Positions 1-60,179 are shown, numbered from the whole stretch's first letter. The stretch: DNA of 60,179 nucleotides, filler included, from 5 parts of 5 records of this genome joined end to end with filler, not necessarily neighbours in it; one strand, 5' to 3'. Translations and numbers: made by a program. The notes: a model not told the origin generated them from the letters alone.

Positions 1-271
1 TTTGGTATCAGATTTTCATAGAAATATGATAAAAGGAGGTATTTATATTTATCCAAGTACTTCAAAAGATCCAAAAGGAAAGCTTAGACTTTTATATGAA
101 TGCAACCCAATGGCGATGATTGCAGAACAAGCTGGAGGAAAAGCCAGCGATGGGTTTGGACGTATTATGGAAGTACAACCAACAACATTACACCAACGTG
201 TACCCTTTTTCTGTGGAAGTACAAAAATGGTAGAAAAAGCAGAAGAATTTATGAAACAAGCAGATTCTTAA
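1..271 (+). CDS. fbp: Fructose-1,6-bisphosphatase class 1, C-terminal part (5' truncated by window)
   Basis: Motifs [34 protein letters not shown]. Confidence 0.93.
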
Positions 272-294
272 GGTAATTTTATATTCAAAACCAA

Positions 295-324
295 TAAAAA
301 AAGCTCCTTTTGGAGCTTTTTTTA
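295..324. terminator. Bidirectional intrinsic terminator
   Basis: AAAAAAAGCTCC-TTTT-GGAGCTTTTTTT between convergent genes. Confidence 0.85.
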
Positions 325-372
325 TTTTTAGAAACCATATAAATCCCGCTGATTTGAGATTACTATAGGCTT

Positions 373-798
373 TTATTTTTTATTTAGAAGATGTATATAG
401 TCTTCAAGATCAAGACCACCACTATAAATTTCAATAGATCTTTTTATTAATTTTTGTGCAGACTCCGAACTATATCCTAAACCAATTGCATATTTCTCAA
501 TTAAAAAACGCTCATGGTCATCTATATCATGATCGGCAAAAATAATTTGGAATAAATCATGCAAACGCTCCAAACGTCTTTCAGACGAATTTGGCGGGTT
601 TATTGGGTATTTTGTTGGATTTTTTAATACTTCAGCGTATTCTGTTTCATTAATATCCAACTTTCGTGCAAAACGTTGCAACATTTTTTCTTCCTCAGAA
701 TTCAACTCTCCATCAATGGAAGCCATATTTGCAATAGATGCAAAGTGCCCTAAATTTCGGGAATGCTCCCCGCTTTCAAATAAATCTGTAAATGACAT
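373..798 (-). CDS. TerB-like (tellurite resistance B fold) protein
   Basis: Duplicated 'A-x-DG-x-L-x-x-EE' and 'ADHDIDDHE' motifs, 141 aa. Confidence 0.75.
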   Translation of the reverse strand: MSFTDLFESGEHSRNLGHFASIANMASIDGELNSEEEKMLQRFARKLDINETEYAEVLKNPTKYPINPPNSSERRLERLHDLFQIIFADHDIDDHERFLIEKYAIGLGYSSESAQKLIKRSIEIYSGGLDLEDYIHLLNKK

Positions 799-818
799 AT
801 CTTGGATTTTTTATGATG

Positions 819-826
819 CAAATATA
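819..826 (-). promoter_or_regulatory. Bacteroidetes sigma-A -7 element (TATATTTG)
   Basis: Matches TAnnTTTG about 20 nt upstream of the TerB-like start. Confidence 0.6.
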
Positions 827-926
827 AAACTTGTAATTCATTTTTAAAGCCTTATTTCTTTTGAAAAGTAACCATTTATTAATTCTTATCATTCATAATG
901 CCTTGTAGCATAACTAAATTTTGATT

Positions 927-934
927 TACCTTTG
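927..934 (+). promoter_or_regulatory. Bacteroidetes sigma-A -7 element (TACCTTTG) for mfd
   Basis: TAnnTTTG just upstream of ATG 942; argues against the TTG 921 start. Confidence 0.6.
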
Positions 935-941
935 CCAACCA

Positions 942-3900
942 ATGAGCAAAAACCTCGTTACTACATTTTATTCACAGTCTTCGCAAACACGAAAACTAGG
1001 GGATGCTATTGCCGCTTCTGAACAAAACATACAAGTTTCAAACCTTGTAGGGTCGTCAGTTTCATTAGTTATTGCACAAACTTTTACTACTTCAGAAGTA
1101 CCTTTTCTTTTAATTTTTAATGATAAAGAAGAAGCTGCATACCATTTAAACGATTTGGAAAATTTATTGGGAAGTCAAAACGTGCTTTTCTATCCTGGAA
1201 GTTACCGACGCCCCTATCAAATTGAAGAAACTGATAACGCCAATGTGCTTTTGCGAAGTGAAGTTTTAAATAGAATTAATTCTAGGAAAAAACCTGCACT
1301 GATTGTAACCTACCCTGAAGCACTTTTTGAAAAAGTGGTTACCCGAAAAGAATTGGAACGCAACACACTTAAAATTGCAGTTAACGACCAACTTTCAATC
1401 GATTTTGTAAACGAAGTTTTATTTGAATATCGCTTCAAAAGAACCGACTTTGTAACGGAACCAGGTGAGTTTTCAGTCCGTGGTGGGATTTTAGATGTGT
1501 TTAGTTTTAGTAATGACGAACCCTACCGAATTGAGTTTTTTGGCGACGATGTGGATAGTATTCGAACGTTTGATGTGGAAACACAACTTTCTTTGGAACA
1601 AGTGAAAAAAGTTTCCATTATCCCAAATGTGGAAAATAAGATGGTTGACGAAAACCGTGAAACTTTTTTAAAATATATCGCTTCAAAAACAGTAGTTTTT
1701 CTAAAAAACGAAGCACTTTTTAGCAGTGCAATAGATTCACTTTTCAAAAAAGCGATTGATGCTTTCAATGCCATTGATTCGGAAATAAAACGCGCAAAAC
1801 CTTCCGAATTATTCTGCACTTCCGAATTATTGAAAGGGCAGTTAAATGAATTTACAACTGTTCATTTAAAAAATAGTTCGATTTCAGAGTCAATTACGTT
1901 TTCTACGAGACCACAACCGTCATTCAACAAACAATTCAATTTACTGATTGAAAATCTGAATGTAAATACTGAAAAGGCTTATAAAAACTACATTTTTTGT
2001 AGTAGTGAACAGCAAGCTAAACGCTTTCACGATATTTTTGAAGATGCAGAACAGCACGTAGAACAATACGAAACCATTGTTTTTCCACTTTTTCAAGGCT
2101 TTATAGACGACGATTTAAAAATTGTTTGTTATACAGATCACCAGATTTTTGAGCGCTACCATAAATTTCAACTCAAAAATGGTTATGCAAAAAAGCAGGC
2201 AATTACACTAAAGGAGATTTCCAATCTGGAAGTAGGCGATTATGTAACCCATATTGACCATGGAATAGGCAAATTTGGGGGCTTACAGAAAATAGATGTA
2301 GAAGGAAAAATGCAAGAAGCCATCAAGCTTTTTTATGGCGAACGCGATATTTTGTACTTAAGCATTCATTCATTACATAAAATTTCAAAATACAACGGTA
2401 AGGACGGAAAAGAACCCAAAATTTATAAATTGGGTAGTGATGCGTGGAAAAAATTAAAGCAAAAAACCAAAACGCGCGTTAAGGAAATTGCATTCAATTT
2501 AATTGAACTTTACGCCAAACGCCGCACTTTAAAAGGATTTGCTTTCGATCCAGACAGTTATTTGCAAGCTGAATTGGAATCTTCTTTTATTTATGAAGAT
2601 ACGCCAGACCAGAGTACTGCTACAGAAGACGTAAAAAAAGATATGGAAAACGAACGCCCGATGGATCGACTGGTCTGTGGCGATGTTGGTTTCGGAAAAA
2701 CAGAAGTTGCAATTCGTGCAGCTTTTAAAGCTGTAGATAATGGCAAGCAAGTTGCCGTTTTGGTGCCGACTACTATTTTAGCGTTTCAGCATTTTAAAAC
2801 ATTTTCCGAAAGGCTTTCTGAAATGCCTGTAAAAGTTGATTATCTAAACCGTTTTAGAACTTCCAAAGAGCGTAAAACGGTTTTGGAAGAATTAAAAAAT
2901 GGTAGATTAGATATTGTAATTGGCACACATCAATTGGTCAATAAAACGGTGGAATTTAAAGATTTGGGACTGTTAATTATTGATGAAGAACAGAAATTTG
3001 GAGTTGCAGTAAAAGATAAATTGAAAACTATTAAAGAAAATGTAGATACGCTAACGCTAACAGCAACGCCCATTCCACGAACGTTACAGTTTAGTTTGAT
3101 GGCAGCGCGCGATCTTTCTGTAATTACAACACCGCCACCAAATCGTTATCCTGTAGAAACACATGTTGTGCGTTTTGGTGAAGAAAATATTCGAGACGCA
3201 GTGCGTTATGAAATTTCTCGTGGTGGGCAAGTTTTCTTCGTTCATAATCGTATTGAAAATATAAAAGAAGTTGCCGGAATGATACAACGGTTGGTGCCAG
3301 ATGCAAAAATTGGCATTGGTCACGGGCAGATGGATGGCAAAAAACTGGAAGATTTAATGCTTCGGTTTATGAATAATGAATTTGATGTTTTGGTTTCTAC
3401 AACCATCATTGAAAGTGGTTTGGATGTGCCAAATGCGAATACTATTTTTATCAATAACGCCAATAATTTTGGACTTTCAGACCTTCACCAGATGCGTGGT
3501 CGTGTGGGAAGAAGCAATAAAAAAGCATTTTGCTATTTTATAACCCCAGAATATTCTGCAATGACCGATGATGCGCGAAAACGAATTACTGCGTTGGAAC
3601 AGTTTAGCGAATTAGGTAGCGGAATAAATATCGCTATGAAGGATTTGGAAATTCGTGGCGCTGGCGATTTGCTGGGAGGTGAACAAAGTGGTTTTATAAA
3701 TGAAATTGGATTTGAAACCTATCAAAAAATCCTTTCTGAAGCAATTGAAGAACTCAAAGAAAAAGAGTTTAAAAACCTGTATGAAGATGCTTCAACTTCA
3801 CATGGAGACCGAGCTTTAAGCGGCGACAAAGAGCGTAAATTTGTAAAAGAAATTACAATAGATACCGATTTTGAACTTCTGTTTCCCGACGATTATGTAA

Positions 3901-4316
3901 ACAACATCACTGAAAGGTTAAACCTTTATACCAAGCTGAACGAGTTAAAAAGCGAAGCCGAACTTCAGCAGTTTGAAAAAGAATTAGTAGACCGTTTTGG
4001 TGAAATGCCCAAACAAGCTGAAGATTTGCTAAACAGTGTCCGCATTAAATGGATTGCAATTGCCATGGGCTTGGAGCGTATGGTAATGAAGCAGAAAAAA
4101 ATGGTTGGCTATTTTGTGGCAGACCAACAGAGTGCTTTTTACCAAAGTACAACGTTTACCAAAGTGCTACAATACGTACAAAGCAATCCTCAGAAAATTA
4201 AGATGAAAGAAAAGCAAACGCGCAACGGATTGCGTTTATTACTAACTTTTGAAGGCATATCCACAGTTGAACAAGCACTTCTAGCATTGAATCGATTTTC
4301 GGGAGAAAGCCTTTAA
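942..4316 (+). CDS. mfd: Transcription-repair coupling factor
   Basis: UvrB-like N-terminus, RID, GDVGFGKT Walker A, DEEQ, QMRGRVGR, TRG motif DLEIRGAG. Confidence 0.97.
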   Translation: MSKNLVTTFYSQSSQTRKLGDAIAASEQNIQVSNLVGSSVSLVIAQTFTTSEVPFLLIFNDKEEAAYHLNDLENLLGSQNVLFYPGSYRRPYQIEETDNANVLLRSEVLNRINSRKKPALIVTYPEALFEKVVTRKELERNTLKIAVNDQLSIDFVNEVLFEYRFKRTDFVTEPGEFSVRGGILDVFSFSNDEPYRIEFFGDDVDSIRTFDVETQLSLEQVKKVSIIPNVENKMVDENRETFLKYIASKTVVFLKNEALFSSAIDSLFKKAIDAFNAIDSEIKRAKPSELFCTSELLKGQLNEFTTVHLKNSSISESITFSTRPQPSFNKQFNLLIENLNVNTEKAYKNYIFCSSEQQAKRFHDIFEDAEQHVEQYETIVFPLFQGFIDDDLKIVCYTDHQIFERYHKFQLKNGYAKKQAITLKEISNLEVGDYVTHIDHGIGKFGGLQKIDVEGKMQEAIKLFYGERDILYLSIHSLHKISKYNGKDGKEPKIYKLGSDAWKKLKQKTKTRVKEIAFNLIELYAKRRTLKGFAFDPDSYLQAELESSFIYEDTPDQSTATEDVKKDMENERPMDRLVCGDVGFGKTEVAIRAAFKAVDNGKQVAVLVPTTILAFQHFKTFSERLSEMPVKVDYLNRFRTSKERKTVLEELKNGRLDIVIGTHQLVNKTVEFKDLGLLIIDEEQKFGVAVKDKLKTIKENVDTLTLTATPIPRTLQFSLMAARDLSVITTPPPNRYPVETHVVRFGEENIRDAVRYEISRGGQVFFVHNRIENIKEVAGMIQRLVPDAKIGIGHGQMDGKKLEDLMLRFMNNEFDVLVSTTIIESGLDVPNANTIFINNANNFGLSDLHQMRGRVGRSNKKAFCYFITPEYSAMTDDARKRITALEQFSELGSGINIAMKDLEIRGAGDLLGGEQSGFINEIGFETYQKILSEAIEELKEKEFKNLYEDASTSHGDRALSGDKERKFVKEITIDTDFELLFPDDYVNNITERLNLYTKLNELKSEAELQQFEKELVDRFGEMPKQAEDLLNSVRIKWIAIAMGLERMVMKQKKMVGYFVADQQSAFYQSTTFTKVLQYVQSNPQKIKMKEKQTRNGLRLLLTFEGISTVEQALLALNRFSGESL

Positions 4317-4323
4317 AATTGGC

Positions 4324-4342
4324 AAATGTCGTGTAAATGTCG
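4324..4342 (+). promoter_or_regulatory. AAATGTCG direct repeat pair (11-bp period), candidate operator
   Basis: AAATGTCG at 4324-4331 and 4335-4342 upstream of the XRE gene. Confidence 0.4.
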
Positions 4343-4500
4343 GGTGAAATTCACTTGAAAATATTGCACTACATTTACTACCATCGTACTATTGCTTCAT
4401 AAAATTTAAAACAATGAAACATCCACTAGCTTTTCCTGAAAACAGCAAAATGTCTAATAGGATGTTCCATATGTCCTTTATAAAATAATATTACAGACAG

Positions 4501-5319
4501 ATGAAACAACCCGAACTCGGCCGTAAAATTTTAGAGCTTAGAAAAGAAAAAGGCTTTACTCAAGAAGAACTTGTGGACCAATGCAATATAAATGTGCGAA
4601 CCATTCAGCGTATTGAAGCCGGAGAAGTTACCCCACGAAGTTTTACTTTGAAAACCATTTTGAATGTTTTGGGCGAGGATTTGGAGCATTTGCAAAAATC
4701 TGAAACCTCCCATTTTGAAAATTTTAGTCTAAAGGAAATTAATTTTTCATCCTATTATCTAAAATTTGCATGGATTTGTGGGTTAATTTATTTTCTCTCA
4801 GGCTTTGTAGAATTTGCTGTTGACTATGCCAGATTTCATGAAGATAAATTGATAATTTCCAAAAACGCATACATAAGTATGAAATTTATTGTGATGTTGG
4901 TTTTCATATATTTTTTATGGGGTTTTGTTTTAAGCGGTAAAATCTTCAATAATTATTTGCTAAAAATCGGAGCTTTCTTTTTAATTGGCACTACCATTTT
5001 ATTTTATGGGTATGATATGGTATCGCTTTATTATGAACCATTTTACATTGAATATGTTATAATAATTCAATCCATTTTCTGTGGTATAGGCAGTATTATT
5101 TTTGGTTTAGCATTGATGCGATTAAAAAAACCTATGGGAAAACTTCCAGAAATAGCTGGCGGATTAGAAGTAGTAAGCGGAATTTTGTTTTCACTTGTTT
5201 TTATGGCGTGGTTGGGACTTTTCTTTTTAATTCCAACTATAATTTTACAAATTATTCTACTCTATAAAATTGAAGAATTTGTAAAAAAGGAAAGAGATTC
5301 ACGGCATCATGAAAATTAA
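4501..5319 (+). CDS. XRE-family HTH protein fused to a multi-pass membrane domain
   Basis: N-terminal LRKEKGFTQEEL...RTIQRIEAGEVTP followed by about 6 hydrophobic segments. Confidence 0.85.
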   Translation: MKQPELGRKILELRKEKGFTQEELVDQCNINVRTIQRIEAGEVTPRSFTLKTILNVLGEDLEHLQKSETSHFENFSLKEINFSSYYLKFAWICGLIYFLSGFVEFAVDYARFHEDKLIISKNAYISMKFIVMLVFIYFLWGFVLSGKIFNNYLLKIGAFFLIGTTILFYGYDMVSLYYEPFYIEYVIIIQSIFCGIGSIIFGLALMRLKKPMGKLPEIAGGLEVVSGILFSLVFMAWLGLFFLIPTIILQIILLYKIEEFVKKERDSRHHEN

Positions 5320-5678
5320 AAATGATAAAATGCATTCTCAAAATGTTCTAATTTTTCGATTTTTTCATTTTTCAAAATTGCGATGATATCGAAACGTACT
5401 TCAGCTTCAAGTTCGTTTGAAACAATATATTCATTTGCTGCTTTTACTAAAAGTTTAATTTTATTTTGAGTAACAAAATCTTGAGGATCGCCAAAAAAAG
5501 CACTGTTACGCGTTTTTACTTCAACCATCACAATTGTTTTTTCTTCTTTTTGAGCAATAATGTCAATCTCAGCTTTGTCGAAAAAAAAGTTACGCCGTAG
5601 AATTTTATAGCCTTTTTTTAATAGATATTGCGCAGCAATTTCTTCACCTATTTTTCCGAGTTCGTTGTGTGAGGCCAT
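5316..5678 (-). CDS. yraN: YraN family (UPF0102) putative endonuclease
   Basis: GEEIAAQYL, EIDIIA, VEVKTR, RFDII. Confidence 0.92.
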   Translation of the reverse strand: MASHNELGKIGEEIAAQYLLKKGYKILRRNFFFDKAEIDIIAQKEEKTIVMVEVKTRNSAFFGDPQDFVTQNKIKLLVKAANEYIVSNELEAEVRFDIIAILKNEKIEKLEHFENAFYHF

Positions 5679-5723
5679 CTTTTTTACAATTTTATATTGC
5701 CAATTTATAATTTCTTTTGAAGT

Positions 5724-6620
5724 TTAAAATTGAACACTGATAGTTGAAGAGTGCATATTTAACGCAACTTTTCTTCCCATAACTAATGCCCGATTATCAA
5801 CAATATGCCCAGCTGGAAAATTTGAAATTACAGGATAATTGTATTCTTTTACCAAATCGATTATTATTTCTTCAGCCGTTTTTCCGAAGTATACTTTATT
5901 ATCTTTCATTTGCGTCATACCACCAATTATAAGCGCTTTCAAGTTTTTTAAATACCCACTTCGCTTTAAATTCATCATCATTCGGTCAATATGATATAAC
6001 ATTTCATCAAGATCTTCTATAAAAAGAATTTTTCCATCAGTTTTCATTTCTGAAGTACTTCCAATAAGAGAATACAATACCGAAAGATTTCCGCCAATGA
6101 TTTCACCAGAAATTTCAACCTCAGTATTCTTTTTTTCGGTGGAATTATAGGTGATTGAGTGGTTATTTCCGAACAAAATATTTTTTAGAGAACTTGCGGT
6201 TTCAGGGGTTTTATTTTCAATTTCCAAACACATTTGTGCGTGTAAAGTTTCAATGCCGAAATTGTGAATATGCGAATGTAAAACCGTTACATCACTATAA
6301 CCGATAATCCATTTTGGAGCTTTTTTGAAGGTCGAAAAATCAAGTTTATCAATAATCCGAACGGTTCCATAGCCGCCGCGAGCACACCATATTGCTTTTA
6401 CATCTTGGTCGTCCATCATGTGTTGAAAATCTGCCGCACGTAATGCATCGCTTCCAGCAAATTGGTTTTCTTCGGCGCCAATCGTTTTCCCTAAAACGGC
6501 ATTTAAACCCCAACTTTCAAGTAATTGAAGTGCAGGTTTTAACTCTTCTTCCGAAATTTTCCGCGCAGTAGAAACGATGGCAACCGTATCGCCTTTTTGA
6601 AGTCTTTTTGGAGTAATCAT
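5724..6620 (-). CDS. LD-carboxypeptidase (peptidase S66)
   Basis: ARGGYG, GYSDVT, GGNLS, LFIED, PAGH; start taken at MITPK. Confidence 0.92.
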   Translation of the reverse strand: MITPKRLQKGDTVAIVSTARKISEEELKPALQLLESWGLNAVLGKTIGAEENQFAGSDALRAADFQHMMDDQDVKAIWCARGGYGTVRIIDKLDFSTFKKAPKWIIGYSDVTVLHSHIHNFGIETLHAQMCLEIENKTPETASSLKNILFGNNHSITYNSTEKKNTEVEISGEIIGGNLSVLYSLIGSTSEMKTDGKILFIEDLDEMLYHIDRMMMNLKRSGYLKNLKALIIGGMTQMKDNKVYFGKTAEEIIIDLVKEYNYPVISNFPAGHIVDNRALVMGRKVALNMHSSTISVQF

Positions 6621-6657
6621 GAATCTATTTAAAACCACAAATTACTACATTTATGTG

Positions 6658-6665
6658 TACTTTTG
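6658..6665 (+). promoter_or_regulatory. Bacteroidetes -7 element (TACTTTTG) for metG
   Basis: TAnnTTTG 17 nt before ATG 6683. Confidence 0.6.
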
Positions 6666-6682
6666 TGCTTTCAAAAAAAATT

Positions 6683-8758
6683 ATGGACCAGAACCCAAAC
6701 AGATATACAATTACAGCCGCATTGCCTTATACAAATGGACCCGTTCACATTGGGCATTTGGCGGGTGTTTACGTGCCAGCAGATATTTATGCGCGTTACC
6801 AAAGACTTCAAAATAAAGATGTTGCTTTTATTTGCGGAAGCGATGAGCACGGAGTTGCCATTACTTTAAAAGCGAAGAAAGAAGGTATTACACCACAGGA
6901 AGTAGTAGATAAATATCATGCTATTATTAAAAAAAGTTTTGAAGATTTCGGAATTTCTTTTGATAATTATTCGCGCACTTCGGCGGAAATTCATCACAAT
7001 ACAGCTTCAGAGTTTTTTAAGAAAATGTATGAAGACGGAAAATTTATTGAAGAAGTAACCGAACAATTATATGATGCGGAAGCCAACCAGTTTTTGGCAG
7101 ACCGCTTTGTTCTTGGAACTTGCCCAAAATGTGGCTTCGAAGATAGTTATGGCGATCAATGTGAACAGTGTGGAACCAGCCACAACGCAACCGATTTAAT
7201 AAATCCACGTAGCGCCATTTCTGGGAGTAAACCTGTTTTGAAAGAAACAAAACACTGGTTTTTACCTTTAAATGATTATGAAAATTTCTTAAAAGAATGG
7301 ATTCTTGTAGACCATAAAAAAGACTGGAAAACCAATGTTCTTGGCCAATGCAAAAGCTGGATTGATGACGGTTTGCGCCCACGTGCTGTAACCCGAGATT
7401 TGGATTGGGGGATTCCTGTGCCGGTAAAAGGTGCGGACGGAAAAGTGCTTTACGTTTGGTTTGATGCGCCAGTTGGGTATATTTCTTCAACAAAAGAATG
7501 GGCAGCTCGTGAAGGTAAAAACTGGGAAGATTATTGGAAAGACGAAAACACCAAACTTCTTCATTTTATTGGGAAAGACAACATTGTATTTCACTGCATT
7601 ATTTTCCCAGCAATGTTAAAAGCTGAAGGGAGTTATATTTTGCCAAACAACGTTCCTGCGAATGAATTTTTAAATTTGGAAGGCAATAAAATTTCAACCA
7701 GTAAAAACTGGGCGGTTTGGCTGCACGAGTATTTGGAAGATTTTCCAAACCAGCAAGATGTTTTGCGTTACGCATTAACGGCAAACGCTCCAGAAACAAA
7801 GGATAACGATTTTACGTGGGCAGATTTTCAAGCACGTAACAATAATGAATTAGTTGCTATTTTCGGAAATTTTATAAACCGCGTACTCGTTTTAACTAAT
7901 AAATATTACGATGGCGTTGTGCCACAGCCAGTCGCTTTTTTAGAAATTGACGAGCAAACATTAAATGAATTAAAAGCCTATCCCGCGGTAATTGCAAGTT
8001 CGTTAGAGCGGTACCGTTTTCGTGAAGCACAATCAGAATTAATGAATGTTGCCCGCCTCGGAAATAAATATTTGGCTGATGAAGAGCCATGGAAAACCAT
8101 AAAAACTGATGAAGAACGCACAAAAACCGTAATGTATGTTGCATTGCAAATTGCTTCCGCTTTGGCAGTTTTAAGCGAACCATTTTTGCCGTTTACTTCA
8201 AACAAATTAAAAAACATGCTGAGTGTCACCCTGAGCGCAGTCGAAGGGTCTCTTCAATGGAACGACATTTCCACAAAATCTGAATTGCTAAATAAAGGCC
8301 ATAAAATAGGTAAAGCCGAACTGCTTTTTAGCAAAATAGAAGACGAACAAATTCAAACACAGTTAGATAAATTACAAGCCAGTAAAAAGATGAATGAGAT
8401 TGCAAATAAAAAAGTAGAAGCACAGAAAGAAACCATTCAATTTGATGATTTTACAAAGCTAGACATGCGTGTTGGAACCATTATTGAAGCCGAAAAAATG
8501 CCAAAGGCAAATAAACTTTTGGTTTTAAAGGTTGACACTGGTATTGATGTGCGTACTATAGTTTCGGGTATTGCAGAAAGTTTTAAACCTGAAGATATTG
8601 TTGGTAAAAAAGTAACCGTTTTAGTAAACCTTGCACCACGTGCGCTTCGTGGTGTGGAAAGCCAAGGAATGATTTTAATGACCGAAAATGCGGAAGGAAA
8701 ACTTGTATTTGTAAATCCAGGTGAAGATGGAGTTGAAAATGGGGTAATGATTAGTTAA
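6683..8758 (+). CDS. metG: Methionine--tRNA ligase with C-terminal tRNA-binding domain
   Basis: HIGH, Zn knuckle CPKC...CEQC, KISTS, C-terminal Trbp111-like OB domain. Confidence 0.97.
8224..8251. repeat. Bacteroidetes REP-like palindromic element inserted in frame in metG
   Basis: TGTCACCCTGAGCGCAGTCGAAGGGTCT, GC-rich hairpin ACCCT...AGGGT, translated as VTLSAVEG. Confidence 0.75.
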
Positions 8759-8777
8759 TTTTTTTAAATAAATAATG

Positions 8778-8819
8778 AATCCTTCGAATAGGCGACAGTT
8801 TATGCCCGCTCGAAGGATT
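8778..8819 (+). terminator. Stem-loop after metG
   Basis: AATCCTTCGA...TCGAAGGATT followed by a T-rich tract. Confidence 0.55.
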
Positions 8820-8833
8820 TAATTTTTCTGGCA

Positions 8834-10981
8834 ATGATAAAGCTTCTAAATTTTATTACCACTCAAACCCAACTACCACAAAAGAGTGTAGAAAACACAG
8901 TAACACTTTTAAACGAAGATTGCACAATCCCATTTATTTCCCGCTATCGTAAAGAATTAACAGGTAATCTGGATGAAGTTCAAGTTGGCGATATTGTAAA
9001 GTATAAAGAACAGTTTGAAGCTTTGGAAAAACGCAAAGCGACCATCATAAAAGCGTTGGAAGAGCAAGAAGTTTTAACAGCTGAGCTTCAAAAGAAAATT
9101 GAAGAAACTACAGATCTTATCGTTTTAGAAGATTTGTATTTGCCCTACAAAAAGAAGCGAAAAACCAAAGCAGATATCGCAAGAGAAAACGGTTTGGAGC
9201 CCTTGGCGAAAATTATAATGAGCCAATCTCGAGGGATGAACACTACTGAAATTTCATCTTTAGCGTTAAAATATGTAAAAGGTGAAATCCATTCAGAAGA
9301 AGAAGCCCTAGAAGGCGCGCGCCACATTATTGCGGAGTGGATTAATGAACGCACCGATATTCGAAATATGTTGCGAAACCAATTGGAACGCTTTGCAACA
9401 ATTTCAACGAAAGTTGTTAAGAAATTTGAGGCTGATGAAAAAGCACAGAAATTCCGTGATTATTTTGACTGGAACGAATCCTTAAACCGAATTCCTTCCC
9501 ATAGATTACTGGCAATTCTTCGTGCTACTTCCGAAGGGTTTATTCGTAATAAAATAGAAATTGACGATGAAAAAGCACTGTGGAAAATTGAAGACCGCAT
9601 CGTAAAATCTAATGATGCTGCTTCAAAGCAAATAAAACTTGCTATTGAAGATAGTTACAAACGGTTGTTGCTTCCGGCGCTTTCTAATGAAGCGCTTTCT
9701 GCAGCAAAGGAAAAAGCAGATGAAATTGCGATTGCAGTTTTTGTAAAAAATTTAAAACAACTTTTGCTTGGTTCTCCCTTGGGTGAAAAGCGTGTTTTAG
9801 CAATAGATCCAGGATTTAGAACAGGTTGCAAAGTAGTTTGCCTCGATGCTCAAGGCGGTTTGCAACACAATGAAACCATCTATCCGCATGCTCCAAAAAA
9901 TGACACAAAAGGAGCAATGAAAAAAATAAGTTCGCTGGCAGATGCTCATAAAATTGAAGCTATTGCAATAGGAAACGGAACCGCTTCGCGTGAAACGGAG
10001 CAATTTATAAAGCGAATTCAGTTTAAAAACGAGGTACAAGTTTTTGTGGTTAGCGAGGCTGGAGCGTCTATTTATTCGGCTTCAAAAATTGCGCGGGATG
10101 AATTCCCAAATTATGATGTAACGGTTCGTGGCGCAGTTTCTATCGGTCGCCGTTTGCAAGATCCATTGGCGGAATTGGTAAAAATTGATGCTAAATCTAT
10201 TGGTGTTGGGCAATATCAACACGATGTGGACCAAAGCAAGCTTAAAAATTCGTTAGATACTTCGGTGGAATTGTGTGTGAATTCCGTTGGTGTAAATATA
10301 AATACCGCCAGTGTTCCACTCTTGAGTTATGTTTCTGGAATTGGCCCGAAATTAGCTGAAAATGTAGTGAATTATCGTGATGAAAATGGTGCTTTTTCTT
10401 CAAGAGAAGAAATAAAAAAAGTTTCTCGTTTGGGTGGAAAAGCCTTTGAACAAGCAGCAGGATTTTTAAGAATTAAAAATGGTAAAAACCCATTGGATGA
10501 TTCTTCTGTGCATCCAGAAAGTTATACGGTTGTTTCAAAAATGGCAAAAGATGAAGGTGTAAAAGTTTCAGAATTAATAGGGAATAAACCACTTCTTCAG
10601 AAAATAAGTCTGGAAAAATACATTTCAGAAAAAATTGGGCTTCCAACTTTAAAAGATATTTTAAGCGAACTAGAAAAACCTGGTTTAGACATTCGTGAAG
10701 CTGCAAAAGTGTTTACTTTCAACCAGAACATAAAAACGATTACCGATTTACAATCAGGGCAATTATTGCCAGGAATTGTAAATAATATTACCAATTTCGG
10801 CTGTTTTGTAGATATTGGCATAAAAGAAAGTGGATTGATACACGTTTCAAACCTTGCGGATGCCTTCGTTTCAGATGTGAGTGAACATGTGCATCTTCAT
10901 CAACAAATCATCGTAAAAGTGCTAGATGTAGACGTGGAGCGGAAACGGATCCAGTTGAAGCTTCATACCAAACGCGATTAA
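8834..10981 (+). CDS. tex: Tex-family transcription accessory protein (YqgF-like, HhH, S1 domains)
   Basis: TIPFISRYRKE, AIDPGFRTGCK, IGVGQYQHD, C-terminal S1 domain. Confidence 0.95.
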   Translation: MIKLLNFITTQTQLPQKSVENTVTLLNEDCTIPFISRYRKELTGNLDEVQVGDIVKYKEQFEALEKRKATIIKALEEQEVLTAELQKKIEETTDLIVLEDLYLPYKKKRKTKADIARENGLEPLAKIIMSQSRGMNTTEISSLALKYVKGEIHSEEEALEGARHIIAEWINERTDIRNMLRNQLERFATISTKVVKKFEADEKAQKFRDYFDWNESLNRIPSHRLLAILRATSEGFIRNKIEIDDEKALWKIEDRIVKSNDAASKQIKLAIEDSYKRLLLPALSNEALSAAKEKADEIAIAVFVKNLKQLLLGSPLGEKRVLAIDPGFRTGCKVVCLDAQGGLQHNETIYPHAPKNDTKGAMKKISSLADAHKIEAIAIGNGTASRETEQFIKRIQFKNEVQVFVVSEAGASIYSASKIARDEFPNYDVTVRGAVSIGRRLQDPLAELVKIDAKSIGVGQYQHDVDQSKLKNSLDTSVELCVNSVGVNINTASVPLLSYVSGIGPKLAENVVNYRDENGAFSSREEIKKVSRLGGKAFEQAAGFLRIKNGKNPLDDSSVHPESYTVVSKMAKDEGVKVSELIGNKPLLQKISLEKYISEKIGLPTLKDILSELEKPGLDIREAAKVFTFNQNIKTITDLQSGQLLPGIVNNITNFGCFVDIGIKESGLIHVSNLADAFVSDVSEHVHLHQQIIVKVLDVDVERKRIQLKLHTKRD

Positions 10982-13062
10982 ATATCGAGATGTAACCCAA
11001 GTTTTATTTTCCAATACGGCATTTTTTCTTCAAAATATTCAAAATAGGGTTTTAGTGTATCGGGGTTTTCTAGCGTTTCTGTTGCCGCTTTTATTTGCTG
11101 AATTTCTTCTGTAGAAATAAATTGTTTTATATTAAAATCAGTTCCTAATTCATGCATTTTTAAGAAGTGCCCGTAAACAGAATCTACGGAAAGTCCACGT
11201 GTTTCTGCAATTTCTTGAGGCGAAAGATTTTCTTCAATAAACATTTTATAACTACGCTCGTGGGAAGGCAATTTGGCTTCCAAACCATCCAAATGCCGGT
11301 TGATGACCTTTAGAAAATCAGCTCCATATTTTTCTAATTTAGTTTTTCCAACTCCTGAAATTTCGGCAAATTCTTCTTGATTTCGTGGTTTTTTGTGTTC
11401 CATATCTTCCAGAGCCGCGTCGCTAAAAACTATGTATGCAGGCATGTTTGCTTCTTGGGCTAATTTTGCCCGAAGGGTTTTTAGTTTCTCAAATAAATCG
11501 GCTCGTTTGCGTGAAGTTTTTTCAACTTTTAGTTGTTCAGTTTCCTGAACAATGTTGGCTAATCTTACTTTTTTGCCTTCAAAAAGTACTTTTTTTGCCA
11601 AATTTGTGAGCAATAAGCGCCCATTTTCGTGAAAATGGATTTGTAAAATTCCTTGATTTAAAAGTTGAATTGTATATTGTTGTAAATCGCGCCAAGCAAT
11701 ATCTTTTGCGGCTCCAAAAGTTTTAATATTTTGATACCCTTTATCAAAAACTTGTGCGTTTTGCGAGCCACGAAGTACGTCTAAAACCATTCCTAAGGCT
11801 TCTTGTTCTTTTAATCGTGCTACTACAGAACAAATTTTTTGGGCAATGAGTGTGCCGTCAAAATATTTAGGTGGCGATTTGCAGATATCGCAGTTGCCAC
11901 AATCTTCAGTAATGTGTTCGCCAAAATAGCCGAGTAATACTTTTCTTCTGCAGCTTAATGCTTCAGAAAATTGCTGCATACGTTCCAATTTTGCTAATTG
12001 AAATTCTTTTGTTTCAGAATCTTCAGCAAATTTCCGAAGCATTATTACATCGGCAAAACTATAAAAAAGCAGGGTGTTTGCGGCTAAGCGATCTCTTCCG
12101 CTACGACCAATTTCTTGATAATATCCTTCAATATTTTTGGGCATATTGTAGTGGATAACCCAGCGCACATTACTTTTGTCTATCCCCATGCCAAAAGCAA
12201 TGGTTGCAACAATAATTGGGGTGGTGTCATTTACAAAATCATCTTGAATAGCACTTCTCTTTTCAGCGGTAAGCCCTGCGTGATAGGCTTCGGCTTTATA
12301 CCCTTTTGAAGTAAGTGTAGCCGCGAGTTTTTCAGTGCTTTTTCTACTTAAACAATAAATGATGCCACTTTCTTTGTAATGGTTTTTAAGGAAATCAAGA
12401 ATCTGTTTGTTTCGATTTTGTCCTGGACGGACATCCAGATACAAATTGGGTCTATCAAATGAGGCAATAAAGGTTTTTGCGTTCGGAATTGCAAGTTGTG
12501 TAGCAATATCTTCACGTGTAGCGCGATCAGCAGTGGCAGTTAGTGCGATTAATGGAATTTTAGGAAATTGCTCCCTTACACTTTTAAGTTGTGTATAGGC
12601 TGGTCGGAAATCGTGACCCCAGCTAGAAATACAGTGTGCTTCATCTATTGCAAAAAGGCTGATTTTAATTGTGTTCAAAATAAAATGTAATTGCGGAAGG
12701 CTTTCTGGCGCCACATAAAGCAGTTTTAAATTTCCATTTTGTAAATCTTGTAAAACCTGTTGTTGTATTTCTTGCGGCTGGGAGCTATTATAAAAATTTG
12801 CAGAAATTCCATTTGCTTTTAGCGCATCCACTTGATCTTTCATTAAAGCAATTAGTGGTGATATAACAATAGCTGTACCTTCCAAAGCTAATGCGGGTAA
12901 TTGGAAACACAATGATTTTCCTCCGCCAGTTGGCATAATGGCGATTGTATCTTTTTTATTTAAGAGGTTCTGAATTATTTCTTCTTGATTTGTAAGAAAT
13001 TTTTCATAGCCAAAATGTGTTTTGAGTAGGTTTAATAGGTGTTGTTGTGTGTTTGTTTTCAT
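10978..13062 (-). CDS. recQ: ATP-dependent DNA helicase RecQ
   Basis: MPTGGGKS, DEAHCISSWGHDFRP, QEIGRSGRD, Zn-binding CRR...CGNCDIC, RQC, HRDC, C-terminal HTH. Confidence 0.96.
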   Translation of the reverse strand: MKTNTQQHLLNLLKTHFGYEKFLTNQEEIIQNLLNKKDTIAIMPTGGGKSLCFQLPALALEGTAIVISPLIALMKDQVDALKANGISANFYNSSQPQEIQQQVLQDLQNGNLKLLYVAPESLPQLHFILNTIKISLFAIDEAHCISSWGHDFRPAYTQLKSVREQFPKIPLIALTATADRATREDIATQLAIPNAKTFIASFDRPNLYLDVRPGQNRNKQILDFLKNHYKESGIIYCLSRKSTEKLAATLTSKGYKAEAYHAGLTAEKRSAIQDDFVNDTTPIIVATIAFGMGIDKSNVRWVIHYNMPKNIEGYYQEIGRSGRDRLAANTLLFYSFADVIMLRKFAEDSETKEFQLAKLERMQQFSEALSCRRKVLLGYFGEHITEDCGNCDICKSPPKYFDGTLIAQKICSVVARLKEQEALGMVLDVLRGSQNAQVFDKGYQNIKTFGAAKDIAWRDLQQYTIQLLNQGILQIHFHENGRLLLTNLAKKVLFEGKKVRLANIVQETEQLKVEKTSRKRADLFEKLKTLRAKLAQEANMPAYIVFSDAALEDMEHKKPRNQEEFAEISGVGKTKLEKYGADFLKVINRHLDGLEAKLPSHERSYKMFIEENLSPQEIAETRGLSVDSVYGHFLKMHELGTDFNIKQFISTEEIQQIKAATETLENPDTLKPYFEYFEEKMPYWKIKLGLHLDI

Positions 13063-13096
13063 TTCGGTAAAAATAACGATTCAAACTTTAAAAAAA

Positions 13097-13122
13097 TAGG
13101 TCCCCACCGAAGTAAGGACCTA
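13097..13122 (-). terminator. Intrinsic terminator after ssb
   Basis: TAGGTCC...GGACCTA hairpin followed by a U-tract on the minus strand. Confidence 0.55.
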
Positions 13123-13137
13123 ATTTACTAGCCTTTT

Positions 13138-13473
13138 TTATTTACTCCCCAGCATGACTAGTTCATTACAAACAACCTCCGTAATATATTTTTTATTTCC
13201 TTCTTTATCTTCATAGGATCTTGAGGTAAGCTTTCCTTCAATAGCAATTTCTTTTCCTTTTGTAACATAGCTTTCAACTATTTCTGCTGTTTTTCCCCAG
13301 GCTATAATATTATGCCACTGTGTGTCTGTAACCTTTTCTCCTTTTTGGTTTTTATAGGTTTCGTTCGTAGCAAGATTGAATTTTGCTAGTTTTTTACCCC
13401 CGTCTAGGGTGATGATTTCTGGGTCGTTTCCCAAGTTTCCAATCAACTGTACTTTGTTTCTAAGCGTGCTCAT
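13138..13473 (-). CDS. ssb: Single-stranded DNA-binding protein, short form lacking the acidic tail
   Basis: NKVQLIGNLGNDPE, TQWHNIIAWGK, IEGKL; ends at 111 aa. Confidence 0.93.
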   Translation of the reverse strand: MSTLRNKVQLIGNLGNDPEIITLDGGKKLAKFNLATNETYKNQKGEKVTDTQWHNIIAWGKTAEIVESYVTKGKEIAIEGKLTSRSYEDKEGNKKYITEVVCNELVMLGSK

Positions 13474-13533
13474 GTTTTCTAATTTTTAATGTTAAACAAT
13501 TGATACTATCGCATTTCATTTAATCCGACAGGG

Positions 13534-13608
13534 CAAACTTATGGCGACCTCAAACTTTTATACGGTAGTTACTTGTTTACTTTCGTTTATAGTCGTTTGT
13601 AAACGTTT
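13534..13608 (-). promoter_or_regulatory. ssb promoter: -7 box TAAGTTTG plus four YGTTT repeats at 10-bp period
   Basis: CAAACTTA at 13534-13541; plus-strand YGTTT at 13574, 13584, 13594, 13604. Confidence 0.5.
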
Positions 13609-13732
13609 TCAAATGATTATTAAATCATAAATTATTAATTATCAACAGATTATGTTTTTCAATTTCTATCTAATTTTCCGTAATTTAATCTGTCAGAAAT
13701 AAACGTTTTATCATTCACATAAAATTAAATAT

Positions 13733-14314
13733 ATGAATAGTAGCAGATTGGAAGCTTTTAGCGATGGTGTACTTGCCATTATAATTACAATAATGGTTTT
13801 AGAAATGAAAGTTCCTCACGGAACAGATATGGAAGCATTAATGCCTTTATTGCCTGTGTTTTTAAGTTATATATTAAGTTTTATATATATAGGTATTTAC
13901 TGGAATAACCACCACCACATGATGCATACCGTTAAAAAAGTGAATGGAGGCATTTTATGGGCAAATCTTCATTTATTATTTTGGCTTTCCATGATTCCTT
14001 TTGCAACGGGATGGATGGGTGAAAATAATTTTGCAGAACTCCCAATGGCGCTTTATGGCGGTGTTCTTCTGATGGCAGCTATTGCCTATTTTATTTTACA
14101 AAATAGAATTTTAGCTGAACAAGGTAAAGACTCCCTATTATCGAAAGCCGTAGGAAAAGATTATAAAGGCAAGGCGTCTCCCATATTGTATATTTTAGGA
14201 ATTATTTTAGCCTTTTTTATACCTTGGGTAGCTGCTGTATTATATGTTTTGGTTGCCTTTATGTGGTTGATCCCTGATAAAAGAATTGAAATTATTTTTA
14301 ACGAAAAAGAATAA
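13733..14314 (+). CDS. TMEM175-family potassium channel
   Basis: Signature RLEAFSDGVLAIIITIMVLE and WNNHH; 6 TM segments. Confidence 0.92.
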   Translation: MNSSRLEAFSDGVLAIIITIMVLEMKVPHGTDMEALMPLLPVFLSYILSFIYIGIYWNNHHHMMHTVKKVNGGILWANLHLLFWLSMIPFATGWMGENNFAELPMALYGGVLLMAAIAYFILQNRILAEQGKDSLLSKAVGKDYKGKASPILYILGIILAFFIPWVAAVLYVLVAFMWLIPDKRIEIIFNEKE

Positions 14315-14776
14315 TTACCAGGTTTGACCTTTTAATTCCATTGCAGCGCGCAACACATCACTTTGGCTTATTTGTCCAGCTAGTTTTCCATTTTCTAATA
14401 TTGGAAAACGTCTGTGTTTAGATTCCAAAAACTTAGTGGTTGCGTCAAGCACATTCATGTCGCCATCAATAGTATCCACATTTTTTATCATGTGTTCTTC
14501 TACTTTTATGTCTTCCATTGGGTGGTTGTGATACCGAGAATCGCTGAGCTGTTTCATACAATCTCCTTCAGAAATAATCCCCACTAATTCATTATTCTCA
14601 TTAACCACTGGGCCACCAGAAATTCGTTTCTTCAGGAGTATCTCCATTACTTCCAAAATAGATTGTTCTGGTCGGAATGTAACAAGATTTCGCGTCATAT
14701 AATCAGACACTTTTATTTTTTCTGAATTCCCTTTTTTGGGCTTTGCCCTTCTGCCAATAAAACTTTTAATTCCCAT
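14315..14776 (-). CDS. CBS domain pair protein
   Basis: KVSDYMT...GPVV...VGIISEGD and RRFPI...GQISQSD; start taken at MGIKS. Confidence 0.88.
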   Translation of the reverse strand: MGIKSFIGRRAKPKKGNSEKIKVSDYMTRNLVTFRPEQSILEVMEILLKKRISGGPVVNENNELVGIISEGDCMKQLSDSRYHNHPMEDIKVEEHMIKNVDTIDGDMNVLDATTKFLESKHRRFPILENGKLAGQISQSDVLRAAMELKGQTW

Positions 14777-14898
14777 AGTTTTAGTTTTTTGCGAACTTCT
14801 AAGATAATCAATTTTATGATATGGCTGAAATACCTCCCTCAAGAACAAATTATACTTTCGATTAATATTGTATTTTTAACATTCTAAACTTCTCATCC

Positions 14899-17268
14899 AT
14901 GAAAAAAATTGGCACATTTTTATCTCTACTTATCATTATTGCTTTGGTCTTTTATAGTTTTTATGGGTTAATGCCGCATTATGAAGAAGGAGAAACAGTT
15001 GTCAGTACTGAATTTTCAGTTGATAAAGCATTACAACCGCTACAGGAAATTTCAAAAAAACCACATTATTTAGGCTCTGAAGGGCATACAGAAGTTCGTG
15101 ATTTTTTAATTGCAGAATTAAATAAATTAGGTCTTGAACCACAAACACAAAAAGGGTTTAGTCTTAATAAAGAATCCAAAACGCTTAATAAACCCATAAA
15201 TATTATTGCGCGCATTAAAGGTTCAGATACGGGAAAAGCATTGTTGTTACTTTCACATTATGACAGTGCCCTTGTGCCATCATTTGGAGCCAGTGATGCA
15301 GGAAGTGGTTTGGTTACAATTTTGGAAAGTATACGTGCATATTTGGCATCAGGTGAAAAACCTAAAAACGATATTATCATTTTATTTTCTGATGCTGAAG
15401 AAATTGGGCTAGACGGAGCAAAACTTTTTGTTAATGAACATCCATGGGCAAATAATGTGGGTTTGGTGCTCAATTTTGAGGCACGAGGAAGCAGCGGCCC
15501 AAGCAATATGATTTTGGAAACCAATGGCGGAAATGCCAAGCTTGTAAAGGAATTTATTAAAGCAAATCCAGATTTTCCGGTTGCTTCGTCGCTGATGTAT
15601 AGTGTTTATAAAATGCTTCCAAATGATACCGATTCTACAATTTTTAGAACAGATGGCGATATCGACAGTTTTTTCTTTGCCTTTATTGATAGTCATTTTA
15701 ACTATCATACCGCGAATGATACTTTTGAAAATTTAAACCGAAATAGCCTTGCGCACCAAGGTAGTTATCTGCTTCCACTAATCCATTATTTTGCTGATGC
15801 TGATCTTTCAAAATTGAAAGCAGAAACAGACGATGTATATGTAAACCTTCCTTTAGTAAAAATGTTAAGTTATCCGTTTTCATGGATTCTGCCAATGCTT
15901 ATTTTTGCAACTATTCTTTTATTAATTTTACTTTTTTACGGTTATAATAAGCGAAAACTTAAACGAAAAGCAATGATTATGGGTTTTGCTCCTTTTTTGC
16001 TTTCCCTTGTTATTTGTGGAATTGTTGGTTTGTTTGGTTGGAAATTGATTTTAGCAGTATACCCACAATATGCTGAAATTCAACAAGGATTTACCTATAA
16101 TGGGCATTGGTATATTGCATTTTTTGTCTTCATTTCGTTGGCAATTACCTTTGCGATATATAAAAAATTCACCAAAAAAGATAGCGAAGCTTCATTGTAT
16201 GTTGCGCCATTATTCTTTTGGATTTTAATAAATGTTGTTGTTTTTATTGTTTTAAAAGGAGCCGCATTTTTTATAATTCCAGTGTTTTTTGGGCTTTTAT
16301 CTTTTTGGATTATGCTTCGCCAAGAACGGCCAAATTTACTAGCCATGTCACTTTTGGCAGCGCCAGCAATTTTTATTTTTGCGCCACTTATTCAATTTTT
16401 CCCCGTTGGTTTGGGACTGAAAATGTTGGTAATAAGTTGTGTATTTACTGTTTTACTTTTTGGCTTGCTTTGGCCTATTTTCGCTTTTTATAAATTGAAG
16501 AAATTCCTTTCTGTAGGATGTTTAATATGTGCTGTTTTCTTTTTTGTAAAAGCGCATTCAAAAAGTGATTTTTCTGAAGAACGTAAAAAACCAAATAGCT
16601 TAGTTTATTATAAAGACGCTGATGCAGACAAAACATATTGGTTAACCTACGATAAAGAAATTGATGAATGGACACAGCTTTATCTAGGTGAAACTCCTAA
16701 AAACGCTTCTGAAGTTTTAAGTGATGCTTCCTATAATAAATACGGAACTCCATATAGTTATGCTGCGGAAGCTCCTAAAAAAAACATTCCTAATTTTGAT
16801 GTAATTTTAAAAAAAGACACCCTTATTGAGAATTTGAGGAACGTTAACTTTATTATTATCCCAAAACGAAAGGTAAATAAAATTGACTTGTATAGTACTG
16901 AATATTATCTGTTTAAATCGTTGGAGTTTAACGGTCAAGAAGCTTCACTTTATAAAAAAGGAAAAATGTATCGAGGCACTAAAAATGATGCAATTATCAA
17001 TTATTATGTTTCTGGAAATGATTCCTTAAAGGTGAGTTTTTCAATTGAAAAAGACATTCCTGTTTCCTTTAAAGTAATGGAATATGCTTTCAATTTAATG
17101 ACAGATGCACAATTTAAGATTGAAGAACGCCCTAATTATACGATGCCGAAACCTTTTGTAATTACTGATGCCGTTGCTGTAAAACGAACTTTTTCAATAG
17201 ATAGTTTAAAAATTAAAACGGGTGATTCACTAAAAAATAATTCTTTTATAAATTTAAATAATGAATAA
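14899..17268 (+). CDS. Membrane-bound M28 family metallopeptidase
   Basis: SHYDS, GASDAGSG, DAEEIGL, NFEARG, YHT; central TM block. Confidence 0.9.
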   Translation: MKKIGTFLSLLIIIALVFYSFYGLMPHYEEGETVVSTEFSVDKALQPLQEISKKPHYLGSEGHTEVRDFLIAELNKLGLEPQTQKGFSLNKESKTLNKPINIIARIKGSDTGKALLLLSHYDSALVPSFGASDAGSGLVTILESIRAYLASGEKPKNDIIILFSDAEEIGLDGAKLFVNEHPWANNVGLVLNFEARGSSGPSNMILETNGGNAKLVKEFIKANPDFPVASSLMYSVYKMLPNDTDSTIFRTDGDIDSFFFAFIDSHFNYHTANDTFENLNRNSLAHQGSYLLPLIHYFADADLSKLKAETDDVYVNLPLVKMLSYPFSWILPMLIFATILLLILLFYGYNKRKLKRKAMIMGFAPFLLSLVICGIVGLFGWKLILAVYPQYAEIQQGFTYNGHWYIAFFVFISLAITFAIYKKFTKKDSEASLYVAPLFFWILINVVVFIVLKGAAFFIIPVFFGLLSFWIMLRQERPNLLAMSLLAAPAIFIFAPLIQFFPVGLGLKMLVISCVFTVLLFGLLWPIFAFYKLKKFLSVGCLICAVFFFVKAHSKSDFSEERKKPNSLVYYKDADADKTYWLTYDKEIDEWTQLYLGETPKNASEVLSDASYNKYGTPYSYAAEAPKKNIPNFDVILKKDTLIENLRNVNFIIIPKRKVNKIDLYSTEYYLFKSLEFNGQEASLYKKGKMYRGTKNDAIINYYVSGNDSLKVSFSIEKDIPVSFKVMEYAFNLMTDAQFKIEERPNYTMPKPFVITDAVAVKRTFSIDSLKIKTGDSLKNNSFINLNNE

Positions 17269-18064
17269 AACCGTAGCTATTGCTGGTCTTGGATGGCTAG
17301 GACAACCCTTGGCTTACCATTTGGCAACTTTAGGATATTCCGTAAAAGGCTCCGTTACAAGTGTAGAAAAGGCAACCTTATTACAGAAAAATGGCTTTGA
17401 AGCATATTGTGTTGAGTTTTCAGAAGCTGGAATTGATGGTGAAATAAATGCGTTGCTTAATAATTTAGAATATTTAATTATAATGATTCCTCCGGGATTG
17501 CGTAAAAATACAGGAGCCGATTATGTATTAAAAATGACTCATTTTCTTGAAGCGATAAAGAAGGCTTCTGTAAAAAAAGTAGTTTTGGTAAGCAGCACTT
17601 CAGTTTATGATGATGCGCAAGGAAGGGTAACCGAAAAAGATACGCCAAAACCAAACACGATTGCAGGAAAACAGTTGCGACACGTGGAACAACTTTTTAG
17701 TAATTCGGATGAGTTTCAAACTACGATAGTCCGTTTTGGCGGGTTGCTTGGCGGGAGTCGTCAGCCAGTAAAATATTTGGCAGGACGTAAGGATTTGGCA
17801 GATGGCAATGCGCCTGTAAATATAATTGATAGAAAAGATTGTATTAAGATTCTTGTTGAGGTTTTAAAAAAAGATGCCTTCGGTACTGTTTTTAATGCCG
17901 TAAACCCAAACCACCCTAAAAAGGCTGATTATTATATTCAGAAAGCGATAGCGCTTGGCTTAGAGCCCCCTACATTTGCAGCAACTTCTGAAGAAATATT
18001 TAAAGAAGTAGATTCAGAAAACTTAACTGCTATTTTGAATTATACTTTTCAGTATCCTATATAA
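17261..18064 (+). CDS. NAD(P)-dependent epimerase/dehydratase (atypical SDR, YeeZ-like)
   Basis: IAGLGWLG Rossmann motif, SSTSVY, VRFGGL. Confidence 0.85.
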   Translation: MNKTVAIAGLGWLGQPLAYHLATLGYSVKGSVTSVEKATLLQKNGFEAYCVEFSEAGIDGEINALLNNLEYLIIMIPPGLRKNTGADYVLKMTHFLEAIKKASVKKVVLVSSTSVYDDAQGRVTEKDTPKPNTIAGKQLRHVEQLFSNSDEFQTTIVRFGGLLGGSRQPVKYLAGRKDLADGNAPVNIIDRKDCIKILVEVLKKDAFGTVFNAVNPNHPKKADYYIQKAIALGLEPPTFAATSEEIFKEVDSENLTAILNYTFQYPI

Positions 18065-18065
18065 A

Positions 18066-18091
18066 AAAAGGAGCTTTTTACAGCTCCTTTT
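18066..18091. terminator. Bidirectional terminator
   Basis: AAAAGGAGCT...AGCTCCTTTT between convergent genes. Confidence 0.8.
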
Positions 18092-18111
18092 CCTAATATA
18101 AATATTTAAAA

Positions 18112-20178
18112 TTACCAGATACGAACTCTGTTTTCAGGAGCAACGTACATTGGGTCTCCTTCTTTAATATCGAAAGCTTCAAAGAAAGCATCAACATTTA
18201 CCAAAGGTTGTGTAGCACGAACTTTACCTGGAGAGTGTGGGTCAGTTTTTACTTGGTTTGTAATATACTCGTCACGAGATTTAGTACGCCAAACGGTAGC
18301 CCAGCTCATAAAGAAACGTTGTTCAGGTGTGAATCCATCAATATTGTCTGGTCTTCCGTTTTCTTTGTAGAAACGCTGTAAACCATCATAAGCACCTAGA
18401 ACACCACCAAGGTCACCAATGTTTTCACCTAATGTGAATTTTCCGTTTATAAAAACACTGTCTAAAACCTCCACACTGCTGTATTGCTCAGCAAGTTTAT
18501 TACCGCGTTCAGTAAAGTTTACTAGGTCTGTTTCTGTCCACCAGTTTACGAGGTTTCCATTAGCATCAAAACGAGAGCCACTATCGTCAAAAGCATGCGA
18601 AATTTCGTGACCGATTACTGCGCCCATTCCACCGTAATTTACAGCTTCATCAGCCTTATAATCATAAAATGGGGGTTGAAGAATTGCTGCAGGGAAAACA
18701 ATTTCATTATTGAAAGGGTTAAAGTAAGCATTTACGGTTTGTGGGCTCATTCCCCATTCTGAACGGTCTACTGGCTCATCAATTTTAGCTAGGTTGTCAA
18801 TAAAATTGTAAGTTTGAACAGCAATCATATTGTCATAAAAAGTATTCCCTGGTTTTACATCCATTGAAGAATAGTCTTTCCATTTGTCTGGGTAACCAAC
18901 TTTTACTGTAAATTTATTTAGTTTTTCAATAGCTTTTATTTTAGTGCTATCACTCATCCAATCTAATGCGTTGATACGATCTTTGTATGCTGCAATTACA
19001 TTCGCTATCATTGCTTCAGCTTTTGTTTTTGCTTCTGGCGGGAACATTTCATCAACATAAAGTTTACCCAAAGCTTCACCTACACTTCCATTTACTGTTG
19101 CAAGAGCACGTTCATTAGCTGGTTTTTGTTTTTTTGAACCTTTAAGTGTGTTTTCATAAAAATCCCAGTTTGCTTTATCAATAGCAGTAGTAAGCATACC
19201 TGTTGCATTGTTTAATGTAGACCAACGCATTACAGTTTTCCATGTTTCTAAGTCAGGTTTAGCAAACATTTGGTTTAATGTTTCCATGTAAGTTGGTTGC
19301 ATAACGATAACGGTATCCATTTTTTTGGTTACCCCCATATCTTTAAAAACCTGTTCCCACTTAATTTGTGGTAGCATTTTTTGAAGTTCTGCAACCGAAC
19401 GTGGATTGTTGAAATTTCTAAAATCACGGCTTGCAACTTTATCTAATCTTGGTGTAGCAAGTTTTGTTTCGAAAGCTAAAATAGTAGTTGCTTGTTCGCG
19501 AGCAGCTTCTTCAGTATCTCCTAAAAATTGAAGCATTCTAGTGATATGATCCACATACTGCTGACGGATTTTTACAGAAGCAGGGTCTGTATTTGTGTAA
19601 AAATCACGATCTGGAAGTCCTAAGCCACCTGGTGTAATATAAGCCGAGTTCATAGCACTGTTACTCGGGTTTGAAAATGCAGCAAGCCCTAAAAATGGTT
19701 GTGAAACTGCAACAGCTTCTTCAGCCATTAATTTTTGAAAATCTGCAATACTATTTATTGCTGCAATTTTATCAAGAATTGGTTTTATTGGTTCAATGCC
19801 AGCTTTATCACGAGCTATGGTATCCAATTTAGATTCAAAAATCATCAATGCTTTTGCTTGGTCAGTTTCTGGAGCATATTTTCCTCCTTCTTTTGCTTTC
19901 GCTAATATGTTTAGCACATCTGCATCTGTTTTTTTTCTTAAAATGGTAAAACCACCCCAATTAGTTTGATCGTCTGGAATTTCATTGTTTTTCATCCAAT
20001 TTCCATTCACATAATTGTAGAAATCAACTTTTGGGCTTACGGTTGTATCCATATTCTCCAAAATAATTCCATGAGGTTCATTATCTGCATGTGCCACTTC
20101 CGTTTTCTCTTTACAAGCGGTAACAGCAGCTGCAACGAATGCAAAGGCCAACACAGGTTTTAAAAATTTAGTTTTCAT
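18112..20178 (-). CDS. M13 family (neprilysin/PepO-like) metallopeptidase, lipoprotein
   Basis: Lipobox VTAC, VNAYF, HEISH, ENIGDLGG, DPHSP. Confidence 0.95.
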   Translation of the reverse strand: MKTKFLKPVLAFAFVAAAVTACKEKTEVAHADNEPHGIILENMDTTVSPKVDFYNYVNGNWMKNNEIPDDQTNWGGFTILRKKTDADVLNILAKAKEGGKYAPETDQAKALMIFESKLDTIARDKAGIEPIKPILDKIAAINSIADFQKLMAEEAVAVSQPFLGLAAFSNPSNSAMNSAYITPGGLGLPDRDFYTNTDPASVKIRQQYVDHITRMLQFLGDTEEAAREQATTILAFETKLATPRLDKVASRDFRNFNNPRSVAELQKMLPQIKWEQVFKDMGVTKKMDTVIVMQPTYMETLNQMFAKPDLETWKTVMRWSTLNNATGMLTTAIDKANWDFYENTLKGSKKQKPANERALATVNGSVGEALGKLYVDEMFPPEAKTKAEAMIANVIAAYKDRINALDWMSDSTKIKAIEKLNKFTVKVGYPDKWKDYSSMDVKPGNTFYDNMIAVQTYNFIDNLAKIDEPVDRSEWGMSPQTVNAYFNPFNNEIVFPAAILQPPFYDYKADEAVNYGGMGAVIGHEISHAFDDSGSRFDANGNLVNWWTETDLVNFTERGNKLAEQYSSVEVLDSVFINGKFTLGENIGDLGGVLGAYDGLQRFYKENGRPDNIDGFTPEQRFFMSWATVWRTKSRDEYITNQVKTDPHSPGKVRATQPLVNVDAFFEAFDIKEGDPMYVAPENRVRIW

Positions 20179-20259
20179 TTTATAATTTGTTTAAGGTGAT
20201 TAAAATTTGGTATAGTATTAAGGTATAAGTTGCTTATTGAATGCGTTTGTTACATTTTT

Positions 20260-20838
20260 TTATTTTTTTTGATCCTGTAATTCTAAATTTAAAATTGAAT
20301 CTTTAAAATGTTTTTGTTTTTTTAATTCATTTTCTTCATCTTCTTTTCTTTGAAAATCAATAAAATCCTTTTGAAACTTTTCATTCAAATGAATTATTAA
20401 ATGAGTGAAGGCACTATTTAGCTCTTCCACAGAATTTTGAATAGCTGTTGAGTCTATATAAGATTGATGTGATGCTTGAAACAATAATTCTGTTCTAGTT
20501 TTTAACACTAATAATCTGCTAAATATAGGTTTGGTGTTAAGCGTATCAGGAATATTTTTAAAAAGAGAGTCAGCGTATTCTTTTAAAAGTTCAGACTCAT
20601 TTCGGATGTTTTGATACGTACTCCCATTTATCGTTTTTGCAGTTGATAAAAAATCTTCTAACACACCCCAATGTAATGCTTGCTCTTTTGCAGGTGCAGA
20701 AAGTTGTGGAAATGTAAAATCTGGAGTGCCAAAAACAATCGAAGTATCGTTAGTAGGAGTTTGACTTTGATGCTCTTCGGAATTTCCACAAGAAATAACG
20801 AAGCTGATACAGATAAAAACAGGAATTAAAAACTTCAT
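20260..20838 (-). CDS. Hypothetical lipoprotein
   Basis: Signal peptide with lipobox VISC; start taken at MKFLIP. Confidence 0.65.
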   Translation of the reverse strand: MKFLIPVFICISFVISCGNSEEHQSQTPTNDTSIVFGTPDFTFPQLSAPAKEQALHWGVLEDFLSTAKTINGSTYQNIRNESELLKEYADSLFKNIPDTLNTKPIFSRLLVLKTRTELLFQASHQSYIDSTAIQNSVEELNSAFTHLIIHLNEKFQKDFIDFQRKEDEENELKKQKHFKDSILNLELQDQKK

Positions 20839-20953
20839 AAAAAACTTAAGAATGACAAATATACTGGTTATTAACCAAATGGCGAATAAATATTTTAAGT
20901 GCTCAAAAATGGGATTATCCGTATCTTTACAGTTCATTTTTTAAAACCAAAAC

Positions 20954-21901
20954 ATGAAAAAGCGAATACTGATCATTGGAGCTTGTGGACAAATAGGAAC
21001 AGAGTTAACAATGTATCTTCGAGATAAATTTGGAAACCATAAAGTAATTGCAAGTGATATTCGAGAAGGCGACGATGAACTTATGGAAAGTGGTCCTTTT
21101 GAAATTTTAGATGCAATGGACTACAATGCAATTGAAGAAATAGTAATTCGCCATGAAATTTCTGACGTTTATTTAATGGCAGCAATGCTTTCTGCCACTG
21201 CAGAAAAATTTCCAATGAAAGGATGGAATCTTAATATGGACTCTCTATTTCATGTTTTGAACTTAGCAAAAGAAAAAAAGATTGAAAAAATATTTTGGCC
21301 TTCCAGTATTGCAGTATTTGGGCCCTCTACACCCAAACAAAACACACCGCAACATACTATTATGGAGCCAAGTACGGTTTATGGCATTAGCAAACAAACC
21401 GGTGAGCGTTGGTGCGAATATTACTTTAATCGCTATGGTGTAGACGTTCGGAGTATTCGTTATCCGGGTTTAATAAGCTATAAAACGTTACCAGGAGGAG
21501 GAACCACAGATTATGCTATTGACATCTATCATAAAGCAATAAAACATGAAAAATATACCTGCTTTTTAAACTCTGAAACTACTTTGCCAATGATGTTTAT
21601 GGATGATGCCATTAAGGCTACAGTAAATATTATGGAAGCTGATAGTGAAAAAATTAAAATTCGAAGTGCATATAATTTGGCTGCAATGAGTTTTAATCCT
21701 GAAGAAATGTCGGCGAGTATCCAAAAGCACATTCCACAATTTAAAATTAATTATGAACCAGATTTCAGACAAAAAATTGCTGATAGCTGGCCACAAAGTA
21801 TAGATGACGCTCAAGCCCGAAAAGATTGGGGTTGGGAAAGCAAAATTTCTTTAGATGAAATGACTGAAATTATGCTTCGCAATTTAATAGAAAAATATTA
21901 G
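20954..21901 (+). CDS. L-threonine 3-dehydrogenase (extended SDR type)
   Basis: GACGQIG, LSATAE, PSSIAVFG, YGISK, PGGGTTDY, RQKIADSWP. Confidence 0.88.
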   Translation: MKKRILIIGACGQIGTELTMYLRDKFGNHKVIASDIREGDDELMESGPFEILDAMDYNAIEEIVIRHEISDVYLMAAMLSATAEKFPMKGWNLNMDSLFHVLNLAKEKKIEKIFWPSSIAVFGPSTPKQNTPQHTIMEPSTVYGISKQTGERWCEYYFNRYGVDVRSIRYPGLISYKTLPGGGTTDYAIDIYHKAIKHEKYTCFLNSETTLPMMFMDDAIKATVNIMEADSEKIKIRSAYNLAAMSFNPEEMSASIQKHIPQFKINYEPDFRQKIADSWPQSIDDAQARKDWGWESKISLDEMTEIMLRNLIEKY

Positions 21902-21919
21902 TAGCTTTTTCATGAAAAA

Positions 21920-22792
21920 CTATTTTTCTTCAAATTCTACCTCAAGAATATTGGCAGTCCCTTTTTTTCCTTCGTTGGAAATATAAATAGTCCCGTCTGG
22001 TGCAAATGTGATTCCTTCAGGTTGGGAAAAAGACTTTTTATGTAGTTTATGTAGTTTTATTGGCTTCCCAATACTATCTAAAATAAGTAACTGTGGGTTT
22101 TTTGCTTCCAAAACATAATAATTCCCATTTTTAGGATTTATACCAAGATCTGAAGGATAAAAATTACTGGATTTGTCTGCATCGTCATCTTGATCTTCGG
22201 ATTGAAATACGCCATCATTCAAGGAAATTTTAATAATAGGTAAGGCTTTTGTGGTTTTGGTTTCAATATTAAAAGCATAAATTCCTTTAAATGAATTACT
22301 ATTTGGGTCTTTGTCTTTTACTGTAAAGAGAAGTCTTTGGTTAAGTGAATCCGCAACCAAAGATTCCATATTATTTTTACCTGAAAAAGGTGTTTGGTAC
22401 GGTGTAGTTTCAAAAGTTGGGCTTAAATAATTACTAACTTCAAAGATTTTCCCGCTACTTTCCATTAGGTATGCTGTACTATCTAGGACAGTAAGACCTT
22501 CATAATCGCCAGATTTTCCAAAATTTATTTTTTTCTCAACAAGTTCAGTGTCTAAATTATAGATAAAAATAATGCCTTCTTCATCTTGAACGCAGGCAAT
22601 TTTGTTTTTAGAAATCCAGCTAATTCCAGATATTTCATTTAATTCAACAGGCATATCCCACTTCCGGATTATGGTGTAAGATTCTGCATCTAATCTTGGA
22701 TTAATGGCAGGATTTTCAAAAGCATACCATAAAATTCCTACAAATGCTAAGACTCCAGTTATTATAAAAAAGGCGATTCTATTCTCGTTCAT
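21920..22792 (-). CDS. SdiA-regulated/YjiK-like beta-propeller protein
   Basis: N-terminal TM, ELNEISGI, DYEGLT, QPEGITF...YISNEG. Confidence 0.78.
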   Translation of the reverse strand: MNENRIAFFIITGVLAFVGILWYAFENPAINPRLDAESYTIIRKWDMPVELNEISGISWISKNKIACVQDEEGIIFIYNLDTELVEKKINFGKSGDYEGLTVLDSTAYLMESSGKIFEVSNYLSPTFETTPYQTPFSGKNNMESLVADSLNQRLLFTVKDKDPNSNSFKGIYAFNIETKTTKALPIIKISLNDGVFQSEDQDDDADKSSNFYPSDLGINPKNGNYYVLEAKNPQLLILDSIGKPIKLHKLHKKSFSQPEGITFAPDGTIYISNEGKKGTANILEVEFEEK

Positions 22793-22930
22793 AAAATTGA
22801 TAATAAATGAATCGATAATTTAAGGGAATTAATAGTTCTTCCTACTTAAAAAAAACATAAAATATCGCGTTGTAGTTCTAGGTGTGTAGAAGATTAAACT
22901 AGAAGGCGAAAAATTTGTCTTAAAAACACG

Positions 22931-22958
22931 AAAGCCACTCAATTTCTTGAATGGCTTT
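22931..22958. terminator. Hairpin downstream of the tRNA
   Basis: AAAGCCA...TGGCTTT. Confidence 0.55.
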
Positions 22959-22969
22959 GTCTAACTGTG

Positions 22970-23000
22970 CTCCTCCTCTTGGGCTCGAACCAAGGACCCT
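22970..23000 (-). tRNA. 3' part of a tRNA, probably tRNA-Asn (anticodon outside the contig)
   Basis: Minus strand AGGGTC-CTTGG-TTCGAGC-CCAAG-AGGAGGA-G gives T-arm, acceptor strand and discriminator G; identity recalled from Bacteroidetes tRNA-Asn. Confidence 0.8.
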
Positions 23001-23100
23001 NNNNNNNNNNNNNNNNNNNNNNNNNNNNNNNNNNNNNNNNNNNNTTAATTAATTAANNNNNNNNNNNNNNNNNNNNNNNNNNNNNNNNNNNNNNNNNNNN
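23001..23100. other. Artificial contig spacer
   Basis: N-run/TTAATTAATTAA/N-run with stops in all frames; composition changes across it. Confidence 0.98.
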
Positions 23101-23143
23101 GCGCGGCCTTTCTTCGCTTCGCTCAGTGCGTGAATCTTTGACC

Positions 23144-23161
23144 ATTTCGGCACGCCGAAAT
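23144..23161. repeat. 18-bp palindrome copy 1 (candidate parS/operator)
   Basis: ATTTCGGC-AC-GCCGAAAT. Confidence 0.65.
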
Positions 23162-23190
23162 AGCCTTAATGGTTTCATCGGGCGGTAACG

Positions 23191-23511
23191 TCAAGCGGCA
23201 ACCACAGAAACGCGACCTGGTGTGTCGGGATGTGAGTCATCACCAATGATGATCTGAACATCCCGACCAAGGCGAGTGAGGCATTCCAGCATTTTAGCTT
23301 CGCTGATGCCCCGGAGCTGGCCGCGTAATATTCCCGAAAGCTTGGGTTGAGAAATGCCCAGAACTTCTGAGGCATGAGCTTGTGTCCAGCCGCGATCCTG
23401 GAAAATTGCAGAGATTTGCCGCGCCAGTTGAGCCTTTACTAGCATTTCATCGGCGTTTTCAAAGCCAAGATCTGCAAAAACGTTATTGCTGCCTTTTTCA
23501 ATTGTGGTCAT
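23191..23511 (-). CDS. XRE/HTH_37 antitoxin (HigA-like)
   Basis: GSNNVFADLG, WTQAHASEVLGISQPKLS; overlaps the toxin stop by 4 nt. Confidence 0.9.
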   Translation of the reverse strand: MTTIEKGSNNVFADLGFENADEMLVKAQLARQISAIFQDRGWTQAHASEVLGISQPKLSGILRGQLRGISEAKMLECLTRLGRDVQIIIGDDSHPDTPGRVSVVAA

Positions 23512-23870
23512 TTTCCACCTCCCTCGGCGTGTTCTTTCGCTGCTTTCAGGCGTTCATTGATAATATTCATGTCGGGCTTCGGTGTTGCAATGCCCTTGGA
23601 TGACTTTTTCTGGAAACAGTGGAGGACATACACGGCATTGCCATACTTCACTGTGTAGACAGCCCGGTAAGTGCCGTTTTCATCACTCTCAACGACCTCT
23701 AGAACCCCTGCTCCACCATACCCTTTTAAAGGTTTGGCCTGGCCATGTTTGTCGCCAGCCTGTGCCAAATGAAGTGCATAGCCAAATACTGACTTCACGT
23801 CTTCAGGCATGCTTACCAGATCTTTTTTGGACGATCCTATCCAGAACAGTTGTTTCATCTGTGATTCCAT
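23508..23870 (-). CDS. RelE/ParE-superfamily toxin (Gp49/HigB-like)
   Basis: WIGSSKKDL, KPLKG, GTYRAVY, VYVLHCFQKKS; toxin-first gene order. Confidence 0.9.
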   Translation of the reverse strand: MESQMKQLFWIGSSKKDLVSMPEDVKSVFGYALHLAQAGDKHGQAKPLKGYGGAGVLEVVESDENGTYRAVYTVKYGNAVYVLHCFQKKSSKGIATPKPDMNIINERLKAAKEHAEGGGK

Positions 23871-23876
23871 AATCCT

Positions 23877-23900
23877 AATTATACCTATTTAGGTATAATT
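23877..23900. promoter_or_regulatory. Perfect inverted repeat, probable antitoxin operator
   Basis: AATTATACCTA-TT-TAGGTATAATT, 6 nt upstream of the toxin start. Confidence 0.75.
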
Positions 23901-23928
23901 TACAACCGCCCAAGCGTTTTATAGAGCA

Positions 23929-23946
23929 ATTTCGGCGCGCCGTAAT
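23929..23946. repeat. 18-bp palindrome copy 2 (candidate parS/operator)
   Basis: ATTTCGGC-GC-GCCGTAAT in the divergent promoter region. Confidence 0.65.
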
Positions 23947-23968
23947 GCACAGAAAAACGGATTTACCA

Positions 23969-23997
23969 TTGAATAAATACCAGTATGGTATTACACT
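23969..23997 (+). promoter_or_regulatory. Sigma70-like promoter with an inverted repeat in the spacer
   Basis: TTGAAT-N17-TACACT; AATACCA-GTA-TGGTATT at 23976-23992. Confidence 0.6.
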
Positions 23998-24076
23998 GTT
24001 TTTACTGGTTAGGGAAACCACCACCACGAAATGTCCCGGCCAGTTTGATCCTTCGACTGAATAACGAGAGGTAGTT

Positions 24077-24760
24077 ATGACATTTTCTATTATTGAATCC
24101 CTGGAAACGGCCAATGATTGGCACGAGGTTCTTTCTGGTTCGGAATTTTACGTGCAGGATCGGGAAGTGAAGATCAGCGTTTGGGGCATGGGGCTTCACC
24201 GTTCAATGACGATTACACGGCTGGAAAATGCGCTGAAGATTGGGACAGAGTGCGAGCGCTTTAGCTTTGATTTTCCGGTGAACTCTGAAAGAGGGCTCTG
24301 GCACTTTATTCGAGATATTGATTTTAGTTTGGCGCAGCTGCTTGATGTGCTGGCGAGTGTGGATTTTGATCAGGGACGGCCCGAGCTTTTTGGTGCCAGC
24401 GTCAACGCGGGTTCAGAAGCTGCCATCCGAGTCTTTAGCCCCTTTCGCCTAGAGCGGCTGAAACGTTTGAATCGCCTGCCGGCTAAATGGACGGTAAAGC
24501 ATGCCCTGAGAGTCATCGCCAATGGTCAGTATGACTCATTGCGTTGTCGCGGGCAGTACACGGATGATTATGCTCTCGATGCAGCGCGGAACTACGGCGA
24601 AGGTGAGATTAACGCCGCCCTCCCCTTTGTTCAGAAAATCATTGAATCACCTTCTGGGTGGCGGGTATACGATGACGGCAACGGCAGGGTTGGCCTGTGT
24701 TGCCATCATTTCGACAACAATGAAATCCGGGTGAACCTGGAGGCGTCCCGTGCAGCATGA
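24077..24760 (+). CDS. Hypothetical mobile-element protein (227 aa)
   Basis: RBS GAGAGG; long ORF; no family recognised. Confidence 0.75.
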   Translation: MTFSIIESLETANDWHEVLSGSEFYVQDREVKISVWGMGLHRSMTITRLENALKIGTECERFSFDFPVNSERGLWHFIRDIDFSLAQLLDVLASVDFDQGRPELFGASVNAGSEAAIRVFSPFRLERLKRLNRLPAKWTVKHALRVIANGQYDSLRCRGQYTDDYALDAARNYGEGEINAALPFVQKIIESPSGWRVYDDGNGRVGLCCHHFDNNEIRVNLEASRAA

Positions 24761-24800
24761 CCTGATCTGTCAGGACAAAGTATGGGGCGTGATTTTAAAC

Positions 24801-25133
24801 ATGGAGAGCGCTTTGACATACGATCAAACTAAAGCCGGACCGGGGCGCCCTAGAGCGCCCCGGTCCGAGACTCCCAATCTCATCAGCTCCTGGCGCACTT
24901 TTCATGGTGAGCTTGATTTGGCAGCGCTGGACACACTGAACGAAGATCTGGGGTCACGTTACATCATGTCCAGGGTCGCGGAATGGGAGCGAGGCGGCAG
25001 ACAACCAAATGCCGCCGTCGTTAACTATATGATTGCGGACGTATTGCCTGGCCTTCTGAAAGAGGCAGGCTTAACAGAGGATGTGGCGAGTCGGATCACC
25101 GATATGGTCACGCTGCCAGAGCCAAGGCATTAG
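24801..25133 (+). CDS. Putative DNA-binding protein (XRE-like helix, GRPR motif)
   Basis: SRVAEWERGGRQP resembles an XRE recognition helix; start uncertain (24750 or 24801). Confidence 0.55.
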   Translation: MESALTYDQTKAGPGRPRAPRSETPNLISSWRTFHGELDLAALDTLNEDLGSRYIMSRVAEWERGGRQPNAAVVNYMIADVLPGLLKEAGLTEDVASRITDMVTLPEPRH

Positions 25134-25147
25134 CCCAAGGAGTTCAC

Positions 25148-26098
25148 ATGCTTTCACGGAATGATGAGCTGGAACGGTTTAAAACTGATATTAACCTGGC
25201 TGAGTTGGCTGCAGCCTATGGTTATAAGCGAAACCCTCAGAAAAGCACCCGGGCCACGCTTTCGTTAGAGGATGAGGCAGGTAATCACCTGGTTGTATCT
25301 GTGAATCCCGGCAACGGGCATTGGCGCTGGTTCAATCCGATCGATGAGTCCCAGGCCGGAACAGTGGTCGATTTCCTGCAAACGGTAGAGCAAATATCGT
25401 TGGGCGAAGTGCGCAAAATTTTGCGGGAATGGATGCAGACGCCCGCGCCAGCTATTCGCACGATTGATAAACCCAAAGCACAGAAGAAGGACCGTAAGGA
25501 AGTAGCTGCGTTCCTGGAACGATTTGATCCAGTTCAGCAGTCGTCCTTTGCCGAGTCTCGCGGGATCTCTCAGGGAACGTTGACTGCCCCACCCTTTCAG
25601 GGGCGGATTCTGAAGGGTTTTAAAGGCGCACTGATCTTTCCGCATTGGGACGACAAAGGTCTGTGTGGCTACGAAGTCAAAACCTTCGGTTTTACTTCCT
25701 TTTCAAGCAAAGGTTACAAATCGCTATGGGTTAGCCGTGTTCCGTCCAATCTGATGCAAATTGTCATTGCTGAGTCGGGCATTGAGGCATTGAGTTACTA
25801 CCAGATCCGAGAGCCCCGGCACACGCTCTTTGCTTCAGCAGGGGGGAACTGGTCAAAGGATGTGGCAGACCGCTTGCAAACGTTGATGAGGCGCTATCCG
25901 GACGCTGAAATTGTGGGAGCGTTCAATCACGATAGTGGTGGGCGGCGACAAAGTGAGCGATTGGCTGCTTTGGCAGCGGAGGCAGGTAATCGATACCGGG
26001 ACGACCTGCCGCCTGTTGAGGGAGCGGACTGGAACGATATGATTAACGACAAATTCGGCGCGCCGAAATGCGGCGATGGGGAGAAAAGGAATGGGTAA
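25148..26098 (+). CDS. Primase-like Toprim protein (DUF3991/Toprim type)
   Basis: RBS AAGGAG; GTVVDF, RGIS, LIFPH, VIAESGIEALSY, AFNHD, C-terminal DWND. Confidence 0.8.
   Translation: MLSRNDELERFKTDINLAELAAAYGYKRNPQKSTRATLSLEDEAGNHLVVSVNPGNGHWRWFNPIDESQAGTVVDFLQTVEQISLGEVRKILREWMQTPAPAIRTIDKPKAQKKDRKEVAAFLERFDPVQQSSFAESRGISQGTLTAPPFQGRILKGFKGALIFPHWDDKGLCGYEVKTFGFTSFSSKGYKSLWVSRVPSNLMQIVIAESGIEALSYYQIREPRHTLFASAGGNWSKDVADRLQTLMRRYPDAEIVGAFNHDSGGRRQSERLAALAAEAGNRYRDDLPPVEGADWNDMINDKFGAPKCGDGEKRNG
26052..26069. repeat. 18-bp palindrome copy 3 (candidate parS/operator)
   Basis: AATTCGGC-GC-GCCGAAAT, 21 nt before the parA ATG. Confidence 0.65.
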
Positions 26099-26753
26099 AG
26101 TAATTTCGTTTATTAATGATAAAGGCGGTGTCACGAAAAGCACGTCCACCGTGTGCCTGGCGTCGTTCTTTATGAGCGAAGGCAAGCGGGTGGCTGTCGT
26201 CGATGTTGATGCGCGGCATAGCTGCCTGGACTGGTCCGCTATGGCTGATCAGGGTGGCCACCCTACCCCGCTGATGGTTGGGAACAGCCACAACAATGCC
26301 GGTAGTCAGATTACGAAGCTCAAGGAAGACTATGACTATGTTCTGGTGGATGGCATGAGTTCTTTTGTCACCAGTGGTCGCCGTGACGTGATCGCCAGTA
26401 TCATCAAGGCCTCTGATTACATATTGATTCCCAGCCTGCCAAATCCATTTGATCTATGGGCGCTCGCTGAGCTGACGGACATGATCAAGAGCCGACAGGA
26501 AATCACTGACGGCCTGCCCAAAACATGGATTTTTGGGTCAGCCGTTCGGGATAACACGAACGAATGGAAGGAGTTCGTAAACGCCAAGGATGAAGCGCCC
26601 TTCCCGCTTTTGAATGCCTATCTTCCTTACGCTGTCGATTTTCCGCGCACAACCGGAAAAGGACAAAGCCCCATGATGTTGCCGGAAACCAATAAGAATC
26701 GAAAAGCGTTGGTTGCGTGGGCAAACGAAATCAAGGAGATCACGAATGAATAG
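26091..26753 (+). CDS. parA: ParA-family partition ATPase (short type)
   Basis: KGGVTKST deviant Walker A, VAVVDVD, YDYVLVDG. Confidence 0.88.
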   Translation: MGKVISFINDKGGVTKSTSTVCLASFFMSEGKRVAVVDVDARHSCLDWSAMADQGGHPTPLMVGNSHNNAGSQITKLKEDYDYVLVDGMSSFVTSGRRDVIASIIKASDYILIPSLPNPFDLWALAELTDMIKSRQEITDGLPKTWIFGSAVRDNTNEWKEFVNAKDEAPFPLLNAYLPYAVDFPRTTGKGQSPMMLPETNKNRKALVAWANEIKEITNE

Positions 26754-27690
26754 CCCTTTTAAAAAACCGTCCGGGCGGCCTACGGATGCGTCGTTGACGG
26801 ATGCGATGAAGGATGACGCCGGAACGAGAACGTCAGCGACAGAAGTGATTGAGATCCACAAGCGGTTTCTGCGACCGGACCCCAGCCAGCCACGAAAGCA
26901 CTTCGACCAGGAAGTTTTGGATCGGCGCCAGAAGCAGCTGGAAGAGGACGGTCAGAAATCTCCAATCACGGTATTTCCTGGTGTTCGTAGTGATGATGGC
27001 AACCTCTATTACGACATTGAGGATGGTGAATGCCGTTGGCGCTCTGCCATGCAGTCGGACAAGATCGACTATCTGCGGGCTGAAATTGATGCTGATACTG
27101 ATCGAAATGACAGAGCCACGATTCGGCTTAATCAGCTCTTGCACAACGATGATGGAGCGGAGCCACTAACGCCGCTGGAAAGAGCGTATGCGTATCGTGA
27201 GATTGTGGAAGACCTGGAAGCCAAGGGTGTCGAATCTCCGCGAGGAACAGCCGCCCGTAAACTGGGTCTCAGTCAGTCTGCGTTCAGTGAAGTTCTATCA
27301 CTGGCCAAGTTGCCTGAAGACCTGGGGAGCTTCGCGTTAGAGAACGGCATTACCGACGCCAAGGTTCTGAATGGCATGGTTCAGGTTCATAAGCGCGGAC
27401 GTCCGGAGGACACCGAGGCGTTGAAGGAATCTCTCTCTGCGAGTCTTGAAAAAGGGGAAAACCTTCGTAAATCCGTAAAAGAGCTTGTCGACAAGGTAAA
27501 GGCCCGGAAGGCCAAGCCCCAGGCTGGAAAGGCGAAGAAAGACAAACCTTCCAGATTGCTGACCGCGAGGGAGGTGAAAGTAACGATCAAGGAGGACGGA
27601 TCAGGCATTATGACGGTGGAGACACCCCGCGAGGTGATTAAGCTCAACATTACGGCAGAGCAAGTGCGCTCTATCCGCAGCGGGGCATAG
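26746..27690 (+). CDS. parB: ParB-family partition protein
   Basis: PDPSQPRKHF, DGECRWRSA, LTPLERA, HTH AARKLGLSQSAFS. Confidence 0.88.
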   Translation: MNSPFKKPSGRPTDASLTDAMKDDAGTRTSATEVIEIHKRFLRPDPSQPRKHFDQEVLDRRQKQLEEDGQKSPITVFPGVRSDDGNLYYDIEDGECRWRSAMQSDKIDYLRAEIDADTDRNDRATIRLNQLLHNDDGAEPLTPLERAYAYREIVEDLEAKGVESPRGTAARKLGLSQSAFSEVLSLAKLPEDLGSFALENGITDAKVLNGMVQVHKRGRPEDTEALKESLSASLEKGENLRKSVKELVDKVKARKAKPQAGKAKKDKPSRLLTAREVKVTIKEDGSGIMTVETPREVIKLNITAEQVRSIRSGA

Positions 27691-27751
27691 GACCGTTCTA
27701 AGTTGTCGAAGGAGCCCGACAGGCTGGTGGTCTGCCGGGTTGCCGGTCTCT

Positions 27752-29032
27752 CTAGTCATGTCTGGCCTGTTCTTTCAGGAATAAAGAGGCTACCACGCCT
27801 AGTCCGCTTATGGTGAAGGGCAAAATCAAAGCGAGCTGATAGCTCTGAAGCTCTGGAGAGGTTGCCGACTCTGAAACAGAAACGAGATCCAGAATGACTC
27901 CAAATCCTGACTGAACCAAGGCTGCTGTAAGAAATGCCCCCATATTAACGAGTGCGGTTGCAACCCCCACGTTTCGAATCGCTACCGCCTCCTTGGTAGC
28001 GGCAAAGATAACCCCGACTGGCCCTCCAGACAGCCCCAGAAGTATAAATAGAGTCATTGCCAGCCAGCCGAGCTTCCAATCCGCAAACGCCATAACCGCC
28101 CATATCGTTGCGGATAACACGGCAGTCGCAATAATTATAGGTTTCTTGGCCCCAATACGATCAGCGGCCCACCCCCAGAACAAAGAGCCAAGACCATAGA
28201 CGATTAGAGCAACGGTGGCATACTGCGCGGCCTGAGCTGGTGATACGCTGAATCCATCTGTTAGTAATGGCACAGCCCACAGCCCTAGAAACGCATACAA
28301 CGTTCCGTTGGTGGCAGCTACGCAAAAGAAGAGCAGCCATACTTGGCGATTTCTCAGTACGTACCGGTTTCCGCGAAGGATCTGCTGCGCTGTTGCCTTG
28401 GTTTTCGAATCAGCCACCTGCCCTCTCTGAGGGTTGCTTGTGCAAAAAATAAAAAGAGAAGCAGTGGCGAATAAGGTAAGACCTCCGAAAAAAAGGATGA
28501 TCTCTCTCCAACTGAACCAACTCAATAGATGGGCGGTTGGACTTTGTGCTATTACACTTCCGAATGCAGCTAGGAGCATGGTTGTCCCCATCACAAGGGA
28601 GTGACGCTCAGGGGAAAACCAAGTAGCGTTGTAACTCATCAGGGCGACAAAAACGGCTGATAGTCCAAGTCCCATTGAGGCTGATCCGATGAGCAAAAAC
28701 ATAAGATTGGGGGCAAGGCCAAAACAAAAAGCACCTGCTGATGTAACAGCCCCCCCGATCAGGCCGCTATTTCGTAGCCCCACTGAGTCAGTAAATATTC
28801 CAGCGGGGACCTGCATAAGTGTGTAAACCCAAAAGTGCATTGATGCCACAATGCCGAGAGCAGTGGCGGTCAAACTGAGCTCTTGCTGCATACTCATGGA
28901 CAGGGTTGAGGGTGCAAAACGGAAAAAGAAGCCATTGATGAAGAGCGTAATAAGCAGGCCCCAGCCCCCCCACTTAAGCCAACCCACTGGAATTGCGAAG
29001 AATACGCCCTCGGCGGCGCGAGTATTATTCAT
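27752..29032 (-). CDS. MFS transporter
   Basis: About 12 TM segments, QVPAGIFTDSVGLR, GWAADRIG. Confidence 0.9.
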   Translation of the reverse strand: MNNTRAAEGVFFAIPVGWLKWGGWGLLITLFINGFFFRFAPSTLSMSMQQELSLTATALGIVASMHFWVYTLMQVPAGIFTDSVGLRNSGLIGGAVTSAGAFCFGLAPNLMFLLIGSASMGLGLSAVFVALMSYNATWFSPERHSLVMGTTMLLAAFGSVIAQSPTAHLLSWFSWREIILFFGGLTLFATASLFIFCTSNPQRGQVADSKTKATAQQILRGNRYVLRNRQVWLLFFCVAATNGTLYAFLGLWAVPLLTDGFSVSPAQAAQYATVALIVYGLGSLFWGWAADRIGAKKPIIIATAVLSATIWAVMAFADWKLGWLAMTLFILLGLSGGPVGVIFAATKEAVAIRNVGVATALVNMGAFLTAALVQSGFGVILDLVSVSESATSPELQSYQLALILPFTISGLGVVASLFLKEQARHD

Positions 29033-30179
29033 GCTTTGCCTTCCTCACTCTTGTTTCAACGAGTTCTGAGAAGTAAGCGGCCACTGGTTCAACCGGTGTG
29101 TAGTGCCCTCGTACGCCGTTGCCCAAGCCTTCCAGTTGGTACTCGCAGATCTGGTCGTCTTCAAGAATCACCTGATCAAGACGTTCGAAGTAGAAAGGAG
29201 CAATGTCATTGAAGTCGCTCCGCGCTAGAGTTTCTTCATGAAATGCATATCCGACATTAACGCTTGTATGGGTAGCTGAGATTGGGGTTTTCTGAATCCA
29301 CCACATGACTTCCGGGGCTGTCACTACAAAAAAGCCCGGCAGAATGACAGAGAAGTGTGTGCCCTCGGCAGCTTCGCCACTAATATCGGGGGGCGCTGGA
29401 AAGGCAAAATTGCGCTTTTCCGGGAATAACGCCGGGGAAAGGGCGTTTCGATGATAGACACCAAACCAATTGCGATCATGCCCTACTGGACTGACCGGTT
29501 GACTACCAATCGAACGGCTATGAATGAAGTTCGTATGAAGGGTCTCCATATCAACCTCAATGTACAGCTTCCAGTTTGTCCTTAATGTGTAAGCTTTTTC
29601 CTGGACGCAGCGCATTCTCTGGATTTGGTGAGGGCGGGCCACTTTATCGACATAGTTGCCAAGATAAGCTCCAAGCGGAACGTCATTTTTCTCATTCAGG
29701 TTGATAAAGACCATGCCAGCTGAGACTTCACATTGGACCGGTACTAAATTTAGGTTGAGACTTGGAAGGTCACTCTTCGTTACGCATCCCCCTAAACCTG
29801 GAGCGTTCGTCAGGTTTCCGGAGGTGTCGTATGTCCACTCATGAAAAGGGCACTTGAAATGAGAGCTCTTTCCGCATCTTTTACTCGTCAATGGAGCTGA
29901 GCGATGCCTGCAGGCGTTAAAGAAGGCCCTGATGGTGCCGTCTTCACCGCGAACAACAATAACACTGCGCCCCAAAAACTGACGGGTCACATAGCTTCCT
30001 TCCTCAAAAATGGAGGAAGCCAGGCAGACAAAATGCCAAGCTGGGAAATGAATAGCTTGGACTTCACGTTGGAACCAATTTTCCTGGGTGTAGCATTCAG
30101 GGGGGAGCATCTTTGAGAGCTCTGCCTGAACGATATCGTCCAAATTTCTGATGTCGGAGATACTCGTTGTCACTGTCAT
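29025..30179 (-). CDS. Rieske non-heme iron oxygenase alpha subunit (choline monooxygenase/GbcA/CntA-like group)
   Basis: CRH...CPFH Rieske ligands; NWK...ETLH...H and ED mononuclear Fe ligands. Confidence 0.9.
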   Translation of the reverse strand: MTVTTSISDIRNLDDIVQAELSKMLPPECYTQENWFQREVQAIHFPAWHFVCLASSIFEEGSYVTRQFLGRSVIVVRGEDGTIRAFFNACRHRSAPLTSKRCGKSSHFKCPFHEWTYDTSGNLTNAPGLGGCVTKSDLPSLNLNLVPVQCEVSAGMVFINLNEKNDVPLGAYLGNYVDKVARPHQIQRMRCVQEKAYTLRTNWKLYIEVDMETLHTNFIHSRSIGSQPVSPVGHDRNWFGVYHRNALSPALFPEKRNFAFPAPPDISGEAAEGTHFSVILPGFFVVTAPEVMWWIQKTPISATHTSVNVGYAFHEETLARSDFNDIAPFYFERLDQVILEDDQICEYQLEGLGNGVRGHYTPVEPVAAYFSELVETRVRKAKHE

Positions 30180-30383
30180 AGTCGCATCCAATGCTTGGTT
30201 CCAGATCAGGTGGGGCAGAGCGTATAAACAGACGAGAAAAGTTGGAAACGAAAAAACTTGTTGGGGGCTACCAACTTATTCGATACTCAATGAGGGGTCT
30301 TTTTTCATTTGATTGTGATATCGATAACCCAGCATGCACATATCGAGTGAATGATGTGAGCGGGCCATAGCGAGGGAAGCAAG

Positions 30384-31313
30384 ATGAAATGGAGTTTGGA
30401 TCAGTTGCGTACATTTATATGTGTTGCAGATGCAGGCGGCTTTTCGCGTGCGGGCGCAAGGCTCTTTCTGGCTCAGTCTACCGTCAGTTGGCAGATCCAG
30501 CAGCTTGAACGCCAGACTGGCGTGCCTCTGCTCCGACGGAATCCGAGTGGTGTTACCCTCACGGAAAAAGGCATGGCCTTCTATTTGAGAGCGCAAAAAG
30601 TAATCAAGGCAAACGATGAGGTTGAGCTGTGTTTAAGCCAAAATACCGCAACCAGACAGGTAATCCGGCTCGCCACTACTGATTGCTATGCTCGCTGTTT
30701 ACTGCCAAGCCTACTTGAACATTGGAAATGCCAGTTTCCGAACGTGCAAGTATCGTTGTGTTGCAGCTTTAGCACGGATATTTGGGAGCGTTACCGAGAC
30801 GGGGAGTTTGACATTGCCTTGGCTCAGCACTGCCCTCCTGATGTCAGTGCAGAGCTTGTTCGGATCGAACCCTTGGATTGGGTCTGTGCCCGAGATTGCT
30901 CTGCTTGGGAACAGACTATCCTTCCCCTGGCTTTGTTTGAGAAAGGCTGCCCTGACAGTGAAATGATGCTTAGTGCGCTTAAAGGAGTAGGGCGTGAGTA
31001 TTGCGTCGAGTACGAAACATACAGCTATGGAGGGCTTGTGGCGGCTGTGGAAAGCGGCTCTGTGGTCTCTGCGCTCCCTAGATCGACAATACCTTCTACC
31101 CTAAAACTTCTGGATGCCCGCCACCGGCTCCCACGCCTACCACCTTTAAACGTGACCTTAGCAAGCCGGAGCAGAAGCGGTAATGGTATATGCGGCCAAT
31201 TATATGAGGCCGTTCTGTTTCATTTACTCGAAGGTAAGAAAGAACCAACGATCATGGGTGACGAGGTAATAACAAAGGTCGATGCGGTTTCGCATGAAGG
31301 GTATGTTATTTGA
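30384..31313 (+). CDS. LysR-family transcriptional regulator
   Basis: LRTF...GGFSRAG..L..AQSTVS.QIQQLE; divergent from the Rieske gene. Confidence 0.92.
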   Translation: MKWSLDQLRTFICVADAGGFSRAGARLFLAQSTVSWQIQQLERQTGVPLLRRNPSGVTLTEKGMAFYLRAQKVIKANDEVELCLSQNTATRQVIRLATTDCYARCLLPSLLEHWKCQFPNVQVSLCCSFSTDIWERYRDGEFDIALAQHCPPDVSAELVRIEPLDWVCARDCSAWEQTILPLALFEKGCPDSEMMLSALKGVGREYCVEYETYSYGGLVAAVESGSVVSALPRSTIPSTLKLLDARHRLPRLPPLNVTLASRSRSGNGICGQLYEAVLFHLLEGKKEPTIMGDEVITKVDAVSHEGYVI

Positions 31314-31416
31314 AGGCGTCACTCGACTTACCTCAGTAGATTCGAGGTAACTTTTATTTAATTGGCAGTGTGGCGATTTGTGGCTGTGCGAACCCTGCGG
31401 GTCGGGCTGCTCCGGG

Positions 31417-31516
31417 NNNNNNNNNNNNNNNNNNNNNNNNNNNNNNNNNNNNNNNNNNNNTTAATTAATTAANNNNNNNNNNNNNNNNNNNNNNNNNNNN
31501 NNNNNNNNNNNNNNNN
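31417..31516. other. Artificial contig spacer
   Basis: N/TTAATTAATTAA/N. Confidence 0.98.
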
Positions 31517-31714
31517 ATGATTTTCACCATCGAACCGATGATCAATTTGGGCCGCCCAGACGTGAAGATTTTGGGCGATGGCTGGACCGCCGTCACCAGA
31601 GACCGCACCCTATCTGCACAGTGCGAACATTCAATCGGCATCACCGAGCATGGGTGCGAAATCTTCACCCAATCGCCCAATGGTTTGTTCAACCCACTCG
31701 AAGCGCGGCGGTAA
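31517..31714 (+). CDS. map: Methionine aminopeptidase, C-terminal fragment
   Basis: [22 protein letters not shown]. Confidence 0.93.
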
Positions 31715-32440
31715 ATGAGCGACGCAGACGAGTCTCAAGCCGATCAGCCAGCCCCGGCCAAAAAGCCCAAGCTGCACTATCACGGCCACCGCGACCGTCT
31801 GCGCCAACGTTTCGAACGCGACCTCGGCTCATCCTTCGAAGATTATGAATTGCTGGAACTCTTGCTCTTTCGCATTCTGCCGCGCCGCGACACCAAACCC
31901 ATCGCCAAGCAATTGATCACCCGCTTTGGCAGCTTTTCCCAAGTCCTCGCCGCTCCGGCCAATTTGCTGCAAGAAATTGATGGCATCGGCCCCACCGCCG
32001 CCATGGACATCAAAATCATGCTCGCAGCCGCCAAACGCTATTCAAAAGATGCTTTGCCTGAACGGCCAATCCTCAATTCGTGGGATGCGCTGCTCGACTA
32101 TTGCAAATCAGAAATGGCCTTTGAGGATAAAGAACAGTTCCGCCTGCTCTTTTTAGACAAGCGCAACAAACTGATCGCCGACGAAGTGCAACAAATCGGC
32201 ACGGTGGACCACACCCCGGTCTATCCACGCGAAGTCATCAAACGCTGTCTGGAGCTCTCTGCCACCGCAATGATCCTCGTGCACAATCACCCCTCCGGTG
32301 ATCCGACCCCGTCCAACGCCGACATCCAAATGACCCGCGCCATCGCCGACATCGCCAAGCCCCTCGGCATCACCCTACATGATCACATCATCATCGCCAA
32401 AGATGGTCATAGCTCCCTGCGGGCGCTGAAGCTGTTTTAG
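31715..32440 (+). CDS. radC: RadC family JAB-domain protein
   Basis: [28 protein letters not shown]. Confidence 0.95.
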
Positions 32441-32462
32441 GCACCTCCTCTCTCCACTCTCC

Positions 32463-32517
32463 GCCATCCCGGCCCTGAGCCGGGATCAAAACGGCCCCGG
32501 ATCAAGTCCGGGGCGGC
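32463..32517. repeat. Alphaproteobacterial REP-like doublet
   Basis: ATCCCGG-CCCTGAG-CCGGGAT and GCCCCGG-ATCAAGT-CCGGGGC hairpins. Confidence 0.75.
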
Positions 32518-32549
32518 CAAGTCGCGGCAAACAACCAACCAACCCCACC

Positions 32550-32677
32550 CGTCATTACAAGACTTGATCTTGCAATCCAATTGCGATGTCAAAACCCACA
32601 AGTACGAGATGTAAATCACGTTCGCTTCCACAAGCGGACAAATCAATTGGATTCCCAGATCAAGTCCAGGAATGACG
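32550..32677. repeat. REPIN/MITE-like element with 33-bp imperfect terminal inverted repeats
   Basis: CGTCATTACAAGACTTGATCTTGCAATCCAATT versus reverse complement of right end CGTCATTCCTGGACTTGATCTGGGAATCCAATT. Confidence 0.7.
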
Positions 32678-32767
32678 CCGTGCGTTTACGCTAAATTTTT
32701 TGCAGGAAAATCACGAACATTAGTCAACAATGCGCAAAGCAATGCTAGGGGTGCACCATCCACCCAC

Positions 32768-32872
32768 TCTGTGCCCAGTGCGCAAAGAGATTGTAGGAGG
32801 CGTGCCGCCGCCCCTATTCAACATAGGGGCAAGGGGCGTCGACGCCAAAGCTCGACGCGCAATGGGCACAGA
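32768..32872. other. Multi-stem structured element (ncRNA or MITE candidate)
   Basis: 15/16-bp closing IR plus internal hairpins GCCCCTAT/ATAGGGGC and GCGTCGA/TCGACGC. Confidence 0.5.
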
Positions 32873-32873
32873 C

Positions 32874-33611
32874 CTAGCCGAAGTTTTGGAGGACGGGGAA
32901 TGTCTCCAACAACCAAAAACTAATCCGCGTAAAATCACCCGTCAGGAACAACACACCGGTAATGATCAAAAACACGCCCATCACCTTCTCTACGGTGCCA
33001 AGGTGCTTTTTGAAATTCTGGAAGAAACTCATAAACGGCCGAATGGCCAATGCGGCAGCAAAAAACGGCAAGCCTAGCCCAGCGGAATAAACTGCCAATA
33101 GCCCAGCACCTTGCCACGCGGTTTCAGATGTGCCCGCAATTGGCAAAATCGCGGCCAGAATTGGCCCGATGCACGGTGTCCAACCCAGCGCAAAAGCTAA
33201 GCCAAGCCCATAGCCACCAAGGGGACCAGTGGCAGTAGTCGGCCCGCTCATCCGCGCTTGTCGATAAAGCAAGCCGATGCGCAGCAGGCCGAGGAAATGC
33301 AAACCCATCACAATGATCACGATGCCCGCCAGCGGCACCAGCCAATCCAGCGCGGAACGCAAGGCACTGCCCAAGAAGGTGGCCGACGCGCCCATAAGAA
33401 TAAAGACAGTTGAAAAGCCCAAGATAAAGAACAGTGATGTGGTCACTGTTTTCCACCAGACTTTGCTGCCCGTGTTGCTCTCATCTTGCAGCTGCTCGAA
33501 TGTCGTGCCCGCCATATAAGAGAGATAAGGCGGCACCAGCGGCAACACGCAGGGCGACAAAAAGCTCAAAACACCTGCGCCAAATACAACTGGTAAACTG
33601 ATGGAAAGCAT
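32874..33611 (-). CDS. ccdA: Cytochrome c biogenesis protein CcdA
   Basis: SFLSPCVLPLVP and WTPCIGPIL Cys motifs; 6 TM segments. Confidence 0.93.
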   Translation of the reverse strand: MLSISLPVVFGAGVLSFLSPCVLPLVPPYLSYMAGTTFEQLQDESNTGSKVWWKTVTTSLFFILGFSTVFILMGASATFLGSALRSALDWLVPLAGIVIIVMGLHFLGLLRIGLLYRQARMSGPTTATGPLGGYGLGLAFALGWTPCIGPILAAILPIAGTSETAWQGAGLLAVYSAGLGLPFFAAALAIRPFMSFFQNFKKHLGTVEKVMGVFLIITGVLFLTGDFTRISFWLLETFPVLQNFG

Positions 33612-33811
33612 CACAACATCCTTGCTTGTTTTGCAACGCGCCTCTTTTGAACCCGTCAAAAGCCAAAAGCAAGCGACCAGATGTCGCTCTAACGCAATTG
33701 TGAGAACAGGTGAAGATTCATCCTTTGGGCAATTGGCATTTGATAACCATTGTGCTAACCCCGCTTACATATCCCAAAATATAGCTGGCTAAAGATCAGG
33801 GGAGCCCCCAA

Positions 33812-34504
33812 ATGAGCCAATTGCCAATCAAAATAGCACCTTCAATTCTTTCTGCTGATTTTGCCCGTTTGGGCGATGAAGTCCGCGCCATTGACGAAGG
33901 CGGCGCCGAATGGGTGCATGTGGATGTGATGGACGGTCACTTTGTGCCCAACATCACCATTGGTCCAATGATTGTGGAGGCCATTCGCCCTGTCACCAAG
34001 AAAATCTTGGACGTGCATTTGATGATCGCGCCAGCTGATCCCTATCTTGAAGCTTTTGCCAAGGCTGGGTCTGACATTATCACGGTGCATGCCGAAGCCG
34101 GCCCGCACCTTGATCGTTCCCTTCAGGCCATCAAATCTATGGGCAAAAAAGCCGGTGTCTCTCTCAATCCTTCTACCCCTGTCTCTGCGATTGAGAATGT
34201 AATTGACCGGTTAGACCTCATTTTGATTATGAGCGTAAACCCCGGTTTTGGAGGACAAAGCTTTATCCCCCAAGCCATTGAAAAAATAAAACAAGCCAAA
34301 GCATTGATCGGCGATCGCCCAATCGACCTTGAGGTTGATGGCGGGGTCACCGCAAACAATGCTGAGGAAATTGCACGCGCCGGGGCAAACGCACTGGTGG
34401 CTGGGTCAGCCATCTATAAAGGCAATGACCCCGCAACTTATGCCCCACGCATAAGCGATATTCGCCAGGCCGCCGAAAAAGGTCTGCAATCGCGCCGAAC
34501 GTAA
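33812..34504 (+). CDS. rpe: Ribulose-phosphate 3-epimerase
   Basis: [36 protein letters not shown]. Confidence 0.97.
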
Positions 34505-34529
34505 CCGCACATCATAAAGGTCCCTATTT

Positions 34530-35699
34530 ATGTCTATGCGCAATTGGCTCTTCTTTGTTTTCTTCTCTCAGCCGGTCGCGCTTGGCGCCTGGCTTCCGCG
34601 CATTCCTGAGGTGCAAGAAAAACTTGCCCTCAGCCCTGCTGAACTTGCAATCGCCCTTATCGGCGCCCCCATCGGCACTTTGTCGTCCCTGCTGGTGGCT
34701 GGTCGCATTGGCGATTGGCTCGGCGCCCAAAAAACAATGCTGATTTTCTACCCATTGTTCTTTTTGGCGATGACTCTCCCCTTCCTCGCCAACTCCCAGC
34801 TCACTTTGATGCTCTCGTTGGCCGTCATGGGGTCCACACTGTCCATTCTCGAACTCGGCATGAATGTGTCTGCTGACCTTTATGAAAAGCAACGCAAAAA
34901 GCTGGTGATGAGCCGCGCCCACGGTCTTTGGAGCTTTGGCTTGATGACCGGCACAATCGTTGGCTCAGCATCAGCAGCTTTGCGCCTCGATCCATTTTTG
35001 ATGGAAGTGGCAATTTTCGCTGTTCTTATCCTGCCAAGCCTCTATGCGGTGAAGCAAGTTAATCTGGATCAGCCAGCCCCTGCTGCCGCAGGAAACACCG
35101 GAAAAATGGGCTTCACCATGCCCCACATCCTGCTGCTGGGCATCTGCTTGTTCACCTTCGGCACCACATTGACCGAAGGCGCGGTGGCCGATTGGGCGGC
35201 GATCTTTATGCGCGACATTCATGGCGCTTCCCATGGCTTTGCGGGCTTGTCGCTCACCTTCTTCACCATGTCCGTGGCATTAACACGCCTGACTGGTGAT
35301 AAGCTGCGCGAGCATTTCTCCACCACAGATCTGGCCCGCACATTGGCCATTATCGGTGTGTTGGGACTTGGTGTGATTTATATTGCTCCCAATGCCATCA
35401 TTGCCATGCTCGGCTTTGCCATGCTGGGTAGCGGTGTTGCCCTCGGCTTCCCACTGGCGGTAACGGCAGCAGCCAACGCGCCCGGCAAAAGCTCTGCATC
35501 CAACGTAGCTGTACTCTCTTTCTTAGCACTTACCGGCTTTTTGGTCGGCCCAATTTCCATCGGTTTTGTCGCTGAAGTCACCAACATAAAAATTGGTTTG
35601 ATGGTCATTACACCAATGTTGGCGATCAGCGCCGTGCTTGCCAGCACGCTTAAACCTTCCTCCTCCCACACTGAAACAAGTGAAAGTCAAACCACATGA
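34530..35699 (+). CDS. MFS transporter (YbjJ-like)
   Basis: 12 TM segments, HGLWSFG, EGAVADW. Confidence 0.85.
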   Translation: MSMRNWLFFVFFSQPVALGAWLPRIPEVQEKLALSPAELAIALIGAPIGTLSSLLVAGRIGDWLGAQKTMLIFYPLFFLAMTLPFLANSQLTLMLSLAVMGSTLSILELGMNVSADLYEKQRKKLVMSRAHGLWSFGLMTGTIVGSASAALRLDPFLMEVAIFAVLILPSLYAVKQVNLDQPAPAAAGNTGKMGFTMPHILLLGICLFTFGTTLTEGAVADWAAIFMRDIHGASHGFAGLSLTFFTMSVALTRLTGDKLREHFSTTDLARTLAIIGVLGLGVIYIAPNAIIAMLGFAMLGSGVALGFPLAVTAAANAPGKSSASNVAVLSFLALTGFLVGPISIGFVAEVTNIKIGLMVITPMLAISAVLASTLKPSSSHTETSESQTT

Positions 35700-37000
35700 T
35701 CCCCCGTTATTCACGCGATGAAATGGTGTCCATCTGGTCACCAGAATCCAAATTCCGCATTTGGTTCGAAATCGAAGCCCATGCCGCATCAGCGCAAGCT
35801 AAACTCGGCATCGTGCCAGAAGAAGCTGCCAAATTGGTTTGGGAAAAAGGCGAAAATGCCCAGTTCGACGTTGCCCGGATTGATGAAATTGAGCGCGAAG
35901 TCAAACATGACGTGATCGCATTTCTCACCCACTTGGCTGAGATCGTGGGGCCCGAAGCCCGCTTTGTGCACCAGGGCATGACTTCATCTGACGTGTTGGA
36001 CACTTGCCTTTCTGTGCAATTGACCCGCGCAGCAGACTTGCTGTTGGCCGATATGGACAAGCTGCTCGCCGCCCTCAAAAAGCGCGCCTATGAGCAAAAA
36101 GACACCATCACCATTGGCCGCTCACACGGCATCCACGCCGAGCCCACCACATTCGGCGTCAAACTGGCGCAAGCCTATGCTGAATTTGACCGCTGCAAAA
36201 AGCGCCTCGAAATAGCTCGTGAAGAGATCGCAACTTGTGCCATTTCTGGCGCGGTTGGCACCTTCGCCAATATCGACCCTTCCGTTGAGCAATATGTGGC
36301 GGAAAAGCTGGGCTTGGCCATCGAGCCTGTCTCCACACAGGTAATCCCGCGCGACCGTCACGCCATGTTCTTCGCCGTTTTGGGCGTGGTGGCCTCTTCA
36401 ATCGAACGTTTGGCCACCGAAGTGCGTCATTTGCAGCGCACCGAAGTGCTGGAAGCAGAAGAGTTCTTTTCCAAGGGCCAAAAAGGCTCCTCCGCCATGC
36501 CACACAAGCGCAACCCGGTATTGACTGAAAACCTCACAGGTTTGGCCCGCATCGTGCGCGGCATGGTCACCCCGGCGCTAGAAAACGTTGCCCTTTGGCA
36601 CGAGCGCGACATCTCACACTCTTCTGTTGAACGCATGATCGGCCCAGACGCGACAGTCACGCTAGACTTCGCATTGGCACGTCTAACTAATGTGGTGGAA
36701 AATCTGGTGGTCTACCCAGAAAACATGAAAGCCAATATGGACAAGCTGGGCGGCTTGCACAATTCGCAACGCGTTTTGCTGGCCCTCACCCAAGCTGGTC
36801 TGTCCCGTGAAGATAGCTACCGCGCCGTTCAGCGCAACGCCATGAAAGTATGGCGCGGCGAAGGCGAATTTGCAGCCTTCTTGAAAGCAGATGAAGAAGT
36901 GTCAAATGCACTAAGCGACACCCAAATCGACGATATGTTTGATGATGGCTACCATCTCAAACATGTTGATACGATTTTCGCCCGTGTCTTCGGTGAATAA
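35696..37000 (+). CDS. purB: Adenylosuccinate lyase
   Basis: MIPRYSR, GRSHGIHAEP, GSSAMPHKRNP. Confidence 0.97.
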   Translation: MIPRYSRDEMVSIWSPESKFRIWFEIEAHAASAQAKLGIVPEEAAKLVWEKGENAQFDVARIDEIEREVKHDVIAFLTHLAEIVGPEARFVHQGMTSSDVLDTCLSVQLTRAADLLLADMDKLLAALKKRAYEQKDTITIGRSHGIHAEPTTFGVKLAQAYAEFDRCKKRLEIAREEIATCAISGAVGTFANIDPSVEQYVAEKLGLAIEPVSTQVIPRDRHAMFFAVLGVVASSIERLATEVRHLQRTEVLEAEEFFSKGQKGSSAMPHKRNPVLTENLTGLARIVRGMVTPALENVALWHERDISHSSVERMIGPDATVTLDFALARLTNVVENLVVYPENMKANMDKLGGLHNSQRVLLALTQAGLSREDSYRAVQRNAMKVWRGEGEFAAFLKADEEVSNALSDTQIDDMFDDGYHLKHVDTIFARVFGE

Positions 37001-37008
37001 GCATTCAG

Positions 37009-37038
37009 AAGCCCGGCATTTTTGCCGGGCTTTTCTTT
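37009..37038 (+). terminator. Intrinsic terminator after purB
   Basis: AAGCCCGGCA-TTTT-TGCCGGGCTT followed by a T tract. Confidence 0.85.
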
Positions 37039-37253
37039 GATCAGCACTTTTGATCTTTGCATCTCAAAATGTGATAAGCAGGCAGAGCCTGCATATAAAG
37101 CACTAGAAAATAACGACTTTCCAGGTCTAAACACATTCAATAATATGATTTTGATTTGTTTTTCGCACCGTATGAAAAATGTGCCTGCTTGACCAAAGTC
37201 AGCGGCGCTGTCCTAATCGCGCCAGTTTTTGATATGACGTGCGGAACGCCTTT

Positions 37254-38132
37254 ATGCCCGTAAAAGATTTCTTCCTTGCCTTGCTCGTCGTGGCCATTTG
37301 GGGCTTCAATTTTGTCGCCATCAAAGTGGGCGTAAATGACATTCCGCCGCTCATGCTCAATGCCATGCGTTTTTCACTAGTTGTGATCCCATGGGTCTTT
37401 TTCATCAAAAAACCCAATATCGGCTGGAGCTACATTATTGGCTTCGGCATGTTTTTGGGGGTCATCCAATTCGGCTTGCTCTTCACCGCCATGAAATGGG
37501 GCATGAGCGCATCGCTGTCCTCCATCGTATTGCAATTGCAGGCCTTCTTCACCATTCTATTTGCGTTTCTGCTATTGGGCGAAAAACCAAAAAGCTGGCA
37601 GATCATGGGTGCCTTTGTCGCCTTTTCCGGCATCGGCATCATCGCAGCAGAGCGCTATACCGGCGGTGCGCTCATACCGTTCCTCATGTGCGTTGCCGCC
37701 GCCTCCTCTTGGGGCGTGGCCAACATCATCACCAAAAAGGCCGGGCAAGTTAATATGCTCAACTTCGTGGTTTGGGGCAGCTTGATCCCGCCTATTCCAC
37801 TACTGATCTTGTCGTTCATGCTTGAGGATCATGCCGCCATCTGGGCCGTGTTCACTAACCCGCAGCCGCTCTCCATCGCCGCCGCCTTCTATTTGGCCTA
37901 CCCAACCACCATTTTGGGCTTCGGCATCTGGAACCAATTACTCAAGAAGCATCCGGCCAGCCTTGTCGCCCCATTTTCGCTGATGGTGCCCGTGTTCGGC
38001 GTATTGTCCGGCACCATATTCTTGGGCGAAAGCATGAGCAGCGCCGCCATCATTGGCGGTACCATCATCCTGTTGGGGCTAATGCTGAACGTGTTTGGCG
38101 GCCGCCTGCTCGCCAAACGCGCGACGGCTTAA
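37254..38132 (+). CDS. EamA/DMT family exporter (O-acetylserine/cysteine exporter-like)
   Basis: IWGFNFVAIK, two EamA repeats, VAPFSLMVPVFG. Confidence 0.9.
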   Translation: MPVKDFFLALLVVAIWGFNFVAIKVGVNDIPPLMLNAMRFSLVVIPWVFFIKKPNIGWSYIIGFGMFLGVIQFGLLFTAMKWGMSASLSSIVLQLQAFFTILFAFLLLGEKPKSWQIMGAFVAFSGIGIIAAERYTGGALIPFLMCVAAASSWGVANIITKKAGQVNMLNFVVWGSLIPPIPLLILSFMLEDHAAIWAVFTNPQPLSIAAAFYLAYPTTILGFGIWNQLLKKHPASLVAPFSLMVPVFGVLSGTIFLGESMSSAAIIGGTIILLGLMLNVFGGRLLAKRATA

Positions 38133-38599
38133 GCTGCCAACGCGTCAAACCGCTCTGCAAAACCGCGCATCATATCGGCCCATGCATTTGGCGCTTCAAA
38201 TGCCGCCTTCATTTCCGCCGCCCGTGCACCGTAATTTTCAAGCAAGCGATGTGTCAAAGTCACCTCGGTCATGTCGCCTTTACTCTCAAAGGTCACATAG
38301 ACCTCCGTATCCAACGCCTCATCACGTGCCCAGTCGGCCGTGAGCTGCCAGCACAACAGCAGATGATCGCCCCGCTCAAAGCTCTTAACATAGCCCCAAT
38401 CCGCCTCATTGCCCTGCCCATCATGCTCATACCATCGCCCCTGCGGCACTAACTCCACCATCACATCCTGCACCTCATTTTGCAGAATAGAATGGCTTTT
38501 CGGCCACCAACTGCCCATCCGCGCCACAAACACATCAAAGGCTTTGCCCGCATCTGCAGGCACCATCACCTTTTTCGAAACGCTCATCGTTTCAGTCAT
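38129..38599 (-). CDS. SRPBCC (AHSA1/START-like) domain protein
   Basis: WWP, TEVYVTF...TEVTLTH; follows ArsR gene. Confidence 0.85.
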   Translation of the reverse strand: MTETMSVSKKVMVPADAGKAFDVFVARMGSWWPKSHSILQNEVQDVMVELVPQGRWYEHDGQGNEADWGYVKSFERGDHLLLCWQLTADWARDEALDTEVYVTFESKGDMTEVTLTHRLLENYGARAAEMKAAFEAPNAWADMMRGFAERFDALAA

Positions 38600-38897
38600 T
38601 TTTACCCTCCCTGAATTCATGCTGATAATTGGCCAAGGCCTCATCCCAAAATTCATCCATCCAGCGCCGAAGCCCAGCCATCCCACGCTGATCCGCAAAA
38701 TAAATCTGCCGTGTGCCTTCTCTTTTGGCGCCCACCAATCCCGCCTGCAGCAACACTTTCAGATGTTGTGACACGGCGGGCCGGCTCACCGGCAATTGAT
38801 CAGCCAATGGCTGCACATGGCTGGGGTGCTTTGCCACCAACTCAAATATTTGCCGCCGCGTCGGATCGGCCAACGCATCCCATGCTTGCTGTTCCAT
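38592..38897 (-). CDS. ArsR/SmtB-family regulator
   Basis: ALADPTRRQI, VSRPAVSQHLKVL..AGLV. Confidence 0.92.
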   Translation of the reverse strand: MEQQAWDALADPTRRQIFELVAKHPSHVQPLADQLPVSRPAVSQHLKVLLQAGLVGAKREGTRQIYFADQRGMAGLRRWMDEFWDEALANYQHEFREGKND

Positions 38898-38928
38898 TGT
38901 CACACCAAAATGTTAGTCACCACTTACG

Positions 38929-38944
38929 GTAAGTAATTACTTAC
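38929..38944. promoter_or_regulatory. Perfect 16-bp palindrome, probable ArsR operator
   Basis: GTAAGTAATTACTTAC upstream of arsR. Confidence 0.7.
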
Positions 38945-39016
38945 AAATAGTCAAGATATGAAATTTTGATCGACTTTACCCTTGCGCCACCGCGCAAAAA
39001 TCGGCATCACACTCAT

Positions 39017-39568
39017 ATGAAGATCGCAGAAGCAGACATATTGATTGTGCCCGGCCTGGGCGGCGCCAGCGCTGACCATTGGCAAACAAATTGGGTCAAA
39101 AAAATGCCCACCGCTCGGCTTGTGGAGCAGGAAAACTGGACCAATCCAGACCCTGAAAAGTGGTCAGATAAGCTGCATCATGCCATTATGATGAGCACCC
39201 GCCCTGTTGTGCTGGTGGGCCATTCGCTGGGCGTGCATACCATTTCCCGCACCGCGCAAAAGCTGACCGACACTAAAGTGGCAGGCGCCTTTTTGGTGAC
39301 GCCGCCGGATGTTGAAAACAACAAGAATGTGTCGAAGAAATCAAAGCGCTTCGCGCCCATCGTACAAGACCCTATGCCTTTCCCATCGCTGCTGATCGGG
39401 TCAAGCAATGATCCATTTTGCGAAGTGGAAGCCGCCGCCCAAATGGCTGCCGCATGGGGTTCTGTCTTCAACAATGCAGGCGAAATTGGTCACGTCAATC
39501 CAAAGTCCGGCTTTGGTCCTTGGCCAGAAGGTCTCATGGCCTTCGCCAATTTGATGCGACGCATCTAA
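39017..39568 (+). CDS. RBBP9/YdeN-family alpha/beta hydrolase
   Basis: VPGL, HWQ, GHSLG, SSNDP, GHVN, GPWPEG. Confidence 0.92.
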   Translation: MKIAEADILIVPGLGGASADHWQTNWVKKMPTARLVEQENWTNPDPEKWSDKLHHAIMMSTRPVVLVGHSLGVHTISRTAQKLTDTKVAGAFLVTPPDVENNKNVSKKSKRFAPIVQDPMPFPSLLIGSSNDPFCEVEAAAQMAAAWGSVFNNAGEIGHVNPKSGFGPWPEGLMAFANLMRRI

Positions 39569-39574
39569 AACCTG

Positions 39575-40975
39575 CTATCCAGCACTGTGCGACGGCCACA
39601 CCGGGTGGTGACGGTCGATCTTAAAGCTATGGCTGTGCACAATCTCATCATGCTTGTGCGGATGGGTGTGCGGCTCCGGCCCCTCCCAACCTTCATGATC
39701 GTGCTGATGATGGTCTCCATGAAAATGTACATGGTCGTGATAAACTTCATCATGCCGATGCGTCATGGGCGCATAGCTCTCTTTCGGCCAAAACAGCTTT
39801 GCCACAATCAACGCCACAAGGCTTAGCGCTGCAAAAGCATAAAGCGTTGCGCCCATGCCCAAAGCGCTGGGTAAAAAGCCCGCCATCGGATAGGCCAGCA
39901 ACCAACATGCGTGAGACAATGCAAATTGCGCGGCAAGCAATTTGGGCAAATCTTCTTCATTGGCAGACCGTTTAAACACCCGGCCAGCAGGTGTTTGCAC
40001 CAGACTATAGCCGAGCCCAAGAAAAGGCCAAACCAACAACAGCAACATATAGCTGAGCCCACTAAACATCAGCGCTGTGATCAGCACGCCAGCGAGCAAA
40101 ACAAACGCCCCGGCAAACATCACCCGGCGGTCGCCAAATCTTTGCGCCAGTTTTGGCACCAAAAACGCGGCGATAAGCGAGCCACTGCCAAATGCCGCCA
40201 TGGCAAATGCAAGCTCGCTTTCGCCCAATCCCAATTGTTCACGCACCAGCACCACACTATTGACGATCACCATCGCCCCGGCAAAGGCCACCAGAAAATA
40301 AAGCGCAAACACGCCCCGCAATCTCGGGGTCTTGATGTAAATCTGAAAGCCCTGTGTCAGTTTGCGTTTCAGTGGATCTGCCACATTATCCAGCGCCAAT
40401 GTTGGCACAGTCGCCCTGGCGACCAACACAGCGGAAATCAAAAACGCCACACCATTGGCCACAAAGAAACTCTCAAAACTCACAAACACCAGCAGCAGCG
40501 CCGCTATTGTTGGGCTGAGCAAATTCTCCAAATCATATGCCATGCGCGACAGGCTGAGTGCCTTGGTATAATCCTCATCTTTTTCAAACAGTTGCGGAAT
40601 GACCGACTGGAATGTGGGCGTAAAACCCGCCGACGCGGCATTAAGCACAAACATCAGCAGATAAATCTGCCAAATCTCCGTCACAAAGGGCAGCGCCAAA
40701 ACGCAGAGCGCCCGCACCACATCCAGTGCAATCAGCACCTGCTTGCGCAATTGCCCGGGGATAATCGCGCTAATTACCGGCGCGATGAAAATGTAAGCAA
40801 TCATTTTAAGGGTCAGCGCCGTGCCCAACACTTGGCCTGCCGCTTCGCCTGCCAATTCATAGGCCAATAGCGCCAGCGCAATGGTGGTCAGCCCTGTTCC
40901 CGCAAGCGCGATCACCTGCGCCGCATAAAGTTTGCGGTAATCCGAATGTTTCAACACACCAAATGAAAATTGCAT
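39575..40975 (-). CDS. NreB/NrsD-like MFS transporter with His-rich C-terminus (putative Ni/Co efflux)
   Basis: QVIALAGTGL, ALSLSR.AYDLE, AAQFALSHACW, His-rich tail. Confidence 0.82.
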   Translation of the reverse strand: MQFSFGVLKHSDYRKLYAAQVIALAGTGLTTIALALLAYELAGEAAGQVLGTALTLKMIAYIFIAPVISAIIPGQLRKQVLIALDVVRALCVLALPFVTEIWQIYLLMFVLNAASAGFTPTFQSVIPQLFEKDEDYTKALSLSRMAYDLENLLSPTIAALLLVFVSFESFFVANGVAFLISAVLVARATVPTLALDNVADPLKRKLTQGFQIYIKTPRLRGVFALYFLVAFAGAMVIVNSVVLVREQLGLGESELAFAMAAFGSGSLIAAFLVPKLAQRFGDRRVMFAGAFVLLAGVLITALMFSGLSYMLLLLVWPFLGLGYSLVQTPAGRVFKRSANEEDLPKLLAAQFALSHACWLLAYPMAGFLPSALGMGATLYAFAALSLVALIVAKLFWPKESYAPMTHRHDEVYHDHVHFHGDHHQHDHEGWEGPEPHTHPHKHDEIVHSHSFKIDRHHPVWPSHSAG

Positions 40976-41022
40976 AAGCTCTCCCCTTATGGCGCGCAGA
41001 TTTTCATGTTCGCAGCCAATAG

Positions 41023-41053
41023 AAAAGGCCCGAACCAAAGGTTCGAGCCTTTT
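41023..41053. terminator. Terminator after DUF1476 gene
   Basis: AAAAGGCCCGAACC-AAA-GGTTCGAGCCTTTT. Confidence 0.75.
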
Positions 41054-41075
41054 AAAAAATCAACAGTGAGAAAGC

Positions 41076-41402
41076 TTAGATCGCTTCTTTCACCTGTGCA
41101 TCAGCTTTAACGTAAAGCTCGCGCATTTTCTCGCGCAATTCATCTTCAGAAACATTCACGCCAGCCGCTTTAAAATCGCCGCTTACTTTGCGGTAAACAT
41201 CTTCGTCGCCTGCTTCTTCGAAATCAGAAGCCACAACTTCGCCCACATAGGCGTTCACGTCCGCATCGTCGGTTTTGCCCAAAAGGCCAGCCGCCCAAAG
41301 CCCCAACAATTTGTTGCGACGCGCTTCAATTCTAAACTTCAGCGCTTCGTCGTGAGCATATTTGGCTTCTTCTGCCTTTTCGCGATCGTCAAATCCGGCC
41401 AT
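41076..41402 (-). CDS. DUF1476 protein (F1Fo ATPase zeta-subunit family)
   Basis: FDDRE.A.EAKYAHDE...ARRNKLLGLWAA...DFEEAGDEDV. Confidence 0.88.
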   Translation of the reverse strand: MAGFDDREKAEEAKYAHDEALKFRIEARRNKLLGLWAAGLLGKTDDADVNAYVGEVVASDFEEAGDEDVYRKVSGDFKAAGVNVSEDELREKMRELYVKADAQVKEAI

Positions 41403-41676
41403 CTTGGTCTCCGTGAAATAAACGGGGTTGCCCCCTAACAAAATCTCTTCCTCCGAGATAATGGCAAAAGGGGCGAAAATCAACGATTCTGCACAGCCAA
41501 CCCGCCGGAAAGTGCAATTTCGCGGCATTTGGCCGCCCAAATGGCCCAATTATCTTGTCCACAGCTTCCAAATCCCACAAAGAATGCGGTAATAATTCAT
41601 TAAAGGCTTGCATTTTACCCCCAAAAAGGGACATGAAGCAGCCATACATTACATTTCAGGAATCGTGGGTATTAAC

Positions 41677-42441
41677 ATGAGCCGTCGGCGTCGCCTCTAT
41701 GAAGGCAAAGCGAAAGTTCTCTATGAAGGTCCAGAACCTGGCACTTTGATCCAGCATTTCAAAGATGATGCTACCGCTGGCAACGGCGCGAAGCATGAAG
41801 TGATTGATGGCAAAGGCGTGTTGAACAACCGCATTTCCGAATTCATCTTTACCCACCTGAATGATTTGGGCATCCCAACTCACTTTATTAAGCGCCTCAA
41901 TATGCGCGAGCAATTGATCCGCGAAGTTGAGATTATTCCGCTTGAAGTGGTTGTGCGCAATGTGGCCGCAGGCTCAATCTGCACACGCTTAGGGCTGGAA
42001 AGCGGCACCCGCCTCCCCCGTTCGATCATCGAGTTTTATTATAAAGAAGATAAACTCAACGACCCGATTGTGGCAGAAGAACACATCACAGCTTTTGGCT
42101 GGGCGAACCCGCAAGAGCTTGATGACATTATGTCCATGGCCGTCCGCATTAACGACTTTTTGTGCGGCATGTTCATGGCAGCTGGCATCCAGTTGGTTGA
42201 TTTCAAAATCGAAATGGGCCGACTTTATGAAGAAGACACAATGCGGATTGTTTTGGCCGATGAAATTTCGCCAGATAGCTGCCGCTTGTGGGATGTGAAA
42301 ACCCAGAACAAACTGGATAAAGACCGTTTCCGCCAAGATTTGGGTGGCCTGGTAGACGCTTATCGCGAAGTCGCGCAGCGCTTGGGCATCCTTTCTGAGG
42401 CCGATAATGCGTTGGCGACCGGCCCGCGCCTTGTTCAATAA
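41677..42441 (+). CDS. purC: SAICAR synthase
   Basis: [34 protein letters not shown]. Confidence 0.97.
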
Positions 42442-42463
42442 TCAAAGATTGAGACGAAGATAA

Positions 42464-42706
42464 ATGCACGCACGCATATTTGTAACACTGAAAAATGGCG
42501 TACTAGACCCACAGGGCCAAGCAATTGAGGGCTCCTTGTCCAGCTTGGGTTTTGAAGGCGTAGACGCAGTTCGCCAAGGCAAAATCTTTGATGTGAAGTT
42601 GGACGAAACTGATCACGAAGCCGCAAAAGAAAAACTTGCGCAAATGTGCGAAAAGCTTCTGGCCAATACCGTGATTGAGAATTATTCCATCGAGATCGTG
42701 GACTAA
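42464..42706 (+). CDS. purS: FGAM synthase subunit PurS
   Basis: VLDPQG, VRQGK, LLANTVIENY. Confidence 0.96.
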   Translation: MHARIFVTLKNGVLDPQGQAIEGSLSSLGFEGVDAVRQGKIFDVKLDETDHEAAKEKLAQMCEKLLANTVIENYSIEIVD

Positions 42707-42744
42707 TTAACTACCAATTTTTTACCAATTGCGGCGACATTGTG

Positions 42745-42769
42745 GGAACAATGTGGCATCTGGTGCGTT
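42745..42769 (+). promoter_or_regulatory. EcfG (sigmaT/RpoE2)-type general stress promoter
   Basis: GGAAC-N16-CGTT. Confidence 0.6.
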
Positions 42770-42845
42770 GGATATTCAAATAAAAACGTCACAACAATAT
42801 GATAGGGACGGCACATACCTTTTATGGCCGAGCGAGTAAATTATT

Positions 42846-42932
42846 ATGATTAAACGACTTTCGCTAACAGCAGCCTTTTTCCTTGCGTTGGCCATCATGG
42901 CGGGAGCCTACGGCACTGTGCCAATTGCCTAA
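42846..42932 (+). CDS. Putative 28-aa hydrophobic small protein
   Basis: MIKRLSLTAAFFLALAIMAGAYGTVPIA*, between the EcfG-type promoter and a terminator. Confidence 0.5.
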   Translation: MIKRLSLTAAFFLALAIMAGAYGTVPIA

Positions 42933-42973
42933 GTAAAAATCTGGCGATATTTTGCCACAAATATGAATTTCTT

Positions 42974-42995
42974 AAGGGGGCCTCACGCCCCCTTT
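42974..42995 (+). terminator. Terminator-like hairpin
   Basis: AAGGGGGC-CTCAC-GCCCCCTT-T. Confidence 0.65.
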
Positions 42996-43144
42996 ATAGT
43001 TAATAAAATAAATAAATTTTTACGCTTTAAGCAGAATAATTAACCTCACTAATCAATAACCTACCGCTAACAAGCTGTATCCGTTCCTTTATTTACCTAT
43101 TCGCGCTATAAACCCGCAACTATATTTTGCGAGGGTGGACAAAT

Positions 43145-44221
43145 ATGGCAAACGCGAAACGAATGGACTGGGTGGACGCGGCCAAAGGGATTTCAATCCT
43201 ATTGGTGGTCATGATGCATTCAACTTTGGGCGTGGGGCAGGATGCAGGCCAAATCGGCTTTATGCATTATGCAGTGACCTACTCCGCCCCCTTCCGTATG
43301 CCTGAGTTCTTTTTGATCTCTGGCCTATTTCTCTCATATGTGATTGGACGTAGTTGGGGCAAATATGCGGACCGCCGCGTGGTTCACTATCTGTATTTCT
43401 ACGCGCTATGGGCCGTTATTCAGCTCTTCTTCAAAACAATCATCGCATCTGGTGATGTTGCAAGCTTTATCTCAGGCCTGTTCTTTGCGATTTTTGAACC
43501 CTATTCCATCTTGTGGTTCATTTACATGCTGGCCATCTTCTCAGCGGCCATCAAATGGCTTCACAACAACAGCGTACCGCATTGGCTGGTTTTGACGGTC
43601 ACAGCAATCCTACAAATGCTGCCTTCTCAAGAAGGTACAATCATCGGCTATTTTGCGGAATATTTCGTCTTCTTCTATGCGGGCTATGCGTTCGCACCGC
43701 AAATCTTCAAGCTGACAAGCTGGGCACAGAAAAATGCAGCTCTTTCCATTCTCGGCCTCTTGGTTTGGGCAGGTGTCAATTTCGGTCTTGTGTTCTGGCC
43801 AAATGCAGACATGCAGCCAGATCATGTAACCGCGGGTTACGCATCATTGCCCGGCATTCATTTGATCTTGGCCTTCGCTGGTGCCACTGCGATCTGTGTG
43901 TTCTCTGCCCTATTGGCAAAATTCAATATGGCAAAGCCTTTGGCGTGGATTGGAGAACGGTCTTTGGCGGTCTATGTGGCTTTCGTGATCCCGATGGCAA
44001 TCTTCCGCACCATCTTGTTTAAGCTTGGCATTATTTCCGATGTCGGCGTGATGAGCCTGTTGGTGATTATCGCTGCCGCCACGTCCTCTTTGATCGTCTA
44101 CGAGATCGTACAGAAAATCGGCTTTGGCAAATTTTTGTACGAACGACCTGAATGGGCAAAACTCGAGGCAGGCCGGGAAAAACCTGACCAAGCGATCAAA
44201 AACAGTGCTCCGGCTGAATAG
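43145..44221 (+). CDS. Acyltransferase-3 family membrane protein
   Basis: RMDWVDAAKGI.I.LVV..H, FRMPEFF.ISG, LWFIY. Confidence 0.9.
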   Translation: MANAKRMDWVDAAKGISILLVVMMHSTLGVGQDAGQIGFMHYAVTYSAPFRMPEFFLISGLFLSYVIGRSWGKYADRRVVHYLYFYALWAVIQLFFKTIIASGDVASFISGLFFAIFEPYSILWFIYMLAIFSAAIKWLHNNSVPHWLVLTVTAILQMLPSQEGTIIGYFAEYFVFFYAGYAFAPQIFKLTSWAQKNAALSILGLLVWAGVNFGLVFWPNADMQPDHVTAGYASLPGIHLILAFAGATAICVFSALLAKFNMAKPLAWIGERSLAVYVAFVIPMAIFRTILFKLGIISDVGVMSLLVIIAAATSSLIVYEIVQKIGFGKFLYERPEWAKLEAGREKPDQAIKNSAPAE

Positions 44222-44390
44222 TTTTTGAAAAAATCGAATATTTCTTTGAAAAAAGCGGCGCGAGACCTCTCGCGCCTCTTGCTTTTTGGGGGCTTTTTGA
44301 ACCATTAAGAGCCAAACCCAACCGCATCTTTTAAGCGCCCGTAGCGCAGATGCAAATTGTGCCTTTGCACACCGAAAAGGAATCACGCTC

Positions 44391-45080
44391 ATGAAGTCTG
44401 CAGTGATTGTCTTCCCCGGCCTCAACCGCGATAGAGACATGATCGCCGCACTTGAAAAAGTGACGGGAGAAAAACCACATCTAGCTTGGCACGGCGATAG
44501 CGACTTGCCAGACGTTGATTTGGTTGTGGTCCCCGGCGGTTTCTCATATGGCGATTATCTGCGTGCTGGCGCCATCGCAGCTCGCTCACCCATGCTTCAG
44601 CGGGTGAAAGAACATGCGGATCGCGGCGGATTGACTTTGGGCGTGTGCAACGGCTTCCAAATCCTCACCGAAACAGGCCTCCTGCCCGGCGCATTGATGC
44701 GGAATCGGGATTTGAAGTTTTTGTGCAAAGTGATTCATTTAAAAGCAGAAAACACAACTTCGCCTTTCACCAGCGCCTATAAGGGCCACGAGGCATTCCC
44801 ATGCCCTATCGCCCACCATGATGGCAATTACTTCATCGATCAGGATGGGTTGAAAGCGCTTGAAGATAACGGCCAAATCACTTTCCGCTATTGCGATGAA
44901 AACGGCAATGTCACCCTTGAAGCCAACCCGAACGGCTCCATTGAAAACATTGCAGGCATCACCAACAAGCAAGGCAATGTGTTGGGCATGATGCCTCACC
45001 CGGAAAACCTTATTGAAGCAGCCCATGGCGGCATTGAAGGCCGCTACATCTTTGACAGCTTAGTGGCAGCGGTGGCGTAA
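44391..45080 (+). CDS. purQ: FGAM synthase subunit PurQ
   Basis: [25 protein letters not shown]. Confidence 0.97.
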
Positions 45081-46514
45081 ATGTTGAAAAATCAGAATAT
45101 CGAAATCACCCCTGAGTTGATCGCCAGCCATGGCCTCAATGAAGAAGAATACGCCAAAATCCTTGAGCTGATTGGTCGCGAACCAACTTACACTGAGTTG
45201 GGCATTTTCTCTGCCATGTGGAACGAGCACTGCTCTTACAAATCCTCAAAGAAATGGCTAAAAACCCTGCCAACAACTGGCGACCGTGTAATCCACGGGC
45301 CAGGCGAAAATGCGGGCGTTGTGGATATTGATGATGGCCAGGCCGTGGTCTTCAAAATGGAAAGCCACAACCACCCATCATACATCGAGCCATACCAAGG
45401 CGCAGCCACAGGGGTTGGCGGCATTTTGCGTGACGTATTCACCATGGGCGCACGCCCGATCGCGGCAATGAACGCCCTGCGCTTTGGCGCACCAGATCAC
45501 GAAAAAACCCGTCACCTTGTGTCGGGCGTTGTGGCTGGCGTTGGCGGCTATGGCAACTCATTCGGCGTGCCCACTGTTGGCGGTGAAGTTGAATTTGACC
45601 CGCGCTACAATGGCAACATTTTGGTCAATGCGTTCGCCGCGGGCCTTGCTGATGCCGATAAAATCTTCCTTTGTGCGGCCAAAGGCGTTGGCTTGCCCAT
45701 CGTTTATCTCGGCGCCAAAACCGGCCGCGATGGCGTTGGTGGCGCCACCATGGCGTCTGCCGAATTCGGCGACGACATTGATGAAAAGCGCCCCACCGTG
45801 CAGGTGGGTGACCCGTTCACCGAAAAATGCCTGCTCGAAGCCTGCTTGGAGCTGATGCAAACGGGTGCGGTGATCGCCATTCAGGACATGGGGGCCGCTG
45901 GCCTCACCTGCTCTGCCGTGGAAATGGGCGCGCAAGGCAATCTCGGCGTTGAGCTTTATCTTGATGATGTCCCAACCCGCGAAGAAGCGATGACAGCTTA
46001 CGAAATGATGTTGTCTGAAAGCCAAGAACGCATGTTGATGGTGCTTGATCCTGAAAAAGAAGATGTGGCCAAAGCCATCTTCCACAAATGGGATCTAGAC
46101 TTTGCCATCGTCGGCAAAACAACTGACGATCTGCGCTTCCGCGTGATCCATGAAGGCACCGAAGTGGCCAACTTGCCGATTAAAGACCTAGGCGACGAAG
46201 CCCCTGAATATGACCGTCCGCGGTCAGCTTATCCGGCTCCGTCAGCTCTTGGCGAAATCGAAAGCAATATCGATGTTACGCAAGCCCTGTTGACCCTTGT
46301 GGGCAACGCCAACGGCGCATCACGCCGCTGGGTTTGGGAGCAATATGACCATTTGATCCAAGGCAATTCAGTGCAAGTGCCCGGCGGCGACGCTGGCGTG
46401 GTGCGCGTGGAAGGTGCAGACGGCAAAAAAGCCCTTGCCTTCTCCGTCGACGTGACGCCGCGCTATTGCGAAGCAAACCCGCGCGAAGGCGGCAAACAGG
46501 CCGTGGCCGAATGC
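45081..46514 (+). CDS. purL: FGAM synthase subunit PurL (3' truncated by contig end)
   Basis: [32 protein letters not shown]. Confidence 0.97.
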
Positions 46515-46614
46515 NNNNNNNNNNNNNNNNNNNNNNNNNNNNNNNNNNNNNNNNNNNNTTAATTAATTAANNNNNNNNNNNNNNNNNNNNNNNNNNNNNN
46601 NNNNNNNNNNNNNN
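46515..46614. other. Artificial contig spacer
   Basis: N/TTAATTAATTAA/N. Confidence 0.98.
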
Positions 46615-46636
46615 CAGGTGCGCAGTTTGACATTGC
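46615..46636 (+). repeat. 22-bp direct terminal repeat, left copy
   Basis: CAGGTGCGCAGTTTGACATTGC, identical to 54890-54911. Confidence 0.95.
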
Positions 46637-46735
46637 ATCCGCAGAGAATGTCCGCATTCCGCCCATACTGTGGAAAAAATCCTATTTGCGAGCGCAGAAG
46701 TAACTGTTCTAAATGCAGTGTGAACACCATTCTTA

Positions 46736-46840
46736 TCAAGCTTTTCGTGTTCGCTGCGGTGCAGGAAAAATCTTCACCAATCTGCGGAGGTTTTGGTCGG
46801 TTGCGGAGAGCAGGAATTCGTCATTTGCAACGTTTGGTCT
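46736..46840 (-). pseudogene. Transposase C-terminal remnant, probably IS1182 family
   Basis: Minus strand reads RPNVANDEFLLSATDQNLRRLVKIFPAPQRTRKA*, resembling the recalled DEFLLAATAQNLRKLAK tail; CTGTGGAAAAA IS-end-like sequence near 46668. Confidence 0.6.
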
Positions 46841-47168
46841 GATGAGGAGCTTCTGAGGCAGTTTGTGGAGACTGCGCCACTCTGGCGCTGAAGGCCTCCA
46901 GTCAGCCAACGGTTAGGGCGCGAGGCAACAACCACCCTGCCCGCAGGACTACGACAGCCTAAAGCACTCGTCGTGAGCTCGAGTCGTTGAGTTCGCCTTC
47001 CACGGCGACATAGGGGTGCGCCTGCAGCGAATTCACACTCCGTCCGCATGGCTGATCTTCGGACCTTCTTACGAGCAACGGGGCCGCACCATAGAACGAT
47101 GGGGCATCTTATGTCAGGTGCAGGACACCAGCATTGAGGCTAAAGCTGCCGCAGCCACTTTGATCATA

Positions 47169-48491
47169 TCACTTTAGTCTGTTCGCCGCCTGTTCCGGCA
47201 GCCAGGTCACAAGATCTGGGAAAATGACGAATAGGATTAATACGACGACCTGAATTATGAAGAAGGGGATCACGCCGCGATAGACTTGTCCGATACCGAT
47301 CCCTTCTGGCAGCACCCCCTTCAGGTAGAAGAGTGTATAACCAAAAGGAGGAGTGATATAGGCCATTTGCGCGGTGACCATGAAGAGCACTCCGAACCAA
47401 AGAGGGTCGAAGCCAAGTGTTTTGATGATGGGTATGAATACCGGGACGCAGAGCAGAATTATCCCAATTTCGTCCAGGAACAGGCCAAGAAAAATCAACA
47501 CCAGCAACATGGCCAGAAGCACCAAGTAGCGTGACGATTCCAGGCTTTGGACGAAGTTCAGCACGCTGTCTGCGCCACCCGTCGCCACAAAAACAGAGAT
47601 GAACGCCTTGGCACCCAGCGTGATCCAAAGGATCATTGCGGTGACACGAAGCGTGTCCGTGGCCGCGGCATTCAAGTTGGACAACCGCAAACGCCCAGAG
47701 ATAAGTGCCGATACCAAGGCACCCATCACGCCTACAGCCGCAGCTTCGGTCGGCGTCGCTATCCCTGCATAGATCGAGCCCAGGACCGACATGATGACCA
47801 GCGCGGGTAATACAAGATGCCGCAACGACGCCAGCTTTTCTGCGAGCGGGATAACGGCGGCATTCTGTGGCTCGGGCGCCAATTCGGGATTCAGCTTCAC
47901 CCGTACCCAGATGTAAACACAATAACCGAAAGCGAGGATCAGGCCGGGTACAACCCCTGCGATGAACATCTGACCAATCGAAATCTGCGCGGTGATTGCA
48001 TAAACGATCGTGACCACGGAAGGCGGGATCAAAATGCCCAAGGTGCCCCCGGCACAGATCGCACCCAAAGCCAGCGGTTGATTATAGCCCCGCGATAACA
48101 TTGACGGCAGAGCCAGGATACCCATCGCAGCGACCGCGGCTCCGACGACGCCCGTCATGGCTGCCATGATCGTGCAGATGACCACCGTGCCAATGGCCAA
48201 GCCACCGGACAAGCCGCCAAACCATGTCTCCATTGCCGCGTAAAGATCGTCGATGATCTGAGATTTCTGCAAGATTGCCGCCATCAGCACGTAAAGCGGA
48301 ATCGCCATCAGGGCTTCGGAGGTCATCGTCTCGAACGTGTTGAGCACGGTTACAATCAGAGCACTCGGACCCCAAAGCGTGGCTGTCGCCAGAAACGCGA
48401 TGGCACCCAGCACAAAAGCCAGCCCGGCACCGCTGAGCATGAGCACGATAAGAGCGGAAAACATCCCGACCAGAACAAGACTGCTTTCCAT
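47169..48491 (-). CDS. dctM: TRAP transporter large permease
   Basis: AIPLY, GTLGILIPPS, ATPTEAA, ITPPFG. Confidence 0.95.
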   Translation of the reverse strand: MESSLVLVGMFSALIVLMLSGAGLAFVLGAIAFLATATLWGPSALIVTVLNTFETMTSEALMAIPLYVLMAAILQKSQIIDDLYAAMETWFGGLSGGLAIGTVVICTIMAAMTGVVGAAVAAMGILALPSMLSRGYNQPLALGAICAGGTLGILIPPSVVTIVYAITAQISIGQMFIAGVVPGLILAFGYCVYIWVRVKLNPELAPEPQNAAVIPLAEKLASLRHLVLPALVIMSVLGSIYAGIATPTEAAAVGVMGALVSALISGRLRLSNLNAAATDTLRVTAMILWITLGAKAFISVFVATGGADSVLNFVQSLESSRYLVLLAMLLVLIFLGLFLDEIGIILLCVPVFIPIIKTLGFDPLWFGVLFMVTAQMAYITPPFGYTLFYLKGVLPEGIGIGQVYRGVIPFFIIQVVVLILFVIFPDLVTWLPEQAANRLK

Positions 48492-48979
48492 TACGCGGTA
48501 CGCCCTTTGAGAGCAAAGACAACTTCCGCAAGCGATTGCAGAATGAGCAAAACTGCTGCCAGTGGCAAGACGGTCTTGGCAGGCCAGATAACCGGATTCC
48601 AGGCAGAATAGCTGGTTTCACCGTATTCGTAGGCTTGCCATGCCAGCGGCAAGCTGAAACGCAGCAATATCAAACCAAAAAGCAACGCTAGCAGCGCCGC
48701 GAGAACGGCAAGAACCACGCGCAGCTTGCCTTGTGCAGTTTCGGAGAGGATATCGACCGCGACATGCCCGCCCGTGTGCAGCAGATACGGTCCACCCATC
48801 AGAAAGAAGGGGCCGAACAGCAAAGTAGCAAGCTCTGGGCCCCAACTGGTTGGAGCGCTAAACGAGTAGCGGGAGATCACCTCGAACAGCATGAGCGCAG
48901 CGATGACGTAAACGAGCCATTTGGTGGCCTCGAACGTCCAGCGATTGACTGTCGTGATTGCCTGTGCGGCACGTAGCAT
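48491..48979 (-). CDS. dctQ: TRAP transporter small permease
   Basis: EVISRY.F.APT.W..EL, GHVAVD; 4 TM segments. Confidence 0.93.
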   Translation of the reverse strand: MLRAAQAITTVNRWTFEATKWLVYVIAALMLFEVISRYSFSAPTSWGPELATLLFGPFFLMGGPYLLHTGGHVAVDILSETAQGKLRVVLAVLAALLALLFGLILLRFSLPLAWQAYEYGETSYSAWNPVIWPAKTVLPLAAVLLILQSLAEVVFALKGRTA

Positions 48980-49007
48980 CTTTGCACCTCCCCTTTTGTC
49001 GCAAAAC

Positions 49008-49034
49008 CGGCCTGCTGCACTGCTGCACAGGCCG
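49008..49034 (-). other. Intercistronic stem-loop after dctP
   Basis: CGGCCTG...CAGGCCG. Confidence 0.45.
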
Positions 49035-49056
49035 ACTTTTGTGGTGTCGTTTTGGA

Positions 49057-50112
49057 TCAGAGAAGTCTCAGATCAGCCATCAACTGTTTCTGGCTCTGCA
49101 TCATTTCGGTGGCCAACGCATCCCCGTTGGTCGCCTTTTCCCACGACGCGACTGCCTTGCCGCGTGATTGCGCAACATCCTCGGGGTCGAAACTGATGAT
49201 CTCGACGCCGGCATCTTCGAACTTGGCCAGATAATCCGCGTTGTCCACGATGATGTTCTGACGCAACGCACCGGACACCTCACGTGCAGCGACTGCAAGT
49301 GCCGCGCGTTGCTGGTCATTCAGCTGACCATACGCCGCGGTATTGGCCACGTAGCATGTCGCAGTGGACGGTTGATGAAAGCCAGGCAGGATCAGGTACT
49401 TGGCAACCTCATGAAGACCTTCTTCATAGTTGGCCTTGATGTCGCCCCGGTCCGCTAAATCGACCAGCCCCTTGTCTAGGGCGGAATAGACTTCGGATGT
49501 TGGCAGCGGCGATACGGCTACCCCGAAATCAGCCATGACCGCGGCAGCCAGACCGACAAAGCGGCCTTTCAGACCATTCATATCGGCAATTTTGCGGATC
49601 TCGACCTTCGAATGCAAAGGTTCCTCGCCGTAGACCGTAGGTGCAACATAGGTCAGACCAGCTGGCGCATATGATCTCGTCGCCATCTCCATGCCGCCGC
49701 GCTCATAGAACCACGCTTCGTACTGGTCGGCCTCAGGAAAACCAAACGGAACGGTGGACGAGAAACCGTGCGCGGGGATCTTGCCGGCTGTATAACCGTC
49801 AAAGGTTTTCATCAGTTGGAAGGCACCGCCGCGCACCGCGTCAAACGATTGTGCTGCGGGCACAATCTGACCGCCTGCAAACGGCGTGATGTCCAGACTG
49901 CCACCGGTCAGTTCGCGCACCCGGTCACAAAACTTCTCTTCGTACAACATTGGCGTTGTGCCACCGCCCCAAAGGGCTTGCATCCGCCATTGAATCGTCC
50001 CCTGTGCGCGTACGGAACTGGCGGCCACGATTGCAGGTGCAGCAAGTCCTGCAGCAGCCGCACCTCGAATGAATTGGCGTCGGCTTGATGGTGCCTTGAG
50101 TGTCTTTGTCAT
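49057..50112 (-). CDS. dctP: TRAP substrate-binding protein (TakP-like) with Tat signal
   Basis: SRRQFIRG twin-arginine signal, WRMQ, FDAVRGG, GLKGRF, EVYSALDKG; RBS AAGGGAGG. Confidence 0.92.
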   Translation of the reverse strand: MTKTLKAPSSRRQFIRGAAAAGLAAPAIVAASSVRAQGTIQWRMQALWGGGTTPMLYEEKFCDRVRELTGGSLDITPFAGGQIVPAAQSFDAVRGGAFQLMKTFDGYTAGKIPAHGFSSTVPFGFPEADQYEAWFYERGGMEMATRSYAPAGLTYVAPTVYGEEPLHSKVEIRKIADMNGLKGRFVGLAAAVMADFGVAVSPLPTSEVYSALDKGLVDLADRGDIKANYEEGLHEVAKYLILPGFHQPSTATCYVANTAAYGQLNDQQRAALAVAAREVSGALRQNIIVDNADYLAKFEDAGVEIISFDPEDVAQSRGKAVASWEKATNGDALATEMMQSQKQLMADLRLL

Positions 50113-50152
50113 TGGTCGTCCTCCCTTAAAATAGTCTTTGATCCGTGTGGCA

Positions 50153-51448
50153 CTATAGTTTTGCCAGCACGTCTTTTGCGGCCTGGACACTTACATGCCC
50201 TTGCGCGGCAATGGCCTTGGCCACCGCTTCGATCTGTGAGCCGGTGGCGCCCGCAAGAATTGCGATGTTACGGGCATGAAGTGCCATATGGCCCTTTTGA
50301 ATGCCCTCTGTCGCAAGCGCGCGCAACGCAGCCATGTTCTGTGCAAGTCCAACCGCAACCGTAACCTCGGCCAGTTCCTGTGCGCTGGAGACACCCAGCA
50401 CGCGAAGTACGGCCTGCGCCGCTGGATGCGTCTTGGTCGCGCCGCCAACCAGGCCAAGCGCCATCGGCATCTCGATTGTCCCGGTCAGCGCGCCGTCCGA
50501 GCCACGCTCCCACGTAGTCAAGGACGTATACCGACCGCTCCGCGCAGCCCAAGCATGTGCCCCGGCCTCGATTGCGCGCCAGTCGTTGCCGGTGGCGACA
50601 ACCACGGGATCGATTCCGTTCATCACGCCCTTGTTGTGGGTCGCGGCACGGTAAGGGTCGATCTGAGCAAGGGCATAGGCTTCTAGCATGCCGTCGATTA
50701 CGTCATGGCCTTCCATTGTCTTTGTCGTCAACGCTTCAGGCGTTAGCGTGACATAGGCGCGCGCAAGCCTGAGATCTGCCAGATTGGACAAGATTCGCAG
50801 ACGGGTATGCCCTCCTGAAATTTTCGCCACACGCGGTGCAATCGTCTCAGCCATGGAATTAACGGCATTGGCCCCCATGGCATCGCGCACATCCACAAGG
50901 ATATGTAACACAGCCATCGGCCCCACAGCCGAGGTTTCAAACACATGCACCTCGATCCCGATGCAGCCCCCGCCCAACGACACCAGCACCTCGTCACGGG
51001 CATTGCACATCTGTCGCAGCTCAGCCTCGGCGGCCAAAAGACGCTGCTTTGCGCCATTGGGGTCATTTAATCCGACAACTTGGATTTGCGCCCGCATTAT
51101 CGGCCGATCAGAGGAGGTGTGAAATCCACCGCAATTTCGCGCAATCTTGGCCATGTAAGAGGCGGCGGCAACAACGGATGGCTCTTCAACCACCATCGGA
51201 ATCAGATAGTCCTTACCGTTGATGGTAAAGTTCGATGCCACCGCGAGGGGCAACTCGAACTTACCGATGACATTCTCGATCATTCCGTTCGCCAGCGACA
51301 GCGGCAATACATCGTCCCCCGCCAACGCCGCCCGATCCGCATCATCCAATCCGACGGTCTTCGCCACCAGATCCAGCCGTTGTTCTGGTTCAAGGTCGCG
51401 CACGTTTTCAAGCCGCGAACTGATCGGCGAAGTCGTTGTATTCGTCAT
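50153..51448 (-). CDS. mvaA: Class II (degradative-type) HMG-CoA reductase
   Basis: [39 protein letters not shown]; 431 aa from MTNTT. Confidence 0.95.
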
Positions 51449-51540
51449 CTCGATGATGCCCCCCCTGCTTTCCAGATTGATCTTTCGCTTAATCCCAAGG
51501 CGGATGATAGGTACACTTGGTGAATACAGTGTTATCCTGT

Positions 51541-51560
51541 ACTGGTACTTTAACTGGTAC
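51541..51560. promoter_or_regulatory. Direct repeat, probable MocR operator
   Basis: ACTGGTAC-TTTA-ACTGGTAC between divergent mvaA and regulator. Confidence 0.65.
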
Positions 51561-51575
51561 AATTGAGAGCTTTCT

Positions 51576-52943
51576 ATGACCAAGACAACGAATATCGTGC
51601 GGCGCCTCGTCGAGGACATTGCCAATGGCACCCTGAGCGCCGGAGAACGCCTGCCCTCCATCCGTTCGGCTGCCGTGGAACAGGGTGTATCGAAAAACAC
51701 GATCGTCGAAGCCTACGACAGGCTGGTTGCGCAGGGGCTGATTACCGCGCGACACGGCTCGGGATTTACCGTGGCGGCGCCCAATCAAACGATACGGGAA
51801 GAAGACGTCCCGCGACATCTGGTTGAAGCGGTGGACAGTATTTCTCTGCTACGCGCGCAATTGGACCAGAATTATGCTGTTCGAATCGGAGATGGTCGAC
51901 CACCTGCTTTCTGGATGGCAGGGATTCCGATGCGAAATCTGCCGGAGCTTCGGAGCGAAACCGGAAATGACACGTCGGGCTACGGCTCACACATGGGATA
52001 TTTGCCGCTGCGCACCCTGATCGCAGCTCGACATAACGCCGATGGCATCGTAGTCACTTCTGAACAGATCGTGACGACCTTCGGCTCAAATCACGGCCTT
52101 GACCTGATCGTACGACGCTATCTAAAGCCAGGCGATACCGTCCTGGTGGATGACCCGGGTTATTACCCGCTATTTGCCAAACTACGCTTTTCCCAAATAA
52201 ACTTCGTCGGAGTGTCGCGCGGCCCAAATGGCCCTGATCTGAACCAATTGCGAAGTCTGGCAATCGAGCATCGCCCAAAGCTTTTCTTCACACAGTCGCT
52301 GGCGCATAATCCAACAGGGACCTCGATGGATTTGGCGACGGCTCACGGCGTGTTGAAGCTCGCCGAGATTATGGATTTCATTGTTGTTGATGACGATCCA
52401 TTCGTCGATCTTCCAGACCCGAAAGGTGTGCGGCTGGCAATGTTGGACGGATTTGACCGCGTCATATTCGTGGGTACGTTCTCCAAAACTTTATCCGCGT
52501 CGTTTCGCACAGGCTATATCGCCGCGGCCCGCAGCATTACCGAAGAGCTGGCAGAACTGAAAATGATCACCACCGTCAATTCGTCTCGCTTCGCCGAAAT
52601 GATCGTTGCCGAAATGATTCAAAGCCGACGCTATGCCCGACACCTCAAAAAGCTGGCTGGACGGCTCCGGAACGCGTCTGAAAAGCTGCAAGGCGATCTC
52701 GCGCTGCTTGGCCTGCATTGCAAAGTGCCACCCGGCCAAGGGTATTACGCCTGGTTAGACCTGCCCGACGGGGTCAGCGACACAGAGTTGGCTAAAAAAG
52801 CCGCTGCAAAAGGAATTTTCCTGGCACCGTCGAGCTTCTTCTCCGTTCAACCGTCAGGCAGGCCAGCGGGAATGCGGATCAATGTGACCCGCACCGGCGA
52901 CCCAAGATTTTTGAGATTTCTGAAGCATGAATTTCAACGGTGA
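51576..52943 (+). CDS. MocR/GabR-subfamily GntR regulator (wHTH plus aminotransferase-like domain)
   Basis: GERLPSIR...[31 protein letters not shown]. Confidence 0.94.
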
Positions 52944-53180
52944 ATGCAATATTCTTGGTTGGAACGACAACGGAACCCACCACATTGAAATGATCAAGGG
53001 CCGGTGATCTTTGTAATGTGCAAGGGTTGTTGCCAAGGTTGGCGTGTAACACTCTGCCGCCACGCGAACATGAACACGAGTGAGCATTTAAACTGGCCTC
53101 GGTTCTCCATCGCATTGTCTACGCAAGCTCACGCATTTCTCCGTCAGAGCGTGCAACTCAACTTGAATCCCACAAAATAA

Positions 53181-53206
53181 CATCCATATACCATCCATAC
53201 AGATGG
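53181..53206. promoter_or_regulatory. CATCCATA direct repeats, candidate CopG-type operator
   Basis: CATCCATA at 53181 and 53192 plus inverted GATGG just before the ATG. Confidence 0.5.
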
Positions 53207-53216
53207 AGAAACGGTT

Positions 53217-53633
53217 ATGGCCGAAGTAAGACAAATCCGGGACAAGCAACCCGAGAACGAGAAGATCACCATCAATCTCGGCTTCGTCGACCTCGGTCGC
53301 ATTGATCTGCTGGTGCAGGAGGGGTTCTACTCGAACCGCAGCGATTTCATCCGCACCGCGATCCGCAAGCAACTCGACACGCATGGAGAGGCTGTCGACC
53401 GCACCATCGAGCGCCATACCATGGAGCTCGGCCTCAGAGACTTCGGCCGGGCGGAGCTCGAACAGCTTCGCGCGTCCGGCGAGGTCCTGCACATCAAGGT
53501 GGTGGGCCTCGCGCGCATCGCCTCGGACGTCACGCCCGACCTCGCTCGGGCGACCATCGGCTCGATCACGGTTCTCGGCAGCCTCCAAGCCTCCGCGGAC
53601 ATCAAGAAGGCTCTTGCCGACCGCATCCAGTAG
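53217..53633 (+). CDS. CopG/ribbon-helix-helix regulator
   Basis: EKITINLG.VDLG.IDLLV.EGFYSNRSDFIRTAIR. Confidence 0.88.
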   Translation: MAEVRQIRDKQPENEKITINLGFVDLGRIDLLVQEGFYSNRSDFIRTAIRKQLDTHGEAVDRTIERHTMELGLRDFGRAELEQLRASGEVLHIKVVGLARIASDVTPDLARATIGSITVLGSLQASADIKKALADRIQ

Positions 53634-53659
53634 CGGCGGCCCTCACAAGGACGAAACAG

Positions 53660-54727
53660 ATGATCAATTTCAACGTCGGCGCATGGCGCCAGGCGGCAGG
53701 GCAGTCGCGTGCCGCGCAACTTGCTTCCACCAACGACCTCGTTGCCCGTACGCTTGCGCAACACGGCCTCACTGCCGGTTCGATGTCCGGGCTCCCCGGT
53801 GGCGAGGCGCTGCCTCAGGCCCTGTCCGGCCTGATGTCCCGGCTTCAGTCTCAAGGTCCGGCCTCGAAAACCGTGGACATTCCCAACGGCGCGCGCTTTG
53901 CCGAAGACAGATTTACCTGCGCCGCAGGGACGCGCCGTTATCGCACCTATGTGCCGGCCTCGGCGCAGGAGGGGGTCATCGGCCTCGTCGTGATGCTCCA
54001 CGGCTGCACCCAGACGCCCGAGGATTTTTCCGCCGGAACTGGCATGAACGCCTTGGCCGAGAAACATCGCTTCGTCGTCGTCTATCCGCAGCAATCGCGC
54101 GGAGACAATGCCCAGTCTTGCTGGAACTGGTTCAGCCGGGGCGACCAGAAGCGGGACCGCGGCGAGCCCGCCATCCTTGCCGGCCTGACGCGCGAGGTCA
54201 TCGCCCGCCATACCATTCCGGAAGATCAGGTTTTCGTGGCTGGCTTGTCGGCGGGGGCTGCGATGGCCGTCATCCTTGGCGGGGTCTATCCGGACGTGTT
54301 CAAGGCAGTGGGCGCCCATTCCGGTCTTCCTGCAGGATCGGCCAAGGACGTCCCCTCCGCCTTTTCGGCTATGGCCGGACGCGAAACCGTAAGCGCTGCG
54401 CGCACGGCGGCCACCAGGTCCATCGTCTTCCACGGCGATGCCGATGCCACAGTTCACCCGTCGAATGGCGAACAGATCGTCCGGCAGGCACTCGAAGGCG
54501 GGCCGGGTCAGAGCCTTCAAATCGAGGATGCGGGTACTGGGGGAGGTCGGTCCTATCGGCGCTCCACGACCTACGATGACGCCGGTAGGGAAGCGGTGGA
54601 ACACTGGGTGATCGAAGGCCTCGGACACGCATGGTCGGGCGGACAATCTGCAGGCAGCTATACCGATCCGAAAGGTCCCGATGCGAGCACAGAGATGGTC
54701 CGTTTCTTCTTCTGTCCCTCGGCCTGA
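53660..54727 (+). CDS. PHB depolymerase-family esterase (LpqC-like)
   Basis: MLHGCTQ, CWNWF, GLSAGA, FHGDAD, GHAWSGG. Confidence 0.92.
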   Translation: MINFNVGAWRQAAGQSRAAQLASTNDLVARTLAQHGLTAGSMSGLPGGEALPQALSGLMSRLQSQGPASKTVDIPNGARFAEDRFTCAAGTRRYRTYVPASAQEGVIGLVVMLHGCTQTPEDFSAGTGMNALAEKHRFVVVYPQQSRGDNAQSCWNWFSRGDQKRDRGEPAILAGLTREVIARHTIPEDQVFVAGLSAGAAMAVILGGVYPDVFKAVGAHSGLPAGSAKDVPSAFSAMAGRETVSAARTAATRSIVFHGDADATVHPSNGEQIVRQALEGGPGQSLQIEDAGTGGGRSYRRSTTYDDAGREAVEHWVIEGLGHAWSGGQSAGSYTDPKGPDASTEMVRFFFCPSA

Positions 54728-54889
54728 GCCTTGGCATTAGTGTGATTACTACTCTGACCGGTCGTTATAAAGGTGAAACTGCGCGCCCGTTACTGTCGGT
54801 ATAGGCAGAGGCTTAAGGCTCGAACCCGAACTTCGCTGCGGCTACACCTCAAAAGATGGTCCGTTCCAGCATTGAATGTCAGCTTCCTT

Positions 54890-54911
54890 CAGGTGCGCAG
54901 TTTGACATTGC
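54890..54911 (+). repeat. 22-bp direct terminal repeat, right copy
   Basis: CAGGTGCGCAGTTTGACATTGC. Confidence 0.95.
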
Positions 54912-55011
54912 NNNNNNNNNNNNNNNNNNNNNNNNNNNNNNNNNNNNNNNNNNNNTTAATTAATTAANNNNNNNNNNNNNNNNNNNNNNNNNNNNNNNNN
55001 NNNNNNNNNNN
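54912..55011. other. Artificial contig spacer
   Basis: N/TTAATTAATTAA/N. Confidence 0.98.
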
Positions 55012-55273
55012 CTTCTCCTGCTCGACCGCGTGCCCGTCTTACTGGTGGAACTCCGACCGTTATCTCGGCCCGGCTGTTCTGTTGCAGGCTTATCGTTGGC
55101 TGGCTGACTCGCGTGATGAATATACCGGTGAACGTCTCGACGCGCTCGAAGATCCGTTCCGCCTGTATCGTTGCCACACGATCATGAACTGCACCAATAC
55201 CTGCCCGAAAGGCCTGAACCCGGCATTGGCGATCACCGAAATCAAAAAGATGATCGCAGAACGCCGCGCCTGA
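55012..55273 (+). CDS. sdhB: Succinate dehydrogenase iron-sulfur subunit, C-terminal fragment
   Basis: [29 protein letters not shown]. Confidence 0.95.
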
Positions 55274-55314
55274 TCGGCTTAGACCATAAAAAAGTCTTTT
55301 TAAGACAAAAAGTT

Positions 55315-55351
55315 AAAGCCGCCGGAGATCTGATGATCCCGGCGGCTTTTT
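55315..55351 (+). terminator. Intrinsic terminator after sdhB
   Basis: AAAGCCGCCGG...CCGGCGGCTTTTT. Confidence 0.8.
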
Positions 55352-55416
55352 CTGTTTTAATACTGTTTATAAAGACAACCTGACCCGAACAATCGGGCAC
55401 GAGCAAAGGCAAACCG

Positions 55417-57123
55417 ATGAAAAAAGCGCATTGGCTGTTCCCCCTTAGCGGCGCGGCATATGGCTTCGCATTCTGGTATCTGATCGATTATCGCTGGGAG
55501 GATGACTATCTTCTGGTGAGTCTGATGACTTTTATTGCCGCACTGGCCTATTGCAGCTGGTTTGCCATTGGCGTGCGTCGTCTGCGTGATGATCTTGCGG
55601 TGACGTTTGTTTTACCAACCCTCGCAGCCCTTCAGGTGCTGGCATTTCAGCATCTGGTCGGGTTCGATCATACCGATGATGCCGCCATTTTAGGTTTGCT
55701 CGCCTGTCAGGCGTTTTGGGTCGGGCTTGCTGTCGCCATATGGCGGATATGGGGGCCGTTGCAGACGACTGTTTTACCAAACTATCCGGATCGGGCGGCA
55801 CTGGTGCCCGAAATCTGGTCAATCAAGCTGGCATTGGCATTTGGTTTGGTCGGGGTTGGTGTCGTCTGGCCCGTTCTTTATGCCTTGTCTTCGCTGTTTA
55901 TGCTGGTGGGGATCGACCAGATTTGGGACCTGATCAGTGAGGCGTATGTTGCGATGCCCCTTTCGGGGGCGGCTTTTGCCACAGGTATCCTCATTGCGCG
56001 TGAAAAATCGGGGCTTCTGATCCCGGTCCGCCAGGTGATTGGCGGAATGTTCCGCATTCTTTATCCGATTCAGGCTCTGGGGCTTTTCCTGTTTCTGATT
56101 GCGGCGGCATTGGGTGGCTGGGAAGTTCTGCTGGATCAGGAATTTGGTGTCTGGTGGACCGTGATGGCCGCCGCAGCAGGGTTAAGTTACCTAATGTTTG
56201 GGGCGGTGCAGGCAGGCGAAGGTGTAACCTTGTTTGGCCGGATCGGTGATCGTGTCTTTCGCTTTACATTGTGGATGGCACCGATTTTTGCCCTGATTGC
56301 GATGGCAACGATTTATATCCGGGTGCGTGAATACGGCCTGACCCCATCGCGGATTTATGCGATCTGGGCGGCGGTATTTGTCTTGATGGCGACGATATGG
56401 CTTTCGGTGGCGGCATTTGGCCGTCGCCAGTCAACCCCGGTATCGTTGCGCCGGGCTTTTGGTCATATTGCCATTTGCGGGACCCTGACGGCCTTTATCA
56501 TACATCTGCCGTTGCTTGACCCGGTCAGCATTTCGGCGCGAAATCAGCAAAGCCGTCTTTTGTCGATGGCAGACTGGGACAAGGCTGACCTTTCTTTCAT
56601 TGCCCGAAATCTTGGAATGCCGGGCGAAAAGGCACTTGCTGAACTTGACGCGGCAAAACCCGACACGGTGCCGCCACTTGCCGAACTGCGCAGCTATATC
56701 GATCCTGATGCCGGACGGATGATGGTCGAAATTGACAATATTCCGGTTTATCCTGCGGAATATCGCGTGCCTGGGGAAGCCGTAACCAGATTGCTTGAAG
56801 CACAGCTTGAATATGATCGCCGCTTCTGTCGCAAGGAAGGTTCAGGCACAGGAACCCCGGACCAGTGCGCATTGTTGCTGGTCGATCTTGACGGCGATGG
56901 AATGGAAGAAGCAGCCTTTTTCACGGCGCGTGATTATGTTGATATCTATCGTTATGAGGTCGCGGATGATGATTGGCAGATTGTGACCAGTTTCTTCCAT
57001 GGCCAGAACGAAATCGACCATGCGGCAATGTTGCGTGATCTTGCCGATGGTAATTTCAAAGCGGTTTCGCCCCGCTATTCCGATCTTTTGATCGGTGGGG
57101 TGCAGTGGGGCCAGTATCGTTAA
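55417..57123 (+). CDS. DUF4153-like inner membrane protein
   Basis: Many TM segments, RVREYGLTPSR, LDPVSISARNQ, C-terminal DLDGDG. Confidence 0.75.
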   Translation: MKKAHWLFPLSGAAYGFAFWYLIDYRWEDDYLLVSLMTFIAALAYCSWFAIGVRRLRDDLAVTFVLPTLAALQVLAFQHLVGFDHTDDAAILGLLACQAFWVGLAVAIWRIWGPLQTTVLPNYPDRAALVPEIWSIKLALAFGLVGVGVVWPVLYALSSLFMLVGIDQIWDLISEAYVAMPLSGAAFATGILIAREKSGLLIPVRQVIGGMFRILYPIQALGLFLFLIAAALGGWEVLLDQEFGVWWTVMAAAAGLSYLMFGAVQAGEGVTLFGRIGDRVFRFTLWMAPIFALIAMATIYIRVREYGLTPSRIYAIWAAVFVLMATIWLSVAAFGRRQSTPVSLRRAFGHIAICGTLTAFIIHLPLLDPVSISARNQQSRLLSMADWDKADLSFIARNLGMPGEKALAELDAAKPDTVPPLAELRSYIDPDAGRMMVEIDNIPVYPAEYRVPGEAVTRLLEAQLEYDRRFCRKEGSGTGTPDQCALLLVDLDGDGMEEAAFFTARDYVDIYRYEVADDDWQIVTSFFHGQNEIDHAAMLRDLADGNFKAVSPRYSDLLIGGVQWGQYR

Positions 57124-57179
57124 CGCCTGCCTAATCGGGACAGGCTATGCTTTGTCATCACATGAAACAGCATCAGGGA

Positions 57180-57956
57180 ATGACTGCTTTGTTGATCCGG
57201 ACACATCATCTCATTGCGGGCCTGGCCCTTCTAACGCTGGCGGCCTGCGGCGATACCTCTGCGAAATGGGAGCCCCAGGATATGTTCGCAAGCCCGGCGG
57301 AAAAGCCGATTGACGAACGATACCGGGCGATGATCGATTTCAAGGCGCTATCGCGTGACGATGCCGGGGTTGAATATGCCGCCGGGCCGAGCGCGACCGT
57401 TCTGGGCGCGGTGGAAGAATCCGTTGCCCTTTGTCAGGAAAAGGGTGGCAAGGGATGCAAGGCGGTCCGTGTCGGTCTGACATGGGTTGATGGTCTTGAT
57501 AGCGATGCCATCAAGGCGGTGATGGAAACCTATCGCAACACCATGCTGGCAGAAGCAACGCAGGCATCGAATGCGGGGAATGCCGGTGCGGCGAACTGGC
57601 TTGCCTTCCATTATGCGGTTCGCGGTGAAAATTTGGGTGAAGCAGAACGTCTGATCAAGCGTGCCTTGCAGGTTGCACCCGATGATCCCGGTGCGCTCGA
57701 TACTTACGGGCTGGTGCTTTATAAGCAGGGCAAATATCAGGAAGCAGAAGAGATATTTGTGGCTGTAAACAAGGCAATGCCGACGGCTGAACATCTTGCG
57801 CATTTTGCCGACAATGCCCTTGCGATGGGCAAAACCGAAATGGCACGCGCGGCTTATCAGCGCGCCCTTGAGGTGCAGCCAAGTGCGATGCTGTCACAGG
57901 AAATCCAGAAACGGTTGCTTGCCCTTGATCTGGGTGGCGGCGCGGCAACACAATGA
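57180..57956 (+). CDS. TPR-containing lipoprotein
   Basis: Lipobox LAAC, ALDTYGLVLYKQG TPR repeats; start uncertain. Confidence 0.8.
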   Translation: MTALLIRTHHLIAGLALLTLAACGDTSAKWEPQDMFASPAEKPIDERYRAMIDFKALSRDDAGVEYAAGPSATVLGAVEESVALCQEKGGKGCKAVRVGLTWVDGLDSDAIKAVMETYRNTMLAEATQASNAGNAGAANWLAFHYAVRGENLGEAERLIKRALQVAPDDPGALDTYGLVLYKQGKYQEAEEIFVAVNKAMPTAEHLAHFADNALAMGKTEMARAAYQRALEVQPSAMLSQEIQKRLLALDLGGGAATQ

Positions 57957-58630
57957 TCAATCTTGTCATCTTTGATTGCGATGGGGTGCTGATCGATAGC
58001 GAAGTGCTGTCGTTTGCCGTCGATGTTCAGATACTTGCAGGCTATGGCATTGAAGTCTCATCGGATGACCTGGCGCGCCGTTTTGGCGGTGTGTCCTATG
58101 CCGGGATGGTCGACAGCCTGAATAATGATCACGCAACCGCGATTGACGCCGTGCAGTATCAGAAAGAATGTGAATATCTGCTCGGAAGTCTTTTTGAAAC
58201 AGATCTGCGGGCGATTGGTGGCATTGACGCGGTTCTGAAATCACTTGATGTGCCGGTTTGCGTTGCATCGGGCAGTGATTTGGCACGGCTTGATACCTGT
58301 CTTGGAAATACCGGTTTGCTTGATTTCTTCGGGGCGCGAATTTTCTCGGTTGAGGAAGTGGCAAATGGCAAACCGGCCCCGGATGTCTTCCTGCATGCGG
58401 CGCGGGAATGCGGTTCCAAACCGGAAAGCTGCCTTGTGATCGAAGACAGCCCCGCCGGGATTATTGCCGCCGGGGCGGCCGGGATGCGATCCGTCGGCTT
58501 TCTTGCTGGCGGCCATCGAAATCCGCAAGATGCCGAAATGTTGATGCAGGCCGGTGCCGAGGATGTTGTCGGTGATGCCAGCGAACTGCATCGGTATCTT
58601 GCAAATCTGGGACTGGCAAACCGACCCTGA
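57953..58630 (+). CDS. HAD-superfamily hydrolase (subfamily IA)
   Basis: FDCDGVLIDSE, KPAPD, IEDS..G. Confidence 0.93.
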   Translation: MINLVIFDCDGVLIDSEVLSFAVDVQILAGYGIEVSSDDLARRFGGVSYAGMVDSLNNDHATAIDAVQYQKECEYLLGSLFETDLRAIGGIDAVLKSLDVPVCVASGSDLARLDTCLGNTGLLDFFGARIFSVEEVANGKPAPDVFLHAARECGSKPESCLVIEDSPAGIIAAGAAGMRSVGFLAGGHRNPQDAEMLMQAGAEDVVGDASELHRYLANLGLANRP

Positions 58631-58669
58631 TCGAAATCGATCAGGGTGCGGTGTCTTCGCGGTCCGATA

Positions 58670-59182
58670 TTAGGGCCAGGGCCAATCAAGTGTGATAGCC
58701 GTGCCATCGACCATCGGCAGATCAACCTCGTTCAGGTTGTTGCCCGGGCCGCTGCGATCCACGATCAGAAAGTCACTTTCTGGTTCAAGCACCAGAAGCG
58801 GGTGGTGCCAGACATTCTTGGCATAAGTCACACCCTGCGACCCGTCCGAGATAAAGGCGCGCAGATTTTCGGGAGCAGGGGTGTCTGAACCCTCTGCCAC
58901 AACAATCAGGAACTTCTGACCGCTTAGAGGCACGAACGCCTGGGAGCCCAGCGGATGGCGTTCCATCATTTTGATTTCAATCGGCATCGGGCGCGGTGTG
59001 CCGCGAAAAATGCTGATGATTGGTACGCCACCTTCGTCCCCGACATCAACGCGCGATATGTCGTGAAACCGCGTTGTTGTGCCCAGATTGATTTTATATT
59101 CATCCCGCGCGGTGGCGGTGGATATCACCTCGCCAAACGGGGCAAAAGCCGCGGGGGTTAGCGGTTCGACTTTCAGTTTCAT
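58670..59182 (-). CDS. allA: Ureidoglycolate lyase
   Basis: PLTPAAFAPFG, MERHPLGSQAF, NVWHHP; start taken at MKLKVEP. Confidence 0.92.
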   Translation of the reverse strand: MKLKVEPLTPAAFAPFGEVISTATARDEYKINLGTTTRFHDISRVDVGDEGGVPIISIFRGTPRPMPIEIKMMERHPLGSQAFVPLSGQKFLIVVAEGSDTPAPENLRAFISDGSQGVTYAKNVWHHPLLVLEPESDFLIVDRSGPGNNLNEVDLPMVDGTAITLDWPWP

Positions 59183-59186
59183 AGTC

Positions 59187-60179
59187 TTATCGCTTTGCCG
59201 GCTTGCCAAGAATGCGCAGGCGGCTGATCCCGCCATCCGGAATGGAATTGACGCGCAAATGTGATACCGGGCCGAGCTTGGCGATGACCGACGCATCAAA
59301 TTCGTGGATATGGTCGGCCTGCATTTTCTGTTCAGGCAAAATGGTTTGCCAGAACATCGAACGTGCGCGCAGCGACTTATCCTTTTCACCATCCACATAG
59401 GCGGCCTGAATGGAAACCCGGTCGGGATAGTTGCCCTTGAAGTGGCAGGTGTCGACGATGATTTTCTCGATCTCGCCAGGATGGCCGAGCTCAACGATAA
59501 GCCACTCGTTGCCGGGTTCGCGGCGGCGCCGTGTTTCCCAGCCATCACCCATATTGATGCCTCTGCCCGGGGCCATAATGGCATTCGGGTTGCCATAATG
59601 GGCATCTGACCATGTCAGGACCACGCCGCCATTGATCATGGCAGCCAGATCAACCTGATCGGCACTGCTTGCCATTTTTGACCAGTCCCGATCCGGGCGG
59701 CCATAAACGCGCAGACGGGCAATGCCGCCATCGGGATAGATATGCAGGCGGACATGGGTGAAAACGCCCTCTGCCGTGACATCAGCATAATGGTGGGCTT
59801 CTGCACCGACACCGGCACGCAACCCGATCGGGGCAACGATTTCGATCCAGGTCGTATCTTCGGCGGGATCACCATCCGGGCAATAGCATGCCTCTAGCGA
59901 TGCGGCGGGCGGGAAGTTGCCGGTGAAGTGGCTGGTATCGATATCGACACCGTAAATCCGGCCCGATGTTGCCAGCCGTACCACACAGTAATCATGACCT
60001 TCCACACGTTTCCGGCGGCTTTCCCAGCCATCCATCCACTTGCCATTGTCATCATATTTATCTGGATAAAAAATGGCATCGGCGGTTTGCAACATGCGTT
60101 GCTTGTCGGCAAAGAAATCATCAGTCGCAAAGATTGCTTCTGCGCCCAGACGTTCGTCGGCCAGATTGACAAAACGCCG
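59187..60179 (-). CDS. alc: Allantoicase (5' end beyond window)
   Basis: Two repeats of DGWE(S/T)RR, DT.HF.GN, PDGGI.RLR; frame open to window end. Confidence 0.94.

Follow-up and report, generated by a model that had tools for sequence, protein, structure and literature searches.

Closest described systems

Catabolism of mevalonate via HMG-CoA reductase (HMGR) and HMG-CoA lyase has been known from Pseudomonas mevalonii for decades, and both physiological transport studies and an H-NS-like activator, MvaT, are on record for this organism. Its mvaAB operon pairs an NAD-dependent reductase (MvaA) with a lyase (MvaB), and the organism grows on mevalonate (PMC7503714, available part). Related oxidative class II HMGRs occur as orphans in B. 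cenocepacia (6p7k), D. acidovorans (6dio/6eeu) and R. pomeroyi; the available parts of the literature deal with them as catalysts or drug targets and do not go into a neighbouring transporter or regulator. The literature searched describes no mevalonate TRAP system and no gene-level bacterial mevalonate importer or its regulator, in agreement with the first-pass annotation, which knew of no characterised mevalonate TRAP transporter.

Here we describe a five-gene cluster in which an HMGR gene is joined to genes for a TRAP transporter and a MocR-family regulator, and which is probably a self-contained mevalonate utilisation cassette. Its carrier is a roseobacter-type marine bacterium. The cassette would be a variant of P. 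mevalonii-type mevalonate catabolism: the two reductases are alike in type (E 6.5e-167 against 1qax) and the inferred route is the same, from mevalonate to HMG-CoA and on to acetoacetate and acetyl-CoA, but unlike mvaAB the cluster has no lyase gene and brings a TRAP importer and a MocR regulator of its own. The orphan HMGRs fall in the same clade as our reductase and share its preference for NAD(H). MocR is likewise divergent at the B. cenocepacia locus, with the operator motif shared, whereas the genes downstream are TctB/TctA-like rather than dctPQM.

Layout of the cluster

The window (the whole stretch of DNA analysed, 60,179 nt) consists of five contigs joined by N44-TTAATTAATTAA-N44 linkers, and the cassette lies on a single contig of 8,297 nt (46615-54911). 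Pfam and NCBIfam profile searches identified the five genes that had been proposed from the sequence and bore out their arrangement, with the MocR gene divergent from hmgr-dctP-dctQ-dctM (Table 1). The gaps are short, as claimed: 40 nt between hmgr and dctP, 77 nt between dctP and dctQ, and a 1-nt overlap of the dctQ stop with the dctM start (TAATG), where a GGGGAGG ribosome site can also be read. Two start sites were revised. For hmgr, GTG 51700 was replaced by ATG 51448 (431 aa). For dctP, the end of the ORF at 50190 (ORF 49057-50190, minus strand) gave way to ATG 50112 (351 aa), which is backed by an upstream GGGAGG ribosome site and from which homologues align from residue 1.

Table 1. The mevalonate cassette candidate and its control region, in window coordinates.
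Feature	Position	Strand	Length and profile matches
dctM, TRAP large permease	47169..48491	-	440 aa; PF06808 274 bits; TIGR00786 315 bits (cut-off 268)
dctQ, TRAP small permease	48491..48979	-	162 aa; PF04290 86 bits
dctP, TRAP periplasmic solute-binding protein, candidate mevalonate receptor	49057..50112	-	351 aa; PF03480 149 bits; NF037995 80 bits
hmgr (mvaA-like), class II NAD-type HMG-CoA reductase	50153..51448	-	431 aa; TIGR00532 405 bits (cut-off 260); PF00368 357 bits
Divergent control region, GTAC-box operator sites	51449..51575	.	127 nt, hmgr/mocR intergenic
GTAC-box site GGTACACT	51510-51517
GTAC-box site CCTGTACT (inverted)	51536-51543
GTAC-box site GGTAC	51544-51548
GTAC-box site GGTACAAT	51556-51563
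MocR-family regulator	51576..52943	+	455 aa; PF00392 + PF00155

The cluster had been called a plug-in, and the comparison with its nearest relatives (G256, L119, L120, L122 and L124) agrees with this portability, in that homology stops exactly at the boundaries of the five genes. The first-pass annotation had also pointed to the absence of lyase and mevalonate pathway (MVA) genes from the contig. A tblastn search found HMG-CoA lyase nowhere in the window, so the absence of the lyase stands; its weight as evidence does not, since on a contig of only 8,297 nt missing MVA or lyase genes count for almost nothing. The contig also encodes an extracellular-type PHB depolymerase (53660-54727), 0.7 kb past mocR.

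The reductase is of the degradative, NAD-dependent type

Over its full length the HMGR matches the class II 'degradative' model TIGR00532 above the curated cut-off. It is ~60-70% identical to four solved enzymes entered in the PDB as HMG-CoA reductases, 9v7y, 6dio (Delftia), 6p7k (B. cenocepacia) and 1qax (P. mevalonii), with E-values of ~1e-167 to 1e-180 (entry identities: PMC10070635, available part). Residues E89, R267, K273, N277, D289 and H387 align with P. mevalonii E83, R261, K267, N271, D283 and H381, and these catalytic residues are invariant across 173-175 homologues. In the P. mevalonii enzyme D283 is catalytic, and R261 and N271 are substrate contacts, R261 for the substrate carboxylate. 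D152 aligns with the D of RKDQL in 1qax, the NADP(H)-excluding position of the P. mevalonii enzyme, its NAD-specifying Asp146. The roles of Glu83, Lys267 and His381 are given in the available part of PMC7503714.

The R. pomeroyi relative oxidises mevalonate in vitro, with a preference for NADH that is set by its equivalent aspartate (D154 in that paper's numbering; PMC12292504, available part). A check for NADPH specificity, which together with a full MVA pathway in the host would have spoken against scavenging, placed the window HMGR in the NAD type: the Asp146 equivalent is kept and the R. pomeroyi relative uses NADH. By analogy with what is printed for that relative, the window enzyme is predicted to catalyse the NAD+- and CoA-dependent oxidative acylation of mevalonate.

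Of the 401 Rhodobacterales genomes sampled, 16 have an HMGR of the catabolic type. In the HMGR tree the B. cenocepacia sequence (L044) falls within the same 76-row clade as ours (SH-like support 99). Two of the three closest HMGRs, L001 (84%) and L002 (82%), have neither TRAP nor MocR genes adjoining.

Linkage between the binding protein and HMGR is conserved

Seen from the side of DctP, the association that had been proposed from this one locus is conserved. A DctP orthologue was found in eight of the 401 Rhodobacterales genomes (58-89% identity), directly adjoining an HMGR gene in all eight, and among 80 metagenome loci with DctP (55-94% identity) HMGR was present in 70, the other 10 ending on the relevant side; where at least 1,400 nt were available on both sides, the count was 56 of 56. 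Gene order was hmgr-dctPQM at 20 of the metagenome DctP-HMGR loci, dctPQM-hmgr at 48 and otherwise arranged at 2, and the two main orders pair with two HMGR subclades. The DctM of the window shares 76-94% identity with its counterparts in HMGR-linked clusters. Because this DctP clade is bound to HMGR without exception, it offers a directly testable candidate.

These counts (8/8 and 56/56) contradict the idea that the adjacency is due to chance or local convenience, with the TRAP system serving some other pathway, such as one that takes up the 3-hydroxybutyrate set free by the PHB depolymerase. The presence of the depolymerase gene on the same contig would fit such a role, but that gene is not conserved beside the module, since G256 and the five nearest metagenome loci have unrelated flanks, and we regard this explanation as extremely improbable.

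A survey of 80 loci from the HMGR side places several transporters beside the same HMGR clade: this TRAP system at 9 loci, TctB/TctA-like genes at 19, a Peripla_BP_6 solute-binding protein (SBP), of ABC type, at 12 and a second TRAP type at 3. These neighbourhoods, which come from different lineages, show non-orthologous transporter replacement. The commonest enzyme neighbour is HMG-CoA lyase, which lies within 6 kb of HMGR at 20 of the 80 loci. An SMP-30 lactonase, plausibly a mevalonolactone hydrolase, belongs to the cluster at five of the 80, and some HMGR clusters have a family III CoA-transferase and an enoyl-CoA hydratase in place of the lyase.

Carrier genomes make isoprenoids by another route

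The first-pass annotation had suggested looking in the host for lyase and the MEP pathway, and had named a full MVA pathway as an argument against scavenging; both were examined in carrier relatives. Dxr was present in five of five carrier genomes, mevalonate kinase in none of the five, and HMG-CoA synthase above cut-off likewise in none. The carriers rely on the MEP pathway, and there is no sign of an MVA pathway in them. HMG-CoA lyase was found in all 10 carriers, either adjoining dctM or elsewhere in the genome. It adjoins dctM in L003, L006, L015, L034, L039 and G295, and a truncated remnant sits there in L024; a lyase within the reductase operon is absent from the window and from the surroundings of the module in G256. 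Going by these relatives, the window's own host probably has both the lyase and the MEP pathway.

This background bears on whether the cassette could instead be anabolic, with imported mevalonate feeding isoprenoid synthesis or the reductase making mevalonate from leucine-derived HMG-CoA. Gram-positive bacteria use class II HMGRs for biosynthesis, and those at the Anaerolineae loci found here adjoin thiolase, HMG-CoA synthase-like and DUF35 genes; the HMGR reaction is also reversible in vitro (PMC12292504, available part). Yet the carriers lack the kinase and the synthase in the counts above and have Dxr, the window HMGR keeps its NAD-specifying aspartate, and the recurrent neighbour is the lyase rather than kinases. 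SBP-dependent TRAP systems, moreover, are importers and would not export a product. An anabolic or salvage role is therefore very improbable.

The TRAP transporter and its ligand

TRAP transporters comprise a family 7 SBP, a small 4-TM subunit and a large 12-TM subunit, and in the SBP a conserved arginine clamps the carboxylate of the substrate. All three components are encoded together here (PF03480, PF04290, PF06808) by contiguous, coupled genes. The DctP N-terminus carries an export signal, SRRQFIRGAAAAGLAAP...AQG, including SRRQF, in which a twin-arginine motif was identified by eye. Its nearest solved relatives are the lactate-binding TTHA0766 (2zzv, E 1.7e-57) and then the keto-acid binders 7ug8 and 2hzk, with E-values extending to 1e-26. 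These TakP/TTHA0766-type SBPs belong to the same DctP family and bind small monocarboxylates; unlike them, the window DctP belongs to a separate, HMGR-linked clade, and the similarity is distant. Homology to such distant relatives (lactate or 2-oxo acids, best E 1e-57) therefore gives a ligand class, small monocarboxylates, and not the ligand. The HMGR-linked clade is sharply bounded: across the 401 Rhodobacterales genomes, E<=1e-60 was reached solely by the eight HMGR-linked proteins.

The same architecture could in principle serve a related hydroxy acid, which would be imported and oxidised to its CoA thioester by the HMGR homologue. Examples would be another 3,5-dihydroxy or 3-hydroxy-3-methyl acid, or an amine-bearing analogue sensed by the PLP-type regulator. 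The ligands of the solved SBPs are compatible with this, an invariant PLP lysine in the regulator (see below) suits amine effectors better than mevalonate, and the clusters with CoA-transferase and enoyl-CoA hydratase in place of lyase hint at chemistry beyond the mvaAB route. We nevertheless consider another substrate improbable: every aligned catalytic residue is kept in the window HMGR, including R267 opposite P. mevalonii R261; the enzyme is close to four PDB enzymes named HMG-CoA reductase; the activity of the R. pomeroyi enzyme with mevalonate is in print (PMC12292504, available part); and the commonest enzyme neighbour is a lyase specific for HMG-CoA.

The comparative evidence, drawn from gene content and alignment, strongly supports mevalonate scavenging as the probable function, and each check suggested in the first-pass annotation that lends itself to computation turned out in its favour. 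As the cassette is most likely for mevalonate uptake and breakdown, there is a strong case for the importer, with DctP as its receptor, as a candidate natural transporter of mevalonate.

A possible route and its implications

We suggest that DctP would be exported via the Tat route and bind free (R)-mevalonate in the periplasm, and that DctQM would import it with an ion gradient as the driving force. In the cell, HMGR would run in the oxidative direction (mevalonate + CoA + 2 NAD+ -> (S)-HMG-CoA + 2 NADH), and an HMG-CoA lyase of leucine degradation, encoded elsewhere in the genome, would cleave HMG-CoA to acetyl-CoA and acetoacetate. The divergent MocR would control both promoters through the GTAC-box sites of the intergenic region.

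If this is true, mevalonate joins the plankton-derived substrates used by roseobacters, and it becomes clear why MEP-pathway bacteria such as B. cenocepacia retain HMGR. A natural high-affinity importer with a matching transcription factor and operator would aid isoprenoid pathway engineering and biosensing. It is possible, if on balance doubtful, that marine and soil communities trade in free mevalonate or its lactone as a metabolite, and that bacteria unable to make it have repeatedly built portable import-oxidise-cleave cassettes around one HMGR clade, with at least four unrelated transporter types and a shared PLP-dependent MocR that senses a nitrogen-free hydroxy acid.

The MocR regulator and its operator

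The regulator combines a GntR wHTH domain (PF00392, residues 5-66) with an aminotransferase-fold domain (PF00155, residues 127-437), in which K304 of GTFSKTL aligns with the PLP-lysine FSK motif of aminotransferases 1x0m and 3aov and is kept in all 113 HMGR-adjacent homologues. It scores below the NCBIfam cut-off of every named equivalog (PdxR, GabR, EhuR, PtsJ, rhizopine MocR, YczR), the best being PdxR (205 versus 320 bits), with EhuR at 134 versus 480 and GabR at 96 versus 600. With GabR, PdxR, TauR and EhuR/EnuR it shares the MocR architecture (wHTH, aminotransferase fold and PLP lysine), divergence from the target operon and an operator of short repeats; it differs from them in that its target operon would handle a nitrogen-free compound and in scoring below all equivalogs.

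Apart from PLP itself, characterised MocR effectors (GABA, taurine, ectoine derivatives) are amines. It speaks against mevalonate as the signal that the PLP lysine is kept whereas mevalonate has no amine. If this MocR does sense a nitrogen-free hydroxy acid, it would bring new effector logic to the family, and the locus would be a ready-made mevalonate importer and biosensor. No link between MocR and HMGR is described in the literature searched; the main text of a MocR regulon survey (PMC5320631, available part) mentions neither mevalonate nor HMG, and its supplementary tables may list the group.

MocR and HMGR genes are divergent at 42 of the 80 loci; these span Alpha-, Beta- and Gammaproteobacteria and also include a Gordonia. 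The direct-repeat operator reported for the window is present (ACTGGTAC at 51541-51548 and 51553-51560) and belongs to a larger operator whose conservation extends across phyla. Allowing at most one mismatch, the motif ACTGT[AC]CC / GG[TG]ACAGT has 110 sites in 41 MocR-HMGR intergenic regions versus 15.9 +/- 3.9 in shuffled controls (200 shuffles), and 39 of the 41 regions hold at least two sites. The spacing in the window, 20 nt + 26 nt, is that of L024, L027 and L034.

Gene content of the cassette

The fourth contig carries a gene for a MocR-type regulator, divergent from genes for a class II HMG-CoA reductase (HMGR) and for the solute-binding protein (DctP) and the small (DctQ) and large (DctM) permeases of a TRAP transporter (see the table). 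The first-pass annotation had described this five-gene cassette from the DNA alone, and its description is borne out by Pfam and NCBIfam profile matches, by the start codons read from the DNA and by tight gene junctions. The refined starts give proteins of 431 aa (HMGR) and 351 aa (DctP); that of DctP is preceded by GGGAGG and followed by a twin-arginine signal, and its homologues match from residue 1. Gaps of 40 nt and 77 nt separate hmgr from dctP and dctP from dctQ, and a TAATG marks the overlap of dctQ with dctM. A scan of the 8.3-kb contig, which we regard as uninformative, gave eight promoter-like sites (3.7 ± 1.9 in shuffles), none of them between the MocR and HMGR genes, and no terminator-like site after dctM.

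Features of the window, with the basis on which they were assigned
Feature	Position	Strand	Basis or remark
Contigs 1 to 5	1-23000; 23101-31416; 31517-46514; 46615-54911; 55012-60179		split by linkers
Linkers	23001-23100; 31417-31516; 46515-46614; 54912-55011		N44-TTAATTAATTAA-N44
Toprim-like/DUF3991 protein	25148-26098		contig 2
purQ	44391-45080		contig 3
purL	45081-46514		follows purQ; ends at profile position 465 of 723
Identical 22-nt ends	46615-46636; 54890-54911		contig 4
Nucleotide homology to related loci	47168-52926		the five genes
DctM	47169-48491	minus	Pfam/NCBIfam
DctQ	48491-48979	minus	Pfam/NCBIfam
DctP	ORF 49057-50190; ATG at 50112	minus	Pfam/NCBIfam; start read from DNA
Class II HMG-CoA reductase	ORF 50153-51700; ATG at 51448	minus	TIGR00532 'degradative, NAD' equivalog, 405 bits (cut-off 260); start read from DNA
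HMGR residues 158-163	50661-50678	minus	differ from solved relatives
Operator box	51510-51517
Operator box	51536-51543		inverted, 2 mismatches
Operator box	51556-51563
MocR-type regulator	51576-52943	plus	Pfam/NCBIfam
Extracellular type-1 short-chain PHA/PHB depolymerase	53660-54727	plus	NF050058, 324 bits

A reductase of the degradative type

The reductase matches four solved enzymes (9v7y, 6dio/6eeu, 6p7k and 1qax) at E-values of 1e-167 to 1e-180; excerpts of PMC10070635 assign 6eeu to Delftia acidovorans, 6p7k to Burkholderia cenocepacia and 4i64, whose sequence is the same as that of 1qax, to Pseudomonas mevalonii. Its residues E89, R267, K273, N277, D289 and H387 align with P. mevalonii E83, R261, K267, N271, D283 and H381, and D152 with the aspartate of the RKDQL motif; none of the seven positions varies among the 173–175 homologues that cover them. 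We take this aspartate to be P. mevalonii Asp146, to which the exclusion of NADP(H) is due, and the labels R261, N271 and D283 are likewise presumed. Loss of the NAD-specifying aspartate had been guessed from GGGC-IG-IEV in the window versus GGGC-RD-IEV in the solved enzymes; the guess was rejected, since Asp146 corresponds to D152, which is kept. Residues 158–163, which differ from the GGGC-[RK]D-IEVH found in 4/4 solved relatives, are a site other than that aspartate. Roles for E83, K267 and H381 are given in a section of PMC7503714, and, according to extracts of PMC12292504, the Ruegeria pomeroyi HMGR works with NADH and hardly at all with NADPH, and it oxidises mevalonate when given NAD+ and CoA.

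Linkage of reductase and transporter

Seen from the binding-protein side, the coupling is tight. DctP matches at E ≤ 1e-60 occurred in eight of 401 sampled Rhodobacterales genomes (58–89% identity), and in all eight the gene lies directly downstream of that for HMGR. A metagenome scan returned 80 DctP loci (55–94% identity, 73 distinct DctP sequences), 70 of which contain HMGR; the ten that do not are all cut off on the expected side, and where at least 1,400 nt were present on both sides HMGR was found in 56/56. The HMGR–TRAP linkage noticed in the first-pass annotation is thus conserved. Two gene orders were apparent: MocR<>hmgr-dctPQM in 20 metagenome loci, with HMGRs 67–92% identical to that of the window, and MocR<>dctPQM-hmgr in 48 of the 80, with HMGRs mostly about 50% identical to it. 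The coupling therefore outlasts rearrangement and spans two reductase subclades, which favours function over inherited synteny as its cause, and we consider it extremely improbable that the adjacency is mere chance. The second order, sometimes extended by a lyase gene, occurs in L138–L198 (metagenome loci), whose DctPs are 56–68% identical to that of the window; in L142 an SMP-30 lactonase gene lies between mocR and dctP.

From the reductase side the neighbourhoods are more varied. We took the best 80 HMGR loci from a scan in which each species was represented by one genome and identified neighbours within 6 kb by tblastn with the window proteins and cluster representatives, checked against Pfam. 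The same DctPQM (62–83% identity) lies directly downstream of HMGR in nine of these best 80 loci. Further neighbours are TctB/TctA-like genes (19 loci), a binding protein of the Peripla_BP_6 type (12) and a second type of TRAP system accompanied by an FCD-GntR regulator (three), together with an HMGL-like lyase (20), a family III CoA-transferase (13) and, within the cluster itself, an SMP-30 lactonase (five). A divergent MocR gene is present in 42 of the 80, and the MocR-bearing loci span Alpha-, Beta- and Gammaproteobacteria and one Gordonia, B. cenocepacia included. None of these transporter, regulator, lyase, lactonase or CoA-transferase neighbours was found in 16 loci from Anaerolineae and one archaeon; in those checked, the setting of HMGR is instead biosynthetic, with HMG-CoA-synthase-like, thiolase and DUF35 genes beside it.

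Two further neighbourhoods were observed. A gene of the SMP-30/gluconolactonase family, encoding a candidate mevalonolactone hydrolase, ends the hmgr-tctB-tctA clusters of L013, L019, L023, L037 and L057. In L009–L012, L016, L017, L036, L041, L066, L067, L069 and L160 the reductase gene is followed by those for a family III CoA-transferase and an enoyl-CoA hydratase, often also with a Peripla_BP_6 binding protein and in some cases under a PucR/GAF regulator rather than MocR; these clusters suggest that the route around HMG-CoA is extended or differs there.

A FastTree phylogeny of 105 distinct HMGRs (SH-like support only; L039 and L061, too short, omitted; three duplicates merged) places all transporter- or MocR-linked sequences except L066, L067 and L069 in one 76-row clade (support 99). 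The neighbours of the window HMGR in this tree are that of G256, a Rhodobacterales genome carrying the TRAP genes, and those of L001 and L002, which lack both TRAP and MocR, L001 having a convergent SBF/BASS transporter gene. The TRAP label requires at least three changes on the tree; the pairing has therefore been gained or lost repeatedly.

Among the 401 Rhodobacterales genomes, 29 encode a TIGR00532-type HMGR. Sixteen of these are at least 66% identical to that of the window: eight with this TRAP system, two with TctBA, one with the second TRAP type, three with only MocR (as judged within 1.5-kb flanks) and two with none of these. The other 13, at 47–53% identity, belong to a second subclade (L093–L101, L106, L109, L111, L112, L114 and L116), in which no MocR or transporter gene was found within 1.5 kb; in both loci checked a gene with an AMP-binding (acyl-CoA synthetase-like) Pfam domain lies upstream. 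A biosynthetic role for these reductases is unsupported, mevalonate kinase being present in 0/5 of their genomes.

Regulator and operator

The regulator combines GntR and aminotransferase-fold domains, and none of the named MocR equivalogs in NCBIfam matches it above cut-off. In alignments with the aminotransferases 1x0m and 3aov its GTFSKTL falls on their PLP-lysine motif, and this lysine is kept in 113/113 HMGR-adjacent MocR homologues. MocR-type regulators are known to respond to amines or to PLP, and mevalonate is without an amine. The motif ACTGT[AC]CC / GG[TG]ACAGT occurs at 110 sites (at most one mismatch) in 41 MocR–HMGR intergenic regions, against 15.9 ± 3.9 expected from 200 shuffles, with at least two sites in 39 of the 41. 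The three boxes of the window are spaced by 26 nt and 20 nt, as in L024, L027 and L034, and the direct repeat ACTGGTAC, proposed as an operator in the first reading of this DNA, overlaps two of them.

Metabolic background and proposed mechanism

We examined five carrier relatives, G256, G370, G295, G001 and G003. The closest, G256, is 84% identical to the window in HMGR, 89% in DctP, 81% in DctQ, 88% in DctM and 71% in MocR. Dxr was found in 5/5 carriers tested, mevalonate kinase in 0/5 and HMG-CoA synthase above its cut-off in 0/5; HMG-CoA lyase (NF004283) scored above cut-off in 10/10, its gene adjoining dctM in some carriers and lying elsewhere in others, such as G256. From Dxr, kinase and lyase together it follows that the MEP route supplies the isoprenoids of carriers, which are unable to phosphorylate mevalonate and able to cleave HMG-CoA; an anabolic or salvage role for the cassette seems very improbable to us. 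The window encodes no HMG-CoA lyase, so that the absence of a lyase noted in the first reading stands, but as an argument the lack of lyase and mevalonate-biosynthesis genes is weak, because the contig is only 8.3 kb. In the complete genome G001 (locus L024), a lyase fragment follows dctM (12238–12645 of the locus, G001:C1:486822-487229), covering positions 3–138 of the 300-position profile, and two full-length HMG-CoA lyases are encoded elsewhere; the fragment appears to be a redundant copy in decay.

In the mechanism that we consider most likely, and quite probable as judged from sequence comparison, periplasmic DctP would capture mevalonate, DctQM would import it, HMGR would oxidise it with CoA and two NAD+ to HMG-CoA, and a lyase encoded elsewhere would cleave HMG-CoA to acetyl-CoA and acetoacetate, with MocR gating expression via the GTAC boxes. 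Mevalonate scavenging, as first proposed, is well supported. That the real substrate is a related but different hydroxy acid is unlikely, though the least improbable of the alternatives we weighed. Our literature search turned up no published account of a TRAP system for mevalonate, of a gene for a bacterial mevalonate transporter or of a connection between MocR and HMGR. Bacterial mevalonate import systems are said to exist in passages of PMC12405511, which give a mutant MCT1 as the only known importer, and the main text of a MocR regulon survey (PMC5320631) mentions neither mevalonate nor HMG. Relative to known mevalonate catabolism, the predicted importer specificity, the regulator and the portable cassette would be new.

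Portability and contig context

Nucleotide homology to G256 and to the metagenome loci L119, L120, L122 and L124 (at most 82% identity) is restricted to the five genes, and the flanks are unrelated between the window and G256 or the nearest metagenome loci; the PHB depolymerase gene therefore adjoins the cassette by chance. A tRNA-linked island is unsupported, since the window yielded no tRNA gene; no Rfam family was found on the 8.3-kb contig.

The 8,297-nt contig has the same 22 nt at both ends. The first 30 nt of the contig are covered in runs X1–X3 by a single 38-nt piece with two reported placements on the stretch, and in X1 its depth is about 2x; from the arithmetic of 8 + 22 + 8 nt, we interpret this piece as a join between the end of the contig and its start. 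A seawater-metagenome contig makes the same join, and other pieces, bearing mismatches, branch off both ends. Either direct copies of a short dispersed repeat flank the segment, or the segment is a cycle.

The GC content of contig 1, which encodes Mfd, MetG, Tex and M28/M13 peptidases, is 0.349, versus 0.51–0.57 in the other four; given this gap and gene content, the record may mix two organisms. Disruption of purL by the cassette was ruled out, since the gene is cut by the end of contig 3. Contig 2 encodes a Toprim-like/DUF3991 protein, a type common on plasmids and conjugative elements.
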